DNA of 64,000 nt. Source: a virus. Location of the stretch: the IMG/VR virus record IMGVR_UViG_3300001199_000004, one strand, 5' to 3'. Below are positions 1 to 64,000 of the stretch, one piece after another. Position numbers and translations under genes: made by a program. Under the pieces are notes generated by a model, which was given only the letters and a program-made list of their open reading frames with translations, ran no database searches and was not told where the DNA came from. Numbering within the stretch: the first letter of the stretch is position 1; each line of letters starts with the position of its first letter.

Positions 1-32
1 AACGTTTTACCACCATCTAAAGAGTATTTCAT
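1..32 (-). CDS. Partial gene running off the left edge (MKYSLDGGKT...), probably leaderless
   Basis: ATG lies 7 nt after TACCTT of the motif copy at 40-55. Confidence 0.5.
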   Translation of the reverse strand, partial: MKYSLDGGKT

Positions 33-39
33 ATGATTT

Positions 40-55
40 AAGGTACAATTAAATG
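40..55 (-). promoter_or_regulatory. Repeated phage promoter-like motif, copy 1
   Basis: CATTTAATTGTACCTT on the minus strand; contains the TAA stop of 49..726; ATG 7 nt downstream. Confidence 0.75.
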
Positions 56-726
56 GAACAGGTAGATTTCTTTTCGACTTTAGCAATCGCAGTCAAAATC
101 AAATCCTTGTTTTTTCTCAATAACTCCGTAGCTGAATCTCCAAACGCATAAGATTCATGAAGCAATCCAGATTCAATCAATTGAGTCCGCTTCGGCTCAT
201 AAATTTTAAGGCCATGATCGTAAACATGATCGTAAACATTAAAACCGCTGGAACCACACAATTCGTTAATCAATTCACTAAAATCATGTGGAATTGGTTG
301 AAACTTTTGGTAGTTAATTTCAATCCCACCATAAGAACTAACAGTATTGGTACGATTTACTACCTTGCCACGACAAGTAATTACCTTACTAACAGTTTCA
401 GTCAACACAGGCAATACTTTCAGTCGTAATTCATTTCCAGGTAACACCAAAACTTTGTCAGTTCTAAGTATGGCAGTTGTATTTTCCCTCTTATTTTCAA
501 TTCCATTCGCATATACATGGATAGAATTGAATTCAAAATTTGCCAAACCACCCTTTTTTGCCAAGAAATAAAACTTGACAATCCTCACATCCTTACGAAT
601 TGTTGATTTATCCTTGAACTCCTTACGGCCCAAAAATTTAATCCATTTGGGATAACTCAACAATTCACATTTTAAGGAATTATTGATGGTTTTAGTAATG
701 ACGAACTTATTATCGACGATTTCCAT
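49..726 (-). CDS. Hypothetical protein (225 aa)
   Basis: Long ORF; ATG exactly 7 nt after motif copy 2. Confidence 0.75.
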   Translation of the reverse strand: MEIVDNKFVITKTINNSLKCELLSYPKWIKFLGRKEFKDKSTIRKDVRIVKFYFLAKKGGLANFEFNSIHVYANGIENKRENTTAILRTDKVLVLPGNELRLKVLPVLTETVSKVITCRGKVVNRTNTVSSYGGIEINYQKFQPIPHDFSELINELCGSSGFNVYDHVYDHGLKIYEPKRTQLIESGLLHESYAFGDSATELLRKNKDLILTAIAKVEKKSTCSI

Positions 727-731
727 AATGT

Positions 732-1037
732 TTAAGGTACAATTAAATGATTTACAACTTTGATCTGATCGTAATATCGCATTGATTTCTTGGCCTTCAC
801 TTCACGGGCCTTTTTCGTAGACCCATTAATTTCAACCTCTTGGGGCTCACCACAAGGGCGACTATATTCATATGGAACGCCTTTGACTCCAGCTTTGATG
901 AAATATTTCTCTTGGTCCTTCATCGCCTTCTTAACGTAGTCAAGAGCGTCCTGATGGGTCATATGCAAGCTATAACCATCAGGACGGATTCCCCAACCTC
1001 GTTCACTCTCTTCCCAATGTTGAATAAATAATTTCAT
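732..1037 (-). CDS. Hypothetical phage protein (101 aa)
   Basis: ORF collinear with neighbours; WEESERGWGxRPDGYSLH segment. Confidence 0.75.
   Translation of the reverse strand: MKLFIQHWEESERGWGIRPDGYSLHMTHQDALDYVKKAMKDQEKYFIKAGVKGVPYEYSRPCGEPQEVEINGSTKKAREVKAKKSMRYYDQIKVVNHLIVP
734..749 (-). promoter_or_regulatory. Repeated motif, copy 2
   Basis: CATTTAATTGTACCTT-AAACATT-ATG; encodes the HLIVP* end of the upstream gene. Confidence 0.75.
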
Positions 1038-1192
1038 AAGTGTGGCACTACTGGTTACGGCTGAATTAGTTCATGCTTCTCCACGGCCTAAATGTGGACG
1101 CACACTTATTATACTCTACTTAATGGAGACAGGTAGTGATTTCTCAATCTTTATGGCAGTAGCCGAAGCAACTTATAGCCACCCGTCAAATA

Positions 1193-1591
1193 TTACTTTA
1201 CTGACTCCACTGGCTTTTCCATCACTGCCAAAACACTCTCTGGGAAGCGGTCAAATTCCTCAAGACCAAATTGACGGAAGTAAGCACCCCAAAATTCACG
1301 CCGCTGAGCCACAGTACAACCCAACTGCCGCAAAGCCTTGGCCAAACTACGCTTCCGAGAAAGCGGCTTGTTCGGCGTCTTGCTGTCCAAAACACCCACT
1401 TCCACCAACCGCTCGTAATTGTCCTTGCCCTTGCCCGCACGGTCAATCACCGTGCTAATCAAACAAAATGCCTTCATTCGCTTCGCAGAAGTAGCAACAC
1501 CGCCCATCTTCTGCTTCGACGTAAGTTCAACCGCAAAACGACTAAAACGAACGTCAAACAAACCACCCGTAACCAAATTTGCAACTCGCAT
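1193..1591 (-). CDS. Hypothetical protein (start revised to MRVANL)
   Basis: ATG preceded by AGGA; the track's TTG start lies inside the motif. Confidence 0.65.
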   Translation of the reverse strand: MRVANLVTGGLFDVRFSRFAVELTSKQKMGGVATSAKRMKAFCLISTVIDRAGKGKDNYERLVEVGVLDSKTPNKPLSRKRSLAKALRQLGCTVAQRREFWGAYFRQFGLEEFDRFPESVLAVMEKPVESVK

Positions 1592-1624
1592 ATTAATTCC
1601 TATTAAAAGATGACAACTAACTTT

Positions 1625-1640
1625 AAGGTACAATCAAATC
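1625..1640 (-). promoter_or_regulatory. Repeated motif, copy 3
   Basis: GATTTGATTGTACCTT, intergenic. Confidence 0.7.
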
Positions 1641-1645
1641 AAATC

Positions 1646-2161
1646 CTACTCTTCTTCAATTTCTTCGTAGACAATTTTAATCTTCTTCGTCTTTACCGAA
1701 TTGTCCACAACCACAATCTTGCCAATGTCCCCAGACTCCTCACCATCCCAATCAATTTCACCATTCAAAACACAATGCCACGGGTCGAAAAACTTTTTAA
1801 TCATATATCGAAGCCACTCAACATAATAATAAAACTTCTCTCCACCATCCCATTCTAAAGTTTTCCCATCTTCACTCACAACCCATTGACACCACAATCC
1901 AGGCTGAGTGCTTGGCGGGTTATTATTGTCAACAACGTCTTTTTGGTCATATCCATGTTGCCCGCCGCCAACATAAAATTCACCATCAATACCAACTGGC
2001 AAACCTACGGCCTCTCGTAAAATATCAGGATATTGTGCTGCTACCTCTGCCCGCCGCTTCATCCGACGAGAGCCAGAAAAAGCATTGATATAAGCTACTT
2101 GCCCTGCAGTCAATGCAGGCTCAATGTTACATTGACCACTAAAATCAGTATGATAACCCAT
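1646..2161 (-). CDS. Hypothetical phage protein (171 aa)
   Basis: ORF with SD; PGLWCQW...WDGGEKFYYYVEWL segment. Confidence 0.8.
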   Translation of the reverse strand: MGYHTDFSGQCNIEPALTAGQVAYINAFSGSRRMKRRAEVAAQYPDILREAVGLPVGIDGEFYVGGGQHGYDQKDVVDNNNPPSTQPGLWCQWVVSEDGKTLEWDGGEKFYYYVEWLRYMIKKFFDPWHCVLNGEIDWDGEESGDIGKIVVVDNSVKTKKIKIVYEEIEEE

Positions 2162-2194
2162 TGTTTTCCTTTATTGTTGTGTCGTATAGTCTAT

Positions 2195-2210
2195 AAGGTA
2201 CAATTAAATG
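2195..2210 (-). promoter_or_regulatory. Repeated motif, copy 4
   Basis: CATTTAATTGTACCTT; contains the stop of 2204..2380. Confidence 0.75.
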
Positions 2211-2380
2211 ATACGTTCAAAATCAACCCGACTCTTTTTAATCATTTGAAAATCTTTCTCACCAATCACATCAATGTCATTGCCATTAGGGTAAATATAG
2301 GCAACAACATAATCTTGATTTTCAAATTCGGGAAAACCACCAATATAACGGCACTTTTCCCATTGCTTAGGATTTTTCAT
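2204..2380 (-). CDS. Small hypothetical protein (58 aa, MKNPKQWEKC...), not in the ORF track
   Basis: Translated by hand; ATGA overlap with the J-domain gene; ends in motif copy 4. Confidence 0.6.
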   Translation of the reverse strand: MKNPKQWEKCRYIGGFPEFENQDYVVAYIYPNGNDIDVIGEKDFQMIKKSRVDFERII

Positions 2381-2709
2381 TTCTTAAACCTTGCCTCAAG
2401 AACCTCATAGGCAGCGTTGATCTTCTTCATCGACTCAACATCACCACCCTTATCAGGATGATGCTTAATCGCCAACTTACGATACATCTTCACCACATCA
2501 GCCCAAGTCGAATCACCCTTCAAACCAAATACCACCATCGGGTCATCTGAACCCAATATCTCTACCGCCTTGTCAAAACCCATGCGGTCAAAGAAATCAC
2601 CACGCCATTCCGAAGCAGAACCCCGTGGACCCTCATACTGCTCATAACCTTCAAGAAATCCCTTTTTAGGCTTTTTTCCAGTTCTTGTCAACGAATTTCT
2701 CCCGTCCAA
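2377..2709 (-). CDS. J-domain (DnaJ-type) protein
   Basis: YRKLAIKHHPDKGG...KINAAYEVL: HPD motif and J-domain helix pattern. Confidence 0.85.
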   Translation of the reverse strand: MDGRNSLTRTGKKPKKGFLEGYEQYEGPRGSASEWRGDFFDRMGFDKAVEILGSDDPMVVFGLKGDSTWADVVKMYRKLAIKHHPDKGGDVESMKKINAAYEVLEARFKK

Positions 2710-2927
2710 GGTTCCTCATGAGTAGGCAAACCCATTGCCTCCAAATGCTTACACTTACGATGACGTTTCCAACCAGGACAATCACAGGCCCAATGATGCT
2801 TTTTCTTGTGATGAGCTACCGTATAAAGACTGCCGCTACTTTCACTGCGAATTTTGAATCTATGCTCCCACAAATCATTGTCGGGCAATGTAATTGAACC
2901 GCGAGGCTTGTAAAGTACCAAACTCAT
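2688..2927 (-). CDS. SWIM-type zinc-finger protein
   Basis: YTV...WACDCPGW...KCKH (CxC...CxH). Confidence 0.75.
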   Translation of the reverse strand: MSLVLYKPRGSITLPDNDLWEHRFKIRSESSGSLYTVAHHKKKHHWACDCPGWKRHRKCKHLEAMGLPTHEEPWTGEIR

Positions 2928-2947
2928 AAATTTTTCCTTTATCTTCT

Positions 2948-2963
2948 AAGGTACAATCAAATG
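2948..2963 (-). promoter_or_regulatory. Repeated motif, copy 5
   Basis: CATTTGATTGTACCTT-AGAAGAT-AAAGGAAAAATTT-ATG. Confidence 0.75.
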
Positions 2964-2966
2964 AAA

Positions 2967-3449
2967 TTACGTATTCTGAGAATTCAACCAAGCTTGTTGG
3001 GCATAAGCATAACTGCAATAAGCCATTCCATTTACAATCCAATGTCCAGCATTGTTTTGTGTAATACCTGCCTTCGCCAAAACTTCCTCAAAATGAACAT
3101 TGCTGTCCTTAGGATGATGCTTTAGAAAATATTCTTTGGTGGGCTTCATTATAAGCCCCTCATGATTATAATCCTTTTCTTTCTTTTCAAACAATAATTT
3201 TGCATCATCAAATCCATAGCCCAAACTAAGCTCATCACCTACAACCTGTAATATCTCAAAACATTGCTTGTCAAAAATATAAGTAGGCCCTAATATAGCT
3301 TCAAACAAAGCCGTACTAATCGCCGCCTCTAAACCCTGACATACCGATGAAGATGTCATACAATCACCAACAAACCACTCACCATCCTTATCACAAATTT
3401 CTTCTACCAATTTGACCACTGCCAAATTAGACCTATTTAATCCAAGCAT
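2967..3449 (-). CDS. Hypothetical protein (160 aa)
   Basis: ORF collinear with neighbours. Confidence 0.65.
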   Translation of the reverse strand: MLGLNRSNLAVVKLVEEICDKDGEWFVGDCMTSSSVCQGLEAAISTALFEAILGPTYIFDKQCFEILQVVGDELSLGYGFDDAKLLFEKKEKDYNHEGLIMKPTKEYFLKHHPKDSNVHFEEVLAKAGITQNNAGHWIVNGMAYCSYAYAQQAWLNSQNT

Positions 3450-3454
3450 ATTAC

Positions 3455-4213
3455 CTAAACTGCCACAGATGACAGTTCCTTAAACTTTGAAACTCTAATC
3501 GGAACTGGGATGTCTACCCCATTCAATTCCGCAGTCGCCAACCAATCAATTTGAGTGTGCTTAACCCGCCAAGCAAATCCTGTGTCATCACGAGCCACAC
3601 ATAAACGACGCTTACTGTTCACTGTAGAAACAGTATAAATCATCGACTCACCAACATTCAACTTAATCTTCATCCCCACCGACAAATCAACAATATGACG
3701 GCAAGCCAACTCTTTCCAACAATTCTCCCGTCCAACCTCTAATGATTGATGCACAACATGCTCAAAATTATAAGGTACAACGGAATGATTCGCAAATAAC
3801 TTCAAATAAGACTTCTTTTCAGTCGTTCCAGTATGAGCCACTAATCGAACACAATCCGTCCAACCATCATTGCCACCACCACCACCAGATACATTCAAAA
3901 TAAATGGAACTCCACCCATTTGACACTTCACATAGCTATATCCTTTTTCTGGAATCAATTCAATTTGGTCCTTAGGAACCAAAAAATGAAACTCCACTCC
4001 AGCCTTGGCAGTCCAAAACTTAGAACCACCAGAACGATAATGCTTATATTCAAAAATAGCACTCTGTTTGGCTGCAACCTTTTCATGCTCAAATGATGCC
4101 GCAGCACAATTAAATGGAACCCCAACCACCAAAATGATATGGTCCCCTTCAGGCAACATTATCCGATAGTCTTCAGCAATCTTAAAACATGTACCTGCAT
4201 TGCTCATTAACAT
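3455..4213 (-). CDS. Hypothetical protein (252 aa)
   Basis: Long ORF with SD, downstream of motif copy 7. Confidence 0.75.
   Translation of the reverse strand: MLMSNAGTCFKIAEDYRIMLPEGDHIILVVGVPFNCAAASFEHEKVAAKQSAIFEYKHYRSGGSKFWTAKAGVEFHFLVPKDQIELIPEKGYSYVKCQMGGVPFILNVSGGGGGNDGWTDCVRLVAHTGTTEKKSYLKLFANHSVVPYNFEHVVHQSLEVGRENCWKELACRHIVDLSVGMKIKLNVGESMIYTVSTVNSKRRLCVARDDTGFAWRVKHTQIDWLATAELNGVDIPVPIRVSKFKELSSVAV
3772..3787 (-). promoter_or_regulatory. Repeated motif, intragenic variant, copy 6
   Basis: CATTCCGTTGTACCTT inside 3455..4213. Confidence 0.4.
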
Positions 4214-4236
4214 TTTTATTTTTCCTTATAGCCTTT

Positions 4237-4252
4237 AAGGTACAATCAATTC
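4237..4252 (-). promoter_or_regulatory. Repeated motif, copy 7
   Basis: GAATTGATTGTACCTT-AAAGGCT-ATAAGGAAAAATAAAA-ATG. Confidence 0.7.
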
Positions 4253-4253
4253 A

Positions 4254-4469
4254 TTACGACTTAGCTTGATCTAAATGCGGGGTTAAATCAATTATAATTA
4301 ACCCGTCAGTTGCCACAACATGCTGAAACTGTTCGCCTTTTTTATTAAATCGCACTAGTCTTTTTGGAGCAAACCCTTTTACTCGTTTACAGAACCATTG
4401 AGCGGCAGAGACGCAACCCATACGTCGCTTTTTATTTTGCCATTCTCTAATTGCTTGTGAAATGTTCAC
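4254..4469 (-). CDS. Hypothetical protein (71 aa)
   Basis: Overlaps the upstream stop; collinear. Confidence 0.6.
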   Translation of the reverse strand: MNISQAIREWQNKKRRMGCVSAAQWFCKRVKGFAPKRLVRFNKKGEQFQHVVATDGLIIIDLTPHLDQAKS

Positions 4470-4690
4470 ATTACCACCCTAAAATCATCGGGAATAGTAG
4501 ATCCCTCAATCACTGGATTCGTTTCCCATGCCCTTTTGGCAGAACGAAAACCCAACCGCTCAGCAAGAGCATATATTTCAGAATATGCCTTAAATTCCTC
4601 AAAAGAATCGTAATTGGCCTGCAGCCGACAACGATATCCCATCAAACCACTTTGACAACGCACACGGTAAGTTCTATTTGTTTTATACAT
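4466..4690 (-). CDS. Hypothetical protein (74 aa), probably leaderless
   Basis: ATG 7 nt after motif copy 8. Confidence 0.7.
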   Translation of the reverse strand: MYKTNRTYRVRCQSGLMGYRCRLQANYDSFEEFKAYSEIYALAERLGFRSAKRAWETNPVIEGSTIPDDFRVVM

Positions 4691-4697
4691 AACCTTT

Positions 4698-4713
4698 AAG
4701 GTACAATCAAATG
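4698..4713 (-). promoter_or_regulatory. Repeated motif, copy 8
   Basis: CATTTGATTGTACCTT-AAAGGTT-ATG. Confidence 0.75.
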
Positions 4714-4714
4714 A

Positions 4715-5158
4715 CTAACCAGAAGAATCAACCCCCTCGATCATCGCACACTTCGTACACTGATTCACATGATAACAATTGCCATAATGAGGAACCTTAT
4801 GAAGGGCACACCATTCCATATTCTTTTCTTCCCAAATATGGGCACATCCAAGTCGCAAATAAATCGGCTCTTCAGTCCAAACGATTTTGTTTTCCTTCAG
4901 TGTCCAAGCTGATGGTTTAACAATACCTAAACCATGAGTATGTCCATACTCCAAATAAACATTTTTATAATACTTTTGAGTAATGCCTCCAATCATCAAC
5001 ACTTGCCTAAATTCCTGATACTGATAATGCTCATGATGCAAACTCCAGTATTCATGCCAATCAATAATGGAATGAGGCTCAGGCAAATCATTGAATCCGC
5101 CAATGTTCTTAAGATAAGGAAATGATGGAACCTTCTCACAATTAACTAATTTGTACAC
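4715..5158 (-). CDS. Hypothetical protein with C-terminal Cys/His cluster
   Basis: ORF; GCAH...CYH...CTKC. Confidence 0.7.
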   Translation of the reverse strand: MYKLVNCEKVPSFPYLKNIGGFNDLPEPHSIIDWHEYWSLHHEHYQYQEFRQVLMIGGITQKYYKNVYLEYGHTHGLGIVKPSAWTLKENKIVWTEEPIYLRLGCAHIWEEKNMEWCALHKVPHYGNCYHVNQCTKCAMIEGVDSSG

Positions 5159-5538
5159 ATTCGCTCCTTAATTAATTCTGCCGTCTCATACCATGCAAAA
5201 CAATCCGAATTGTCACCGGAAAACCACTTCTGGCCGCTTTCATCCTTATAAAATCGACAACCTTGCTCGTCGTAAGCCCATTCCCATTTGGGATTTTCGC
5301 CCCAAACTATATGCCTAAACAAATTATTGTAAAAACCTAGTGCCCAAGCATGGTCTTCATCTAACTCATCTGGAATAGTATCAATATAACCTACCCATTT
5401 ACCCAAATCCTTCCTACCCAACCTCTTCAGCTTACGAAACGACTTACACGCCTTTTCCGCAAAACAAACATCCGTTCCATGATAAATGGCAATCGGGGCT
5501 ACCAAATCAAACAACATTTCATTTAATTCTTTATTCAT
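5146..5538 (-). CDS. Hypothetical protein (130 aa), probably leaderless
   Basis: ATG 7 nt after motif copy 9. Confidence 0.7.
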   Translation of the reverse strand: MNKELNEMLFDLVAPIAIYHGTDVCFAEKACKSFRKLKRLGRKDLGKWVGYIDTIPDELDEDHAWALGFYNNLFRHIVWGENPKWEWAYDEQGCRFYKDESGQKWFSGDNSDCFAWYETAELIKERMCTN

Positions 5539-5545
5539 ATCATTT

Positions 5546-5561
5546 AAGGTACAATTAAATG
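5546..5561 (-). promoter_or_regulatory. Repeated motif, copy 9
   Basis: CATTTAATTGTACCTT-AAATGAT-ATG; contains the stop of 5555..5836. Confidence 0.75.
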
Positions 5562-5836
5562 GATTTTAACTCTTCGTCCCATGCCGCCTGCAACTCAGCA
5601 TAATCTTCGTCAATATCACCACCAAATTTTAGAATGTCAAAACCATGTTGTCGGTCTAAGTCATTGTCCCCATTGATTTTAAGAATGTTCAAACCTTGAT
5701 GGTATCCACCATAAACATGAAACAAAACACAATTACAAGGATCTTTAATGGACATGCCAATACACTTCTTCCGCCAACTACGATCACCAATATTTACATC
5801 AATCACAGCCGCTCCACGAGATACATTTTCTTTCAT
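5555..5836 (-). CDS. Hypothetical protein (93 aa)
   Basis: ORF with AAGGA SD. Confidence 0.7.
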   Translation of the reverse strand: MKENVSRGAAVIDVNIGDRSWRKKCIGMSIKDPCNCVLFHVYGGYHQGLNILKINGDNDLDRQHGFDILKFGGDIDEDYAELQAAWDEELKSI

Positions 5837-5853
5837 GTTTTATCCTTTATATT

Positions 5854-5889
5854 AAAAAATCCCCCCAAGGAAAAATCCAAGGGGGGATT
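5854..5889 (-). terminator. Intrinsic terminator
   Basis: AATCCCCCC...GGGGGGATT stem with T-tract on the minus strand, just after 5914..6237. Confidence 0.75.
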
Positions 5890-5913
5890 CATAAATCCTA
5901 TCTCTGTCAAGAC

Positions 5914-6237
5914 TTACGCGACTTGAGCCACTTCCTCAGCAACCTCAGAAGCCACTACTTCCGCCTTGGCAACCACAGGGCGACCACGAGTCAACTCGAC
6001 ATTGTGACCCTTGCACAACTTGCCCGCAGTCGGAGCCGAAATCGACACCTTCTCCGAAGCCTTCTCAGACGAACCCACCTTCGCTTGGAAGGTTACACCC
6101 TCAGTGGCAAGGAAAATCAGGCCGTACTTAATGCCCTTCTCCTTCAACACCTTGACCACGGCCTTTTCACGGGCATTGGCCGACTTCACATCGTAAGCAA
6201 ACGCACAAGGACGACCAACCGAATTCTTTTCCGACAT
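5914..6237 (-). CDS. Small Ala/Lys/Val-rich protein, possibly DNA-binding
   Basis: GGGAG SD; own terminator; two GRP (AT-hook-like) motifs; function inferred only. Confidence 0.7.
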   Translation of the reverse strand: MSEKNSVGRPCAFAYDVKSANAREKAVVKVLKEKGIKYGLIFLATEGVTFQAKVGSSEKASEKVSISAPTAGKLCKGHNVELTRGRPVVAKAEVVASEVAEEVAQVA

Positions 6238-6314
6238 CTAAACAACTCCCTATAAAAAGTATCAACCACCCTATCTTAATCGAATCACTCGACTCGACTT
6301 TTCTCATAACCTCT

Positions 6315-6330
6315 AAGGTACAATCAAATG
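6315..6330 (-). promoter_or_regulatory. Repeated motif, copy 10
   Basis: CATTTGATTGTACCTT-AGAGGTT-A. Confidence 0.75.
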
Positions 6331-6331
6331 A

Positions 6332-6508
6332 TTATCTTAAACTTTCATGCTTCTTTTCAATAATCATAAAAACTATTGCATTAATCATTAACACAAAAAA
6401 CGCAATGAATTGCTGCCCAGGCGATGGAACCATCAAACCAGTTTTCCATAAAAATGAACAAACCAGAGCTTGACCAGCCATGCCAGAAACAAAAGTTGAA
6501 GTTTTCAT
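6332..6508 (-). CDS. Small membrane protein (start revised to MKTSTF)
   Basis: Two hydrophobic stretches; SD after motif copy 11. Confidence 0.6.
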   Translation of the reverse strand: MKTSTFVSGMAGQALVCSFLWKTGLMVPSPGQQFIAFFVLMINAIVFMIIEKKHESLR

Positions 6509-6529
6509 TTTCTTTTCCTTATAACCTCT

Positions 6530-6545
6530 AAGGTACAATCAAATG
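6530..6545 (-). promoter_or_regulatory. Repeated motif, copy 11
   Basis: CATTTGATTGTACCTT-AGAGGTT-ATAAGGAAAAGAAA-ATG. Confidence 0.75.
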
Positions 6546-6546
6546 A

Positions 6547-6894
6547 TTATCTTGCAAATCTTTCCTGCAGACCAATCACAATAAATGGAGCTAACTCCAA
6601 ATTATCATCAGATAACAATGTGTCTATCTGTTCTTCTAACGTCCCAGAACCACAAATAGACGTAAGTTCACAGTTGTTCCCACCGTAATTCAAAAACTCT
6701 AACCGAAACTCATTCCATGTTATAGAATAAAGAAATTGAATGTGAGTCCCGCCTGCATCGTTCACTGGGATATTCAAACACCAAAAATGTTCAGACATTT
6801 GAACAAATCCACACTTAAATCCCCAACGATGAAGCAGTTTACGAACATTATTCAAAAATTGAACCGCTTGAGTATTGTATTTTTTTAATTGCAT
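6547..6894 (-). CDS. Hypothetical protein (start revised to MQLKKY)
   Basis: The track's start overlaps the terminator hairpin. Confidence 0.6.
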   Translation of the reverse strand: MQLKKYNTQAVQFLNNVRKLLHRWGFKCGFVQMSEHFWCLNIPVNDAGGTHIQFLYSITWNEFRLEFLNYGGNNCELTSICGSGTLEEQIDTLLSDDNLELAPFIVIGLQERFAR

Positions 6895-6902
6895 ATTATT
6901 TA

Positions 6903-6943
6903 AAAATGAAAAATGGGTTGGGGCACAATTACCCCAACCCATT
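6903..6943 (-). terminator. Intrinsic terminator abutting motif copy 12
   Basis: AATGGGTTGGGG-TAATTGTG-CCCCAACCCATT followed by TTTCATTTTT on the minus strand. Confidence 0.75.
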
Positions 6944-6959
6944 AAGGTACAATCAAATC
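6944..6959 (-). promoter_or_regulatory. Repeated motif, copy 12
   Basis: GATTTGATTGTACCTT directly after the stop of 6958..7269. Confidence 0.65.
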
Positions 6960-7269
6960 ACTTGCCACGAGACAACTTAGATCCAGTCCGACTTACCTTC
7001 CGACCATCTTCCAATCGATCCTGGTAAGCGTTCTGATTCGGTCCCAATGAAGTATCCTTACACAACCATGTAGCACGATTGTCAATTTCCTCATAAAACG
7101 CATACAACGCAGAATCAACCTTGCCTCCCTTAGCCTCAACCTCATTAATGTGCTTCTTCAACACACTAATCAACTCTTCAGCTAAAGATAAATTGAAACT
7201 ACATACAAAATCCCCGAAAACATAACGATAAACACTAAACTTCGGAGCCTCGTCCAAACTACTACTCAT
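6958..7269 (-). CDS. Hypothetical protein (start revised to MSSSLD)
   Basis: GAGGG SD before the ATG; sigma70-like promoter upstream. Confidence 0.65.
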   Translation of the reverse strand: MSSSLDEAPKFSVYRYVFGDFVCSFNLSLAEELISVLKKHINEVEAKGGKVDSALYAFYEEIDNRATWLCKDTSLGPNQNAYQDRLEDGRKVSRTGSKLSRGK

Positions 7270-7324
7270 TGAATTCCCTCTATAGTTGTAAAATACAAGT
7301 AGCCAATAAACCACCTATATTCCC

Positions 7325-7352
7325 ATCTTACCTCACAAATTCTACCTGTCAA
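7325..7352 (-). promoter_or_regulatory. Host sigma70-type promoter
   Basis: TTGACA-16 nt-TAAGAT on the minus strand, intergenic. Confidence 0.6.
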
Positions 7353-7355
7353 CCA

Positions 7356-7580
7356 TTATTTTCTAAGAACATTGTCCCTTATCATAAAATATAAAAACAT
7401 CACCAAAAATGCCAATAATGTCCAAAACCAATTAATGGCACCCAAAAATGAAAAAAATACTGCCGAAGCATAATCATCGTCTGGAAGCTCCGACCAATAA
7501 CATATTACCGTACTTATCACAAATATAACAATGGCTATACCCAAGTAAACCTGGATAAGCCATAAGGGAATATACATCAT
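7356..7580 (-). CDS. Small two-TM membrane protein
   Basis: Two long hydrophobic segments. Confidence 0.65.
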   Translation of the reverse strand: MMYIPLWLIQVYLGIAIVIFVISTVICYWSELPDDDYASAVFFSFLGAINWFWTLLAFLVMFLYFMIRDNVLRK

Positions 7581-7804
7581 TCATCTTCAATTCGTAAAAG
7601 TGGCCCCCACCATGCTCGTTTCTTTGCCATCTCAATAGCATCATAACCAACATGCTGCATTATATCAGCCAACTCCTGATCCATCGCACGTAAACATCGT
7701 CCATGAAAATCAACCTTTTGTTTTAATTTAAAATGATTAATCGTTAAATAGCAAGTTAATGCCATCCAAGATAACATCACCAAAATAAAAAGCCAAGCCC
7801 CCAT
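7577..7804 (-). CDS. Hypothetical protein with N-terminal TM
   Basis: Overlapping start/stop with neighbours. Confidence 0.6.
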   Translation of the reverse strand: MGAWLFILVMLSWMALTCYLTINHFKLKQKVDFHGRCLRAMDQELADIMQHVGYDAIEMAKKRAWWGPLLRIEDE

Positions 7805-8046
7805 TATCTTGTCTCAAATGATTTAATGCCTGTCACAATATCAGACCTATGGCGACTTACCAAATTGTAAGCAGTAACCAAATCATCCAATAAATATGTT
7901 TCCCGATGACGTAACACCAAATCTCCATTATCGTCCAAACCTACCTCGAAAAATAAATTCTGACTAAATAATGGACATATCATCATCATCTGGTCACGGT
8001 CTATGACCACAATGCTATAACTCTTCTCTACTATCGTTTTACGCAT
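7804..8046 (-). CDS. Hypothetical protein (80 aa)
   Basis: Overlapping start/stop with neighbours. Confidence 0.6.
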   Translation of the reverse strand: MRKTIVEKSYSIVVIDRDQMMMICPLFSQNLFFEVGLDDNGDLVLRHRETYLLDDLVTAYNLVSRHRSDIVTGIKSFETR

Positions 8047-8834
8047 GAACTAAATCCCCTCAAAAACAATCGTCGGGCTCTTTCACCCAATTCCCTATCC
8101 CTAAATTTTACCGCACTCAAATGAATACCACCACCAAACAAACCATCACTAACATTCATGCAATCACAAAGCCCATCCCGTGCCGCAACCACTATCTCAT
8201 CACGAGTCCAACTATACAAATCACAACGAGGATTACGTACCCCATCCCAATGATATAATGCATAAAAGAATTTAATCTCTTCCATTTCATCTGCAAACTC
8301 AACTGGCTCATTATGGAAATACTTCCAAATCGGCCCACGAGATACCAATTCTAAATCACTATCGCCATAACTGCAATAGCTGCCCCCACTTCGATTAGGA
8401 CTCACTCGGTAATGAGGCATTGGTGAACCATCATTCCGCTTTTGTGTCATCCAACCATAATCAATACCCGTTACCACATTGTCGTCAAAATAACCACGAG
8501 GACCAACTACCTTAACCTCATCCCATTCATAAAACTCAGTTTCAGGCAAATCTCGCAATCGCTTATTCTCTGCACCATAAAATGACTTGTTAGACTTCAA
8601 ATGACATGAACTAATCGAAGTTTCCTTGCCATCAGGAAATCGTACTATCGGCCAAGAATGATTCTCATAGATACCAGGAACCCTACCAAAGGAACCTAAA
8701 CGACCATAAGGAATCTCTCCCCAACCAATTATTTCAACTTCCATGCCGTCAGGACCAGGATTATAGCCCCAAGACCGACTTTCCTCACCAATGTTAATTG
8801 TGGCCTTATCGCCAATTTGAATAATGTTTTTCAT
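8031..8834 (-). CDS. Hypothetical protein (start revised to MKNIIQ)
   Basis: Long ORF just downstream of motif copy 13. Confidence 0.75.
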   Translation of the reverse strand: MKNIIQIGDKATINIGEESRSWGYNPGPDGMEVEIIGWGEIPYGRLGSFGRVPGIYENHSWPIVRFPDGKETSISSCHLKSNKSFYGAENKRLRDLPETEFYEWDEVKVVGPRGYFDDNVVTGIDYGWMTQKRNDGSPMPHYRVSPNRSGGSYCSYGDSDLELVSRGPIWKYFHNEPVEFADEMEEIKFFYALYHWDGVRNPRCDLYSWTRDEIVVAARDGLCDCMNVSDGLFGGGIHLSAVKFRDRELGERARRLFLRGFSSCVKR

Positions 8835-8843
8835 ATATCCTCT

Positions 8844-8859
8844 AAGGTACAATCAAATG
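8844..8859 (-). promoter_or_regulatory. Repeated motif, copy 13
   Basis: CATTTGATTGTACCTT; contains the TGA stop of 8853..9473. Confidence 0.75.
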
Positions 8860-9473
8860 AATCCTAACTTCTTCTTCTCTCGTTTGTTCAACTGCTTCTT
8901 CTTACGGTAAATCATTATTGGTTTAGACAAATAAATCGAAACTTCTTCGACATATTCTACCTCATACCAAATACCTTCCTCATTCTTATAAGTCTTTTTA
9001 CCAATCTTCTTAATGGAAGTATCTTCATTTGGCTTAAATTTGGTGCGGGCCTTTTTAACAACCTTCAAAATGCCATCATCCATCACGTAAAATTGAGGAC
9101 GACGACCAAACCGATTAACCTCAACTCCCATCGAATCATAAATCTTATGGTCTTTCTTGAAACATCCAAAAGAAACCATCCACTTAATATGATCCAATAA
9201 ATGCTGATGTTGTAAATTGGAAGAACCAAAATTTACCTTAATGTCCGAATAAACCTTATTCCAAGGTCTACCTACCTGTTTCTCCATCCAACGATACAAA
9301 GGACTAATCAAATCCGTGAATTCCTTGGAACCACGACCCATGCTCATTGGGGATTTTTTAATCGAAAAATCTTCGTGAAGTTCCTTTTCTCCCATTCTCT
9401 TGCCAGAACGATAAACACCACCACCACCCACTCGGGGACGTTCTGTCAATACCTTATCGAAATCTTCTCTCAT
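8853..9473 (-). CDS. Basic hypothetical protein (206 aa)
   Basis: ORF; MREDFDKVLTERPR...QVGRPWNKVYSDI. Confidence 0.75.
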   Translation of the reverse strand: MREDFDKVLTERPRVGGGGVYRSGKRMGEKELHEDFSIKKSPMSMGRGSKEFTDLISPLYRWMEKQVGRPWNKVYSDIKVNFGSSNLQHQHLLDHIKWMVSFGCFKKDHKIYDSMGVEVNRFGRRPQFYVMDDGILKVVKKARTKFKPNEDTSIKKIGKKTYKNEEGIWYEVEYVEEVSIYLSKPIMIYRKKKQLNKREKKKLGFI

Positions 9474-9778
9474 TTTTTATACCAAGGCTTTGCATTAGGA
9501 CTAAAATCATTCGGATTAAGTTCTTCCTCAAACTCTTCCGATACCTTTAACCATAAGGTAGACATATCACTCTCGTTATTCGCACATACAATGCGAGAAC
9601 GATATGTCTCTACCTCACTTAAACACAATGAGACTGGCATCTTACGTAAACCTTCATCGCCCAGTTCAGCGTGTAATCGCTGCATAAGTAACAATAAGCC
9701 CAAACCAGTCAAACCTTCCGAATCCTCAATCGTAAGGATCTTCTCGCCACCATTAAATGATTCAACCACAGTGCCCAT
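9470..9778 (-). CDS. Hypothetical protein (102 aa)
   Basis: AGGAG SD after motif copy 14. Confidence 0.7.
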   Translation of the reverse strand: MGTVVESFNGGEKILTIEDSEGLTGLGLLLLMQRLHAELGDEGLRKMPVSLCLSEVETYRSRIVCANNESDMSTLWLKVSEEFEEELNPNDFSPNAKPWYKK

Positions 9779-9799
9779 TGTTATCTCCTGTTATCCTTT

Positions 9800-9815
9800 A
9801 AGGTACAATTAAATG
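9800..9815 (-). promoter_or_regulatory. Repeated motif, copy 14
   Basis: CATTTAATTGTACCTT-AAAGGAT-AACAGGAGATAACA-ATG. Confidence 0.75.
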
Positions 9816-9883
9816 ATTACTCTTCCAATCCCTCAAAATAACCGTCAACCTACCCACGATATAAGTATGGAATCATAAAGGAC

Positions 9884-10339
9884 TTACGCCGATTTTAACT
9901 CTTTTTGAGCCTTATGCCAGTCTTCCAGCAACCATGCAGGAATTTCCGAAGCAGGAGTGTAATACATATGCTTTGCTACCTCATACTTCATCCAAGGATC
10001 TTCACACATCCCCTTAATCACATCCCAGGAAATATTCTTCCACTCTGGGTTGTCTTCTTCAGAAGCCAATGAATATAAATCGCCAGGAACCCACTTGTTC
10101 TCGTCGTCATAGTCCCCAGTACATACAATCCTATCGCCAGCCCAATGACCTACCATAGAAGAGGAACTTCGCAAATCTCCACCACCACGACCATTACCAG
10201 ATGATAACAACATTGCCAATCCTGTCATCATCCCACATCCATTACTACCAAATTCCTTCAACTTAGCTCCATCTCCAAATGTATGGGGCTTAATATATTC
10301 CTTCTTGTCCAAATTTACTAACTTATAATACTGACCCAT
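9884..10339 (-). CDS. Hypothetical phage protein (151 aa)
   Basis: GGAGG SD; MGQYYKLVNLDKKE...WAGDRIVCTGDY. Confidence 0.8.
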   Translation of the reverse strand: MGQYYKLVNLDKKEYIKPHTFGDGAKLKEFGSNGCGMMTGLAMLLSSGNGRGGGDLRSSSSMVGHWAGDRIVCTGDYDDENKWVPGDLYSLASEEDNPEWKNISWDVIKGMCEDPWMKYEVAKHMYYTPASEIPAWLLEDWHKAQKELKSA

Positions 10340-10422
10340 CCCAAACCTCCAAATTTGAATTGTAACGAATTTCTAAAAAAGATGAATATGATATCAAGTT
10401 TTAATTTAGAACGCTTGTATGA

Positions 10423-10449
10423 CCCCTATAGGAATTTATAGGGGCTTTT
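10423..10449. terminator. Hairpin, possible terminator
   Basis: CCCCTATA-GGAATT-TATAGGGG followed by CTTTT on the plus strand. Confidence 0.45.
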
Positions 10450-10501
10450 ATTATGTTTTTAAATGACTTCAATGGTCAATTTAATTGTTCAACCATTCTC
10501 T

Positions 10502-10517
10502 AAGGTACAATCAAATG
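10502..10517 (-). promoter_or_regulatory. Repeated motif, copy 15
   Basis: CATTTGATTGTACCTT; contains the stop of 10511..11188. Confidence 0.7.
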
Positions 10518-11188
10518 GCTACCGTCAATCCCTCAAGATGCTCCTGGTATCGATCCCAAAGAGTAAAAAAATGCTCCTGAAATTTACTTGTTGTCCATCC
10601 CAAACGTGTCAAACATTCAAAATTATGCTTCAACAAACCTAACTGCTGCACAGTTAAACAATTGAAATCCATAAGCCGCAAATTTGCTGCTATCGTTGCC
10701 GCGAATGATAAATTGTTTTCTAATGTTCCAATAATGTCCGATAAACGTAAAGCCTTACCACCACACAACTTAGCTATCTTTCTGGCTGTTTCCCTTTTAA
10801 GGAACTTGGTCGCATGCATATGGTAATTACCTTTGTTGACGTATCTTCGTTCACCAATGACATGATTATTGAATTTAATTAATTCCAGGTTTTTTTGTGC
10901 TACTACCCACCCTTCATGATTAGGAGCCCAACCAATAATGAAATCACCATCCCCATTCGTGTCATAAGCATAAATAGCCCCTAATGCTTGGGCACTTGAG
11001 GACATTATATCATAAAGATAATCAGTCCTAACATCCTTGAGAATTTCTTTATACTTCTTCTCAGGATGAAAATGAAAAGTATTCCTAAAGGAACTTTTAC
11101 TGAATAAAGCTATTTTTTCCTTGCCACTCATTATCCAGTGGTTGGAATACTCATCCCAGGGAGTTTTGCTTTCACATGTAATTACCAT
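10511..11188 (-). CDS. Hypothetical protein (~225 aa)
   Basis: ATG 8 nt after motif copy 16. Confidence 0.7.
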   Translation of the reverse strand: MVITCESKTPWDEYSNHWIMSGKEKIALFSKSSFRNTFHFHPEKKYKEILKDVRTDYLYDIMSSSAQALGAIYAYDTNGDGDFIIGWAPNHEGWVVAQKNLELIKFNNHVIGERRYVNKGNYHMHATKFLKRETARKIAKLCGGKALRLSDIIGTLENNLSFAATIAANLRLMDFNCLTVQQLGLLKHNFECLTRLGWTTSKFQEHFFTLWDRYQEHLEGLTVAI

Positions 11189-11196
11189 ATGCACCT

Positions 11197-11212
11197 AAGG
11201 TACAATCAAATC
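11197..11212 (-). promoter_or_regulatory. Repeated motif, copy 16
   Basis: GATTTGATTGTACCTT-AGGTGCAT-ATG. Confidence 0.7.
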
Positions 11213-11319
11213 ATTATCAGAATTTATTGGATCTTTGTCCTAAATTTGTCCCAATCTAAACCGTGTTCTTGTCCTAACTCGTTATAAGACAAGTCCTTAG
11301 GTGTTTTTGAAATTCCACT

Positions 11320-11335
11320 AAGGTACAATCAAATG
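11320..11335 (-). promoter_or_regulatory. Repeated motif, copy 17
   Basis: CATTTGATTGTACCTT in the non-coding region; degenerate copies at 11360-11375 (-) and 11407-11422 (+). Confidence 0.65.
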
Positions 11336-11624
11336 ATCCTTTGTGTTTTTTTTATCGTTAATGTACAATGAAATCATTATTTGTAAAGATAAAAATTATT
11401 TTCTACCATTTAAGTGTACCTTAGTGACCAGATGACCTCCATTTTGTTTATTTTATCCATTTTAACATAAAATAAATGATGGGGTTATTTTAGGATTTGT
11501 CCTTAGGGCACTATAAAGATATTTTAAGTCGCTTTTTAGGTCGATTTAGAAGTTTCTTTATAATTGCCTTCACTAATCAAAAAAGGACGTTCACTAAACA
11601 AATAACATAAAAAGATTGGATAAA

Positions 11625-11674
11625 GGGGCAAATTGGGGAAGATTGGGGCGAAATGGGGGCGAAATGGGGGCGGG
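11625..11674 (+). repeat. Phased G-tract repeat
   Basis: G4/G5 runs at 11625, 11635, 11645, 11655 and 11666, then GGG at 11672. Confidence 0.8.
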
Positions 11675-11856
11675 CTAGGCCCTTCACATGTCAAAATTCC
11701 TATTTTGGTCCTATTTAAGTCCTAAGCAATTTTGATTTACCTAAGTCTATATGTCCACGGCACTTACGAAAATTGATTAAAAAGCGGCATTTTAAGTGGT
11801 CCTCAACTGGTGATTTATTGAAATTTTGGGATGGATCTTATTGAGAGTTTGAAAGA

Positions 11857-11867
11857 TGTGGTAGAAT
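11857..11867 (+). promoter_or_regulatory. Possible extended -10 sigma70 promoter for the rightward operon
   Basis: TGTGG-TAGAAT, with TTGAGA at 11841-11846 (15-nt spacer). Confidence 0.35.
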
Positions 11868-11895
11868 GTTCCCTGATTGTATTTTAAAAAATCGG

Positions 11896-11978
11896 TTCAC
11901 AAGCTGGTTTGTTGGTCCTTCACTAACTGGTGGTGGGAAAGGCTTCACAAATGGGGTCTGGTGCTGTTCACTAACTGG
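11896..11978 (+). repeat. Four spaced TTCAC(T/A)A..TGG-like direct repeats
   Basis: TTCAC at 11896, 11919, 11944 and 11967 (23/25/23-nt spacing); TTCACTAA also near 11569 and 11590. Confidence 0.6.
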
Positions 11979-12103
11979 ATTGGTTTATTTTGTTTTTGTG
12001 GAGTTTGTTTGTGGTTTGTTTGTTTTAAGACACAAAAAGCTTTAGAGCTATATCCTTAGGTGTTTTTTGGTTTGGAGCTATATCCTCGGGCTATATTTTC
12101 AAG

Positions 12104-12377
12104 ATGAATGGTCACAAGGCATTAAAACCTGAATTTTTTAATGATGTGTATCGAGGTTGTTATTGTCCTGGCTGGCATTGGGTATTAACTAAAGTATCTG
12201 GTGAGATATATCTTTACATTTATCGTAAGACGGTGATGGAGAGGTAATTATCGGAAGCTTTGTTCTGGGGATATTATTTATGATCAATATTATGGTCCTT
12301 CTCATTGGGCGGTAGTGGCTGGTTATTTAAGTTTATTGCCTGATACTCGCAGTATAGATTCGGAGTGGGAAGTATGA
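12104..12377 (+). pseudogene. Frameshifted paralog of 12809..13138 with C-terminal RSIDSEW
   Basis: One frame gives YCPGWHWVLTKV (cf. YLPGCNWKMTKV); after ~12240 another frame gives SGDIIYDQYYGPSHWAV...TRSIDSEWEV* (cf. SGDIIKNQYFGALHWAV...RTIDSEWDY*). Confidence 0.65.
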
Positions 12378-12533
12378 ATTGGTCAACTAAAATAACGCCT
12401 TTAGGTTTTACGCCGCATAAATTTACGGTAACTGGTTGGCATGAGGAAGAATTGATTTTTTATTTAAGAGCAGAAAGGGCCTGGAACGGTTCGGCAAGCT
12501 GCTGGTGGTCCTTATAAAACCATTAGTGGCGAG

Positions 12534-12812
12534 TTGATTTCTGGTGATTTGGAAATAATAGATGATTATTTTAGTTGGAACGTGATAACTCCTTATTGGC
12601 ATTTATTCTGCAACGGTAGTTGGCAAAAGGATTCTGGCCCAGCAATTGACCACATTTATTCTTCCTATGAGTCAGCATTAGAAGCATTGGAGCGTTCACG
12701 GGAGGCGATTAAGATGATCCCTAATAGATTTCCTGATTACGAGTTTCATTTAGCCTGTGCGAAGTTACCGTTGAATTGTTCTGAGTTTGAGAGTGAGCAT
12801 ATTATTCCATGA
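12534..12812 (+). CDS. Hypothetical protein; may be the 3' part of a frameshifted gene starting at 12374
   Basis: Frame is open upstream to ~12468; the ATG at 12374 overlaps the previous stop in another frame. Confidence 0.5.
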   Translation: MISGDLEIIDDYFSWNVITPYWHLFCNGSWQKDSGPAIDHIYSSYESALEALERSREAIKMIPNRFPDYEFHLACAKLPLNCSEFESEHIIP

Positions 12813-13138
12813 ATCGTGAAGTAGCTGATTTGATAGCATGGCGTGATTCTCAAGGTTTATCATCAAATAACTTATTGGTTGGTAGGCTTTTGAATGACAA
12901 TTTTTATTTACCTGGATGTAACTGGAAAATGACGAAGGTATTGTGTCATCAAGCTACATTTAATATTGTTTTGAAGCATGGAAATAACAATAAAGAGATG
13001 GAGATAGTGGAATACCAGACATTTAATTCTGGCGACATTATTAAAAATCAATATTTTGGTGCATTGCATTGGGCGGTAAAGGGTGGAGTTATTGTGCCTT
13101 ATTTGGAAAGAACAATAGATTCAGAATGGGATTATTAA
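12809..13138 (+). CDS. Hypothetical protein with C-terminal RTIDSEW tag
   Basis: Ends ERTIDSEWDY*. Confidence 0.7.
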   Translation: MNREVADLIAWRDSQGLSSNNLLVGRLLNDNFYLPGCNWKMTKVLCHQATFNIVLKHGNNNKEMEIVEYQTFNSGDIIKNQYFGALHWAVKGGVIVPYLERTIDSEWDY

Positions 13139-13139
13139 A

Positions 13140-13727
13140 ATGGGCATTGTAGAAAAGACTTCTGCATGGTGGTATAGTGTATTGCGGGATGGTTCTAAAC
13201 TAGAGAAGTGGCTTATTCGTTTATATCAGAACGAATTTGATGCTTATTATAGGTTTAATGATTTTGCGAACAAATATTGTGTGTTTGAGGACGAGCATTG
13301 GTATTTGTTTAAGTTTTTAGCAGAGCAAGAACTTAGACATGCTCATATGGTCTTATCATTGATTAAACTTCGGGGAATTAACGATAAATTACCTATTAAT
13401 TTATTTACAGGTAATTCTCCAGAGCGATATTGGGATTGTGTCTTGCCATGTATAGTGGATTTGTCCACTGCTGCTGGTGTGGGAGCCTTGGCAGAGGGAT
13501 TATCCTTAGAGAGAATGCGGGTGATTATATCAGATCCAGACACACCTAAAGACATTCGGGCATTATTTGAGGCAATCGAGCCTGATGAAGGGGTTCATGC
13601 GAAGGTATTGGGGGTATTGGCGGGGCGTCATGGAATATCTTCTGTAATAGATTGTCACAGTGCTGGATTAGAGGCATTAGGATTGAAGTTAAAAGCGGAC
13701 AAGAAAGCGGACATTGTGTCCGAATAG
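13140..13727 (+). CDS. Ferritin-like di-metal carboxylate protein
   Basis: E...ELRH...E...DEGVH: two ExxH motifs in a helical protein. Confidence 0.7.
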   Translation: MGIVEKTSAWWYSVLRDGSKLEKWLIRLYQNEFDAYYRFNDFANKYCVFEDEHWYLFKFLAEQELRHAHMVLSLIKLRGINDKLPINLFTGNSPERYWDCVLPCIVDLSTAAGVGALAEGLSLERMRVIISDPDTPKDIRALFEAIEPDEGVHAKVLGVLAGRHGISSVIDCHSAGLEALGLKLKADKKADIVSE

Positions 13728-13766
13728 TGGTTAATTGGTTTTAATTTGTTTTAATTGGGACATTTA

Positions 13767-14399
13767 ATGAATGCATATCAAGAGAAGTTGGTTCGTGGTT
13801 CTGAGAAGATGGGTACTAAACGTATTGTTTTACGATTGGTATCTTTATGTTTATTTCCTGTATTATTAATTGTGGGTTATTGTTATTCTTTTTCGATGAG
13901 TGTGATGGCTCATGGCTGGTTAGATTTATGGATGGCATTTTATTTATTGGGGAATATTTTGAATGGTGGATATTTAGTATGTTTATCATTATTATGTCGA
14001 TTGGTATTTTGGTTAACGGATAAACTGACTCCGATTTTGAATGAATTTGTAACTACGAGTTATTCAGAGAGTAAGTTAGAGGCTCAAAAGCATATAACGA
14101 AGATACGCTATTATGTGAATGCGATGTTGGTGAAATTTCTTCGGGCGGGTTGTTTGGGTAAGAGTCCTGTATTGTTTTTATTGGACCAGATGAGTTATTT
14201 GTTATTATTTTTGGTATTGGTATCAGTGGGATATGTATGGACTGGAGTATTTTACGGATTATCATGTGGATTATGTTTATTTAGTATATCATCATTTAAG
14301 GGGATGATTTATGCGAATGTGTATCGTTTAGAGGATACCTTGGGTGGAGAAGAGAATTTGGATGATTTATCGGACCAATTATTTCATGGTGGCCGATGA
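13767..14399 (+). CDS. Multi-pass membrane protein
   Basis: About four hydrophobic segments. Confidence 0.65.
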   Translation: MNAYQEKLVRGSEKMGTKRIVLRLVSLCLFPVLLIVGYCYSFSMSVMAHGWLDLWMAFYLLGNILNGGYLVCLSLLCRLVFWLTDKLTPILNEFVTTSYSESKLEAQKHITKIRYYVNAMLVKFLRAGCLGKSPVLFLLDQMSYLLLFLVLVSVGYVWTGVFYGLSCGLCLFSISSFKGMIYANVYRLEDTLGGEENLDDLSDQLFHGGR

Positions 14400-14665
14400 C
14401 GAATTATTCTGATACACGATGTTGGGATTGTGGTAGGGAGACGAGTCATTTGAAGACAGATTTTGGCGAATGGTATATGGTCTGGGATTCTGTATGGCGT
14501 TTGGCTGACGGTAATTCAGTAGATTTTTTATGTATAGGTTGTTTGGAGGCTCGTTTGGGTCGGAAGTTAGTTCCATTGGATTTTAATGATGCTCCATTAA
14601 ATCGTATGAGGGGTTATGGCCGTTCTTTACGGTTACGGTTAAGAACGGGGCTGGATTATGAATAA
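14396..14665 (+). CDS. Small CxxC...CxxC zinc-binding protein
   Basis: CWDC...LCIGCLEARLGRKL. Confidence 0.7.
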   Translation: MTNYSDTRCWDCGRETSHLKTDFGEWYMVWDSVWRLADGNSVDFLCIGCLEARLGRKLVPLDFNDAPLNRMRGYGRSLRLRLRTGLDYE

Positions 14666-14957
14666 GGGCAAACGGGGTCATCACAGGACGACGGACAAGG
14701 TATTGGAGCGGTCGTTATTATGGTTAGAGGGTTTGTCGATAGTATCTAAGGTGGTGATTCATCGGGTGGAGAATTGTCGTCACAAGTATGCTCCTGGTAG
14801 GTTGAGGGTAAGGCGGGTATCTGTTGGTGGATTGATGATCTCTGGTTATATGGGTAGGGGAATAGCGGATATCTTTGTGCATATGTCCTTATCGGACTTA
14901 GATTCATTTAATAAGTTGATGGAGAAGCGGGGCCATGAGACATTATCGGTCGATTGA
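14658..14957 (+). CDS. Basic hypothetical protein (DUF2103-like, tentative)
   Basis: Overlapping ORF; resemblance judged by eye only. Confidence 0.55.
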   Translation: MNKGKRGHHRTTDKVLERSLLWLEGLSIVSKVVIHRVENCRHKYAPGRLRVRRVSVGGLMISGYMGRGIADIFVHMSLSDLDSFNKLMEKRGHETLSVD

Positions 14958-15360
14958 CACTTTCTGGGAGGAAGATGAGGTAATTCATTTGGGAGAGGGA
15001 GAATTGGGTAATTACCGATTAATATTGAATGGGGTGGAGAAATTATTAATTAGTGGAGAGTGTGGTACAGATTTAGTTTTTGGTTATTTATCATCTATTA
15101 ATTTTAGTGGTAAGGTTTCTTTGAGTTATGCGGATTCTGAACATTTGGCATATGACTATGTGTTAAGAGATGGTTTATTGCATAATTTGAATGGTCCTGC
15201 GAAGGTTTGGCATTCTGAGGGAATTAAAGACAGTAAAGGAAGAAGCTATTCTTTTTGTTCATATTATAGGCATGGTAAACCATGGTATTGTATTTTAATC
15301 AAGAACAAACGTTACTATTATGGTCATCACTATAAATTAGTGAATGGTTTAGCGGCATGA
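14935..15360 (+). CDS. RSID-tag family protein 1 (HxxxGPA repeat)
   Basis: YRSIDTFWEEDE; LHNLNGPA; GKPWYC. Confidence 0.8.
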   Translation: MRHYRSIDTFWEEDEVIHLGEGELGNYRLILNGVEKLLISGECGTDLVFGYLSSINFSGKVSLSYADSEHLAYDYVLRDGLLHNLNGPAKVWHSEGIKDSKGRSYSFCSYYRHGKPWYCILIKNKRYYYGHHYKLVNGLAA

Positions 15361-15821
15361 AATATCGTTCTATAGACACGGATTGGGAAGATGATGAAGT
15401 GATTGTTTTTGGCAATCCTGATAATGCCAAAGAGACAATTACTTATATTTTGAGGTTAAATGGTAGTAAACCTAAAAAGTTAATTTGTCATTTTGAGGCA
15501 TTGGGTCCACACTTATTTGATGACACTTTTGATTATGTAGGTTTTTTTGAGTTTAATAGTGCTTCGGCTTATTTTAGGTCCATTAATTTCACAGGTGAAT
15601 ACAGTTTAATTGCTAATTCTAGATATTATGAAGTATTTCACAAAGTAGTAGATGGTCGGCTGCATTGTTTAGATGGTCCTGCGTTGTATTACAGGACGAT
15701 ACATTCTTTAGAAAATACTGATTATGGTTTGGAGGACGAATATGCATTTTATAAAAATGGCAAACCTTGGTATTGTTTGGTGGTCGAAGGGTTGAAGAAG
15801 CATTGGCTCAAAGTATGCTGA
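15357..15821 (+). CDS. RSID-tag family protein 2 (HxxxGPA repeat)
   Basis: YRSIDTDWEDDE; LHCLDGPA; GKPWYC. Confidence 0.8.
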   Translation: MKYRSIDTDWEDDEVIVFGNPDNAKETITYILRLNGSKPKKLICHFEALGPHLFDDTFDYVGFFEFNSASAYFRSINFTGEYSLIANSRYYEVFHKVVDGRLHCLDGPALYYRTIHSLENTDYGLEDEYAFYKNGKPWYCLVVEGLKKHWLKVC

Positions 15822-15842
15822 CACGTATTTTAGAGGCTCATT

Positions 15843-16271
15843 ATGGCCAGCAAATATCGTTCTATAGATGTCCCTTGGGAGCATTCTGAGGTAATTTATA
15901 TTGGTGATGATTCTTCTGATTATTCTATATTTTCATTAGAATTGAATGGAATTAAGAGTGTGGCGATAGTTTATGGGACAAATAATATCCCTGGTTATTT
16001 TGAATCTATTGGGTTTGATGGTGAGCTTTTGGTAAGGGGCAAGGTTAGTTTAAGTGTGTTCAAGTTTAATTCTGGAAGGCTGCATTGTTTAACAGGTCCA
16101 GCGATAGAGCAACAGAGGTTTGGTTATAGTGAATACAGTTGGTACAAACGAGGTAAGCCTTGGTATTGTTTGAAGAATAAAGATGGTAGTCGCTATGGGC
16201 ATTATCATTTAGGTCGTGGAAGGTGGGCATGGTTTGAGGGGGAATTGTGGGATAACACAGATATTTTCTAG
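15843..16271 (+). CDS. RSID-tag family protein 3 (HxxxGPA repeat)
   Basis: YRSIDVPWEHSE; LHCLTGPA; GKPWYC. Confidence 0.8.
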   Translation: MASKYRSIDVPWEHSEVIYIGDDSSDYSIFSLELNGIKSVAIVYGTNNIPGYFESIGFDGELLVRGKVSLSVFKFNSGRLHCLTGPAIEQQRFGYSEYSWYKRGKPWYCLKNKDGSRYGHYHLGRGRWAWFEGELWDNTDIF

Positions 16272-16276
16272 TTCTT

Positions 16277-16516
16277 GTGGAGAGGATGGTATTGATGATA
16301 AAGTATAAGATTAAGCAATTGGTATGGGAGCAGCTTAGTGAGACATGTTGGACGGTGGACACGATATTGGGGAACATTACAGTATCTTGTTCTGATTCAA
16401 CATGGTATTATCACATTAAGGGCAGTGCTGGTTCATGTGTGGATCAGACATCGGCATTTGCTTATGCAACTTCGTGGTATTATGGGAAGCTTAGGGAAGC
16501 ATTGGAAGAAGTATGA
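16277..16516 (+). CDS. Hypothetical protein without the tag
   Basis: Fills the gap in the array; stop overlaps the next ATG. Confidence 0.6.
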   Translation: MERMVLMIKYKIKQLVWEQLSETCWTVDTILGNITVSCSDSTWYYHIKGSAGSCVDQTSAFAYATSWYYGKLREALEEV

Positions 16517-16977
16517 AACACAGGTCAATTGATGCTGGTTGGGACATAGATGAATCAGTTTTTATTTTTGATTTCTGTAGTGAGGGATATTTGTATTTTA
16601 ATGGATTTAAAGTTTATGTTTATGGGGATAGAGGACGGTCATTTAGAGCCAATTTAATTAATAGTGATATTTTAGCATTGGGTTATGGGGATGGTATTTA
16701 TCGTTTTGAATATTTGACCAAAACAGTTGCAAGTAATCGTTATTGGAAAGTTGAATCTGGAAGGGTACAGTTGGGGGCATTTTATTATAATGATGGTTTT
16801 GAACATGGATCTCATTTTTATCATCATTATGTTGATTCTGGTGTGGCTATTATGTTTAAATTTAATAGTCAAGAAATTATTGTCAACAGCGTTGTGCATC
16901 CATTAGATTCTCATTATTATGATATTGTTTCTGCATCTTTTCATGAATTTGTTGGTTATTCGTTGGAGGAAGTGTGA
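16513..16977 (+). CDS. RSID-tag family protein 4
   Basis: HRSIDAGWDIDE; INSDILALGYGDGIYR shared with proteins 5 and 6. Confidence 0.8.
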   Translation: MKHRSIDAGWDIDESVFIFDFCSEGYLYFNGFKVYVYGDRGRSFRANLINSDILALGYGDGIYRFEYLTKTVASNRYWKVESGRVQLGAFYYNDGFEHGSHFYHHYVDSGVAIMFKFNSQEIIVNSVVHPLDSHYYDIVSASFHEFVGYSLEEV

Positions 16978-17480
16978 AATACAGGTCGATTGATGCTTGT
17001 TGGGGTTTGGATGAGACTATTAATCTTTCTAATGGTTTTTGTGGCAATGGATATTTGTACATTAATGGTCTTAAGATAAAAATTTGTGGTGAGAAGAAGG
17101 GGATCAGAATATTTTTAATAAATGCAGATATTTTGTCATTAGGTTTTGGTGACGGGGTATATCGGTATCATACAGATTGGAATTCTGGTGGTTATTATTG
17201 GAAGGTTGTAGATGGCAAGGTATGTTACTCTGGTTGTTTAGTGAAAGATGAAGTTCTTAATCATTTTGTGGCGATGTTTGAAGGTGGAAAGTACAATGTG
17301 ATGTTAGATTTTACGGAGAGGAATAGACTGGGGTTGATAAACAATAAGGAGTTAGTTCCATTACAATTGTTGTTTTTTGGAACTAATGAATATACTAGAT
17401 ATTATTCGATTGTAAGTTCAGTTTTTCGTGAATTTTTTGGCTATTCAATAGAAGAAGAGTATGTATCAAACCCTTCGTAG
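16974..17480 (+). CDS. RSID-tag family protein 5
   Basis: YRSIDACWGLDE; INADILSLGFGDGVYR. Confidence 0.8.
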   Translation: MKYRSIDACWGLDETINLSNGFCGNGYLYINGLKIKICGEKKGIRIFLINADILSLGFGDGVYRYHTDWNSGGYYWKVVDGKVCYSGCLVKDEVLNHFVAMFEGGKYNVMLDFTERNRLGLINNKELVPLQLLFFGTNEYTRYYSIVSSVFREFFGYSIEEEYVSNPS

Positions 17481-17985
17481 TATAGATGCGATTTGGGAGC
17501 AGGAACACGTTTATTTACCATGTTTTGATGGTTATGGTTTTTTATCTTGGACGGTTGACGAGCAAATTAACAGGGTTTATGTTTATGGCACAAGCAAAAA
17601 ATATCAATATAGGACTTATTTGAATAGCCAAGATATTTTGAATTTACATTACGGCAATGGCAAATACTGTATGGTTTATGATAGTTTTGAGAAAAACCAT
17701 GTGTCATTTTGGGAGATAAAAAACAATATAATGATTGATTCAAGTGCATTTTGGATAAAGAATGATTACTTTTGTTTTTCTCCTGACAACAACACTGATT
17801 GCAGTCAAACGATCCGCAACAAGAAAACGAATGATTTGATTAATGTTCGCATAGGTGAACATTATTTTGATATTACCAAAGATTCCTTTAATGTTCATAT
17901 AAAAGAATATTCATATTATCATAATTTGATTAGAGACGGGTTTAAGATGTTTACTGGATTTGATTATGAAAAATGTTTTGCGTAG
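17461..17985 (+). CDS. RSID-tag family protein 6
   Basis: LRSIDAIWEQE; LNSQDILNLHYGNGKY. Confidence 0.8.
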   Translation: MYQTLRSIDAIWEQEHVYLPCFDGYGFLSWTVDEQINRVYVYGTSKKYQYRTYLNSQDILNLHYGNGKYCMVYDSFEKNHVSFWEIKNNIMIDSSAFWIKNDYFCFSPDNNTDCSQTIRNKKTNDLINVRIGEHYFDITKDSFNVHIKEYSYYHNLIRDGFKMFTGFDYEKCFA

Positions 17986-18470
17986 TATAGATGCTGATTG
18001 GGAAGAGGATGAAATGATTATAGTTGGAACAATTCCAGAATTTTCCAATAGTATGAGTTTTGAATGTTATGTGAACGGTAAATTCAAGAGATATTTATTT
18101 AATGTAGAAACATCTGTTTATCATCATGATTATGGGGTGGTGAATGGTGTTGTTCGAGGGAGAAGATACCATCATCAGCATAAAACAACTGATAAATACA
18201 TTAGAACTGATTACATAACTTTTTTATCAAGATGGCAAATTACACAATGTCGATGGTCCTGCGGTAATATCTGTATGTGATTATGCTGTTTTTCAGTTTT
18301 ACAAACGTGGTAAGCCTTGGCTGGTGATTAATAGCGATGATAACGATGGCAGATTCAAATACAGATTTAACTGTATGGTGGTAACTTGGGAAAATTTAGA
18401 GAATTATCGGCATACGCTTTTGGGTAATTTGTTTTCTACTTTGGGCGATTATGAGAAGTATAGATGCTGA
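17966..18470 (+). pseudogene. RSID-tag family protein 7, frameshifted at a T6 run (18220-18225)
   Basis: LRSIDADWEEDE; removing one T gives ...ITFYQDGKLHNVDGPA...KRGKPW... ending at 18470. Confidence 0.75.
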
Positions 18471-18849
18471 TTGGGAAGAGGACATCCATTTTTTTGATAA
18501 TGGAGGGTTTCTTGTAGACGTTTATTTTGGCCGAAAAAAATATAGTTTTAGTCTTCCTGATTCTTGGAATTACACATATTATTATTTTATGCGTCCCCCT
18601 AATTCTGTTGAATCTTACAGTGGATTGGTATTTGCTTGTGGATTTAATGGACATAGAGATATAATAGTTCAATTGAAGTTAAAAAAGAGTAAGCCAGTTT
18701 CTTTACATTCTAGGCATGGAACTTCTTATCTTTTTAACTGGTATCAAAATGGAGATCTTATAAGGGCAATTAGCACGGATATTAAGGATGCTTTTAATTA
18801 TCAAAAGTATATAGATGAGTTTGAAGAGGTATGTTTAGATTATGAATAA
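18451..18849 (+). CDS. RSID-tag family protein 8
   Basis: MRSIDADWEED. Confidence 0.8.
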   Translation: MRSIDADWEEDIHFFDNGGFLVDVYFGRKKYSFSLPDSWNYTYYYFMRPPNSVESYSGLVFACGFNGHRDIIVQLKLKKSKPVSLHSRHGTSYLFNWYQNGDLIRAISTDIKDAFNYQKYIDEFEEVCLDYE

Positions 18850-19231
18850 GTATCGTTCGATAGACAATTCATGGGATTTGGATGAATTTCATTGTGGAAT
18901 GAATGCTAAATGTTATGTGAATGGGGAATTGAAGGCTAAATTGCTTCCTGGCGGCGTTTTTTATTTCAACGGTGGTTTATTGGTTGAGAAGTTATTATTT
19001 CCTTATTATGGTGGTGGCTCTTATAAGATAATTGAGGACTTTCATTTAAATTTAACTATAGTACGAACAACAACATTAGTTAAGACAGATTCATTGGGCA
19101 AGATATTGATAAATAGTTGGCGTTGTGGGGATAATACCTTATATTTTTATTTTGAGCATAAGAATAAGGTACAAATGATGAGTTATGATTTTGAAGTGTT
19201 TGGCGGTAAATTACAAGAAAAAGGATGGTGA
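18842..19231 (+). CDS. RSID-tag family protein 9 (may continue into 19185..19403 by frameshift)
   Basis: YRSIDNSWDLDE; the overlapping downstream frame ends inside the next tag. Confidence 0.7.
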   Translation: MNKYRSIDNSWDLDEFHCGMNAKCYVNGELKAKLLPGGVFYFNGGLLVEKLLFPYYGGGSYKIIEDFHLNLTIVRTTTLVKTDSLGKILINSWRCGDNTLYFYFEHKNKVQMMSYDFEVFGGKLQEKGW

Positions 19232-19380
19232 GTTAGCGAATGCTTTATATTGGCCTGATAAAAACATAACTTTGAATGACGCATCTAATGATGTGTATAA
19301 TTCTGAGTTGAAGGAATATTTTGCGGATTACTTTCAGAATTTGTGTTCTGAGATTTCGTTGTATGAAATGGAGATAGATG

Positions 19381-19727
19381 ATGTCTCATTATCGGTCGAT
19401 TGATGCTGATTGGGATTCAGAGATCCACCATTTAGATTGTTATAATCCTTTTAAATCGGCAATATAAATATATTTTTAGAATTTTTGGTAGATGAAATCA
19501 CAATAGAAGTTTATGGTTCAATTTACAAGAAAAAAGCCGAATATGTACGTGCCAGTTTTAGTAGCACTACTGGCATAAATAGAGGTTTTTATGAATATCA
19601 TTATACAAAATCTTGTAGAACTAAGGCGGCTGGCAGTATGGAGCCTTCATGGTTGACAGAAGAGTTGGGAGACTACAACTTTTATGCATCCTTATTAGAG
19701 GAATACAGCATTTATGAGAAGTATTGA
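19381..19727 (+). pseudogene. RSID-tag family protein 10, internally deleted or truncated
   Basis: MSHYRSIDADWDSE stops at 19467; 19485..19727 is homologous to the C-terminal half of 19714..20313. Confidence 0.7.
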
Positions 19728-20316
19728 TGCTCCTTGGGGTCAAGACGAGGTTTTCTATTTAGATTCTCCGCCTTGTATAGAATATAAGTTTCAATTTAAT
19801 GGTCAGTCGCAAACATGTTTTCTGAATGGCCACAATGATTTAGCAGAAAGGCTTGAATTTATTGTAAAAAAGACAAAAGACACATTACAGACTGGTTATT
19901 ATAAGTTTGTGGGGATTGATTCAACATATCTTTCGACACATTTTATATTTATAGAACATGGCAATTTACGTTGCAACTGGGTTCCAAGAACAATAAATTT
20001 TAACACTTTGGGAGTTCCCAACAACCCCAATGCGATTATGAATTTGGGGTTTTTGGTAGATAACATTGAAATAGGGGTTTATGGTTCCATTTATTCCAAA
20101 AAGTCTAAGGATTGGATTTATGGGAAGAAGGCTGAGATGGTACGAGCAACTTTTAATTCTGCAGAAGGGACATACGAGTATCACTACACGAAATCTTGTA
20201 GAACTAAGGCTAGCATGGCGGCGGAGCCTGCATGGTTGACAGAAGAGCTATTGGCTGATTACAATCATTATGCTTCATTATTGGAGGAATACAGCATTTA
20301 TGAGAAGTATTGATGC
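19698..20316 (+). repeat. Direct-repeat pair (33-nt exact core at 19698-19730 and 20284-20316)
   Basis: GAGGAATACAGCATTTATGAGAAGTATTGATGC occurs twice, with imperfect similarity extending upstream. Confidence 0.85.
19714..20313 (+). CDS. RSID-tag family protein 11
   Basis: MRSIDAPWGQDE. Confidence 0.8.
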   Translation: MRSIDAPWGQDEVFYLDSPPCIEYKFQFNGQSQTCFLNGHNDLAERLEFIVKKTKDTLQTGYYKFVGIDSTYLSTHFIFIEHGNLRCNWVPRTINFNTLGVPNNPNAIMNLGFLVDNIEIGVYGSIYSKKSKDWIYGKKAEMVRATFNSAEGTYEYHYTKSCRTKASMAAEPAWLTEELLADYNHYASLLEEYSIYEKY

Positions 20317-20815
20317 GGTGTGGGAGAAATCTGAGCTTATTTACATTGATAAAAAAGGCAAAGATTTACTTTTGGTTATTGAAGAGAATGGCCAAGAGAC
20401 TTGGTTTTGTTATGATCAGAGTCAAATTGCTTCAAAGCACATAATTGATGAAAAGATATCTAATTTTTTGATTAGTTATTTTAGAGACGGCAATATTAGA
20501 TTACAAAAATTGTTGGACCCAGAATTGCCTTTTACAGAGGTTCAACAAAATATTGTTATTTTGAAGTTAAAAGACGGTAAACTGTTGGATGGTCCGTCTT
20601 ATATCTCATTTTTCAATGACATTGTTATTTCTGTTAGCATTATTGAGAACAATAACCCTGTTAAGACCATAAGTTGTTTTAAACATGGTAAAATTAAAGT
20701 TGGCAGTTATAATGAAAAAACTTTAATAGGTCAATATATTGACCATTTAAAAGGGGGAACTTTTTATGCTTGCTATGCTGCCGAACTAGCTGCCATTGGC
20801 CCTAATTTTGCTTAA
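20300..20815 (+). CDS. RSID-tag family protein 12 (start revised)
   Basis: MRSIDAVWEKSE. Confidence 0.8.
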   Translation: MRSIDAVWEKSELIYIDKKGKDLLLVIEENGQETWFCYDQSQIASKHIIDEKISNFLISYFRDGNIRLQKLLDPELPFTEVQQNIVILKLKDGKLLDGPSYISFFNDIVISVSIIENNNPVKTISCFKHGKIKVGSYNEKTLIGQYIDHLKGGTFYACYAAELAAIGPNFA

Positions 20816-20830
20816 CTGGGAGCATATGAA

Positions 20831-21322
20831 ATGCGTTCTATAGGAAATTTACGATCTATAGATTTCCCTTGGGGAGAGGATCAGGTTGTTTATTTTGATT
20901 GTGATAGTGATGATTTTGGGATAGAGCGATGGGATTGTTATAACAATGGGCACAAGTTTATTCTTTTCCATTCAGAGAAAAAACCATTAAGTCAAATAAA
21001 GTTTGCTAAAAATGGTTTGGTGATTGCCCAAAAAACCATTCAAGGGCCAGGAAAAAAGTATTATGATTATGCTAATTTATGGTATAATAATGGTTTGTTG
21101 CATAATTCAAATGGGCCTGCAATAGTTTACAATACCAATTGGGGAAATGGTTGGTTTTTTTCATGGTATATGAATGGCAAGCCTTGGAAGTGTGGCAAAC
21201 ACGGTCACAGGTTTAATTGCAAGCAAGAGAATGTCCTTTATGAGAAAATATATCAGGACAGACGACGGATTTACATAAAAGATTTAGTGAATAATTTCCA
21301 TGGAAAAATACCGATCAATTGA
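20831..21322 (+). CDS. RSID-tag family protein 13 (HxxxGPA repeat)
   Basis: MRSIGNLRSIDFPWGEDQ (partly duplicated tag); LHNSNGPA; GKPW. Confidence 0.8.
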   Translation: MRSIGNLRSIDFPWGEDQVVYFDCDSDDFGIERWDCYNNGHKFILFHSEKKPLSQIKFAKNGLVIAQKTIQGPGKKYYDYANLWYNNGLLHNSNGPAIVYNTNWGNGWFFSWYMNGKPWKCGKHGHRFNCKQENVLYEKIYQDRRRIYIKDLVNNFHGKIPIN

Positions 21323-21908
21323 TGCCAATTGGGAGCAGGACGAACATCTTTACATAGATGATTGTGGGGAACTGCAGGAATACTTGTTTAACGGCAGAAA
21401 ACATTATGCTATTGTAAGCAATAAAATTGACGATTATTTTTATTCCAATTCTTCTTCTAATATTGCCCAACGAATTGTTGATGCAACTCGTACTGATTTT
21501 GACACTGGCATGTATCAATTTAATTATATGAATGACATGTATTTTTGGATTTACAATTCTACTTTAGGGGCACATAACAAACCTGAAAGCTTGTTTGTAG
21601 CTCCATTGTCGCACTATTCGATTAATTTCAACAAAAAGCTTCAAAAGTTATCTCAAATTTCTGGTACAATGGAGAATGGTCGGCGATCAAAAGCATTTAA
21701 CTTACAATACCATCATTCCAATGAGTCTTGGGCGTTCAATTTGCATGTTGACGGCACAATTAAGATTAGTTCTAAGCCCAATACCACTTACATGACGCTT
21801 GACCAAAAAAGTGATTTGCCACAATGGTTTAAGAAGTGTAAAAAAGAGTATTCAGATTATGTCCAAATTGTCGAAGACGTTTTTGCCAAAATACCGCTCG
21901 ATAGATAG
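21300..21908 (+). CDS. RSID-tag family protein 14
   Basis: YRSIDANWEQDE. Confidence 0.8.
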   Translation: MEKYRSIDANWEQDEHLYIDDCGELQEYLFNGRKHYAIVSNKIDDYFYSNSSSNIAQRIVDATRTDFDTGMYQFNYMNDMYFWIYNSTLGAHNKPESLFVAPLSHYSINFNKKLQKLSQISGTMENGRRSKAFNLQYHHSNESWAFNLHVDGTIKISSKPNTTYMTLDQKSDLPQWFKKCKKEYSDYVQIVEDVFAKIPLDR

Positions 21909-22431
21909 TTCTTGGGATGGGGACGAAGTTGTTATTTTGCCATTGGCAAGTGGAGGCATACCCAGAAGGGCATCTGTAGTATATCATACTACTTCTTTTG
22001 GTAAAATAAAATATCTTGTTTATTATGGTATGAAATTTCAGATTTATCGACATTTTGCCAATGGTTTAGTTTGGATTGAAAAAACCTATATCGACAATTG
22101 GGAGGACAATGCCAAACAATTAGTTTTGGTTAAAGACGGTTATTCTGTATTTACCTTAAGACATAATTCTGGGATTTTACATGAAGTTTGTTTTCATCAT
22201 CAAGGCAATAAACTAAGCGGTATTCTCAATAAAAGCACAACTCAAGGAATTGGGGTGGAATACGCTGTAGTTTATGGCCCTTATTTATCTTTTTGTGTAA
22301 ATGAATTGGGTTCTAAAAACCATGAAATGACACGTATGATTGTTTATAAGGAGAAATCTTTTTCTTATTATAATAAATGTTTTAACATTTATCAGAGATA
22401 TTTAGAGGCTAGACTAAATGAGATCCATTGA
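21883..22431 (+). CDS. RSID-tag family protein 15 (start TTG 21883 or ATG 21859)
   Basis: KYRSIDSSWDGDE; C-terminal KSFSYYN shared with protein 16. Confidence 0.75.
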   Translation: MPKYRSIDSSWDGDEVVILPLASGGIPRRASVVYHTTSFGKIKYLVYYGMKFQIYRHFANGLVWIEKTYIDNWEDNAKQLVLVKDGYSVFTLRHNSGILHEVCFHHQGNKLSGILNKSTTQGIGVEYAVVYGPYLSFCVNELGSKNHEMTRMIVYKEKSFSYYNKCFNIYQRYLEARLNEIH

Positions 22432-22966
22432 TACTCCCTGGGAAAAAGATGAGATTTTATTTTTAGGTGAGAAACACCGATGTAAAGTACAGACGGGTGA
22501 ATCTTATGTTGTTGTTTATGATGACATGCAAAAAGTTTGTGAATATTTTGGGTCAGGCATTTTGATTCTTTCGTGTTTTGCATCTTCACATGCCCAATTA
22601 ACAGCCTATTTGGAATCGTGTACCCCCTCTAGATGTATTAGGGTTAAAAACGGCAAAAGTCATTCTTTCATGATTACAAACAATGACAATCTTTTATCTG
22701 TTGGGTTTAATAGGCCAAAAGAAAAGTTGTTTAAAATATCTAAAAACGATTACAAAGATGATAGAGGCTATTTTTACAGGCTTATTTTTAAGCAGGATAA
22801 TGGCGGGGAAACTACAAACGTGTCAATTCATAAAGATAAAAAACCGCCTGATTACCAACACAATGGCTACAGAATTAAAATAAAATCTTTCTCATATTAT
22901 AATAGGTTATTTAATTTATATGAGGGAATATTAAAAGATGCGTTCAATAGATGCACAATGGGATGA
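22418..22966 (+). CDS. RSID-tag family protein 16
   Basis: MRSIDTPWEKDE. Confidence 0.8.
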   Translation: MRSIDTPWEKDEILFLGEKHRCKVQTGESYVVVYDDMQKVCEYFGSGILILSCFASSHAQLTAYLESCTPSRCIRVKNGKSHSFMITNNDNLLSVGFNRPKEKLFKISKNDYKDDRGYFYRLIFKQDNGGETTNVSIHKDKKPPDYQHNGYRIKIKSFSYYNRLFNLYEGILKDAFNRCTMG

Positions 22967-23450
22967 AGATGAAGTTGTTGATTTGGGTGGTAAGTATTTG
23001 TACCAAGTTCAATATGGACAATCTCACAAACAACAGGTAAAATCCAAACAAGATCCTCAAGACAAATATGGTTATGCCCGAGACGTTTTTAACTATTACA
23101 AGCCATTTGTGGATGGCAAACTAGATGTTTTTTATGAAGACAGGTTGGCTAGTTCTTTTTGGTTTAAAGATGGTTGTTTGCACAATCCATATGGTCCTGC
23201 CAAGTTGGTTTATCGAAAATGCGGCAATATGGTATTTGAGTGGGTACTAAATGACAAGAGATTTGCATTAAGGGCGGATAAGATTGTCAGCATTGGCGGG
23301 AGCATTAGAATGGGTGAACGGCGGCTGCATATTATGAAACAAGGGGTTAACGGTTGTGTTGTTTCTTTTTTAACAAAAGAAAAGAATAAGTCTGAACATT
23401 ATTTCTTCCGTATTTACGACGAATTAATCAATGAATACAAGAAGCATTGA
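22938..23450 (+). CDS. RSID-tag family protein 17 (HxxxGPA repeat)
   Basis: MRSIDAQWDEDE; LHNPYGPA. Confidence 0.8.
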   Translation: MRSIDAQWDEDEVVDLGGKYLYQVQYGQSHKQQVKSKQDPQDKYGYARDVFNYYKPFVDGKLDVFYEDRLASSFWFKDGCLHNPYGPAKLVYRKCGNMVFEWVLNDKRFALRADKIVSIGGSIRMGERRLHIMKQGVNGCVVSFLTKEKNKSEHYFFRIYDELINEYKKH

Positions 23451-23919
23451 CACTCCTTGGGAAGACATGGGGACAGTCTATTTCGATGGGGACGAGGAAT
23501 GTTTGGTGGAGAATTTGGACACAAAGGAAATTTTTAGATTTGGTTGTTCCTGTTATTCACTTTTGGACGTTTTTGATAAGTCAATCAACAAGTTTTCAAT
23601 TTTTTTATTTAACTATTTCATAGATGGCAGCTTTGAATTACGCCACAACAACTACATTTCCATTAAATTTAGGTTGTTTAATAGGAAATTGGCGAATGGA
23701 GCTTCTGTGATTAGTAATTTTGGCGGAGAGGCTGTATCGGTTGCTTGGTATCACAATGGTTCTTTTGTTAAAAAAATATGTCAAAACAGCAGGGGAGAAA
23801 CAGTTTCTCTTATTAAGAGAAATTCTTATGGTACAATAGTGACAGAGACTTTTAGCAGCAAACAAGACAGCAAAAGAAAACAGTTACTATCTATTTTGGG
23901 TCAATATGCGAAGCATTGA
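23431..23919 (+). CDS. RSID-tag family protein 18
   Basis: TRSIDTPWED. Confidence 0.8.
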   Translation: MNTRSIDTPWEDMGTVYFDGDEECLVENLDTKEIFRFGCSCYSLLDVFDKSINKFSIFLFNYFIDGSFELRHNNYISIKFRLFNRKLANGASVISNFGGEAVSVAWYHNGSFVKKICQNSRGETVSLIKRNSYGTIVTETFSSKQDSKRKQLLSILGQYAKH

Positions 23920-24439
23920 TGAGGATTGGGAGTCTGGGGATGTTATTTATTTGGATGATATTGAAAAATGCACAAAAACCCATGTAGTCAAAGTTAATGG
24001 TGAAAAAAATTATCTTTATGTAAATCCTATTAAAAAAGGATTGTTGGAAGAAGTAATAAAAATTTTCCCCAATGGAAAAATTACTTTACATTATACGGAT
24101 TTAGATTTCAACATAACTTGTTCGGTTAAAAATGGTAAATACATAAAAGGCACGCCAACAATTGGAGATTCTAAATTATCGACAATTATTTATTGGTTTG
24201 ATGAAAATGGCAAGAGAATAACTATTGATGGGATAAATCAATTTGACTTTCACAAACACAATGAATCAATCGAAATATCTTTTGCTCTCAAACATCGAAC
24301 TAAAGAACTTAAAATGATTGTTTCCAAAAATGATAAGCCTTATTTTAGGGGTCGTGGTCGGTACTTGAAAAGGTTTATGTGTTGTGATATAAAAGACTAC
24401 GCATACTATGCAGATTTAATCCATTCCATTGTACCTTAA
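23906..24439 (+). CDS. RSID-tag family protein 19
   Basis: MRSIDEDWESGD; ends IHSIVP* inside a motif copy. Confidence 0.8.
   Translation: MRSIDEDWESGDVIYLDDIEKCTKTHVVKVNGEKNYLYVNPIKKGLLEEVIKIFPNGKITLHYTDLDFNITCSVKNGKYIKGTPTIGDSKLSTIIYWFDENGKRITIDGINQFDFHKHNESIEISFALKHRTKELKMIVSKNDKPYFRGRGRYLKRFMCCDIKDYAYYADLIHSIVP
24422..24437 (+). promoter_or_regulatory. Repeated motif (CC variant)
   Basis: CATTCCATTGTACCTT-AAACACT-ATG. Confidence 0.75.
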
Positions 24440-24444
24440 ACACT

Positions 24445-25011
24445 ATGAATATTTATCGTTCTATAGATAGCTCTTGGGACCATTCGGACACGATTTTCTT
24501 GGCCGAGGGACAAGATATTGTCCCTATACGAGTAGAAAACGATAAACATAAATACACTATTTATGTGTCAGAAAAAACTATTGCTTGCAAAAACGTATTT
24601 ACAACTATTTTATCTAATGTTGGGTTTACTGGTCAGATTAGTGTTCAACTTCCTGATGGTGGTGAAGTTTATTATGGTTGGGCACAAAACAACAAACTTC
24701 ACAGAGAAGATGGTCCTGCGTTCATTAAAATGTCTTCTTTAGAAGGCCCCGTTCTTGCTGTTCAATGGCTGTTAAATGGCACATTTGATACGAGTATCAA
24801 CAATTATTTAGTTGGCATTGATAGGCTGGCTCTAAGTTTAAAATTCTTTTACAGAATAGGGTTGGAAAAGTTCCAAATTATCCGTAGTGATCGTTCTTCT
24901 AGTGAGGTTGAAACTGCTCCGATGGGTTTAAAAGAAGTTATCAATAAGCATTCGGAGATTGATTTCAAAACTTGGGACACCTTATTAAATACTTATAATC
25001 CAAACTTATGA
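24445..25011 (+). CDS. RSID-tag family protein 20 (HxxxGPA repeat), probably leaderless
   Basis: YRSIDSSWDHSD; LHREDGPA. Confidence 0.8.
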   Translation: MNIYRSIDSSWDHSDTIFLAEGQDIVPIRVENDKHKYTIYVSEKTIACKNVFTTILSNVGFTGQISVQLPDGGEVYYGWAQNNKLHREDGPAFIKMSSLEGPVLAVQWLLNGTFDTSINNYLVGIDRLALSLKFFYRIGLEKFQIIRSDRSSSEVETAPMGLKEVINKHSEIDFKTWDTLLNTYNPNL

Positions 25012-25592
25012 ACAGGTCTATTGATGCCATTTGGGATGCAGATTTTTGCAGCAGCAATGGAATTATTGATTTGGGTGGAAAAAAACAACGTCATTTCATG
25101 ATGGAATTTAATAGAATTCCATATTTGCTTAAAACAAGAGTTGCTTTTGAAAAAGAAGAATTGGCGAAAACAATAGTTTGTGGCCACGTTAAATTACAAT
25201 TGCCCATTGTAGAATCCATTCATGAAAATACCAAAGAATTAATTTCTGAGTTTAAAATAACCAGAAAATTTGGAGAAATGAGCAATGATTACAACAAAAG
25301 AAATTATAACATATATTTGTTTAGTGAGGGTCGATTGCATCATGATATTTTGCCAGCTTATGTTTGCGTCCGGCTTAAGTCAGCTTATTATGCAAGTTGG
25401 TATCTAAAAGGGAAAATGGTCAAAACATTGGACGAAACCATAGTGGGGGGGTCTAATGTTAAAAAAAGAAGATGGCATTTAGATCAAGAAGGTTTTGGGC
25501 ATTTTTTGATTGATGATGATTTTATTCATGAATTTGCAGAGCTTGACAGAAAGTTAATTAATGGAGATTTATATGACGAATTCACAAGCTAA
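25008..25592 (+). CDS. RSID-tag family protein 21
   Basis: NRSIDAIWDAD; LHHDILPA...WYLKG. Confidence 0.8.
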   Translation: MNRSIDAIWDADFCSSNGIIDLGGKKQRHFMMEFNRIPYLLKTRVAFEKEELAKTIVCGHVKLQLPIVESIHENTKELISEFKITRKFGEMSNDYNKRNYNIYLFSEGRLHHDILPAYVCVRLKSAYYASWYLKGKMVKTLDETIVGGSNVKKRRWHLDQEGFGHFLIDDDFIHEFAELDRKLINGDLYDEFTS

Positions 25593-25869
25593 GTGGTATA
25601 TTCATCATTTTGCTGATTATCATGAAATTAACGACATTGGAGAATATAAATCCATTGAATTAGGTTGTTTTCCAACCAAAGAATCCAGCTATCATCGTTA
25701 TTTTGGATTGTTTTATACAGGCCGTAAACCAGGAGCAGATAAGGTGTTAGATGCTGTTTTAGGCTTGGTTGATGTAATAGTTGCTCCAAAGAACGAAGAG
25801 GACTACGATGAAACAACAACTACGGCAAATGAAGTGAAAGAATCCATTAGACTTGCATTGAAAAATTAA
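25573..25869 (+). CDS. Hypothetical protein without the tag
   Basis: GGAG SD before MTNSQA. Confidence 0.65.
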   Translation: MTNSQAKWYIHHFADYHEINDIGEYKSIELGCFPTKESSYHRYFGLFYTGRKPGADKVLDAVLGLVDVIVAPKNEEDYDETTTTANEVKESIRLALKN

Positions 25870-25911
25870 AAATGCTAAACTATGGAATCATCCTCAACAA
25901 AAGGTAAAAAC

Positions 25912-26742
25912 ATGAGTGAAGAAGCAGAAAAGATTATGGGCAGTATTGGCAAAAAACCCGCCATTGTATTTGCCTTCGATACTACTGGATCTATGTCGGG
26001 CTGTATAGCCAATGTAAGAAAAAACATTAAAGAATTAGCTGAAAAGCTATTTGAAGAAATCCCTGGGTTAAAGATGGGTTTAATTGCTCACGGTGATTAT
26101 TGTGATGGCGAGAAATGCTATCAACAATTAGATTTGACTGGTGAGATTAGCGATATCATTAATTTCATTGAAAAAAACCATACTACTTCTGGTGGTGATG
26201 CCGATGAATGTTATGAGTATGTTTTCCGAAGAGCCATTGAATTGAGTTGGCCTGAAGAGGGTGGCACACTTGTTATGATTGGGGATTGTGCCCCTCATGA
26301 TGAAGCCTATTATGCTAATTTCAATAACTTTTCAACGTCATATTCTGGGGCTCGTGAATATTTCAATCCCATCCAAGAGACTAAGGTATCTGATCCAGTT
26401 CCTTTCATTGATTGGAAGGTTGAATTAGAGAATTTAAAAGCCAAGAACATTGAAGTTTTTGGGGTACAATGTATGAAGATGGATGCTTCCTATCGCAGTA
26501 AAGAAAATCAATTTTGGGAAGGAATTGGTCAAATTGCTGGAACACCATTGATTATCATGGATAATTTCCAAGATAGTTATCAGACATTAGGGAGCATTAC
26601 CCGTGCTACTTTGTCGGATTCTGATGAAGATGTTGAAAGCTATGTTAGAACGGCAACTTGTTCTGTTGCAAATGCAGCTAGTTATTCTGACAATGTTTCT
26701 AAATTATCTGCTTATCGCAGTAGTAAGAAATCTAAAGAATAA
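25912..26742 (+). CDS. von Willebrand factor A (vWA) domain protein
   Basis: FAFDTTGSM MIDAS-like motif; GDYCD; GGDADECYE; VMIGDCAPH. Confidence 0.85.
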   Translation: MSEEAEKIMGSIGKKPAIVFAFDTTGSMSGCIANVRKNIKELAEKLFEEIPGLKMGLIAHGDYCDGEKCYQQLDLTGEISDIINFIEKNHTTSGGDADECYEYVFRRAIELSWPEEGGTLVMIGDCAPHDEAYYANFNNFSTSYSGAREYFNPIQETKVSDPVPFIDWKVELENLKAKNIEVFGVQCMKMDASYRSKENQFWEGIGQIAGTPLIIMDNFQDSYQTLGSITRATLSDSDEDVESYVRTATCSVANAASYSDNVSKLSAYRSSKKSKE

Positions 26743-26764
26743 ATTTCATAACAATTGAAATGAG

Positions 26765-26798
26765 GAAATGCCGCTCTATATGAGCGGTATTTCTATTT
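26765..26798 (+). terminator. Intrinsic terminator after the vWA gene
   Basis: GAAATGCCGCTC-TATAT-GAGCGGTATTTC then TATTT. Confidence 0.7.
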
Positions 26799-26800
26799 AT

Positions 26801-27454
26801 ATGCGACAATTAAGTAAATACCGTAGTATTGATGCTCTTTATGACAGAGATGAAGTTATCATCTTGGATGGCATAGGTCATCTTCAAACAATTGTGGTTG
26901 ATGGAATAGAACAAAAAGTTTTGAGTAAACAAATTCTGAGAAATGCTCCACATCATCTGCATATTCCATTTTTAAGCACATCTATTGGAGATGCTGCTAA
27001 ATTAAAAACAATAATGCATTATTTTGTTTCATTTAGAGACAATTATAAAATAATGACTTTGTTTCAAAAGGTTGAAATTAGTGATGAAACCAGTTGGTTA
27101 ATTTATCATCCAAAAAAAGTAATTGCCATTATGGTGGCAAATGTTAACAGATATAGACATTATGTGGCTTATTACTTGAATGACAAAAATGAAGTTTTTA
27201 AGGTAAAAGGAAAATTTGTACGGCTTGAACACAAAAAATTGGCCATTTATAAATGTTTTGAATTTTTAGTTAAAAACGATGAAATTCATTGCGAAGACAA
27301 ATGGGCCGCAAAAATAAAAATGAATCAAGATGGCAGAACAGAAGAAATATTTTTCTGGTTTCAAAATAATCATTTACATAATATGACTGGTCCTGCAGTG
27401 ATTCATAGAGATGAAAAACATTATTTTACTCATGGAATAGAGTATAAACCATGA
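26801..27454 (+). CDS. RSID-tag family protein 22 (start revised; HxxxGPA repeats)
   Basis: KYRSIDALYDRDE; IHCEDKWA; LHNMTGPA. Confidence 0.8.
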   Translation: MRQLSKYRSIDALYDRDEVIILDGIGHLQTIVVDGIEQKVLSKQILRNAPHHLHIPFLSTSIGDAAKLKTIMHYFVSFRDNYKIMTLFQKVEISDETSWLIYHPKKVIAIMVANVNRYRHYVAYYLNDKNEVFKVKGKFVRLEHKKLAIYKCFEFLVKNDEIHCEDKWAAKIKMNQDGRTEEIFFWFQNNHLHNMTGPAVIHRDEKHYFTHGIEYKP

Positions 27455-27825
27455 CACGTTCCATTGACGCGGCTTGGGGAGAAGACGACGTTATTTTCCT
27501 GCCTAATTACGGACAATATTACATTGATATTCTCCATAATAACATGAAAAAAAGGGTTTATTATGAAGAGTCTAAAACGGCTGGTCCTTTATTTTTAGAT
27601 GTATTGGAAGCTATTAAGTCCATTTTGTTGGATGGGACAATAGTTCATAATGTTGGCCCTGAAGATATCATCACTTTTACTATTGTGAGTGGAGAATATC
27701 ATAGCATTGATGATAATCCTTCATTTTTATGGACTAGACCAGGAGAAAAAACGATAGCAAAATGGCACAACTATGGGACTATAATTAAATTAGAAAATAC
27801 TTTGATTGGACCGAGAGTATTATGA
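27451..27825 (+). CDS. RSID-tag family protein 23
   Basis: TRSIDAAWGEDD; YHSIDDNPS...WHNYG. Confidence 0.8.
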   Translation: MTRSIDAAWGEDDVIFLPNYGQYYIDILHNNMKKRVYYEESKTAGPLFLDVLEAIKSILLDGTIVHNVGPEDIITFTIVSGEYHSIDDNPSFLWTRPGEKTIAKWHNYGTIIKLENTLIGPRVL

Positions 27826-28508
27826 AAAGCATACGTTCTATTGATTCAACTTGGGATGAGGATGATTTAATTTCTTTTGATGAAAACGAAGGGACCAAGC
27901 ACACAGTTGTTTTTTACGCCAATGGTTGTAAAAAGCAATTTATCTGTTATAGTCCTAGCATGTATCAGGGAGTGGGTACAGAACAAATATTGGGCTATTG
28001 CCGACAGCTAGGAAACATCTTTCAAAACTCTGAAATCGTCATACCAGATAATGAATTTTCCTTGAGGATTAAAGCTAGATTTAAGGATGGTTTACTTCAT
28101 AACGAAACTAGTTGGGCTCTTGAGACTGCTTATGGGCCAAAAGAACCAATAGTTAAAAAAGAATGGTATTGTCAGGGTCAAAAACACAGTTATAATGATT
28201 GCCCGTCTATTGTTTTTCCTAATTTTACCTTAACTTGGCATGAAATGGGTTATGAAAATGTTTATAGGGTTGGCAAACCTTGTGTGATTTATCCCCCATC
28301 TATTCATGGATATGATAAAGTATTGATTACTATTGGGTTTAATGACAAAAAATATGTAACAATGCCCCTTTGTACACAAGAAAAAATCACCCCAGATGAG
28401 CTAGTCAAATATGAGCCCAAATATTTTGATTATGTGGATTATGATAAGTTTGTAGATTATGTAGCATATTTGAAAGAATCATCTAAGGGCATCAAAAATG
28501 AAGCATAG
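27822..28508 (+). CDS. RSID-tag family protein 24 (degenerate HxxxGPA repeats)
   Basis: IRSIDSTWDEDD; LHNETSWA; HSYNDCPS. Confidence 0.8.
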   Translation: MKSIRSIDSTWDEDDLISFDENEGTKHTVVFYANGCKKQFICYSPSMYQGVGTEQILGYCRQLGNIFQNSEIVIPDNEFSLRIKARFKDGLLHNETSWALETAYGPKEPIVKKEWYCQGQKHSYNDCPSIVFPNFTLTWHEMGYENVYRVGKPCVIYPPSIHGYDKVLITIGFNDKKYVTMPLCTQEKITPDELVKYEPKYFDYVDYDKFVDYVAYLKESSKGIKNEA

Positions 28509-29301
28509 AAATATTGATGCACCTTGGGATACAGATGAACCTTATGTTCGCATTAACCCCTCTGCTCCATATAAAGAGGTTAAATACAACGATCACAAAG
28601 GATTTGTAGCTGGTCCTGTTGTGGATGTTAAAAATGGACAAGTTGTATTAAACAATGATTTTTGGAATGCGTTCAATCATTTCAATCAAGTGTCATTTGG
28701 TGAATATACAATAGAAACAAAAAACAGTTTTATTAGTGGCAATTACGATTCTTCAAAAACAAGTATTAATCGTATTTATTATTTTAATGAACATGGGGCG
28801 GCTTATAATTTGGAAATTTATAGCCCAAGCAATACAAAACCCACATATTTAATTAATGATTGTGATGTCATTTCTACCATAAAAAAATTGGATCAATCGC
28901 ATAAAGCGACATTTACTTTTGGCGAATATGGTGAAATTGAATTGTTTGGAGAATGCACTGTGAGTGGAATAAAATGTTATTTCACAAATGGCAAACCTTG
29001 TGGAAATGCAGGTATTTATCAGTATAATGATGGTGAATTAGATTGTGATAATTTATGGAAAAAACTATCAAAAAATTATTTGTCTGATGAATCTATTGGC
29101 AAAGTAGCATATAATTTATGGGAAGCCACAGGTAGATTAGAGGGACAAAGTGAAAAAAACTGGAGAGACGCCAAGTGGCAAATGGAGACTTTACTAGAAG
29201 TGGATTATGATATTTACAAAGATTTAGGTCTTGTTTGGCCTGGGAACGCAAAACAAATTATTAAAACCTTATTTTATGGCATTCTTCATGAAACGGCTTA
29301 G
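28498..29301 (+). CDS. RSID-tag family protein 25 with DUF2934-like segment
   Basis: HRNIDAPWDTDE; IGKVAYNLWEATGRLEGQSEKNWRDAKWQ. Confidence 0.75.
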   Translation: MKHRNIDAPWDTDEPYVRINPSAPYKEVKYNDHKGFVAGPVVDVKNGQVVLNNDFWNAFNHFNQVSFGEYTIETKNSFISGNYDSSKTSINRIYYFNEHGAAYNLEIYSPSNTKPTYLINDCDVISTIKKLDQSHKATFTFGEYGEIELFGECTVSGIKCYFTNGKPCGNAGIYQYNDGELDCDNLWKKLSKNYLSDESIGKVAYNLWEATGRLEGQSEKNWRDAKWQMETLLEVDYDIYKDLGLVWPGNAKQIIKTLFYGILHETA

Positions 29302-29581
29302 AAAATCAAATCGACAAGACCAATTGATGCGGGCCTTAATTGTCATTGAAATGCTGTCATTATTGAATGAAATTGTCAGTGAAGAAGAAAAAGCCGATGT
29401 ATTAGGGTCCATTTATTCTATTGCTCATGGAGTTTTAGGCCACTGTAAAGCTTGTGGGAATAAATGGACTAGGCTGGTTGAGAATCTTGAGGCTGATTTT
29501 TTAGCCAAAAATCATTGTAACCCTAAAAGGGTATTGGCTAAGAGTTCAAAAAAAACCATTCCATTGTACCTTAGAGGGTAG
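29288..29581 (+). CDS. Hypothetical protein
   Basis: Overlaps the previous stop; ends through a motif copy. Confidence 0.6.
   Translation: MKRLRKSNRQDQLMRALIVIEMLSLLNEIVSEEEKADVLGSIYSIAHGVLGHCKACGNKWTRLVENLEADFLAKNHCNPKRVLAKSSKKTIPLYLRG
29557..29572 (+). promoter_or_regulatory. Repeated motif (CC variant)
   Basis: CATTCCATTGTACCTT-AGAGGGT-AGGAGACACATT-ATG. Confidence 0.75.
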
Positions 29582-29591
29582 GAGACACATT

Positions 29592-29873
29592 ATGAAAAAC
29601 GTTCGTACAACTACGCCTGCTGGTTATATTAGACCTGAAGACATGTCGGTGGAAGGTTTACGAGGCGGTCTAGCTCCTGTTGTTGCTGGACTTTATGATC
29701 GTGCAAATGATTTGATGAAACTGTTGGCAGGTTACAGTCCTACTGATAGAAACTACAAAATGGAAACTATTGTGCGGTTATCGTTAATTGCACGGAATAA
29801 TCCAAAGGTTCAAGAAGAGTTGAATGATTGTCTTGATGAATTTGAGAAAAAATACAGTTGGTTGTGGAAATAA
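29592..29873 (+). CDS. Hypothetical protein (93 aa)
   Basis: AGGAG SD after the motif. Confidence 0.7.
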   Translation: MKNVRTTTPAGYIRPEDMSVEGLRGGLAPVVAGLYDRANDLMKLLAGYSPTDRNYKMETIVRLSLIARNNPKVQEELNDCLDEFEKKYSWLWK

Positions 29874-29877
29874 TAAA

Positions 29878-30882
29878 ATGCCTGATTTAAAAGACGGTGA
29901 AACAGCAAATGTTCAAGGCTCTGCCAAGGTTCCTTATGTTTTAAAGAACGTTGGCGGCGTTTATTCTTGTTCTTGTATTGCTTGGCGAAATCAATCTTTG
30001 CCAATTGATAAAAGAACATGTAAACATCTTAAGAAGTATCGGGGAGAAGCCCTAGAATTGGCCCGTATTGGGTCTACAGAAGAGATCAAGAAAGAAAAGG
30101 AAGAAAATCCCACTGAAAAGGCCCCTGTCCTCTTAGCCCATCCCTGGGATTTAGAAACGGACATTATGGGCTGGTGGTTGAGTGAAAAATTAGATGGCAT
30201 TCGTGCCTATTGGGATGGAAAAGACTTAATTTCCAGATTGGGCAATGTTTTTCATGCTCCTGATTGGTTTAAGGCTGGTTTTCCTAGTTTTAAGCTAGAT
30301 GGTGAATTATGGGTAGGACGAAAAAAGTTTAATGAAACTTCTGGCATTGTGCGGCGGCATGATGGCGGTGATCTTTGGAAAAAAGTATCTTATCTTGTTT
30401 TTGATGCTCCTGAAATTAATGGAGAATTTGAAAGCCGCATGGGTTTTCTAAGTCGTCATTTTTTGAATTCTTCTGGTTATGCCAAAGTATTGGAACACAA
30501 GGAATGTTTGGGTGTTGACCATCTTAAAGCTGAATTAAAACGAATTGAGGGTTTGGGGGGAGAAGGAATGATGCTTCGACAACCCAAATCTCTTTATGAG
30601 ATTGGACGCTCGCATACTTTGCTTAAAGTTAAAAGTATGCATGATATGGAGGCTATTGTTGAAAGTTACGAGCCTGGAAAGGGCAGACATAAAGGGCGAG
30701 TTGGGGCACTTTTGGTTAAACTGCCGAATGGGGTTCGATTTAAGATTGGGACTGGCTTGAGTGATATGGTTAGAAACCATCCCCCTAAGATAGGGAATAC
30801 CATTACTTTCCACTATACAGAGTTGTTGGCTAGTGGCAAACCAAGATTTGCGGCTTATTTAAGAGAACGAGACATTTACTAG
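29878..30882 (+). CDS. ATP-dependent DNA ligase with N-terminal SWIM zinc finger
   Basis: SEKLDGIRA (motif I), LDGELW, FDAP, EGMMLR, LLKVK; N-terminal YSCSC...TCKH. Confidence 0.92.
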   Translation: MPDLKDGETANVQGSAKVPYVLKNVGGVYSCSCIAWRNQSLPIDKRTCKHLKKYRGEALELARIGSTEEIKKEKEENPTEKAPVLLAHPWDLETDIMGWWLSEKLDGIRAYWDGKDLISRLGNVFHAPDWFKAGFPSFKLDGELWVGRKKFNETSGIVRRHDGGDLWKKVSYLVFDAPEINGEFESRMGFLSRHFLNSSGYAKVLEHKECLGVDHLKAELKRIEGLGGEGMMLRQPKSLYEIGRSHTLLKVKSMHDMEAIVESYEPGKGRHKGRVGALLVKLPNGVRFKIGTGLSDMVRNHPPKIGNTITFHYTELLASGKPRFAAYLRERDIY

Positions 30883-30887
30883 AAAAT

Positions 30888-30903
30888 CATTTGATTGTAC
30901 CTT
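30888..30903 (+). promoter_or_regulatory. Repeated motif
   Basis: CATTTGATTGTACCTT-AAAGGGT-AGGATAAAATC-ATG. Confidence 0.75.
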
Positions 30904-31206
30904 AAAGGGTAGGATAAAATCATGCAAGTAAAATGTATTAAAACGGTTAAAAACCATTGGCTTAAAACAGGCACTATTATTGTTAATGAATGGATAAAGG
31001 TGAAGTAATGGGAAATCCTAGTATGGAATATCCGATTGATATTCAAGAAGCTTCTATAAAGCTTAACTTTGAAAATTCGGATAAGGCTCAAAAATTCTTT
31101 GATTGGTGGCAAAGTTGCGGAAAAAGCCTTTGGGAAAACAAGGATATAAATTTTTCTAAAATGTATAAAGGAAAAATTAAAGCGAGTTATAAAGGAAAAA
31201 AGTAAA

Positions 31207-31536
31207 ATGCCACGATATATTGTAAAAATTCCTCACAAAGGTCAAGATTATTATATGGATTGGAGTACCATTGTTGATGCTCCAGTCACACATGGGATGC
31301 CATTAGAGGAATATAAAATCTATTACCGTGATGAATATGGCCGACAAGCTTTTGAGGGGTTTGAATTTGAGCAACGGATGAAGCGAGTTGAGGAAAAAGG
31401 CACAAGTTCTATGATGCACGAAAATGTTGAAGATTTAGTTTCTTATAATCGTGCTGGCGATAAAGAAGCCTGCCTTGATTTACAGGGAATTATTCAAAGA
31501 TATATTGTGGATCGTTCCAAAGGGGTCCAAAGTTAA
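31207..31536 (+). CDS. Hypothetical phage protein (109 aa)
   Basis: ORF; WSTIVDAP...NRAG. Confidence 0.75.
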   Translation: MPRYIVKIPHKGQDYYMDWSTIVDAPVTHGMPLEEYKIYYRDEYGRQAFEGFEFEQRMKRVEEKGTSSMMHENVEDLVSYNRAGDKEACLDLQGIIQRYIVDRSKGVQS

Positions 31537-31749
31537 ATGAATAAGCGACTTGATTTTGACGCATTTTTGACACGTATTCTCGTTGGTTATTATGACCAAA
31601 CTGGAATTGCCCAATTCAGAATTGATCTTTTGAACAATTACGGCTGGGAACATGAAGAAATTTTCCAAAAATTGTCCTCTGAACACGATGATTTGTTTGG
31701 CCTGCAACGTCTTGAAGAAATCTTAGGTTCTTTTGTTAAACTGATTTAA
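31537..31749 (+). CDS. Hypothetical protein (70 aa)
   Basis: Abuts the upstream stop. Confidence 0.6.
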   Translation: MNKRLDFDAFLTRILVGYYDQTGIAQFRIDLLNNYGWEHEEIFQKLSSEHDDLFGLQRLEEILGSFVKLI

Positions 31750-31762
31750 GTCCGAAGTTAAT

Positions 31763-31778
31763 CATTTGATTGTACCTT
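31763..31778 (+). promoter_or_regulatory. Repeated motif
   Basis: CATTTGATTGTACCTT-ATAAGGT-A. Confidence 0.75.
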
Positions 31779-31798
31779 ATAAGGTATGGAGCCAAACA

Positions 31799-32404
31799 AT
31801 GCCTAAAACCAAACAAGAAATATTTACATTCGTTGAAGTAAGCAACAGCTATAGCAAAGAGTGGGAAGTTGGCTGTAATTACGACGCAAACGATAAACAA
31901 ACCAAAGAACCAATTAATATTGGTAAAATTTGCATCTATCCTTCATCCAAAGATAAACTATCAATTGTTAGGGTTGGCCCAGATAGATGGACAGAACGTT
32001 GGTCTACTCCAAAACTTGGAGCTAAATTTGCCGATAAAGAAGCCGCAGCTTGGGCCTTATTGGTAATTTATCAGTCTATTCAAGACAATCCACTGCCTTC
32101 CGAAGTACGGTCTTTTTTGGATAGACGCGGCGAACATTTACGCAAAGAAAAAGACGACACACTTGGTAGAATTTATGCAATTCAACGTGAACAGGCTGAA
32201 TTGCAGCATATGGCCAATAAACATGGCCTTGAGTTTGATTTTGGCGTTGACATGAAAAAAGAGGTTTCTGACCTTAAAAACTTCATGGCTGAAAACAATG
32301 ATGCATTATATGAACATTTGGGTAAGGATTTTGCCCGTAGTTTGCGGGTTTATGTCAAGAGTGTTGTTAAGTTAGTTGATGCAGAAGCTGCAGAGGAAAT
32401 TTAA
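31799..32404 (+). CDS. Hypothetical protein (start revised to MPKTKQ)
   Basis: GGAG SD after the motif. Confidence 0.75.
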   Translation: MPKTKQEIFTFVEVSNSYSKEWEVGCNYDANDKQTKEPINIGKICIYPSSKDKLSIVRVGPDRWTERWSTPKLGAKFADKEAAAWALLVIYQSIQDNPLPSEVRSFLDRRGEHLRKEKDDTLGRIYAIQREQAELQHMANKHGLEFDFGVDMKKEVSDLKNFMAENNDALYEHLGKDFARSLRVYVKSVVKLVDAEAAEEI

Positions 32405-32414
32405 TGGTTGAAAC

Positions 32415-32430
32415 CATTTGATTGTACCTT
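32415..32430 (+). promoter_or_regulatory. Repeated motif
   Basis: CATTTGATTGTACCTT-ATAGAGT-ATT-ATG. Confidence 0.75.
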
Positions 32431-32440
32431 ATAGAGTATT

Positions 32441-32893
32441 ATGACACTTCAAGACATTCAATTACTGAAAATTCGTGTATCTGGCCAGTGGAACTTTTTT
32501 GATGGCGAAAAGATTGCGAAAATCTTTGAAGACAACCAAAAGTGTTGGAAAACATTAGTTTTCGGCCATTTTGATGATGGGCCTTTCTACGGTGTTTTAA
32601 GTGAACTTAGGGATTTACCTTATGGTCATGGGGACACCATTTGGGTGAGAATCAAGGAAACGTCCTTTTTTGATTTTGTTGAATTAATTGAAGAACTACA
32701 GGCTGATGAAGTAAGTTTTGTTCTTCAGAAAAAAGGCATTCTTTATGGTTCTGGTTATCATAATTTTGAAAACAAAGATAAATTGATTGCTGCTTATAAG
32801 AACAAAACTCCCTATAACGCCAATTACGACATCAAAAAGGCTTATGGTGGTTATTTTGACAATGAGATTTTATTTCGTTTGTGGTGGGATTAA
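32441..32893 (+). CDS. Hypothetical protein ending RLWWD
   Basis: ORF directly after the motif. Confidence 0.75.
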   Translation: MTLQDIQLLKIRVSGQWNFFDGEKIAKIFEDNQKCWKTLVFGHFDDGPFYGVLSELRDLPYGHGDTIWVRIKETSFFDFVELIEELQADEVSFVLQKKGILYGSGYHNFENKDKLIAAYKNKTPYNANYDIKKAYGGYFDNEILFRLWWD

Positions 32894-32907
32894 TTAAGGA
32901 AAATAAA

Positions 32908-33426
32908 ATGGGATATGAGACTCGAATTCACGTTTTGTATGGTGTTAATCATCCTTGGAATTATGACGGTAAGTCTGTTTTAACTGGTGTTGAAATTGCC
33001 TCTATGGATTTATGCAAATGTGGTGAAGGGGCAGTTTCCAAGGTAATTAACGATTGTAAAATTGATGTAAAACTTCATCCAGAACATCCTGTTTATGGAT
33101 TGTATACACGAACTGCTGATGAAACTCAAGAATATGTTGAACTTCTTCGGGAATTTCTTGAACATGAAAAATTTGATGAAATTCTAAAAGACAATAATTA
33201 CACCAAGGAAAAGTTTCAAAAGTTGACCGACAACATTGAAGATGGCGTGATTACTAAGGATTGTTATAGTGACAATCTTGTTTGTGTCCCTGGCGTTCGT
33301 TTTTTGAAGGCTCTTAAAGAAGATTTTGTTCAAGAAAAGTATCGGCGTTATGAAATGGCTATTGCCATGTTGGAAAGCATTTTGAAGCATTTTTCCGACG
33401 CACAGGTGTTTACTTATGGGCATTAA
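32908..33426 (+). CDS. Hypothetical protein (start revised to MGYETR)
   Basis: AAGGA SD. Confidence 0.75.
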   Translation: MGYETRIHVLYGVNHPWNYDGKSVLTGVEIASMDLCKCGEGAVSKVINDCKIDVKLHPEHPVYGLYTRTADETQEYVELLREFLEHEKFDEILKDNNYTKEKFQKLTDNIEDGVITKDCYSDNLVCVPGVRFLKALKEDFVQEKYRRYEMAIAMLESILKHFSDAQVFTYGH

Positions 33427-33913
33427 AATTGACCCCAACAAGCTAATTTATCTTGTTAAAATTAAACAAGCTCATCGGCAAGGTTGGCTTACTGGCAATT
33501 ATGAAGATGATGTAGCAAAACAGTCTAAAAATGCCTACCAATTTGGCAACATGCAAAATGCAGTAAAGTGGGTTGGGCATTGGGTTAAGGAACAGGATAA
33601 TGAAGTTTTAGACATTCATATTTATGAATCAAAACCAGTTTATTAACAGGAATTTCACGATGAAAGCTTCTGATATAGCTAAAGTTTGGGCGTGGCTAGA
33701 AAATAAAAAACCTGGGGCTACAAACGGCCAACTTCAAGAGGTAGCCGAGCAGTATTTTGGTAAAATCGTTTGGGATAGCCAAATGGGTTGGGGAGAAGGC
33801 ATGATTATTTGTCGTTTTCCTGAGCATGGAATAGACGGACGTAGTTGTGGCCAATGCACAGGTGAAGAAGCACTTCTCGACGCTCTTACTAAACTTATTT
33901 AGACTGGAATCCA

Positions 33914-34975
33914 ATGAGTTTTGATGCTACTTGTTTCCTTTCAGGACTTCCTATTGTTCATGGGGACAAAGTTCGTTTTTTTATCATTCAAGAAATTGAT
34001 AAAAAAAATTCATTTCACAATTGCATAATCCACCCCGATTCCCTTTATAAATTGGCTACGATGCCGATTGCTGGTGAATATTATGATTATGGTGCGATTG
34101 AGAACATTGAAAATAATGCCCATACAGGGCATATTGAACAGATGTTCCAAGGCATGGAAAAAAAGAAACGATTTAGTCACGATAAAGCAGATTTTGTCAA
34201 ACAATATGAACAATATTCCATTGATTATTATACGCAAATCATATCCAGAGCCAAAAACTGCATTTTAAGTACAGGCTATTCTGATGCTGGCTGTAATGTT
34301 CTACACACTCTTTGCCATGAGGACGCCTACAGAGCCGTTATTCGTGCTGAAAAGCTAACTCTCAATGAAGAGAGAGAACGGCGAAATGAATGGAACAAGC
34401 AAGCAAAACCATATATGGTTAAAAACAAACATACTGCTTCTTGGAGCAATTTTCTATCCGAAGAAAAAGAAGAAATAGACAATTGGAACAAATGGGTTCG
34501 TCTTTTATCTAAAGATAAAGATTTATCTTATAAGGTTGATTCTGGATGGGGGAAAGACCTTTGTACATATCAAGAGAGGGCCAAAGATAAAGACGAATTT
34601 TTCTCTAACAAATATCCACAATTAGTGTCTTTACCTGGAATCGAATCAGTTTTTAATGACACTCATAGTTGTAATTATTTTATGGATAGAATAAATTGTG
34701 AGGGTTCTTATAGCACTTATTGGTTCAATGAGTTATATTGTCGGCCTTTTATCGAAAAATTTGAACAAAATCAATTAACTGTAGATTCTGCTGAATGGCA
34801 GTCTTGGCGTCAAACTTTGGCTGAATTTATCTTGTTTGCTGATGGGATGAAGAGTTTGCGTAAATTCTATGTTCCTTTTATCTATGCTCCCAGCCATGCT
34901 GATATTGATTTAAACAAGTTCTTTAACAAGGCTGTGACCAAAATCATTGGAAATAAAGAGCGAAACCGAGAATAA
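33914..34975 (+). CDS. Hypothetical protein (353 aa)
   Basis: Long ORF; CFLSGLPI...GEYYDYG. Confidence 0.8.
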   Translation: MSFDATCFLSGLPIVHGDKVRFFIIQEIDKKNSFHNCIIHPDSLYKLATMPIAGEYYDYGAIENIENNAHTGHIEQMFQGMEKKKRFSHDKADFVKQYEQYSIDYYTQIISRAKNCILSTGYSDAGCNVLHTLCHEDAYRAVIRAEKLTLNEERERRNEWNKQAKPYMVKNKHTASWSNFLSEEKEEIDNWNKWVRLLSKDKDLSYKVDSGWGKDLCTYQERAKDKDEFFSNKYPQLVSLPGIESVFNDTHSCNYFMDRINCEGSYSTYWFNELYCRPFIEKFEQNQLTVDSAEWQSWRQTLAEFILFADGMKSLRKFYVPFIYAPSHADIDLNKFFNKAVTKIIGNKERNRE

Positions 34976-34976
34976 C

Positions 34977-34992
34977 CATTTGATTGTACCTT
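34977..34992 (+). promoter_or_regulatory. Repeated motif upstream of the sigma-like gene
   Basis: CATTTGATTGTACCTT-AAAGGGT-A; followed by the palindrome CGTTTGAC-T-GTCAAACG (35011-35027). Confidence 0.75.
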
Positions 34993-35063
34993 AAAGGGTA
35001 TGAAGCGAACCGTTTGACTGTCAAACGACTCTTATTGATAGACACCATTTAAGGATAAAAATT

Positions 35064-35987
35064 ATGTTTCCTCATGTTAAGTTGGGTAAAAATGAACTTT
35101 CGGCTTGTTTGGAAAAGCTGTTGGATGCTCACCAAAGATTTCAAAAATGGAGTGCTTTTGCTCCTTCTGCCAAGAGCTTGAAAGACATGCTTTTTAAGAA
35201 GAATGTCTCGACGATTCCTGAGGACAAGCAAGCTGACTTTTTGGCAGATTGCGAAGTGATTTCTGGGCTCAAGAAAAGTGTTTCTTGGCTAGATAATCGT
35301 TCGATTGAAGAGGCAATTATCTCTAATTTTGTTCCTTTGATTTCCAAGTTTGCTGGTAAGTGGAGACATCTTGACCCGCACAACGACAACTTTGGAGACT
35401 TTTTTGATGAAGGGTGTTTGACGGTTGTAAATGCCATTTACCAATGGGATGGCAGAACAAAGATGATTACTTATTTGTACTGTTCGCTTCATAACAAGAT
35501 GATGACGGCAGCAAATAGAGACAGCATGTTTTGCCCGATGAATCTCAAAGACAGAAAAATCCTTGAAAAGTTCAACAATTACCGTAAGGATTTCCCTTTT
35601 GCTACTTTTGATGAAGTGGTGGAAGCGGTAAAATTCACCAAGAAACAGATTGGAATTTTGAACAATTTGATGAACAAAATCCTTTTGGAAAGTGATTTGC
35701 AAAATGGGGAAGATGATGAAGATGAAGACTATACTTCTCTTCGGACTGACCTTGTGCCCCAAGAGAATGGTTGGGTTGACCTTCAAGCAATCATCAACAA
35801 TGTTGAACTGAATCCAGTTGAACAACAAATTTTGGATGCTTGTCGGAACAAGCCGCGTGGTTGGCAGTCGGAATTGTCGGAAATTGCTTTGGCTGATGGT
35901 AAAAAACATAGCAAACAAAGTATTGGCCTGATTTATCATGGAGTTGTTGCAAAACTCCGTAGACAAAAGGATAGAATGGTAGCATAA
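35064..35987 (+). CDS. Divergent sigma-70-family RNA polymerase sigma factor
   Basis: Region-2-like IISNFVPLISKFAGKW...DFFDEGCLTVVNAIYQWD...MITYLY; region-4-like LNPVEQQIL...SKQSIGLIYHGVVAKLR. Confidence 0.75.
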   Translation: MFPHVKLGKNELSACLEKLLDAHQRFQKWSAFAPSAKSLKDMLFKKNVSTIPEDKQADFLADCEVISGLKKSVSWLDNRSIEEAIISNFVPLISKFAGKWRHLDPHNDNFGDFFDEGCLTVVNAIYQWDGRTKMITYLYCSLHNKMMTAANRDSMFCPMNLKDRKILEKFNNYRKDFPFATFDEVVEAVKFTKKQIGILNNLMNKILLESDLQNGEDDEDEDYTSLRTDLVPQENGWVDLQAIINNVELNPVEQQILDACRNKPRGWQSELSEIALADGKKHSKQSIGLIYHGVVAKLRRQKDRMVA

Positions 35988-36013
35988 TTGTTGGAGAAAC
36001 TTCGTTTTCTCCT

Positions 36014-36051
36014 TTGGGGGTGCAGTTGAAAGATTGCCCCCCAATAATTTT
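36014..36051 (+). terminator. Intrinsic terminator after the sigma gene
   Basis: TTGGGGG-TGCAGT...ATTGC-CCCCCAA then TAATTTT. Confidence 0.65.
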
Positions 36052-36073
36052 ACTTAAAGGAATTTTGAGGATA

Positions 36074-36337
36074 ATGCAAAAAACGTTGTACGGTCCTTAT
36101 GGCATCAAATTGGTGCTGGACACTGATGAGGTATTTCCTGACGATCCCGGCAATGGAACGCCTGCAATGGTCCATTATAGCACTGGAAGTGCCACCTATT
36201 GGTGTGCCATTGGTGAATCAGAAGTTTGGGACAAACAAGCAATTCGTTTACCTGACAGATGTTTAGATTGGTTAGAAAAACAAGAAACCGAATTGGATAA
36301 CTTTTTATTTAAGAAACAAAATGAAACATCTAGTTAA
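36074..36337 (+). CDS. Hypothetical protein (start revised to MQKTLY)
   Basis: GAGG SD; FPDDPGNGTPAMV. Confidence 0.7.
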   Translation: MQKTLYGPYGIKLVLDTDEVFPDDPGNGTPAMVHYSTGSATYWCAIGESEVWDKQAIRLPDRCLDWLEKQETELDNFLFKKQNETSS

Positions 36338-36659
36338 TCTTCCCCCACTTATTCAAGAATTAATTGAAAACAACATTGAAGTAACTTTAACTAAAAAGGG
36401 CTATAAAATTGGTGGATTTTATAAATCCGATACCGTTTTATTGGTTCCATCAGAAACAGATGATTGTAAATTTGTTTCTATAGACCGTTATGGTGGTGAA
36501 GACTGTATTCGTGATTTGTCTGACCTTGCTGGTGTGAATTTTGGATGGTGGATTAAACAACACCAAACAAACCCGCACCCTGATTGGCTTCCACTATTGG
36601 AAAAATTCAAATACATTAAAGTTAGACAAGTTACCACAACTGTTGTGGAAAGAGCCTAA
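36321..36659 (+). CDS. Hypothetical protein (112 aa)
   Basis: ORF; GFYKSDT. Confidence 0.7.
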   Translation: MKHLVNLPPLIQELIENNIEVTLTKKGYKIGGFYKSDTVLLVPSETDDCKFVSIDRYGGEDCIRDLSDLAGVNFGWWIKQHQTNPHPDWLPLLEKFKYIKVRQVTTTVVERA

Positions 36660-36663
36660 TAAC

Positions 36664-36679
36664 CATTTGATTGTACCTT
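36664..36679 (+). promoter_or_regulatory. Repeated motif
   Basis: CATTTGATTGTACCTT-ATAGGAT-A. Confidence 0.75.
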
Positions 36680-37273
36680 ATAGGATATGAACTTGGGGAA
36701 ATATGAACTACGAAGTATCAAAGAGATTGCGTGAGTACAATAAACTCATATACCAAGACACTCGTTTAACCAACAGCGAATCAAAAAAATTCAATAAAAT
36801 CATTGGGCGTAAAAAGAAATTTAAGAAGTTAAGGACTTCAAAAAAGAGTTAAAAATGCAATTTAGATTTGTTGTTCAATCCGCTTCTGGCCACACTCATT
36901 GGGGTGAATTGACTGCCTACGATAATGAAGAAGCTATAGTTGTTTTGAATAACTGGATGAAAGTGAATTATTGGGAACCAATTATTGTTAAGGTTTATCC
37001 CATCACGAATGAAAAATTTGTTATTGAAAGAGTATAATGGCTAATTACAAAAATTGTGGGCAAGTGGGTTTTTGGGTAGTTGCCGTATCCACTTCGATGG
37101 ATTTGATTAAGTGGGGCAAAGATGGTGGAACGGAGCTTCCTTTTAAGAGTTACAATGATGCCGAAAATCAATGCAAAGCTCTTTCAGAAACAAAAACCCA
37201 TAAGTTTGACCGTTTTTATATTCTGAACGTTTTTCCAAACGGCCAAATGCGTACAGACGAGGTAATTTAAAGT

Positions 37274-38080
37274 ATGAATTCTGAACTTTTTATCACCGCT
37301 GCACGGCTTGCTTTCTACTCTGTTCAAGGGACTAGGGGAAAGGCAATTACCAATTTTTTTGAGACGGGCAATTCTAGATGGAATAACAAAGGAGAATTAG
37401 AAAGCAGCTACGTATGTCCCGAATTGAATGCTGCCATTTTGAAACTTGAAATGGGCTTTAAGCCTAATTGGCTACAAGTTGCGGAAGAAGAAGCTTGGGA
37501 ATTTTCTTATTCTGATAAACGTTTTTCTAGAGACACCGAACAGGAAAAAGAAGAATCCTTTAAATGGATTTTAAAAGATTATATTAATCAAGAAGAATGG
37601 CCCAAAGTTTTTCATTTAACAAAATATGATCATAATATTTTTAATGTTCCAAATAATGTATCTGCCGATTGGTTAAATATTTGTTTTGAATATTGCCATG
37701 CAATTCTGAATGCTAAAACAGATTTTGACTCTACTTCTATTTTGAATTCAAAAGATATTGAATGTAGAAATAAAATCTGGAACATAAGACTTAAATCTAA
37801 CGTAGAAAACACACTAGCAGACGAATTGGTTCAAATTATTGTTCAATCTGGAATCGTTCCTGCTGAGAACATTGAAACGCTAAATAAACTTAAAATGGAT
37901 TTCAACCAAACCCATTTTAACAATGAATATCGTTCTGCTGGTGTAAATGCCAACCAAAGCAATCAAGAAAACACCCAAGCACAGAAACTTGTGCGTGAAA
38001 TAGTATTGCCAAAACTCAATCAATTACTTCGTAATTCTGAAAGGTATATTGATGAAACTTTACACAGAAAAACGAAATAA
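37274..38080 (+). CDS. Hypothetical protein (268 aa)
   Basis: Long ORF. Confidence 0.75.
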   Translation: MNSELFITAARLAFYSVQGTRGKAITNFFETGNSRWNNKGELESSYVCPELNAAILKLEMGFKPNWLQVAEEEAWEFSYSDKRFSRDTEQEKEESFKWILKDYINQEEWPKVFHLTKYDHNIFNVPNNVSADWLNICFEYCHAILNAKTDFDSTSILNSKDIECRNKIWNIRLKSNVENTLADELVQIIVQSGIVPAENIETLNKLKMDFNQTHFNNEYRSAGVNANQSNQENTQAQKLVREIVLPKLNQLLRNSERYIDETLHRKTK

Positions 38081-38381
38081 ACTTCCATTCGCACAAAAAC
38101 ACGCCAATAATCTAGTTGGCTATGATTTGTCTGAGGACAAATTTAGCGATGTTATAAATTACCAAGGTGAATATAATCGCCAATCTCCCCGCTGGTGGGT
38201 TCGATTAGGGCCAATGACTTATGATGCCATTGATCATCCAAATGAAGTAAGGTATCATTATTTTGAAGAAAATGGATATGAATACCAGTATTCGTTCCAT
38301 TTTAATGGTGAAACCAAACAATTAATTACCAATTATTGGTTAGTTAATCTTTGTGTCAATACCTATGCAATCAAGGGTTGA
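38049..38381 (+). CDS. Hypothetical protein (~110 aa)
   Basis: Collinear overlapping ORF. Confidence 0.6.
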   Translation: MMKLYTEKRNKLPFAQKHANNLVGYDLSEDKFSDVINYQGEYNRQSPRWWVRLGPMTYDAIDHPNEVRYHYFEENGYEYQYSFHFNGETKQLITNYWLVNLCVNTYAIKG

Positions 38382-38383
38382 TT

Positions 38384-39160
38384 ATGGGCGGCTTCAACAA
38401 TTATGGCGTCCCACATTATGCCCATCCAGACACGCCTGCAATAAGGCCCAAACCCAGAGAGCTTCCAAGCGAATCTGCAGATTGGTATAAAAACAAAGCC
38501 AATAAAATGAAAGCTTTGAAGTTTGTTCGTGAATTCATTAAAACAAACTGGACAGAAGGCGATAGATTTGTTATTGCTGGTGGAGATAAAAACGGCCTAA
38601 CTGGCACTTTTACAAAAGTATTTTTGTGTGGATCTGTTTGGAAGATTAGAGTTGTTTGGGATAATCCAGCAATGGGTAAACAGTTGTTGGGAATGTTTGA
38701 TTTTTATCGTTTTGGATTTAAGCAAGAAAAGCCAATGAAAGTCTTAAAAGTCTTAGTTCTTAAAGAGAAATATTCCAATCGTTATTTTAATTTGCCTTTA
38801 GACGACAATGGCAATTTACTTGAAGACGAAGCAAATAGACTATTTATTGACATTTTTAATGACAGACACAAACAAAATTTTTATTGGACTAAAAAAGAGA
38901 CTGTTCCTCAAGAGCCCACAAAACCAGAACAAAACGAAACATATATTCAAAATGCTTATAAAGATCAACTAAGAATTTATAGGCAATCACTTGCAAATGT
39001 TGAAAAGCACAACAATGAAGTGGAATTGGTTGAAAAAGCCTTGTCTGGTGATGCTCAAGCAGCTTGGCAATTATTGATGAATCACAACAGAACAGACCTG
39101 TATGAACATGAAGGCTATGAAGTTATTTCTGTGTTTTGTAGCTACGTTCCTACCATTTGA
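38384..39160 (+). CDS. Hypothetical protein (start revised)
   Basis: Long ORF; its stop lies inside the next motif copy. Confidence 0.7.
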   Translation: MGGFNNYGVPHYAHPDTPAIRPKPRELPSESADWYKNKANKMKALKFVREFIKTNWTEGDRFVIAGGDKNGLTGTFTKVFLCGSVWKIRVVWDNPAMGKQLLGMFDFYRFGFKQEKPMKVLKVLVLKEKYSNRYFNLPLDDNGNLLEDEANRLFIDIFNDRHKQNFYWTKKETVPQEPTKPEQNETYIQNAYKDQLRIYRQSLANVEKHNNEVELVEKALSGDAQAAWQLLMNHNRTDLYEHEGYEVISVFCSYVPTI

Positions 39161-39169
39161 TTGTACCTT
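39154..39169 (+). promoter_or_regulatory. Repeated motif
   Basis: CATTTGATTGTACCTT-AAAGGAT-ACAAGGA. Confidence 0.75.
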
Positions 39170-39490
39170 AAAGGATACAAGGAACCATCAAATTGCCTAC
39201 TAAGCCACGTAAAATCAAATTGCCTAAAATTAGCACTGAACGGCAAGCCATTTTCGACCAACATGCATTTACCCCAGAAAACTCCAAAAGCCTACACGAA
39301 CAAGTTGAGATGCATTTTAATAAGGCTCTCAAGCTCTACAATGTCCCCGAAACTAATAATCATGATCGACAATGAAAGTTGTGAAGACTCAATTCGCAGA
39401 CAATGGGGTGATGAAGCAGTTGAACTCATTAAAACCATTCTTAACCCCAAACCAATAAAAAAACACCCTTGGAATAAATAAGATTTTACT

Positions 39491-40318
39491 ATGCCAAAAC
39501 ATGAAAAAGATGAATTAGGGACAAGGATTAAGTGGTACGAAAAGAATTTCGGCAATCTAGAGTATTTGATGCCGATGATTCCTACTTTAATTCGACTAGA
39601 CGGTAAAACGTTCCACACCTTTACCAAGGGCCTTAAACGGCCTTATGATGAAGGTTTGTCTGAATTAATGATTGCAACTGCTAAGTTTTTAACCGAAGAA
39701 ACCAATGCATTAATTGCATATACACAATCGGATGAAATTAGTCTTCTGCTTTATCAGCCAGATTACAAATCATCTATTTATATGAGTGGTCGGACCCAAA
39801 AGATTAATTCTGTTTTGGCTGCTAAGTGTTCTACCTTTTTTAATGAACATTTAGCTGAATATCTGCCTGCCAAGGACAAGTTGCCAGCAAACAAACGTCC
39901 TGTTTTTGATTGTCGTTGTTTTAACGTGCCTGACAAGTTTGAGGCTGTAAACGTCTTTTTGTGGAGAGAACAAGACGCCACAAGAAACTCTATTTCTATG
40001 GCTAGTCAAAGTGTCTATAGCCACAAACAACTGCAGAATAAGAGCAAAAAAGAAATGCATGACATGCTTCATGCAAAAGAAATCAATTGGAATGATTATC
40101 CCACTTTCTTCAAACGGGGTACTTATATTCAAAAGAAAACACTAATGATGAAGTCGGAAGTTCTGCTTAGTGGCTTACCAGAAAAGCACCATTTTCGTAC
40201 TAACCCAGAATTAATGGTTGAACGCAAGAAGGTTGTTGAGTTGGAGCTAAAACCATTGGCTAAAGTGATCAACAAACTTGCCGTTTTCTTTGATGGGGAA
40301 GATGCCATTTATGAGTAA
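39491..40318 (+). CDS. thg1: tRNA(His) guanylyltransferase Thg1-like protein (3'-5' polymerase)
   Basis: IRLDGKTFHTFT, YTQSDEISL, FDCR, WREQDATRNSI, INWND...KRG. Confidence 0.9.
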   Translation: MPKHEKDELGTRIKWYEKNFGNLEYLMPMIPTLIRLDGKTFHTFTKGLKRPYDEGLSELMIATAKFLTEETNALIAYTQSDEISLLLYQPDYKSSIYMSGRTQKINSVLAAKCSTFFNEHLAEYLPAKDKLPANKRPVFDCRCFNVPDKFEAVNVFLWREQDATRNSISMASQSVYSHKQLQNKSKKEMHDMLHAKEINWNDYPTFFKRGTYIQKKTLMMKSEVLLSGLPEKHHFRTNPELMVERKKVVELELKPLAKVINKLAVFFDGEDAIYE

Positions 40319-40743
40319 GTTTTTAGTTGTTGACAAGCTTGCCAAGGGCGGAAGTAAGACTAATGCATATGTGGTAACTGCCGACAATAAAAAGTCGGCA
40401 GTTACCACGTTTCGCAAAAAAATTCATCCTGAGTTGAGTATGGAAGAAATCAAAGAAATCCGTGGAAGTATGTTGTTTATTTTTGAGATTCCCGATTTAG
40501 TGGTTGCAAAAATTAAAGGGTTTTCAAAAACAATTGACGAAGAAGAATTAACATGATTAATATTTTCGTGTCTATGACAAAAAAGTTTAGCTGGTCCATC
40601 TTGCCTTTTAAACGCAAGAAAGCCGTGAAATATTTCGTTAAAAATGCCTCGTTTACTAAACGTGGCATCCGTGGTACAATAAATGGTGTTTCTGGTTTGT
40701 TGGATTGGAATAAAATCGACTATTATCGGATTATGGAACCAAA

Positions 40744-41175
40744 ATGGACAGAAAAACCTTCAAAGAAATTGTCAATGAAGTACCCAAGCCAATTACATTA
40801 AGCAAAGAAATGCAGTTGCCATATGTTTTTGATATGTATTGGGACTGCAAGACTGTTGGGGATTTAATGCGTGACAAACTAATGGAAAACGAGACTGTTT
40901 TAAGGTTGTTGGCCGAACATGGATTTGACGTAAGAAAAAAACTTCCACCAATTGAAATCCCCTACAAAACAAATTCTGTTCAAGGAAAGGGAGATGCACC
41001 CTGTTTAATTTGTGGCAAAAGCACAAATAAAGAAAAAGTAAAATGGGTGGTGCTAGAAGAGGGCGGCGGCAGAATTGTAGATCCACATACGGAAGAACCA
41101 CATCATGGTGCCTTCCCTGTCGGAATGGGCTGTTGGAAGAAAAACAAACAATTGCATCCTTATTCAATGGATTAA
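40744..41175 (+). CDS. Hypothetical protein with Cys cluster
   Basis: CLICGK...FPVGMGC. Confidence 0.65.
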   Translation: MDRKTFKEIVNEVPKPITLSKEMQLPYVFDMYWDCKTVGDLMRDKLMENETVLRLLAEHGFDVRKKLPPIEIPYKTNSVQGKGDAPCLICGKSTNKEKVKWVVLEEGGGRIVDPHTEEPHHGAFPVGMGCWKKNKQLHPYSMD

Positions 41176-41404
41176 TTATGTCTGCTCCTAACAATGCCGA
41201 ACCGTTGGGCACTCAAGGTTGGCAAAATAAAGATGGCACACCTTGCAACATAAAAGACTTGCCAAAAGTCCGTTGTGAATCCTGTAGATGGAAAGGCACG
41301 GTTTGTGAGTTGTTGGGAGTTGACCCAGAAGAAAATCAAACAATGTGGTGCCCACGTTGTCGGACGGCATCTTGGATATATTGCTGAAACAAATGGCGAC
41401 GAAC

Positions 41405-41420
41405 CATTTGATTGTACCTT
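41405..41420 (+). promoter_or_regulatory. Repeated motif
   Basis: CATTTGATTGTACCTT-AGAAGGT-A. Confidence 0.75.
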
Positions 41421-41514
41421 AGAAGGTATAAGATGAGGGTAAAAAATTATGAGTATTAGAGAGAACTTTCAGAATTGAAGAATTGGAAGTCATCTAAAAT
41501 GACACATGAATAAT

Positions 41515-41530
41515 CATTCCATTGTACCTT
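41515..41530 (+). promoter_or_regulatory. Repeated motif (CC variant)
   Basis: CATTCCATTGTACCTT-AGATGGT-AAGACTAT-ATG. Confidence 0.75.
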
Positions 41531-41545
41531 AGATGGTAAGACTAT

Positions 41546-41740
41546 ATGAAAAAAACGATTAAGCAATCAAAATTAGATGAAGTCGAAGTTGAAACCATTA
41601 TTGTTCGACGATGGGAATGCCCTGATTGTGGGCTAATTCATGAACAAGATGAGAATATTCCCAGTGGAAGAAAAATTACATGTACTGATGAAGGTCGATA
41701 CGCTGGATGTAATAAGCAATTTAAGGCGGTAACATACTAA
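41546..41740 (+). CDS. Small zinc-ribbon protein
   Basis: CPDC...C...C; directly after the motif. Confidence 0.65.
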   Translation: MKKTIKQSKLDEVEVETIIVRRWECPDCGLIHEQDENIPSGRKITCTDEGRYAGCNKQFKAVTY

Positions 41741-41925
41741 TGCAATTCTTTTTCATTTTTTTCGGTGTCATTGGACTTTTTTTTGTTCTTCTGTTAAAAT
41801 GTCTAACTTTGGGGTATATTGACCTAACGGCATGTGATCCCTATGGTACTTTGCCTGCGATTATTGGTGTTGTTTTGGCTGTAGGTTTTGGAATTTACTT
41901 GTTTGTATAACCAAAGGACTTGGGA

Positions 41926-43395
41926 ATGATGTACTTAAAAATTGAGAATCCTGGTGTTTGCCCGCCTGATTTGTTTACCCTACTTGGTGCTAGTCTCACC
42001 AGAGATCACGGTGGGGAAAGTAGCATTGGCAAGTTTGGCAGCGGCTGCAAACATGGTGTTTTAGTATGTCTACGCCATGAAGTTCAACCAATTGTATTCT
42101 GCAGCAATCTCCGAATGGAGTTTGAATCGCAACCACAAACAATTGCCGATTCGATGAATTCTAAGGAATTTGGCCGAGTAGCGGTAAAATACAGTGGAAA
42201 AGATGACACTGGAGCAACCAGAAACTCCACAGAAAAACTTGGTTTTGTTTTGGAGTATGGAGCTTCCGATTGGGGAGATATCACGATGGGTCTTCGTGAA
42301 TTTGTTTCCAATGCAATTGACTACTCTATTCGGATGAATGGAGAGGACGGCTGGAAATCTGTTAAAATTGAGCCTGTTGGTGAAAATCAAGTTCGGGCCA
42401 AAGCTGGCACTACTCGTGTTTTCATCCCTATGAATGATGAAGTGCTGAATTTTGCCAACAATTTAGGGCGATGGTTTTTGCATTTTAGCGAACCAGAGAA
42501 CCTTAAAACAGAAGTGTTGCCAAAATCTAATCGCAACATGCAAGAAAACTCCAAAATTGCTGTCATTTATCGACGGGGTGTTTTGGTAAGAGAAATTGCC
42601 AATACAACCCTGGAAAGTGTTTTTGATTATAATTTCCAAACGTTGGATTTGGATGAATGCCGCAAAGCAGATGATTATTCTGTTGGGCATCATGCTGCTG
42701 TTTCTCTAAAGAAAACCAATAAAGAAAACATCAAACTTTATCTGAATTCTTTTGCCTTTGATGCTGCTCCTAAATGGGAACATAATCTTAGCCAATATTC
42801 CTTGGGGATTAATTATGATTTGCAAAAGGACTTAATTCGCAAGACTTGGAAAGAAGCCTTTGCCGAAGTCAGTCAAGAAGATTCTGTATTTTGCAGTGCT
42901 GGTGCAAAAGATAAAGTACGCAAGAAGGGCAAAACAGCTATTGTTGTCCCCGAAGGCATCATGAAGGCTGCTACGTCTTTTGAATTGCCAACTGAGGAAA
43001 ACAGCCTATCAATCGACGAAAAGGCTGGGCGTGAGGTAATTGAAGCCAAGGCTGATGCTGAGGCGGTAATGGAATTCTGCTGGGAATTGGTCAAAGAATG
43101 TGGAATGTCATTGAATAAGGACAAACCAGAAGTAAAATGTTTTCGTCAAATTGGGACCAAAGACACCCATAAGGATGCCTATGTTCTCCATGATACCATT
43201 TATATCAATGCAGATTTGTGTAGTGATGCAAGCTTGTTGTCGGGTTATGATGCTCTAAGTGACCGACTTGTATCCACAACCATGCAACAATTGGCATATT
43301 ACACAACTGATTCGCAAGAATATAGCAATGATGCCAACAAATGGCTTTGTAGTTTTTTGACTAAGATGGCCAAAACCGCTAAACAGGTGGCATAA
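41926..43395 (+). CDS. GHKL (HATPase-like) ATPase-domain protein with permuted motif order
   Basis: IENPG, LLGAS, IGKFGSGCK precede LREFVSNAID and GTTRVFI. Confidence 0.7.
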   Translation: MMYLKIENPGVCPPDLFTLLGASLTRDHGGESSIGKFGSGCKHGVLVCLRHEVQPIVFCSNLRMEFESQPQTIADSMNSKEFGRVAVKYSGKDDTGATRNSTEKLGFVLEYGASDWGDITMGLREFVSNAIDYSIRMNGEDGWKSVKIEPVGENQVRAKAGTTRVFIPMNDEVLNFANNLGRWFLHFSEPENLKTEVLPKSNRNMQENSKIAVIYRRGVLVREIANTTLESVFDYNFQTLDLDECRKADDYSVGHHAAVSLKKTNKENIKLYLNSFAFDAAPKWEHNLSQYSLGINYDLQKDLIRKTWKEAFAEVSQEDSVFCSAGAKDKVRKKGKTAIVVPEGIMKAATSFELPTEENSLSIDEKAGREVIEAKADAEAVMEFCWELVKECGMSLNKDKPEVKCFRQIGTKDTHKDAYVLHDTIYINADLCSDASLLSGYDALSDRLVSTTMQQLAYYTTDSQEYSNDANKWLCSFLTKMAKTAKQVA

Positions 43396-43853
43396 TGGCT
43401 ACTTATGATGAATTGCGAGAGAAAGGATATGTTCAATATATTGTTTTGTTAAGAACCCACACTTATGAAAGTAGCAGTATTCCAGCATTGGTTTTTTATT
43501 ATCTTGTTGAAACAGATCTAACTCCTACACAAATTGCCGATAGTTTCAAAGAAGCTATAAAAGAATTTGCTAAGAGCGATGAATATTTAGCTGATCGAAA
43601 ACTTGGAGAAATATTCTCTGAATTTTTCAAAATGCATTGGCATGAAGCTACCGAATTTGATGTATTTGAAAATATGCGATGGGCAACGAATCCACATTGG
43701 AGTTTGCCAATAACTAAAATCATTACTTTAAGTGGCATGGAAGATTATGTTGAAGAAACACCCAAAGAATGGTTGTTTCAAAACAGAAACAAAGATAATT
43801 CCGTTAGTAGTGAAATTTTCAATTCAATTGACATTCAAAATCCTCGTTTTTAA
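43395..43853 (+). CDS. Hypothetical protein (152 aa)
   Basis: TAATG coupling to the upstream gene. Confidence 0.7.
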   Translation: MATYDELREKGYVQYIVLLRTHTYESSSIPALVFYYLVETDLTPTQIADSFKEAIKEFAKSDEYLADRKLGEIFSEFFKMHWHEATEFDVFENMRWATNPHWSLPITKIITLSGMEDYVEETPKEWLFQNRNKDNSVSSEIFNSIDIQNPRF

Positions 43854-43866
43854 TTAATGGAGTTGT

Positions 43867-44139
43867 GTGAATATGTCCAATTTAACGTTCATTTTTAAGA
43901 ATATGCTTTATTTGGGCAGTATTCAACTGCTCATTTTGTTTGGCGTGTTTCTTGTTAAGATGGGGTTTGCAGCATCGTCTGCTGGCCTGAATTTAAATGA
44001 CTTTTTGGAAAGTGTCATTATTTTAGGTCAAATGAAAATCCCAACAGCCAGTCTTTTGATGTTTTGTGGAAGTCTTATTCTTGTTGCTTGGAAAACTGGC
44101 AAGCAAATTATCGAACAAGAACGAATTTGGAACGGATAA
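43867..44139 (+). CDS. Small membrane protein
   Basis: Two hydrophobic segments. Confidence 0.6.
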   Translation: MNMSNLTFIFKNMLYLGSIQLLILFGVFLVKMGFAASSAGLNLNDFLESVIILGQMKIPTASLLMFCGSLILVAWKTGKQIIEQERIWNG

Positions 44140-44140
44140 C

Positions 44141-44156
44141 CATTTGATTGTACCTT
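44141..44156 (+). promoter_or_regulatory. Repeated motif
   Basis: CATTTGATTGTACCTT-AAAGGGT-ATAAGGGGAGCCGCAT-ATG. Confidence 0.75.
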
Positions 44157-44178
44157 AAAGGGTATAAGGGAGCCGCAT

Positions 44179-44454
44179 ATGATTATTCGTGAAATTTTGA
44201 ATGAAACTGGACCGATTACCAGTTTTGACTTTTTCAATGACACCAAAGACACTCTTCATTATTTGCTTTGGGTAAACATACCTGAATCTCTAGCTAAAGC
44301 AAAAGAGCTAGAGGCTGCAGATAAGACTTATTGGGACATTCAACGAGCCAAACCAATCCAAATTGTTGAACGTGATCCTTATTCAGGGGCACAAAAGATG
44401 AGAACTATTGCATCTCCAGCCGTTGAATTTTTCAAAACTAAGGTGTTGCAATGA
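44179..44454 (+). CDS. Hypothetical protein (91 aa)
   Basis: GGAG SD after the motif. Confidence 0.7.
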   Translation: MIIREILNETGPITSFDFFNDTKDTLHYLLWVNIPESLAKAKELEAADKTYWDIQRAKPIQIVERDPYSGAQKMRTIASPAVEFFKTKVLQ

Positions 44455-44681
44455 AAGAAAAATTAAAACAAGGTCAAAGAGTTGCTATTTCCCGCCTGAA
44501 CAATGAAAATTCCATTCATGCAAAAGGCACTATATGTGGCATTTCTTCAATTGACCGTTCAAACGATGAGTTTTTTTGTATCTACATTGTAGAAGTTGAT
44601 GATGTAAGTGCTTTTCGTTCTGATTATCCGTACAAATGCGTTTCTATGTCTGAGGGTTGTTTAGATAAAATTGAGGATTAA

Positions 44682-45056
44682 ATGCTTTACAACTTAATCG
44701 AAAAGAAACGAGGCAAGGAAACTGTTGTAATGACCGATTCTTTGCCAAAAGTTAATGACCGATTGAAAATTCTACGGGCATCCCTTAGAACCAAAAAGGT
44801 TTCCTTTCGAGTTGAAAAAACCGAAGAAACCGACAAATACAAGAAAAAGCCACACAATTGTTATTATTTGGCAACAAATCATTCACCCACACCAAATGGC
44901 AAAAACTTAATTTGCTATACTATTGTTGAAGTTGTTACTTTTGACAAGCCAGATGGGACGAAAGAGCGTAAGTTAGAAAGTGATTCTGGGATTATTTACC
45001 CTCTCTACGAATTTCATTCTTTTTATAAGTTGCCGACATATTATGAACCGAATTGA
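44682..45056 (+). CDS. Hypothetical protein (124 aa)
   Basis: Collinear ORF. Confidence 0.65.
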   Translation: MLYNLIEKKRGKETVVMTDSLPKVNDRLKILRASLRTKKVSFRVEKTEETDKYKKKPHNCYYLATNHSPTPNGKNLICYTIVEVVTFDKPDGTKERKLESDSGIIYPLYEFHSFYKLPTYYEPN

Positions 45057-45564
45057 AGAGATTGACGAGTCGATTGCTGCCTGCAAGAATCAAATTAAGC
45101 TCTTGGAAAATGAACGAAAAAACATCGTCAAAAAAGCCAAGAAAAAAGAATTTGATGAGTTTTATGATTTTTATCTTAAAACAACTCCATCAATAGCTTT
45201 TTTGGCATCTACTGATGGGAAAGGTTTGTATACCAAACATAAAATCAAAAATTTGAAATGTTTTTTTGATTTCAACAAAGATGATCTTAAAGAATATAAT
45301 CAAGTTAATGTCTTTTTTGATACTAAGGCTTGGGACTATGACAAGCATAATATCATCTACACAGACAATACATTTCAAAATTGCGTGAGAAACAAGTTAA
45401 AAGAACTTGGATTAACCCATTGGAATAAGATTGGATATTCCGAGGCAGGGATGCAGTCCAACAATGCAGTAAATTTCGATATGGACCGAAGTCTAGCTAA
45501 AGAAATTTATATGAAAATCTATAAAAATAAACCACATTTGGAATCTCCAACTTTAGATGAATAA
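45043..45564 (+). CDS. Hypothetical phage protein (start revised to MNRIEE)
   Basis: IYTD...YSEAGMQ...VNFD segment. Confidence 0.7.
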   Translation: MNRIEEIDESIAACKNQIKLLENERKNIVKKAKKKEFDEFYDFYLKTTPSIAFLASTDGKGLYTKHKIKNLKCFFDFNKDDLKEYNQVNVFFDTKAWDYDKHNIIYTDNTFQNCVRNKLKELGLTHWNKIGYSEAGMQSNNAVNFDMDRSLAKEIYMKIYKNKPHLESPTLDE

Positions 45565-45937
45565 AAAAGAAGAAAACCGTATCTTCAAAGAAGCGGTAAT
45601 CGGCTATGGCTTTATTGAAGTAATTCAGCGACCAGATGGACTTTATTGTACTGGTTGTCACACTACTCATAAACTACCAACGAAAATGTATACAATGAAT
45701 AAAGAAGTTCTTTGTAAATATCAAGTTGTTCAACTCTACAATCCAGAATTACAATGAGTCAAAACCAAACAGATTTACTTGCATTTGTAATTACTCAAAC
45801 CGAATCACAAGTAGAAAGAATTCGGGCTGATAAATCATATCATTTGCTTGACGATGATGCTAAACTTGCCATAGGTGGTATTCTTGGCAATACAGAATTA
45901 CTTCGAGAACTAATGAACGAAATTGCGACAAAATAAC

Positions 45938-45953
45938 CATTTGATTGTACCTT
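45938..45953 (+). promoter_or_regulatory. Repeated motif
   Basis: CATTTGATTGTACCTT-AAAGGCT-ATAGGAGATTGCT-ATG. Confidence 0.75.
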
Positions 45954-45973
45954 AAAGGCTATAGGAGATTGCT

Positions 45974-47188
45974 ATGTTGACGGGTACAAATAAGAATGGG
46001 ACTTTCGTTATCTCTAAGTCTGATAAGGCTTTAGAGGTTGATAAGCCCAAAGCAATTTGGGACAAGAACGGTTATTGGGTAACTCAAGACCCAGAATCTC
46101 AACCCATTAGAATGTTCTTTGGGCCTGCTTTTGGTTTGGGCAAGGATTATCCTGCTCCAACTTTTGAGCAAAAACAGCAAATCCTCAATGTAAATAGCCC
46201 TTTGATGGCATTTATTGGGAATGATGATGCTATCCCAAAACTGAAACGGGTTATTTTTTCAGCGTTAGAACACCCATTACACATTTGCCGAGAATTGTTT
46301 TTTGCTTTTCTTGGACCACCATCTACTGGAAAAACAACCTTAGCTGGTTTATATGCTAAATGTCTCAATCTTCCATTCGTAGAGCTTTCTCCTAAAGCTT
46401 GCCCCACTGTGCAAGATTTATTCCTGCAAATTAAGGAAAGTCTTGAATTACAAGGATTGCCATTAAAGGAAAACCCCCGTTGTTTACGACCATTTAAACC
46501 TGATTACTTCCTTCCACCTTGCATCATCTTTATTGATGAAGTACATGCATTGTCGAACACTGTAGTTCAAGGTTTATTGAAAGCAACGGAGTATAATGAC
46601 TCTACTCTCGTCACTGAGAAGGGCGTTAGAATCGACTGTAGCCGCGTTTCGTGGAATGTTGCCACAACTGATGTTGGGCAGCTTTTCGATGCGTTTCGCA
46701 ATCGTTTTATGTCCGTTGAATTGAAATATTTAACCAAAAAAGAAGTTGCCAAGGTAATTCAAAATAACAATCCTGAACTTACCGCTGCTGCTTGTGAGTT
46801 AGTATCGCATTATTGTCCTCGTATTCCTAGAACTGCTTTGGCTTTTGCCAGAGAAATGAAGCTTGAAAAGAAAATGAATCCTGAGAAACCTTGGGAAGAA
46901 GTAGCTAAAATTATTGCCAAAGGCAACAATATTGATGAATTTGGAATGCATAACAAATATGTTCAAATTCTTAAAATATTGGCTGGTGGTTCTGTTAGTG
47001 GCAAACGATTGGCAGATAAAATTGGCGTTAAACTTGAAGAGTTGGAAAGTATTTGGGTTCCATTCCTTCAAATTGAGAGTGAGGATTTTCCTTCTCTCAT
47101 TACAACCACTAGCAAAGGGTATGGCTTGACTGCTGCTGGCGTAAAGGAATTGGCTAAAAGAGGAATTGTGGTGAAAAATGACGAATAA
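45974..47188 (+). CDS. ruvB: RuvB-like Holliday-junction branch-migration AAA+ ATPase
   Basis: GPPSTGKTTLA, IFIDEVH, ATTDVGQL...RNRF, PRTA, and a C-terminal winged-helix pattern (IDEFGM...PFL...T.KG). Confidence 0.8.
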   Translation: MLTGTNKNGTFVISKSDKALEVDKPKAIWDKNGYWVTQDPESQPIRMFFGPAFGLGKDYPAPTFEQKQQILNVNSPLMAFIGNDDAIPKLKRVIFSALEHPLHICRELFFAFLGPPSTGKTTLAGLYAKCLNLPFVELSPKACPTVQDLFLQIKESLELQGLPLKENPRCLRPFKPDYFLPPCIIFIDEVHALSNTVVQGLLKATEYNDSTLVTEKGVRIDCSRVSWNVATTDVGQLFDAFRNRFMSVELKYLTKKEVAKVIQNNNPELTAAACELVSHYCPRIPRTALAFAREMKLEKKMNPEKPWEEVAKIIAKGNNIDEFGMHNKYVQILKILAGGSVSGKRLADKIGVKLEELESIWVPFLQIESEDFPSLITTTSKGYGLTAAGVKELAKRGIVVKNDE

Positions 47189-47948
47189 ACATTTGCTTGA
47201 ACACTATTTTCGAGAAAACATTGAAACAACTACAAGTTATGAGTCTCAAATTTTTGAGACATTAGTTTATTTAACCATAACGACTTATGTTGAAACAATC
47301 AGTTACGAAATTGAAACGGGCCTCAAAAAAAGTCTATCAACTAAAAACAAAACAACCAAAACCAATCAATGTATTTTCTTGAGTTATTTTAATGAACAAA
47401 AGAAAATACATGGCAACAGTCCAATCTGGGTTCGGGACATTCCAAGAGATAAAATCGCACATGGATTGAGCGAAGCTTTTGTTGAATTTTATAAGACTGG
47501 AAAATATTATTTATGCGATTATAAAGATCGAGAAAATAAAACACCACTTATTGATTTGCTCAAGGCTGGTAAATTTGATTTAATTGGAAGAGATAATACT
47601 GGAAACAATGGAACCATTATTGGAAGTGATGGCAAACCAATGCGTCACAACCTATATTTTGATTATATTAGTGCTAGTTTATTTTCCAAAAAATATTGGA
47701 TCAGAAAATTGTTGGAACATTTAAAGTCCCATCCTGATGTTGTAGACGCTGCAATTGAAGAAGTCCCGTCTTATAATGCTTATGATGGGAGTAAAGCCAT
47801 TGTTTTTGAGTATAAAGTAAGCCCAGAACTTCACCAAAACTTTACAGATAGATTCGGATATTATAGTAGCGATTGTGAAGTGCGACAGCATGTACTGGAA
47901 TTGCTTGGAGTTGAAAAATTCAAGAAAGAGGAAGATGATGACGATTAA
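47178..47948 (+). CDS. Hypothetical protein (256 aa)
   Basis: Long ORF. Confidence 0.7.
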   Translation: MTNKHLLEHYFRENIETTTSYESQIFETLVYLTITTYVETISYEIETGLKKSLSTKNKTTKTNQCIFLSYFNEQKKIHGNSPIWVRDIPRDKIAHGLSEAFVEFYKTGKYYLCDYKDRENKTPLIDLLKAGKFDLIGRDNTGNNGTIIGSDGKPMRHNLYFDYISASLFSKKYWIRKLLEHLKSHPDVVDAAIEEVPSYNAYDGSKAIVFEYKVSPELHQNFTDRFGYYSSDCEVRQHVLELLGVEKFKKEEDDDD

Positions 47949-48297
47949 ACAAAGGGATTTTTTTCCATTTTGGCTGATTGTTTGGATGGCCATTTTGGGT
48001 ATCACTGCTATATGTGTTGTTTTGTTTGCTGCTAATCATACAAATAAACGTGTGTGGCAGGAAGAAGTTGTAAGACAAAAAGAACAAGAGGATATTTCGA
48101 CAAGACGATTTCAGGCACTAAAGGACAAAAAATACAATATTTACATTAAAGAGCAAAATGGTTACAATGGAAATGATGATTTCTTTGAAGTAAGATTGTG
48201 TTGGTGGGACAAAATTGGCGAAAAGGGAGAGTTGCTTTCTGGCCAAGATGAGCCCTTAAATAGATTTTATGAAAAGAAAAAAGTGAAAAATGATTGA
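47935..48297 (+). CDS. Hypothetical protein with N-terminal TM
   Basis: FWLIVWMAILGITAICVVLFA. Confidence 0.6.
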   Translation: MMTIKQRDFFPFWLIVWMAILGITAICVVLFAANHTNKRVWQEEVVRQKEQEDISTRRFQALKDKKYNIYIKEQNGYNGNDDFFEVRLCWWDKIGEKGELLSGQDEPLNRFYEKKKVKND

Positions 48298-48604
48298 AAC
48301 AGAAACTTATAGCATCTATCTTAGAAAAGCCAAAAAGCATTACATCGTTAATGCTTTTAATCTTTATAATAGTGACAAAAAAGGGGTCATTGTTCATAAA
48401 GAGGATGATGGTTGTTCAACTGAAATTGAATGGGATGAAATTAAAGACGAAATCAGTGGAAACATCAAGCTTTCAACTGTTGGCATGTGGTTTGAGCATT
48501 TTATCAAAAATGATCTCCATTATTGGGACCAATTAATCCAAACCAAAGATGGGGACCAACGCCAAAAGTGGAGCGAAGAAGAAATAAGGAATTTGTATGA
48601 GTAA
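48290..48604 (+). CDS. Hypothetical protein (104 aa)
   Basis: Collinear overlapping ORF. Confidence 0.6.
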   Translation: MIETETYSIYLRKAKKHYIVNAFNLYNSDKKGVIVHKEDDGCSTEIEWDEIKDEISGNIKLSTVGMWFEHFIKNDLHYWDQLIQTKDGDQRQKWSEEEIRNLYE

Positions 48605-49220
48605 AGCTGCTAGAAATTCTGATGGTGAACCATATCTTTGTCAAAAGGAATGGCCCGAAGATTGTTTTGTTCAATGTGGCGGGGACGGCATGGTATTTGT
48701 TGAAAAAACCATGGAAAAAGCATTTCAAGATCCAGTTGATTTTTTAACAAATCCACCTAAACATTACCGAACAGCATTTTTTGAAGCTTTTCCTAGAAGT
48801 CCTGATACATTCCTCCGTGGTGAAGGTAAATCATTAGAAGAAGCCGAAGAAAAATGTCATCAATGGTGGCAAAAAATCCTTGCCTGTCCTAAACACGAAT
48901 ATGAGCATCATGGTGTTGATGGTCATGGTAAGTGTAAACATTGCCATTTATTCCAAAGCGACGTTCTAGAGCCAATTGCCAAATGTAAGGTATGTGGCAA
49001 GAAAAGATATGGTGAATTAAATTCTGACATCTACTGTAAGGAGCATTATGCCGAAACGGATTATGGTGCCTTGCAACAACAATGGCTGGATTTAATGGAC
49101 AAAAGAAACAAAAATTATGAAAACATAAAAATTCGTGAAGAAACCAGTGCGGCACTAAAAATCATTGAAGAAGAAATGAAAATCGTTGGAGCAAAATACG
49201 ATAAATCGTATATTTTTTAA
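48597..49220 (+). CDS. Cys/His-rich hypothetical protein
   Basis: FFEAFP...FLRGEG; CKHC, CKVC. Confidence 0.7.
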   Translation: MSKAARNSDGEPYLCQKEWPEDCFVQCGGDGMVFVEKTMEKAFQDPVDFLTNPPKHYRTAFFEAFPRSPDTFLRGEGKSLEEAEEKCHQWWQKILACPKHEYEHHGVDGHGKCKHCHLFQSDVLEPIAKCKVCGKKRYGELNSDIYCKEHYAETDYGALQQQWLDLMDKRNKNYENIKIREETSAALKIIEEEMKIVGAKYDKSYIF

Positions 49221-49448
49221 TGGCAAAGAAAAAAGGTAAAAGATGGGTAATCTTGGCGAGTAGTCGTTGCCCTGCCACAAACAAATTAATTCATCACCAT
49301 TCTTTGCATATGACGCAAGAAGAAGCTAATGCTCAAGTAGAACAAATTAAATCTGAATTTACTTTGGTTTATTGTGATATTATTTTAGCCACAGAAGCTC
49401 CTTTCTTGAAAGATGCCAAGAAAAAACGAGTGATTTTGTGGAAAAACA

Positions 49449-49967
49449 ATGAAAAAGAATAAGATCCCATTGCGTTCTATTGATGATCGTTGGGAAACCG
49501 ACGAGTATATTTTAATTCAATTTGATGAAAATGGAAAAATTGCCGAACAGGAAATAACCATTTGGGATAGCGACAGAAAGGTTAACTTCAAGGCATTAGT
49601 CCTTAATAAAGATGCTTTTGATATTCCTCAACTGCTAATTGATTATGTTTGTAATGGCAAAGTAAAGATAAATAGAGGCGGAGCTTGGCAAACTTGGGTT
49701 TATTTTGAAAACAATATTGTTCATCGTACTGATGGGCCTGCCCTGATTTCAAGAACTAAGGATGGTAAGTATCAATCATGGTTCAAACATGGTCTTTATC
49801 ATAGAGAAGATGGGCCTGCCAGAACAACACCTTCAGTAAACATGTGGTATATTGATGGTGCAATACAAAAAACTGAATGTACTTTAAAAAACTTACCAGA
49901 AGAACTAATGAAGGATTCATCTCCAAAAAACATAGATCCAGAAACAGGATTGAAATATGACATTTGA
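49449..49967 (+). CDS. RSID-tag family protein 26 (outlier; two HRxDGPA repeats)
   Basis: LRSIDDRWETDE; VHRTDGPA; YHREDGPA. Confidence 0.8.
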   Translation: MKKNKIPLRSIDDRWETDEYILIQFDENGKIAEQEITIWDSDRKVNFKALVLNKDAFDIPQLLIDYVCNGKVKINRGGAWQTWVYFENNIVHRTDGPALISRTKDGKYQSWFKHGLYHREDGPARTTPSVNMWYIDGAIQKTECTLKNLPEELMKDSSPKNIDPETGLKYDI

Positions 49968-50310
49968 ACTAATTTTAATCTTCTTTTTTCATTGGATTGG
50001 CGACTTCGTTTTACAAACAAAATATATTACTGAAAACAAAAACAGTAGTTATCTTGCTTTGTTTTTCCATGTTGGCATTTATATGACCACCATGAGCTTG
50101 CCATTATTGATTTTATCTCCTTTTGTTCATGAACACTACTATATTGCCTGGATTATCCTAAATGCTGGATTTCATTTTGCTACTGACTTAATTGTTAGTA
50201 GAATGTGTATTAAGTACGAAGGCAATCCAAAAGCTATCTTCAATGCAATTGGATTTGAGCAATTCATTCATATGGGTTTTTTGGTTGTAACAACCGCATG
50301 GTTCATTTAA
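49957..50310 (+). CDS. DUF3307-family membrane protein
   Basis: HWIGDFVLQT...HVGIY...HFATD...IGFEQFIH. Confidence 0.8.
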   Translation: MTFELILIFFFHWIGDFVLQTKYITENKNSSYLALFFHVGIYMTTMSLPLLILSPFVHEHYYIAWIILNAGFHFATDLIVSRMCIKYEGNPKAIFNAIGFEQFIHMGFLVVTTAWFI

Positions 50311-50350
50311 TGAACATAAGTCCACCAAAAGAACCTACTCATTGGTACTA

Positions 50351-51991
50351 ATGAACGTTAATGTATATGTTGGTGTTTGCGAGACTTGTCAAGCTAAAGT
50401 CGAGCCTTATGAAGGTTCTAGACGAGTTGTCGGCAACGATTGGAAGATCTTTTGTGCCAATTGCAAGCCTTTTGAAAAGCCTGTTAGAAAACTTTCTTTA
50501 GATGGCCATGTAATCGTTCCATATGAGCCTAATAGCCTCAATCTAATTAGGGCTATGCCTGGGGCTGAATGGTTTCCCAAACACAATGGCGGGCCTTATT
50601 GGAAGGTTAGCTTAGATTCTACAGATAGACTTAGAGTCTTAGAGATTGCCGACATTCTCAAATTGGAAGTAGACCCAGTTTTAAGAGAAGGATTTGACAC
50701 CAATCATTTGGTTGAAGAAGCCAAAAAGAATGCATTATTGACCTTTCAATTAGATGGAGTTAATTGGCTTAGCCGTAGAGTTAAAGGTATTTTAGCCGAT
50801 GATATGGGCTTGGGCAAAACTATCCAAACCATTTTCTCTTTAGATGATAATGCTAAAGTTTTAGTGGTTTGTCCCGCTGTTGTGAAATATCAATGGCAAC
50901 AAGAAATATTCAAATGGCGTCCTGAATTCTACACTCATGTTGTAGATAAAAAGAAAGAATTTAGATTGCCTATTGAGTCAGAAATTGTCATTGTTAGCTA
51001 TGATTCTTTGCCAGATGAAGAAGCCCTAAAAAAAGCCACTTTCAATGAAATTCATTTAGTTATAGATGAATTGCACAATGTTAAAAACATTGCAACTAAA
51101 AGACATAAAAAAGTAAAAGCTATTTCAAAAACAGCTTCCAAGGTTTGGGGTTTAACAGGCTCTTTTCCATATGATAAATCTCCAGCGGATTTATATGGTA
51201 TGTTAGGAGCCATGAATATGGCTTATGATACTTTTGGCAACTGGGACCGATTTGTTAAGTTGTTTAATGGAAGAAAAAATGAATGGGGAGCATGGTGCTG
51301 GGGACAACCAGAACCTATTGTTGGGGAAATTCTCAAGAAATTCATGTTCCGTCGTATGAAAATTGATGTTTTGCCTGATTTGCCACAGGCAACATATACT
51401 GATTTATATGTTCCTTACGGTAAAACTGAATTAGCCGATTTAGATATATTTTGGGAAAAACACGGTTCAATAATCCAAAAAGGGGTTTTGCCTAGATTTA
51501 CGGAATTTTCAAAAATCCGTGAAAAATTGGCCAGAAGTAGAATTCCTATCATGCTGCAATTCATGGAAGAGTGTGAAATGCAGAATGTCCCTTTGGTTGT
51601 TTTTTCAGCCCATTTAGCCCCTTTGACGGCTATTTATACTAGACCTGGATGGGAGATTTTGGATGGTAGTGTGCCGCCTGCTAAAAGACATGAGGTTGTG
51701 GAACAATTTCAGGCTGGAAAATTGAAAGGATTGGGGGTATCATTAATGTCATGCGGCAGTGGCATTAATCTATCCTATGCTTGGAAGGCTTTATTTGTTG
51801 ACCAAGATTGGAGTCCTGCAAAGAATGAACAGGCTGTAGATAGAGTGATTAGAATTGGACAAAAAAGTAATGCTGTTGACATAGTTCGATTTAGAGGCAA
51901 TCATATTCTGGATGATCATCTCAACAATATTTTATTGAAAAAGGTTTATTCTAGAAATAGTGCGTTAAAAAGTAGAAATGTTTCAAATTGA
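50351..51991 (+). CDS. SNF2-family (HARP/SMARCAL1-like) helicase/ATPase
   Basis: ILADDMGLGKT, VVCPA, IDELH, LTGS, GINL, QAVDRVIRIGQ. Confidence 0.9.
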   Translation: MNVNVYVGVCETCQAKVEPYEGSRRVVGNDWKIFCANCKPFEKPVRKLSLDGHVIVPYEPNSLNLIRAMPGAEWFPKHNGGPYWKVSLDSTDRLRVLEIADILKLEVDPVLREGFDTNHLVEEAKKNALLTFQLDGVNWLSRRVKGILADDMGLGKTIQTIFSLDDNAKVLVVCPAVVKYQWQQEIFKWRPEFYTHVVDKKKEFRLPIESEIVIVSYDSLPDEEALKKATFNEIHLVIDELHNVKNIATKRHKKVKAISKTASKVWGLTGSFPYDKSPADLYGMLGAMNMAYDTFGNWDRFVKLFNGRKNEWGAWCWGQPEPIVGEILKKFMFRRMKIDVLPDLPQATYTDLYVPYGKTELADLDIFWEKHGSIIQKGVLPRFTEFSKIREKLARSRIPIMLQFMEECEMQNVPLVVFSAHLAPLTAIYTRPGWEILDGSVPPAKRHEVVEQFQAGKLKGLGVSLMSCGSGINLSYAWKALFVDQDWSPAKNEQAVDRVIRIGQKSNAVDIVRFRGNHILDDHLNNILLKKVYSRNSALKSRNVSN

Positions 51992-52140
51992 ATATAAAAC
52001 TTACATTGATAATAAATGGGTGCCAATAAGTAAAATGGACTTACCTTTGGGAAAAGTTCTTGATCTTATTGAAAAAACAACCATAAAACACAATGCAAAA
52101 ATGGGTTTGATTGGCGAATATCGAGTTACAAGGATAAAAA

Positions 52141-52578
52141 ATGAAGACAGTGTTGAGAGAGAAACTGGTTCAAGCGATGCGTGATAAAGACAATGCAAAA
52201 AAAGATATTTTGCGATTGGCTTTAGGTCAAATTGAATCTACAGAATCTAAATTGCCAATGAATTCCAATGCTGATAAGCTATTGGCAAATTCCATTTCTG
52301 TAATCAAAAAGATTGTCAATGAAAATTCAGAGACAATTGGACTGCAACAAAATGAAGAAATCAAAAAGAAACTAATGTGGGAAAATGAGTATTTAACGCA
52401 ATTTTTGCCTGTAACTATGGAAAAATCTGCTGTTGAATCTTTATTGCAACCGTTGGCTGCAGAATTAAAGACCATGAAAGAGGGTCAAGCAATGGGCTTG
52501 GCCATGAAGACTCTCAAGCCTCATGGTGCCTTGGATTCCGCTGTTGTTAAACAAGTATTGGATGAAATTAGAGCATAA
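52141..52578 (+). CDS. GatB/YqeY-domain protein
   Basis: AMRDKD...LR...E...L...LP...GQAMGLAMK. Confidence 0.75.
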   Translation: MKTVLREKLVQAMRDKDNAKKDILRLALGQIESTESKLPMNSNADKLLANSISVIKKIVNENSETIGLQQNEEIKKKLMWENEYLTQFLPVTMEKSAVESLLQPLAAELKTMKEGQAMGLAMKTLKPHGALDSAVVKQVLDEIRA

Positions 52579-53183
52579 TGGGAAAAACAGAAACCGTACG
52601 CAAAATCACTGATTACAAGTGGCTTAATTTATTTGAGGCTACTTATTCGCATGGAGACAATAAAAAGGGAACTTGGATGTTTGCTTCTAGAAAAACAACC
52701 CCCACCCCTGGAACAGTTTCAGGCGATGCGGTAGTCATCATTCCTATTGTGGAGACAGATTCTGGCGTTAAATTGGGTATTGTAAAAGAATACCGTTATC
52801 CGCTAGGTTGTTATGAATGGGGTTTTCCTGCAGGGCTAAATGAAGATAAAGAACACCCCGAATTAACGGCAACTAGAGAATTACATGAAGAAATGGGTTT
52901 AGAAATAGAAGACATTCTATATGTAACTAACCCTGGCCCATCTTCGGCTGGATTGTCGGATGAAGCTGTTAATTTAGTTTTCTTGAAGGCCAAGGGCGTC
53001 ATTAGTTCTTCCAATCTTCAAGATTGCGAAGATATTCAGGCTTTTTTATATTCTCCACAACAAATCAAGGCATTGTTAAAAGATAAAGAAATTGCTATTA
53101 GTGCCAAGGCAATTCCTATATTTTTGATGTTTGTGGCATTAGAAGACAGATTATATGATTTTTTCAAAACGTTCAATGATTAA
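52578..53183 (+). CDS. Nudix hydrolase (ADP-ribose pyrophosphatase-like)
   Basis: EYRYP...FPAG-x5-E-x7-RELHEEMG Nudix box; SSAGLSDE. Confidence 0.88.
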   Translation: MGKTETVRKITDYKWLNLFEATYSHGDNKKGTWMFASRKTTPTPGTVSGDAVVIIPIVETDSGVKLGIVKEYRYPLGCYEWGFPAGLNEDKEHPELTATRELHEEMGLEIEDILYVTNPGPSSAGLSDEAVNLVFLKAKGVISSSNLQDCEDIQAFLYSPQQIKALLKDKEIAISAKAIPIFLMFVALEDRLYDFFKTFND

Positions 53184-53495
53184 ATGGTTTCACCCGTTAA
53201 TCGGAATAGATCTTAACCAACCACTTAATTATACAAAATCAATTGGCAGACAATGGTTATTCAAAGAAGATGATCTAATCTATTATTTTGAATGGACTGT
53301 AGTAAAATCCAAAAGTGGTCATTGCACTGGTCAAAATCATGGCTATTTTGGAACGGTTCATGCTTTTCAAGCAAAATTATTTTTGGATTATGAAGAAGAT
53401 GAAATTGAAATCACAGAACAAACCTATTTATGTACTGGTTTAGAGCAAAATGAATATATTATGAAAAAAGATGATTCAAGAGGAATTGTGGGAGC

Positions 53496-53666
53496 ATGAA
53501 AAAAGATAAAATTACTCACGAAGAAGAATACGTAGCCTTCCTTAAGAAGAGACTGGATTCCGACAACTTCAAAGGAAACGTATCTCCAGAAGAATTTCAA
53601 AAAACCAAAGAGAAATACGACAAAGCTAAATTCAAATTGAAAATGCTTAAAGAAAGCAGAAAATAA
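53496..53666 (+). CDS. Small basic protein (56 aa, MKKDKITHEE...), not in the ORF track
   Basis: Translated by hand; ATGA overlap. Confidence 0.55.
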   Translation: MKKDKITHEEEYVAFLKKRLDSDNFKGNVSPEEFQKTKEKYDKAKFKLKMLKESRK

Positions 53667-53667
53667 C

Positions 53668-53683
53668 CATTTGATTGTACCTT
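53668..53683 (+). promoter_or_regulatory. Repeated motif (last copy in the window)
   Basis: CATTTGATTGTACCTT-AAATGGT-G. Confidence 0.75.
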
Positions 53684-53705
53684 AAATGGTGTTGGCCGAA
53701 TCTGG

Positions 53706-53733
53706 TTGACAAACCAAAAAGTTGCAGTAGAAT
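53706..53733 (+). promoter_or_regulatory. Host sigma70-type promoter
   Basis: TTGACA-16 nt-TAGAAT. Confidence 0.65.
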
Positions 53734-53815
53734 GGTAGTGTGAAGCAAACCCAGGCCGTTTTATCAACGTGTGTTGATAGGCAACAGTTTGCGTGAAACT
53801 AGGGAGTTTAGAGAA

Positions 53816-54691
53816 ATGTCTGATTTATTGTCCAAGGTTGCAAAGAGTGGTAAGAAGGCTGAACCCAAGAATGCAAAGCCTGACCGTCAAGAGCTTAAAC
53901 TGAATGATCCTTACATTCAGGAAGTTTTCAAGCGTTGGGTTGAAGCTAGCAATGTTTTCACGCTTGTAGAATCTCGCAAAGATAATATGGCTCAAGAAGT
54001 GAGCGATTATTGCGTAGGTTCCATCGCCGATTGGATGCTCAAAAATAAGAGTTTTCCAGGCAATCCTAAGCTCGAAATGAAGACTGAGAAGAATGAGCCT
54101 GATATCAGTGCCATTTTTCAAATGCAAGACCGCTACACCATTAAGAAGGGTGAAGGCGAAACCACCCCAGAAATGATTGTAAGCTCTTTGGTCGATATGG
54201 GACTTCCTGTAGAGTCTGCTGAACGAATTGTTAACAATGAGCTTACTTTTACATCGGTCACTGGTGCCCGTCCTTTGAACGAATTGCTTGAAGGGCACTT
54301 TGAAGATCGTAAGTTTGTAGAAGCTACGGAACTTGAGAAAATTGCTGGCGAAAAGATTGCCAAGTTTTTGCTCTGTGAAGCAATTACTAACGAAATTAAG
54401 CCACTTACGGATGAAGAACGAGAAGTTACCATTCGCACAACTAGTAAAATTATTGTGAAGAAGGGTTTCCTTGAACGAGTCCCCACGTATGCAAATACGG
54501 TTGATGAAATTAAGGCTATCTTTAAGGTAATTACTCCAATTTCCTTCCCAAGCCACCCCAAGTTTGGAATCAGCGATACGCCGCCTGTTCGCTCTGCTCG
54601 GCTGGTTCGTTCGGCTGCTGATATCCTTGGCGTTGAAGTGCAAGAAACTGGCAACAATGCCTTCGTGGTCAATCCTAATCAAGCTGCGTAA
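53816..54691 (+). CDS. Hypothetical protein (~291 aa), probably highly expressed
   Basis: GGGAG SD; two promoters upstream and its own terminator. Confidence 0.8.
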   Translation: MSDLLSKVAKSGKKAEPKNAKPDRQELKLNDPYIQEVFKRWVEASNVFTLVESRKDNMAQEVSDYCVGSIADWMLKNKSFPGNPKLEMKTEKNEPDISAIFQMQDRYTIKKGEGETTPEMIVSSLVDMGLPVESAERIVNNELTFTSVTGARPLNELLEGHFEDRKFVEATELEKIAGEKIAKFLLCEAITNEIKPLTDEEREVTIRTTSKIIVKKGFLERVPTYANTVDEIKAIFKVITPISFPSHPKFGISDTPPVRSARLVRSAADILGVEVQETGNNAFVVNPNQAA

Positions 54692-54709
54692 GCAAAATTG
54701 AATTTGTAT

Positions 54710-54757
54710 AAGGCCAGTAGTTGTGGTATAATAACCATGCTACTGGCCTTTTTGTTT
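54710..54757 (+). terminator. Intrinsic terminator
   Basis: AAGGCCAGTAG...CTACTGGCCTT followed by TTTGTTT. Confidence 0.8.
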
Positions 54758-54766
54758 AACCTATAT

Positions 54767-55039
54767 ATGAAAGCAACCATGAAAACAAAAGAAAAGAAAA
54801 ATGTGGAAGAGGTCAAGGAAGTCGATATGAGTCCTGCTGCGGGCGATGCACTTTTAGCTGCTATTGGTAAACCAAGCAATTTCTATAAGATGATTTCCAA
54901 GCATGTATTTGCTGATAATTACCGTGTGAATATTTGGTGTGAAGTAAAGAAAAACGAATTTGACTCCAAAGAATTATCAAAAAGCTACTTTATCACCTTT
55001 GTTGACGGTAAGATTACTAAGTCTATCCCTGCAATCTAA
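54767..55039 (+). CDS. Hypothetical protein (start revised)
   Basis: ORF after the terminator; DNYRVNIW...SYFI. Confidence 0.65.
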   Translation: MKATMKTKEKKNVEEVKEVDMSPAAGDALLAAIGKPSNFYKMISKHVFADNYRVNIWCEVKKNEFDSKELSKSYFITFVDGKITKSIPAI

Positions 55040-55632
55040 TGCCATTCCATCAGGGTTTTCATTTCGATAAAGCGGAATTATCCTGCCTTTCTGGTAAGGA
55101 TACGAAAACTTTGTTCTTAACTGAAACCTCGCTACAGACCAATCAAGCTGTAAATGGGGATAATCTAGCCAAATTCGACAAATATGGAATGCAATCTCAT
55201 GGGTGTTTTGGCATTGAGTTTTGGGTTAGGTCCGAATCCGTCATCAGAAACACTACTGCCGTTTTAAGGGTCAGAGACGATGGTAAAAGTTCTGTATTTA
55301 ACATCTTGATAACGGAGAAAATGACAGAAGAATACACTACCACGGAACGAAAAACAAAACTATATTATTGGCAATATTTGGTTGTTGGTGTGCCTGTTTG
55401 TGATGATTTGAACCTATATCCAACTGAACTTTTAAGGTTAAAAAACGTGAAACTATTCATTGCTAAGAGTTTTCGTAGATATTGTTGTTCGTATATTATG
55501 ACATATGCAAGCACAAGCGAAGAAGCTAGACAAATCATTGATGATAAATTAAGGGCCAGAAACCAGTTTGAGGGGAATTCCTATCTGTTAGAAGAAATCA
55601 TTTGTGAAAAGAAAGCAGTTGTTTTGGAGTAA
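55039..55632 (+). CDS. Hypothetical protein (197 aa)
   Basis: TAATG coupling. Confidence 0.65.
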   Translation: MPFHQGFHFDKAELSCLSGKDTKTLFLTETSLQTNQAVNGDNLAKFDKYGMQSHGCFGIEFWVRSESVIRNTTAVLRVRDDGKSSVFNILITEKMTEEYTTTERKTKLYYWQYLVVGVPVCDDLNLYPTELLRLKNVKLFIAKSFRRYCCSYIMTYASTSEEARQIIDDKLRARNQFEGNSYLLEEIICEKKAVVLE

Positions 55633-55635
55633 ATC

Positions 55636-56169
55636 ATGAATCTTTCCAACAAACTCTTGTTGCCTACGTCCATTAACCCCAACAAGCCTAAAGCCGTTCT
55701 CACAATCACCAATGAGGATGCCATTTATGGCTATATAATCAACGGGGAGAAAGTGGCAGTGGCAGAATCCATTGACTTTCACAAAACGGTTCCTGTGTAT
55801 TATGGAGGGCCTATAAACAATAATGACAATTTGGGGTTGCTTCACAAATTCCCAGATGTTGAACCAGAATTGTCTTCTTATTTTGATGGAATTCATGCAT
55901 TTGCTGTGTGTAAGAACATCTTTTTTGGAACACCAATTGGTTTGATGAACATTTACAAGCAAAATAGGTCCAAAAGATCAAATGACTTTATGTTGCTCCA
56001 AGGCAATTTAGAGTGGACACAAGAAACATTAGAAAAAGAAATCGAATATGGTTTCTGGGAGATTGAGGATGCACAAGAATACAATATTTTTGACAGAAAA
56101 GCCATTGATGCTTTGGCTTCTGATGCTTGTCGGAAAAAGCTTCACCAAATGAAGCCTTCACTAAATTAA
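55636..56169 (+). CDS. YqgE/AlgH (DUF179)-family protein
   Basis: N-terminal KLLL, YGYIIN, PVYYGGP, G...W....LEKEIEYGFW. Confidence 0.7.
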   Translation: MNLSNKLLLPTSINPNKPKAVLTITNEDAIYGYIINGEKVAVAESIDFHKTVPVYYGGPINNNDNLGLLHKFPDVEPELSSYFDGIHAFAVCKNIFFGTPIGLMNIYKQNRSKRSNDFMLLQGNLEWTQETLEKEIEYGFWEIEDAQEYNIFDRKAIDALASDACRKKLHQMKPSLN

Positions 56170-56749
56170 AAGGAATGCTGTGCAACAAAAAGTTATTAGT
56201 GGAAAATTAGAAGACTTTCACAAAACCTTAGAACAATATCTAAAAGACGACGAATGGAGAGTAATTCACTTAACTAGCACCTACGCTCCTGTAGGGGTTT
56301 TTGTTGTTGCGGTTATTCAAAAATATGATGGCAGGCTTCACTAAACTTTATGTTCGACAAAATTGCGGAGCGGCTTAGAAAAATTCGGGACACTACTACA
56401 CATCCTCTTGAGCGAAGAATTATGTCTTGGCTAATTGGTGAAGGCCCACATGTATCACGTAGATATCAGAGAAAATATGATTGTTTGAAAGCAACTCGTA
56501 AAACACATAGTAAAAAATTAAGAGGAATTAAACGTCTTCACTAAATTTCCAATGAATAAATTAATTAAAATATATGAAGAAGTAGGAGGAAACCCTAACA
56601 TGTGGTATGAATGCGACGTATGTGGCGGCGGAGAATTTCCCACTTATGAAAATGGCGAAACAGGCTACACAAGAATATTCAAATACGAAAATAAAATTTA
56701 TTGTGAGTATTGCATAAATGATGCCGTCAATAAGATTGAGCAAGTATAA

Positions 56750-57178
56750 ATGGACACTCGCGAATCTATTGGTAAAGAAATAAAAAGGCTTACTGGTAAG
56801 TCTAAAGGCTTGTGTCAATTCAAAAAAGAAGACGGTTTTATTTGTTGCAAACCCTCTGTCAACAAATTTGACCTAAGATGTAAAGAACATCACAAAATGC
56901 AAATTACAACTCGAAGTGGAAGACGAATTGATGCTCCACCACAAATAAATATAGATTCTAACAGAAAAGCCATTCATGGGCTAAAAAAGCAACATGAATG
57001 GCTTTTAGAACAAGCCTACATAGAAGCTTATGTTAAAAACGATGAATTCAATCTAAATTGGATTAGTGCCGAAAAAGCAAACAATCTCCCTCCTGCAGTT
57101 GTAGATTGTTTATGTATGTATTTATTTGGAATTCTAGAACCAGTTTGGGATGCGACAACTGGCGAATTAATTAAGTGA
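56750..57178 (+). CDS. Hypothetical protein with Cys/His cluster
   Basis: CQF...C...CKEH. Confidence 0.65.
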   Translation: MDTRESIGKEIKRLTGKSKGLCQFKKEDGFICCKPSVNKFDLRCKEHHKMQITTRSGRRIDAPPQINIDSNRKAIHGLKKQHEWLLEQAYIEAYVKNDEFNLNWISAEKANNLPPAVVDCLCMYLFGILEPVWDATTGELIK

Positions 57179-57414
57179 TCCTTGGCTTAAAATGAAACCT
57201 CCGAAATCTGTATTGACCCGTCTTAAACAAGACGGATATAAACACAAAAAACAGGATTGGTATGATATCCCCGATCCAGAAGGCAATCGTTGGTTTGTTT
57301 ATCTTTCTAGAAAAGAAGAAGGCCGAGAGAAGTATTATGCAGCAACCATCTCAACAATAACGGGCAAATGGTTGGTAGAAATTCTTTCTTCTTATCATAT
57401 CTTTGAAATTAAAA

Positions 57415-57852
57415 ATGAAGATAATTAAAGGCAATTTTTTTAATTTTGTTTCTGAAGATAGAAACATTTTAGTCCCTCATGTCTGCAATAATGTTAAGAA
57501 ATTTGGGGCTGGTTTTGCCAAAAGCATTGCATTGAAGTGGCCTATTGTTCGCTCCAAGTTCATTGATTTTGATGCCAAACTCGGAGATGTTCAGTTTGTC
57601 AACGTTGATAGTCTAACTGTGGCAAACATGATTGCTCAAGATGGTGTCAAATCCGTAAACGAAAAGAAACCCCTTAAATACAATCATTTGATTCGTTGTA
57701 TGGATTCTGTTGCCCAAATGGCAAAAGATTCTGGTGCCGAAATTCACACCATTAAATTTGGTAGTAATTTAGCTGGTGGGACTTGGGAATTAATCGAAGA
57801 ATTAATTTACGAACTTTGGGACGATTTGCCAGTTTTCATCTATTATGAGTAA
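57415..57852 (+). CDS. Macro-domain protein (ADP-ribose binding or hydrolysis)
   Basis: IIKGN...HVCNNVKKFGAGFAKSIALKWP...VANMIAQ...FGSNLAGGTW. Confidence 0.85.
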   Translation: MKIIKGNFFNFVSEDRNILVPHVCNNVKKFGAGFAKSIALKWPIVRSKFIDFDAKLGDVQFVNVDSLTVANMIAQDGVKSVNEKKPLKYNHLIRCMDSVAQMAKDSGAEIHTIKFGSNLAGGTWELIEELIYELWDDLPVFIYYE

Positions 57853-58195
57853 ATTTTATTATCTTGAAGGAACAAAAGTATTTAAAAGTGATGGCTCAAG
57901 ACAATATGAAGCAGTTTCAAATTTAGAGAAAACTTACATTGGAGATAAAATACTGGTTTCTACAGCTTTTCTAGAAATGTTTATTTCAAAACACAAAATA
58001 CTTCTATTTGAAACGGCCGTTTTTGATCGTGGCGAAAACACTTTCATTTATCGTTTTGATAATTATCATAAAGCCATACATAATCATTGGGTGTTCGTAG
58101 ACGAAATTCGTACAATCAAAAATGTTGAAACAATGCCAGAAGAATTTTTACAAAAGTTTCTAGACGCTAACGTAAAAAACTTCCACTTAAAATGA
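57845..58195 (+). CDS. Hypothetical phage protein
   Basis: VSTAFL...LFETAVF...AIHNH. Confidence 0.65.
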   Translation: MSKFYYLEGTKVFKSDGSRQYEAVSNLEKTYIGDKILVSTAFLEMFISKHKILLFETAVFDRGENTFIYRFDNYHKAIHNHWVFVDEIRTIKNVETMPEEFLQKFLDANVKNFHLK

Positions 58196-58861
58196 ACTCA
58201 TATCAGGCAACTATCATTTTTGCTCGTAAAACTGGTGATAGACGAGTTTGGCGTATAGGAACTTATTCAGAAGCCATTGGCGAAACAGAACATAAAATTC
58301 GTAGAAGATTACTCGAATGGTACTTAAAAAAGAACTATCAGGTCAAAAGTATTAAGGTGGAAAAATGGTAAGAATTGGAATATTTTGTTTAATTGCCTTT
58401 ATATTGGGTTATGTTTTAGCTAAACTCAATAAAGACAAAAAAGACCCCCAACCTAATGAGGAATTAAACTCGTGGAGAGAGAAACACAAATAGGTTTTCC
58501 CATTCGTTTTGCTAAAGCCTCAGACCCAGAAGAAGGCCGAATTGGCGTTAAAGATATGAAGTCAGAAGGCTTTCATTATGTTAAAAAGCCACCAAAAAAC
58601 TTCAAATTGGAAACAATTGATAGAGAAAAAATGCTGGCTTTTGGTACAATCCAAGGTGATTAACCGTCTACTCCGTCCCAATTTAACGTTTGTTCTAACC
58701 AATAATTTTTATATTCAATCCAATTTGGGAATGAATCTGAATAAATACCAGAAGACACCACACTAAAAGTATATTCATTAGGAACAGGGGTTATTGTGAA
58801 ATTATGTTTACATTCATAATCACTAAAAATAATGTATTCTTCCATATCATAATGTAGAAAC

Positions 58862-59866
58862 ATGTTCAATTTTATTAAAAAGTATTTTGCCCCAACACAA
58901 AAATTTGGGGATACACTTAAAAATATCAAAAAAACTTCTGAGACTTCACACAAATATAGAGGCTCACTTGAAATTCAATGGGATACAGAAAGTGAATTAG
59001 AATCCCGAGAATTAGAAAAAAGACTAAGATCCTTCTTAAAGGAATTTAATCCACTATTTACCGAATGTTTTAGTGATCATCGCTTTCATGTAAATGTAAA
59101 AAACCTAGCTGATTCCAAACCACTTAAATTGATAGAAGTCCCAATTCCTAAGGTTTTTGAACTTATTGGAAAAGAATCTCCAAGACTTGAAGTTGATGGA
59201 AAAGAATACAAAGTCCGTTTGGCTTCAAGTCGTTTCAAAACATTTCAAGAATCCCTTGCTTGTGCAGCCTGTGGATTAACGGCTACTAAAGCATTTATTG
59301 AAAAATGTCCTATAGATGTTTCTCCACACGTTAATTTTTATGCTGAAGAAAATGGTAAATTAGTCTTATTTACCAGAGATCATATCCATCCTAAGTCTAA
59401 AGGGGGCAAGAACATATATAGCAATTATCAAACTATGTGTTCCACATGCAATAACCTTAAAGGCAATAGCAATATTACACTTGAGCAATTAAAACAATTA
59501 AGAGCCCTACTTAATGAAAACAAAAACAAGATAACCAGACGAGAATTATCAGATTTACTCCTGAAGAAAAAAGACGAATTCAAAGCACCCTCTAAACATC
59601 CTAAACCTTTTAAATTGGCTCAACCAAAAATCAAGATTCAAGAAAAATTGATGGTTAAAGAGGATATTGTATTGATTAAAAGGGATGGAGAAATCTGGGC
59701 AAAACATACTCATGCAGTACAATCTAATATTTTGGCCTTGGCTTGCATCCCAAGACAGAGTATAATAAAACCTCTGATGACATTTCAAGGAATGGTATAT
59801 TGTTCTACCATTGACGACGGCATTTCATTTTTTATTGATATCAATCTAACCAAACAAGCACAATGA
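58862..59866 (+). CDS. HNH endonuclease-domain protein
   Basis: CAACG...TRDHIHPKSKGG.N...NYQTMCSTCNNLKG. Confidence 0.85.
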   Translation: MFNFIKKYFAPTQKFGDTLKNIKKTSETSHKYRGSLEIQWDTESELESRELEKRLRSFLKEFNPLFTECFSDHRFHVNVKNLADSKPLKLIEVPIPKVFELIGKESPRLEVDGKEYKVRLASSRFKTFQESLACAACGLTATKAFIEKCPIDVSPHVNFYAEENGKLVLFTRDHIHPKSKGGKNIYSNYQTMCSTCNNLKGNSNITLEQLKQLRALLNENKNKITRRELSDLLLKKKDEFKAPSKHPKPFKLAQPKIKIQEKLMVKEDIVLIKRDGEIWAKHTHAVQSNILALACIPRQSIIKPLMTFQGMVYCSTIDDGISFFIDINLTKQAQ

Positions 59867-60372
59867 AAATCGACAAACTAATTGTCACTCAAAACTCTTT
59901 GCGAAATAACGCTTGTATTGGCCCAATGGTCAAACATGTTGAAAATGGTGGATTTTGGGATCGTGAATCCTTAGAACATTATTCCAAAGAGAATGGAATT
60001 AAGGTTTCCCCCCTAATTCAAATTTCCCAATTTGAAGATGGAAAACAATTTATTCATGATGGACACCACAGAACTATTGCCACGATTCTTGGCAAAAGAA
60101 ATTATTTAAGTCCAGATGAATTTGAAGTGAATTATTGGAAATATGCAGATTATGATGTATTGTCTCCTGAAAATGGATGGTTTACACCATTTGACCCAAG
60201 AACGCATATTCGTTTAGGAGACTTTTTGGGTTATAAAAAATTGGCTAAGGATGCATATCAACGTAGTTTGCTGTCGAATGAATGGGTAAAAGAGATTGAA
60301 TACCTATTTAAGGGAAAGAGAGAGTTTTTAACTGTTGATGAGCTAATCAATAAGCTCGGTTTGTTTGTGTAG
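59863..60372 (+). CDS. ParB/sulfiredoxin-like domain protein
   Basis: LIVTQ...FIHDGHHR. Confidence 0.65.
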   Translation: MKIDKLIVTQNSLRNNACIGPMVKHVENGGFWDRESLEHYSKENGIKVSPLIQISQFEDGKQFIHDGHHRTIATILGKRNYLSPDEFEVNYWKYADYDVLSPENGWFTPFDPRTHIRLGDFLGYKKLAKDAYQRSLLSNEWVKEIEYLFKGKREFLTVDELINKLGLFV

Positions 60373-60386
60373 GATTTTTCACTTTA

Positions 60387-60770
60387 ATGGAGTTGTGTAT
60401 GATTTCTTTGATTTTGTGTGCGGTATTGGGAGCAGAGGTTGAATTAAGTGATTGTGAAAGTCGAATGCTTGTTAATATCAACTCAGAACGACAAAGCAGA
60501 GGATTATCCGAACTGGTGGTTGATGAAGCACTTATGAATGCAACCAGAGGGCATTGCCAATGGATGGCCAATAACTCAACAATGGTTCATGCACGAAATT
60601 GTGGCCGTGAAAACATTGCTATGGGAACAGATGTAGATGGTTGCCACAACATGTGGATGAAAAGCAGTGGACACAGAAACAACCTTCTTTACAGCCGTGG
60701 CACTAAAGTTGGAGTAGCGGCTTATTGTAATAGTAGGGGAAGACCTTATTACTGCTATAGAGTCTATTAA
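60387..60770 (+). CDS. CAP (SCP) domain protein with N-terminal hydrophobic segment
   Basis: INSERQSRGL...H...M...H...ENIAMG...WMKSSGHRNNLL...VGVA. Confidence 0.85.
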   Translation: MELCMISLILCAVLGAEVELSDCESRMLVNINSERQSRGLSELVVDEALMNATRGHCQWMANNSTMVHARNCGRENIAMGTDVDGCHNMWMKSSGHRNNLLYSRGTKVGVAAYCNSRGRPYYCYRVY

Positions 60771-60771
60771 A

Positions 60772-61206
60772 TTATTTTAGATTTTTAAGCTTATAAAGTG
60801 TTCTATAAGTGAGGGTAGTCATTTCGTCAATAATATTGTCGAGATGGCTATCCTCTTCTTTTATATTAGAATGTGATTTTTTTAAATCTGTTACAAAACC
60901 TTCAAGATAAGCAATAGCATCACCAGAATTTCCAGCCTGAGTTGATAACACTGGATAGCTTTTGATTATTCCATATTCTCCCTGATAAGTTTCAATAAAC
61001 TCATCGGCCAAATCTAATATTCCATTATAAAATTCATCCAATGCTTTATGTTCAGCATAAGATTTTGTTTGCAAATGAAGAACGTGCGTGACTTGACGAG
61101 CCTCAAATAAACGAGCAACAAACAAAGATATAAAAGAAGGTTCTTCTTTTATATCTTTGGCTTCATTTATTTTATATTTGTTTTTTAAGTCTTGAATGCT
61201 TTTCAT
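60772..61206 (-). CDS. Ferritin/Dps-like four-helix protein (phage DUF5856-like)
   Basis: HVLHLQTKSYAEHKALDEFY...D.FIETYQG...YKLKNL. Confidence 0.75.
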   Translation of the reverse strand: MKSIQDLKNKYKINEAKDIKEEPSFISLFVARLFEARQVTHVLHLQTKSYAEHKALDEFYNGILDLADEFIETYQGEYGIIKSYPVLSTQAGNSGDAIAYLEGFVTDLKKSHSNIKEEDSHLDNIIDEMTTLTYRTLYKLKNLK

Positions 61207-61634
61207 TTTACATTTTCTTTAATTAATTGTGCTGTTTCTGGATCACATAATCTTAAATGTCTTGGCTCATGGGAAAGTTTCCAATCATGAGTTAACATCA
61301 TAAATCTACCTTCAAATGGAAGGGCCGCAAAGTTTTCATTAACGATTGCTCCCAAAAGAACAACTCGATTTGAAACCTTTTCTAAGTCGGCTTTTAGTTT
61401 TTGATTTTCAGCAACTAATTTTGCTAAATCATCAACCTTCTTCACTTCCACTTTGACAACTTCTGTTGTACCTGCAACAACCTGTTTTTCTTGCAAGCTC
61501 CAGAACAAATGCAAAGACAATAAAACAACAAGAAATGGCAATAAAATTTTGCCATAAACAAAATTCTTGTCTACCTGATTTTCTGCTGGCGTTTCTGCCA
61601 CGATTTCTTCGACTGATTTTTCCCAATTTTCCAT
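61203..61634 (-). CDS. Single-TM coiled-coil protein (start revised to MENWEK)
   Basis: ILLPFLVVLLSLHLFW followed by a coiled coil. Confidence 0.6.
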   Translation of the reverse strand: MENWEKSVEEIVAETPAENQVDKNFVYGKILLPFLVVLLSLHLFWSLQEKQVVAGTTEVVKVEVKKVDDLAKLVAENQKLKADLEKVSNRVVLLGAIVNENFAALPFEGRFMMLTHDWKLSHEPRHLRLCDPETAQLIKENVK

Positions 61635-61686
61635 GTTTTTTGCCCACCTATTGTAATGTTCCCATACATATATATGTTTACACAAA

Positions 61687-63849
61687 ATGAAAAAAGATAC
61701 ATTTAAAAACTGGTTAGACGTTAAAAAAGCTACACTCACCGAAAATATCATCATTAATGATATGGGAAGTGAAGCTACACTTAATGTTGTTGAACCTCAC
61801 TCAATTAAAGAATTTCACTATCAATGGGATGATGGATATTCCCTTTATTTTATTGCTCCATATCAAGCAAAAAGACCTGGATATATCTCCATTTCAACAA
61901 GACCAACTCATGTTGGAATCACCAAAACAGACCCTATTGAAGGCGGAAAAGGTATTGATCAAGCCTTCCTAAAAGCACTTCAAACCACATTAAACAGCAA
62001 ATATAAGTCAGTGCCCTACAAAGAAGGAGAATCTAGTTGGTCTAATGCTTTTCCAAACCAAGCAGATATGTTCAAAAATGCTGCAGAAAAAGACTTAAAT
62101 CACCCAACTCTTCCTGATTTTCAACAAGGTGCCTCTAATTCGCAAAAGATAGCAAAATCCATCAATGTTTCTAGGGCTTCTGGTTCCTGGTCCTTTTTCT
62201 TTCGCACAGAATCACCAGAATTTGCCATTAAAGCCATTTTGGACTATGCAAAACAAGCTGCTAAACCCTTGATAGATAACGACTTAATTGATTATTATGA
62301 AATTGTTGATCGAATGAGCGGAAAAAGAATTGAAGTAGTAAGATCCCAAAAAGGTAATGATGCCCAAGGAGAACGAGAAAATGAATACACTCGTGGAGTG
62401 TCTTATTTAAAGTATTTGGCAGAATTAATGTTAAAGGATAAACCAGGGGCAAAACAACTCATTCTCAATAGAATTAATCAAGTTGGCACTAAGGTTTCAG
62501 GCGGCGGGGAACATCCTGCTCTTAAAATTCAGCCTGCAAACAACAAATTTCCTTTAGAAGAACTCAAAACCTTTGTTAATCGCACTTATGCCGAAGATTT
62601 TATTTTGTTGACATTTATTGAAGCAATTAAAAAAGACAATCAAAAAGTATATGAATTACTTGAATATGCTGGAAATAAGCCAAGTCAAACACCAGGAACG
62701 ATTGTTTATAATGGTGTCAATCTTCTAAAAACTTATGATAAATTTGATTATGGAACTGATTTATCTGATTGGTTAGAAAGTAAGGGCTATCTTGGCCTTC
62801 GTAGCCATTTCTATAATCTTGTATCTTTATTCAAATATTCAGATGATCTTAAACAAATAGTTCCTAATGAATTAACTAAATTCAGAACAGAAACCGAAGA
62901 GAAAATTAATGATTTTTTATCTAATCCAGAGGAAGAAGATGGAGATAAAATAGAATTAAGCAAAAGTGAAATTAAAGCTTTGGTTGAATTAGCCAAATAT
63001 ATTCACATTGATGAAAAGAAATTAGAAAATCTAGATGGTCTTCACAAAGATATTTTGAGCCGTGAAGCCGAAGAAAAGAAAAAAGAACAAGAACATCGAG
63101 AAAAAGCCAAACATTTGTTATATCACAAAGAAAACAAATATTTGGTATTAAAGAATGGAGATACAGTTTGGGAATCTGTTCCTGACAGATATGTTTCTTA
63201 TTCAGATCAAGACATTGACCTTGGCGAATTTGCCTTAGGCGAAATCATTGATCGAGAGGATATTGCTGAAGAAGCTTATGAAAAAGCGTCCGAAAAGGTT
63301 AGAGATGATGCCGAAGAAAGAAAATCCACCAGTTATGGGGATGATGAAAATGATGTGAATTCAGATATTGATTATTATTATGATGATTTTGTTAATGCTC
63401 ATGAATTTGAAGATGATATTTCACAAATGTCTGATGATGAATTAACCAAAATGGTTAAAGACAATTATTATGATACATTTGTTGATTGGCGTAAAAAAGA
63501 ATTAGAAAAAGAAGAAGAGGAAGAAAGCTGGAAATATGAGCCAGAACCAGATCATTCCGATATTGCAGAAGCAGAAGAAGAGTTAGCTGTTCCTTTGGCC
63601 TTTAAGGAATATGGCCTAGTTTTAATTCAATATGATGATGAAAGGCATGAAATTTTTATCCAATGTGCCGCTAAATGGGATGACAAAGTAAGACAAATTT
63701 TACTTAAAACTCTACAAACCAACCTTAATTCAAAAACCAGTGATGATGAACCACACATCTCCAGAAGTGATAAAGTGGTCATTGATTACTATGACAAAGA
63801 ACAACCTCATGTTTCTAAAGTAAGCGACTTTATTTTCGGGAATCACTAA
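61687..63849 (+). CDS. Large hypothetical protein with acidic C-terminal half (720 aa)
   Basis: Long ORF; D/E-rich region. Confidence 0.8.
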   Translation: MKKDTFKNWLDVKKATLTENIIINDMGSEATLNVVEPHSIKEFHYQWDDGYSLYFIAPYQAKRPGYISISTRPTHVGITKTDPIEGGKGIDQAFLKALQTTLNSKYKSVPYKEGESSWSNAFPNQADMFKNAAEKDLNHPTLPDFQQGASNSQKIAKSINVSRASGSWSFFFRTESPEFAIKAILDYAKQAAKPLIDNDLIDYYEIVDRMSGKRIEVVRSQKGNDAQGERENEYTRGVSYLKYLAELMLKDKPGAKQLILNRINQVGTKVSGGGEHPALKIQPANNKFPLEELKTFVNRTYAEDFILLTFIEAIKKDNQKVYELLEYAGNKPSQTPGTIVYNGVNLLKTYDKFDYGTDLSDWLESKGYLGLRSHFYNLVSLFKYSDDLKQIVPNELTKFRTETEEKINDFLSNPEEEDGDKIELSKSEIKALVELAKYIHIDEKKLENLDGLHKDILSREAEEKKKEQEHREKAKHLLYHKENKYLVLKNGDTVWESVPDRYVSYSDQDIDLGEFALGEIIDREDIAEEAYEKASEKVRDDAEERKSTSYGDDENDVNSDIDYYYDDFVNAHEFEDDISQMSDDELTKMVKDNYYDTFVDWRKKELEKEEEEESWKYEPEPDHSDIAEAEEELAVPLAFKEYGLVLIQYDDERHEIFIQCAAKWDDKVRQILLKTLQTNLNSKTSDDEPHISRSDKVVIDYYDKEQPHVSKVSDFIFGNH

Positions 63850-64000
63850 ATGCTCAGTAAAATTCTAAAAGAAATTCAATTAAAATACCCATTTGTACAA
63901 TTAGAAGTGTACGAAACTGGACATAAAATTGAATTACAGAAAATTGAAGTTCCGCCTATGTATCGCAATGGCGGCATTGGTCATGACATCATTCAAACTC
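63850..64000 (+). CDS. Partial GNAT-family acetyltransferase-like protein
   Basis: MLSKILKEI...IEVPPMYRNGGIGHDII resembles GNAT motif A; runs off the window. Confidence 0.55.
   Translation, partial: MLSKILKEIQLKYPFVQLEVYETGHKIELQKIEVPPMYRNGGIGHDIIQT

Follow-up and report, generated by a model that had tools for sequence, protein, structure and literature searches.

The locus raises the question of why a long run of neighbouring phage genes should begin with the same short peptide, and what this peptide, here called the tag, does for the proteins that carry it. We analysed a stretch of 64,000 nucleotides of viral DNA, part of a 167-kb contig of a huge phage and referred to below as the window. 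A sequence-only reading had claimed that 25 tandem genes, and one more at 49449, start with RSIDxxW, and six-frame scans confirmed this. There were 23 exact R[ST]IDxxW starts in 14935-29301, two variant starts (RSIDxxY at 26822 and RNIDxxW at 28507) completed the array to 25, and one further N-terminal tag was located outside the array at 49473. All N-terminal tags were on the + strand of the window and, with the starts as assigned in this analysis, 1-12 codons downstream of the start codon. Two paralogous frames upstream of the array, absent from the earlier reading, end in the tag, and 28 genes in the window encode proteins tagged either at the start or at the end (Table 1). By chance, 0.067 matches to the motif would be expected per 64-kb window (60 Markov simulations).

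Table 1. Tagged genes and associated features in the window
Coordinates	Strand	Feature	Remarks
12237..12377	+	C-terminally tagged open frame, tag at 12348	5' part seemingly in another frame (putative frameshift); paralogue of 12809
12809..13138	+	109-aa protein ending RTIDxxW, tag at 13109	unmatched by array profiles; no homologue or usable Atlas match found
14935..15360	+	tagged member, MORN-like LHxxxGPA repeat	orthologue P0025
15357..15821	+	tagged member, LHxxxGPA repeat	
15843..16271	+	tagged member, modelled, tag predicted as coil	orthologue P0029
16513..16977	+	tagged member, paralogue of 16974	body unrecognised without tag
16974..17480	+	tagged member	body unrecognised without tag
17461..17985	+	tagged member	body unrecognised without tag
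17960..18470	+	tagged member, frameshift near 18218	intact orthologue P0031 covers both frames
18451..18849	+	tagged member, family body	
18842..19403	+	tagged member	frame 1 ends at 19231, second open frame follows (putative frameshift); body unrecognised
19381..19727	+	broken, shortened duplicate of 19714 gene	28-codon tagged frame and 3' piece in other frame
19714..20313	+	tagged member	orthologue P0037
20300..20815	+	tagged member, family body	
20831..21322	+	tagged member, LHxxxGPA repeat	orthologue P0034
21300..21908	+	tagged member, modelled, tag predicted as coil	orthologues P0009, P0011, P0015
21859..22431	+	tagged member, related to 22418	body unrecognised without tag
22418..22966	+	tagged member	orthologue P0006; body unrecognised without tag
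22938..23450	+	tagged member, LHxxxGPA repeat	
23431..23919	+	tagged member, family body	
23906..24439	+	tagged member	orthologues P0026, P0030
24423..24438	+	promoter-like motif ATT[TC][GCA]ATTGTACCTTA, one of the window's repeated copies	directly upstream of gene 24445
24445..25011	+	tagged member, LHREDGPA repeat	orthologues P0003, P0004, P0040
25008..25592	+	tagged member, family body (borderline)	
25561..25869	+	untagged 102-aa gene within array	
25882..26742	+	untagged vWA-domain gene within array	frequent in other large phages, there with no tagged gene nearby
26768..27454	+	variant tag RSIDxxY	LHxxxGPA repeat near C-terminus
27451..27825	+	tagged member	orthologue P0023
27822..28508	+	tagged member	orthologue P0028
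28498..29301	+	variant tag RNIDxxW, DUF2934 near C-terminus	orthologue P0033; body unrecognised
49449..49967	+	dispersed tagged member, two HRxDGPA repeats	

The tag is a linear motif, (aromatic/hydrophobic)-R-S-I-D-x-x-W, with a constant part of 8-11 residues, and it was the best-conserved part of the proteins: R, I and D were each found in 45 of 45 copies and W in 44 of 45. Arginine was encoded by six codons and serine also by six, drawn from both serine families, which argues that selection acts on the peptide, as the sequence-only reading had concluded from its use of both codon families for each residue. Because the codons of the tag vary freely, we rejected a repeat or a recombination site in the DNA as the explanation. 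No published description of an RSIDxxW motif was found in the literature, and no tagged array was found among 120 loci in a metagenome scan of 10 of 64 parts. When additional acidic residues were required in the pattern, most matches were due to chance, and one of nine viral loci had a true tag.

The bodies behind the tag had been described as alignable only within small subgroups. This did not hold for the array, where similarity continued past the tag. When the profiles were trained without any member of the subfamily and the tag was removed, 16 of 24 window bodies were still recognised, each outscored by at most one of 1,234 null sequences, and the other eight were not recognised in the same test. 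By sequence comparison, the array is mostly a single, very divergent paralogous family, and describing its bodies as unrelated is incorrect. Three array genes were frameshifted (near 18218, 19220 and 19460). An assembly error at these positions was not supported, since the contigs of run X1 carry identical letters there, although X1 is possibly the source of the window and is then not independent.

Several members carry a MORN-like LHxxxGPA repeat, and two members were modelled, 15843 (mean pLDDT 79.6) and 21300 (mean pLDDT 83.7). Both models were beta-meanders in which the tag was a coil without secondary structure outside the folded core. The tag block scored a pLDDT of 54-58 and the core about 90, but the alignments were shallow (31 and 33 rows), and low pLDDT at a protein end is frequent in such cases. 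The top Foldseek matches of both models were MORN and F-box+MORN proteins of giant viruses, and these were weak (all E ≥ 0.011, query TM ≤ 0.33). The nearest named Atlas cluster, MORN_2 at 0.82, serves as a lead, and no MORN family (PF02493, PF07661) was found at E ≤ 0.05 in any of the 33 proteins scanned with Pfam. From the models, the array family is predicted to fold as a MORN-like beta-meander, outside which the tag is a coil. In other searches, there were just two weak PHROG matches among the array members, both of unknown function, nothing in the PDB at E < 0.1, and no INPHARED match for the two members searched.

Could the motif then simply be where the fold of the array family begins? 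Most members belong to one family and conservation runs into strand 1, but the tag was a coil in both models and the motif also ends unrelated proteins, both in the window and in at least 10 other phage records or bins. We consider this reading very improbable. In the 533-kb genome of a huge phage, G002, where the tag ends small proteins, there were 18 motif matches compared to one in the control. Of the 18, 16 were no more than 20 residues away from a stop, a zone that makes up 15.5% of positions. One tag in G002 was N-terminal, on a piece of an SSB. All three matches in a second genome, G001, were at most 13 residues from a stop. Since 13 window proteins match G002 at 27-50% identity, the window belongs to the same clade. 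The C-terminal tags were preceded by a basic linker, with 42% K/R in the six residues before the R, and a Tyr preceded the tag in 20 of 26. The tagged bodies in relatives matched the major head protein, the head protease, SSB and PrkA (PHROG/Pfam), and the tagged bodies also included a ParB-like domain and small Cys-rich and hydrophobic-ended proteins. Sequence comparison established the tag as a separate, portable module that is placed N- or C-terminally on different proteins of a huge-phage clade.

The vWA gene, which together with a 102-aa gene interrupts the array without a tag of its own, offers a different partner, in that the Asp of the tag could bind at the vWA protein's metal site as a ligand. 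G002 has a homologue at 43%, about 5 kb from a tagged gene. However, none of 80 vWA loci of other viruses had a tagged neighbour within 4 kb, the Asp is replaced by Thr or Asn in the variants of G054 and G012, and G001, which is 69% complete, has tags but no match to the window vWA protein. We give this reading hardly any credence. A sliding-clamp binding motif was not supported either, as the C-termini of the G002 polymerase, helicase, primase and others lack the tag; no clamp family was found among 144 shared proteins scanned.

Tagged bodies in relatives include excerpts of the phage's own proteins. Five G002 excerpts cover residues 55-102, 218-310, 316-368, 400-448 and 436-463 of its own capsid protein and are 43-88% identical to it. 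A capsid or head-protease excerpt joined to the shared terminal peptide is a gene design found in G001, G002, G005 and others, and variant tags end five of nine capsid-fragment loci in three further relatives, the other four being without a tag. Among 36 capsid-related records, mostly short fragments, 28 had no strict tag match, and no capsid-excerpt gene was found within the 64-kb window. Capsid fragments in Lak phages were not found in the main text of PMC8346664 or PMC12363816.

The excerpts suggest two further readings. The tag might be an intrinsic degron or poison tag, by which the protein that carries it, and any capsid or SSB assembly joined by that protein, would be singled out for rapid destruction, for example against a co-infecting relative. 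The terminal position behind a disordered basic linker, the divergence of the excerpts from the capsid protein and the shorter length of an SSB-like body that ends in the tag (225 aa versus 327-343 aa for the full-length SSBs of relatives) would all fit, but the tag on 26 long-lived, individually conserved scaffold paralogues is left unexplained, and we regard a degron as improbable. Alternatively, the proteins may be two-handed immune decoys. One hand, the body, would imitate or bind a defence trigger or sensor, and the other, the tag, would bind and lock a conserved component of the host's defence machinery, with no degradation. The enrichment of tagged bodies in capsid, SSB and head-protease excerpts points in this direction, capsid and SSB being reported as triggers of defence systems (10.1101/2022.08.27.505566), as do the duplication and gene loss in the array, which are expected in a conflict. 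On the other hand, a decoy alone would not need a shared tag, and the bodies, with PrkA, ParB-like, Cys-rich and hydrophobic-ended proteins among them, are too varied for one sensor; decoys are therefore doubtful.

The sequence-only reading had itself proposed a constant docking or address tag on variable domains, with capsid packaging, import into a compartment and binding to one shared partner as options. As an address tag, the peptide would send cargo into the capsid or a phage compartment. A constant short peptide on polymorphic proteins of a tandem array resembles the layout of the T4 internal proteins and their targeting sequence, and the clade has T4-like head genes. However, most copies outside the window are C-terminal, unlike a cleaved N-terminal signal, and two tagged G002 proteins start with segments that by eye are hydrophobic and membrane-like. 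Furthermore, the array sits among small accessory genes, and gene 61687 starts with a different N-terminal motif that resembles the T4 signal. Capsid packaging is disfavoured, and an address tag in general is unlikely.

Among these options, binding to one shared, putative partner fits best. Features general to short linear docking motifs were found here: unrelated folds, both termini, a predicted coil and near-invariant R, I, D and W. The docking part of the earlier proposal thus gained support from the C-terminal copies on unrelated proteins and from the coil in two models, whereas its variable domains turned out, within the array, to be mostly one family. We propose that the tag docks many proteins on one shared reader, making them two-part adaptors, with a protease or unfoldase as the leading candidate for the reader; taken as a whole, this reading falls only a little short of an even chance. 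The tag very probably binds one reader, and the bodies probably act as binders. By analogy with a known phage adaptor, the reader may be a protease or AAA+ unfoldase, a suggestion that we make with some reserve. The variable body would bind a target, the tag would dock on the common candidate reader, and the reader would act on the target brought by the body, which would be removed or remodelled. Candidate targets are host sensors of capsid or SSB, or assemblies of a rival phage. The degron reading overlaps with the adaptor reading, and the main difference is whether the tagged protein is consumed.

A ClpP-like protease is encoded in six of 19 clade records searched. In G002 its gene is about 2 kb from two tagged genes, and it is also found in G016 and G018, both with zero strict tags. 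Regarding hosts, one relative, G007, was in a Chloracidobacterium bin and another, G008, was at the end of an Acidobacteriaceae contig. The latter contig may be a chimera, because the GC content drops from 0.60 to 0.50 at the join, which is inside phage structural genes.

In one phage clade the same short peptide recurs, apparently as a plug, on dozens of unrelated proteins, some of them pieces of essential proteins of the phages themselves, and a search for what it binds would make many uncharacterised genes testable in one experiment. With a protease as reader, bacteria would have a natural form of targeted protein degradation, and the tag system would come as a tool ready for use; with a defence component as reader, the phage proteins sensed by hosts could be read off from the baits. 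In its most far-reaching form, the system would amount to a library of degraders that the phage can program, a counterpart in bacteria of the F-box: the eight-residue tag, fused to baits, would recruit a protease or unfoldase and remove immune sensors or rival-phage assemblies. The baits would then be excerpts of capsid, SSB, head protease and PrkA, or the 26 evolved binder scaffolds. We hold this version, baits included, to be somewhat unlikely.

The closest likeness in layout is to the F-box+MORN proteins of giant viruses (Pandoravirus, Marseilleviridae, Pithovirus), expanded families in which a constant module at the N-terminus is joined to a variable beta-meander of MORN type, and for which a role in subverting host ubiquitination has been proposed (PMC5753266). 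In those proteins the constant module is the helical F-box, whereas the array has no Pfam F-box or MORN match, its N-terminus is predicted to be a coil followed by a strand, and the tag is a linear motif that is also found C-terminally on other folds. Bacteria are not known to have an SCF ligase. Among phages, an adaptor for ClpCP is known, SPO1 Gp53, an accessory protein that attaches to an AAA+ protease of the host (PMC6873191), and the role proposed for the tagged proteins would by analogy be similar. Gp53 is a single protein, whereas the motif described here is common to dozens. The T4 capsid targeting sequence is likewise a short constant peptide on polymorphic small internal proteins encoded at tandem loci. 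It differs in sequence and is strictly N-terminal, whereas the tag is found at either terminus and, in the relatives, mostly at the C-terminus.

Six-frame scans of the window located 25 tagged starts in the array, 23 exact and two variants, and one further tagged start outside it, where 0.067 tag matches per window were expected by chance. All six codons for Arg and six for Ser are present in the tag. The sequence-only reading, which had described 25 tandem RSIDxxW genes plus one more and had argued from codon use that selection acts on the peptide and not on the DNA, was borne out on both points, and the tagged-gene feature is real and larger than first reported. The window belongs to a huge phage (167-kb contig) with accessory genes that include a ligase, Thg1, a helicase and HNH. 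Directly upstream of the array, two paralogous frames terminate in the tag motif. A ferritin/rubrerythrin-like gene (Pfam E 0.0013, short of the cut-off) sits between this C-terminally tagged pair and the array.

A 343-kb phage, G001, was reached via one apparent chance match, and all three of its tag matches end unrelated proteins. Tighter patterns led to G002, a complete 533-kb relative that has 13 proteins in common with the window at 27-50% identity. It contains 18 tag matches versus one control, 16 of them within 20 residues of the stop, one N-terminal and one internal, and two variant tags in addition. Matches were also found in G003 (five), G005 (two) and G009 (two). In a control set of 47 further records of large phages there were 16 matches versus 10 controls, and one of these records, G012, carries genuine variant tags. 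Among records picked by capsid similarity, only 8 of 36 had a strict-pattern match, and the relaxed pattern gave 27 matches versus 5 controls in 23 records. Terminal variants include RTLDDEW, RDLDDDW, RSITDPW and RDVDAPW, and the core can be generalised as R-[STD]-[ILV]-[DTN]-x-x-W. It is well supported that the tag is a portable module.

In G002, five tagged excerpts, 43-88% identical to the 478-aa capsid protein, together span much of its length. Among the other tagged bodies of G002 are matches to the prohead protease, to a gp32-like SSB and to the C-terminal domain of PrkA, and in G001 the tag is also carried by an SSB and by a domain that is ParB-like by eye. At capsid-fragment loci in three further relatives, a variant tag stood at the end in five of nine and was absent from four. 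A second class of capsid paralogues in relatives consists of capsid-derived genes that lack the tag and code for 124-373 aa (L396, L397, L403, L404, L406 and L411).

The bodies of the array are mostly one family. Beyond the tag they share an order of acidic patch, strand, NG hairpin, helix and then meander, in which an LHxxxGPA repeat is frequent. When the training set consisted of window sequences only, decoys were outscored by about 10 of the 25 bodies without their tag; once orthologues had joined the set and the whole subfamily was excluded from it, the number was 16 of 24, the two most broken genes being omitted. Those not recognised without the tag in the latter test were 16522, 16983, 17476, 18854, 21895, 22421, 26822 and 28507. 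Two modelled members, about 23% identical when aligned, had the same element order (mean pLDDT 79.6 and 83.7), and their nearest folds were MORN and F-box+MORN proteins, every match being weak. The array belongs to no described family; searches of Pfam, PHROG, PDB and INPHARED gave no naming match. The clade thus attaches a single tag to bodies of two kinds: pieces cut from conserved proteins and, in the window lineage, an expanded beta-meander scaffold. The earlier picture of a constant docking tag on variable domains gains support from the portable tag on unrelated proteins in relatives, but bodies alignable only in small subgroups were not confirmed for the window array.

The proposed N-terminal profile search of protein databases was run with the first 35 residues and hit 31 of 1.84 billion proteins. 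Of these, 17 come from the window and 14 are relatives, and each carries the tag at its N-terminus. Other searches added five more, and ten that were looked up lay on contigs of at least five different sizes. Most relatives paired with a single window gene with strong support, and the deep branches of the array tree were without resolution. Three array members are frameshifted, with identical letters in contigs of X1, a groundwater metagenome run that is possibly the window's own source; P0031 is an intact orthologue across one of the three breaks. The array is old, and its turnover is ongoing.

Strict-pattern copies of a 16-nt motif, ATT[TC][GCA]ATTGTACCTTA, number 28 in the window (15 minus, 13 plus). 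They are oriented away from about 11.3 kb and lie mostly right behind a stop and ahead of small genes, often with a partial palindrome downstream. The motif, nearly missing in G001, G002 and G003, probably serves as a phage promoter or marks a cassette boundary. A protein that is sigma-factor-like by eye (27% to a G002 protein, no PHROG match) is a candidate reader of it. An acidic 720-aa protein, also without a PHROG match, resembles a T4-type capsid targeting signal at its N-terminus, in a motif distinct from the RSID tag. Among the relatives, the actin-like proteins of G002 and G001 (Pfam Volactin, E 1e-72) are 73% identical between these two distant huge phages, and a 2H phosphoesterase matching Pfam Acb1 (anti-CBASS) is common to both. 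In G008:C5, a close G002 relative is joined to an Acidobacteriaceae chromosome within the phage structural module, where the capsid gene is fragmented; this may be a chimera or a decayed prophage.

Coordinates of features in the window and in related phages
Feature	Record	Position	Strand
Tagged array	window	14935-29301	
Further tagged start	window	49473	
16-nt motif copies	window	54-11334	-
16-nt motif copies	window	24423-53669	+
Ferritin/rubrerythrin-like gene	window	13140-13727	
Sigma-factor-like protein	window	35064-35987	
Acidic 720-aa protein	window	61687-63849	
ClpP-like protease	G002	L274:15748-16347	
Actin-like protein	G002	L277:11591-12592	
Actin-like protein	G001	L229:5587-6594	
2H phosphoesterase	G002	L278:3003-3569	
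Phage-chromosome join	G008:C5	L439-L441, last 44 kb	

Conservation peaks in the tag, yet in both models it is a low-confidence coil, and its C-terminal copies are preceded by a basic linker. Short linear docking motifs are built in this way. A single shared reader would be the simplest reason for its constancy, and both the excerpts of oligomeric proteins and the MORN-like sheets are plausible binders. A full-text literature search (main texts, mostly from open journals) returned nothing relevant on the motif or the tagged-protein design, nor did passages of PMC8346664, PMC12363816 and PMC5753266 contain them.

Readings of the tag as a decoy, an address, a degron, a structural element or in connection with vWA were considered beside one in which the tagged proteins would act as adaptors, the body binding a target and the tag bringing it to a protease or unfoldase. 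A clade-conserved ClpP-like gene (49-79% identity) is kept in 6 of 19 records, but it is present also where strict tags are absent. In G002 a distance of about 2 kb separates it from two tagged genes, of which one is a PrkA fragment. The degradation step of the adaptor reading is a hypothesis. That reading is favoured because capsid and SSB are reported as triggers of defence (10.1101/2022.08.27.505566) and a phage-encoded ClpCP adaptor is already known (PMC6873191).
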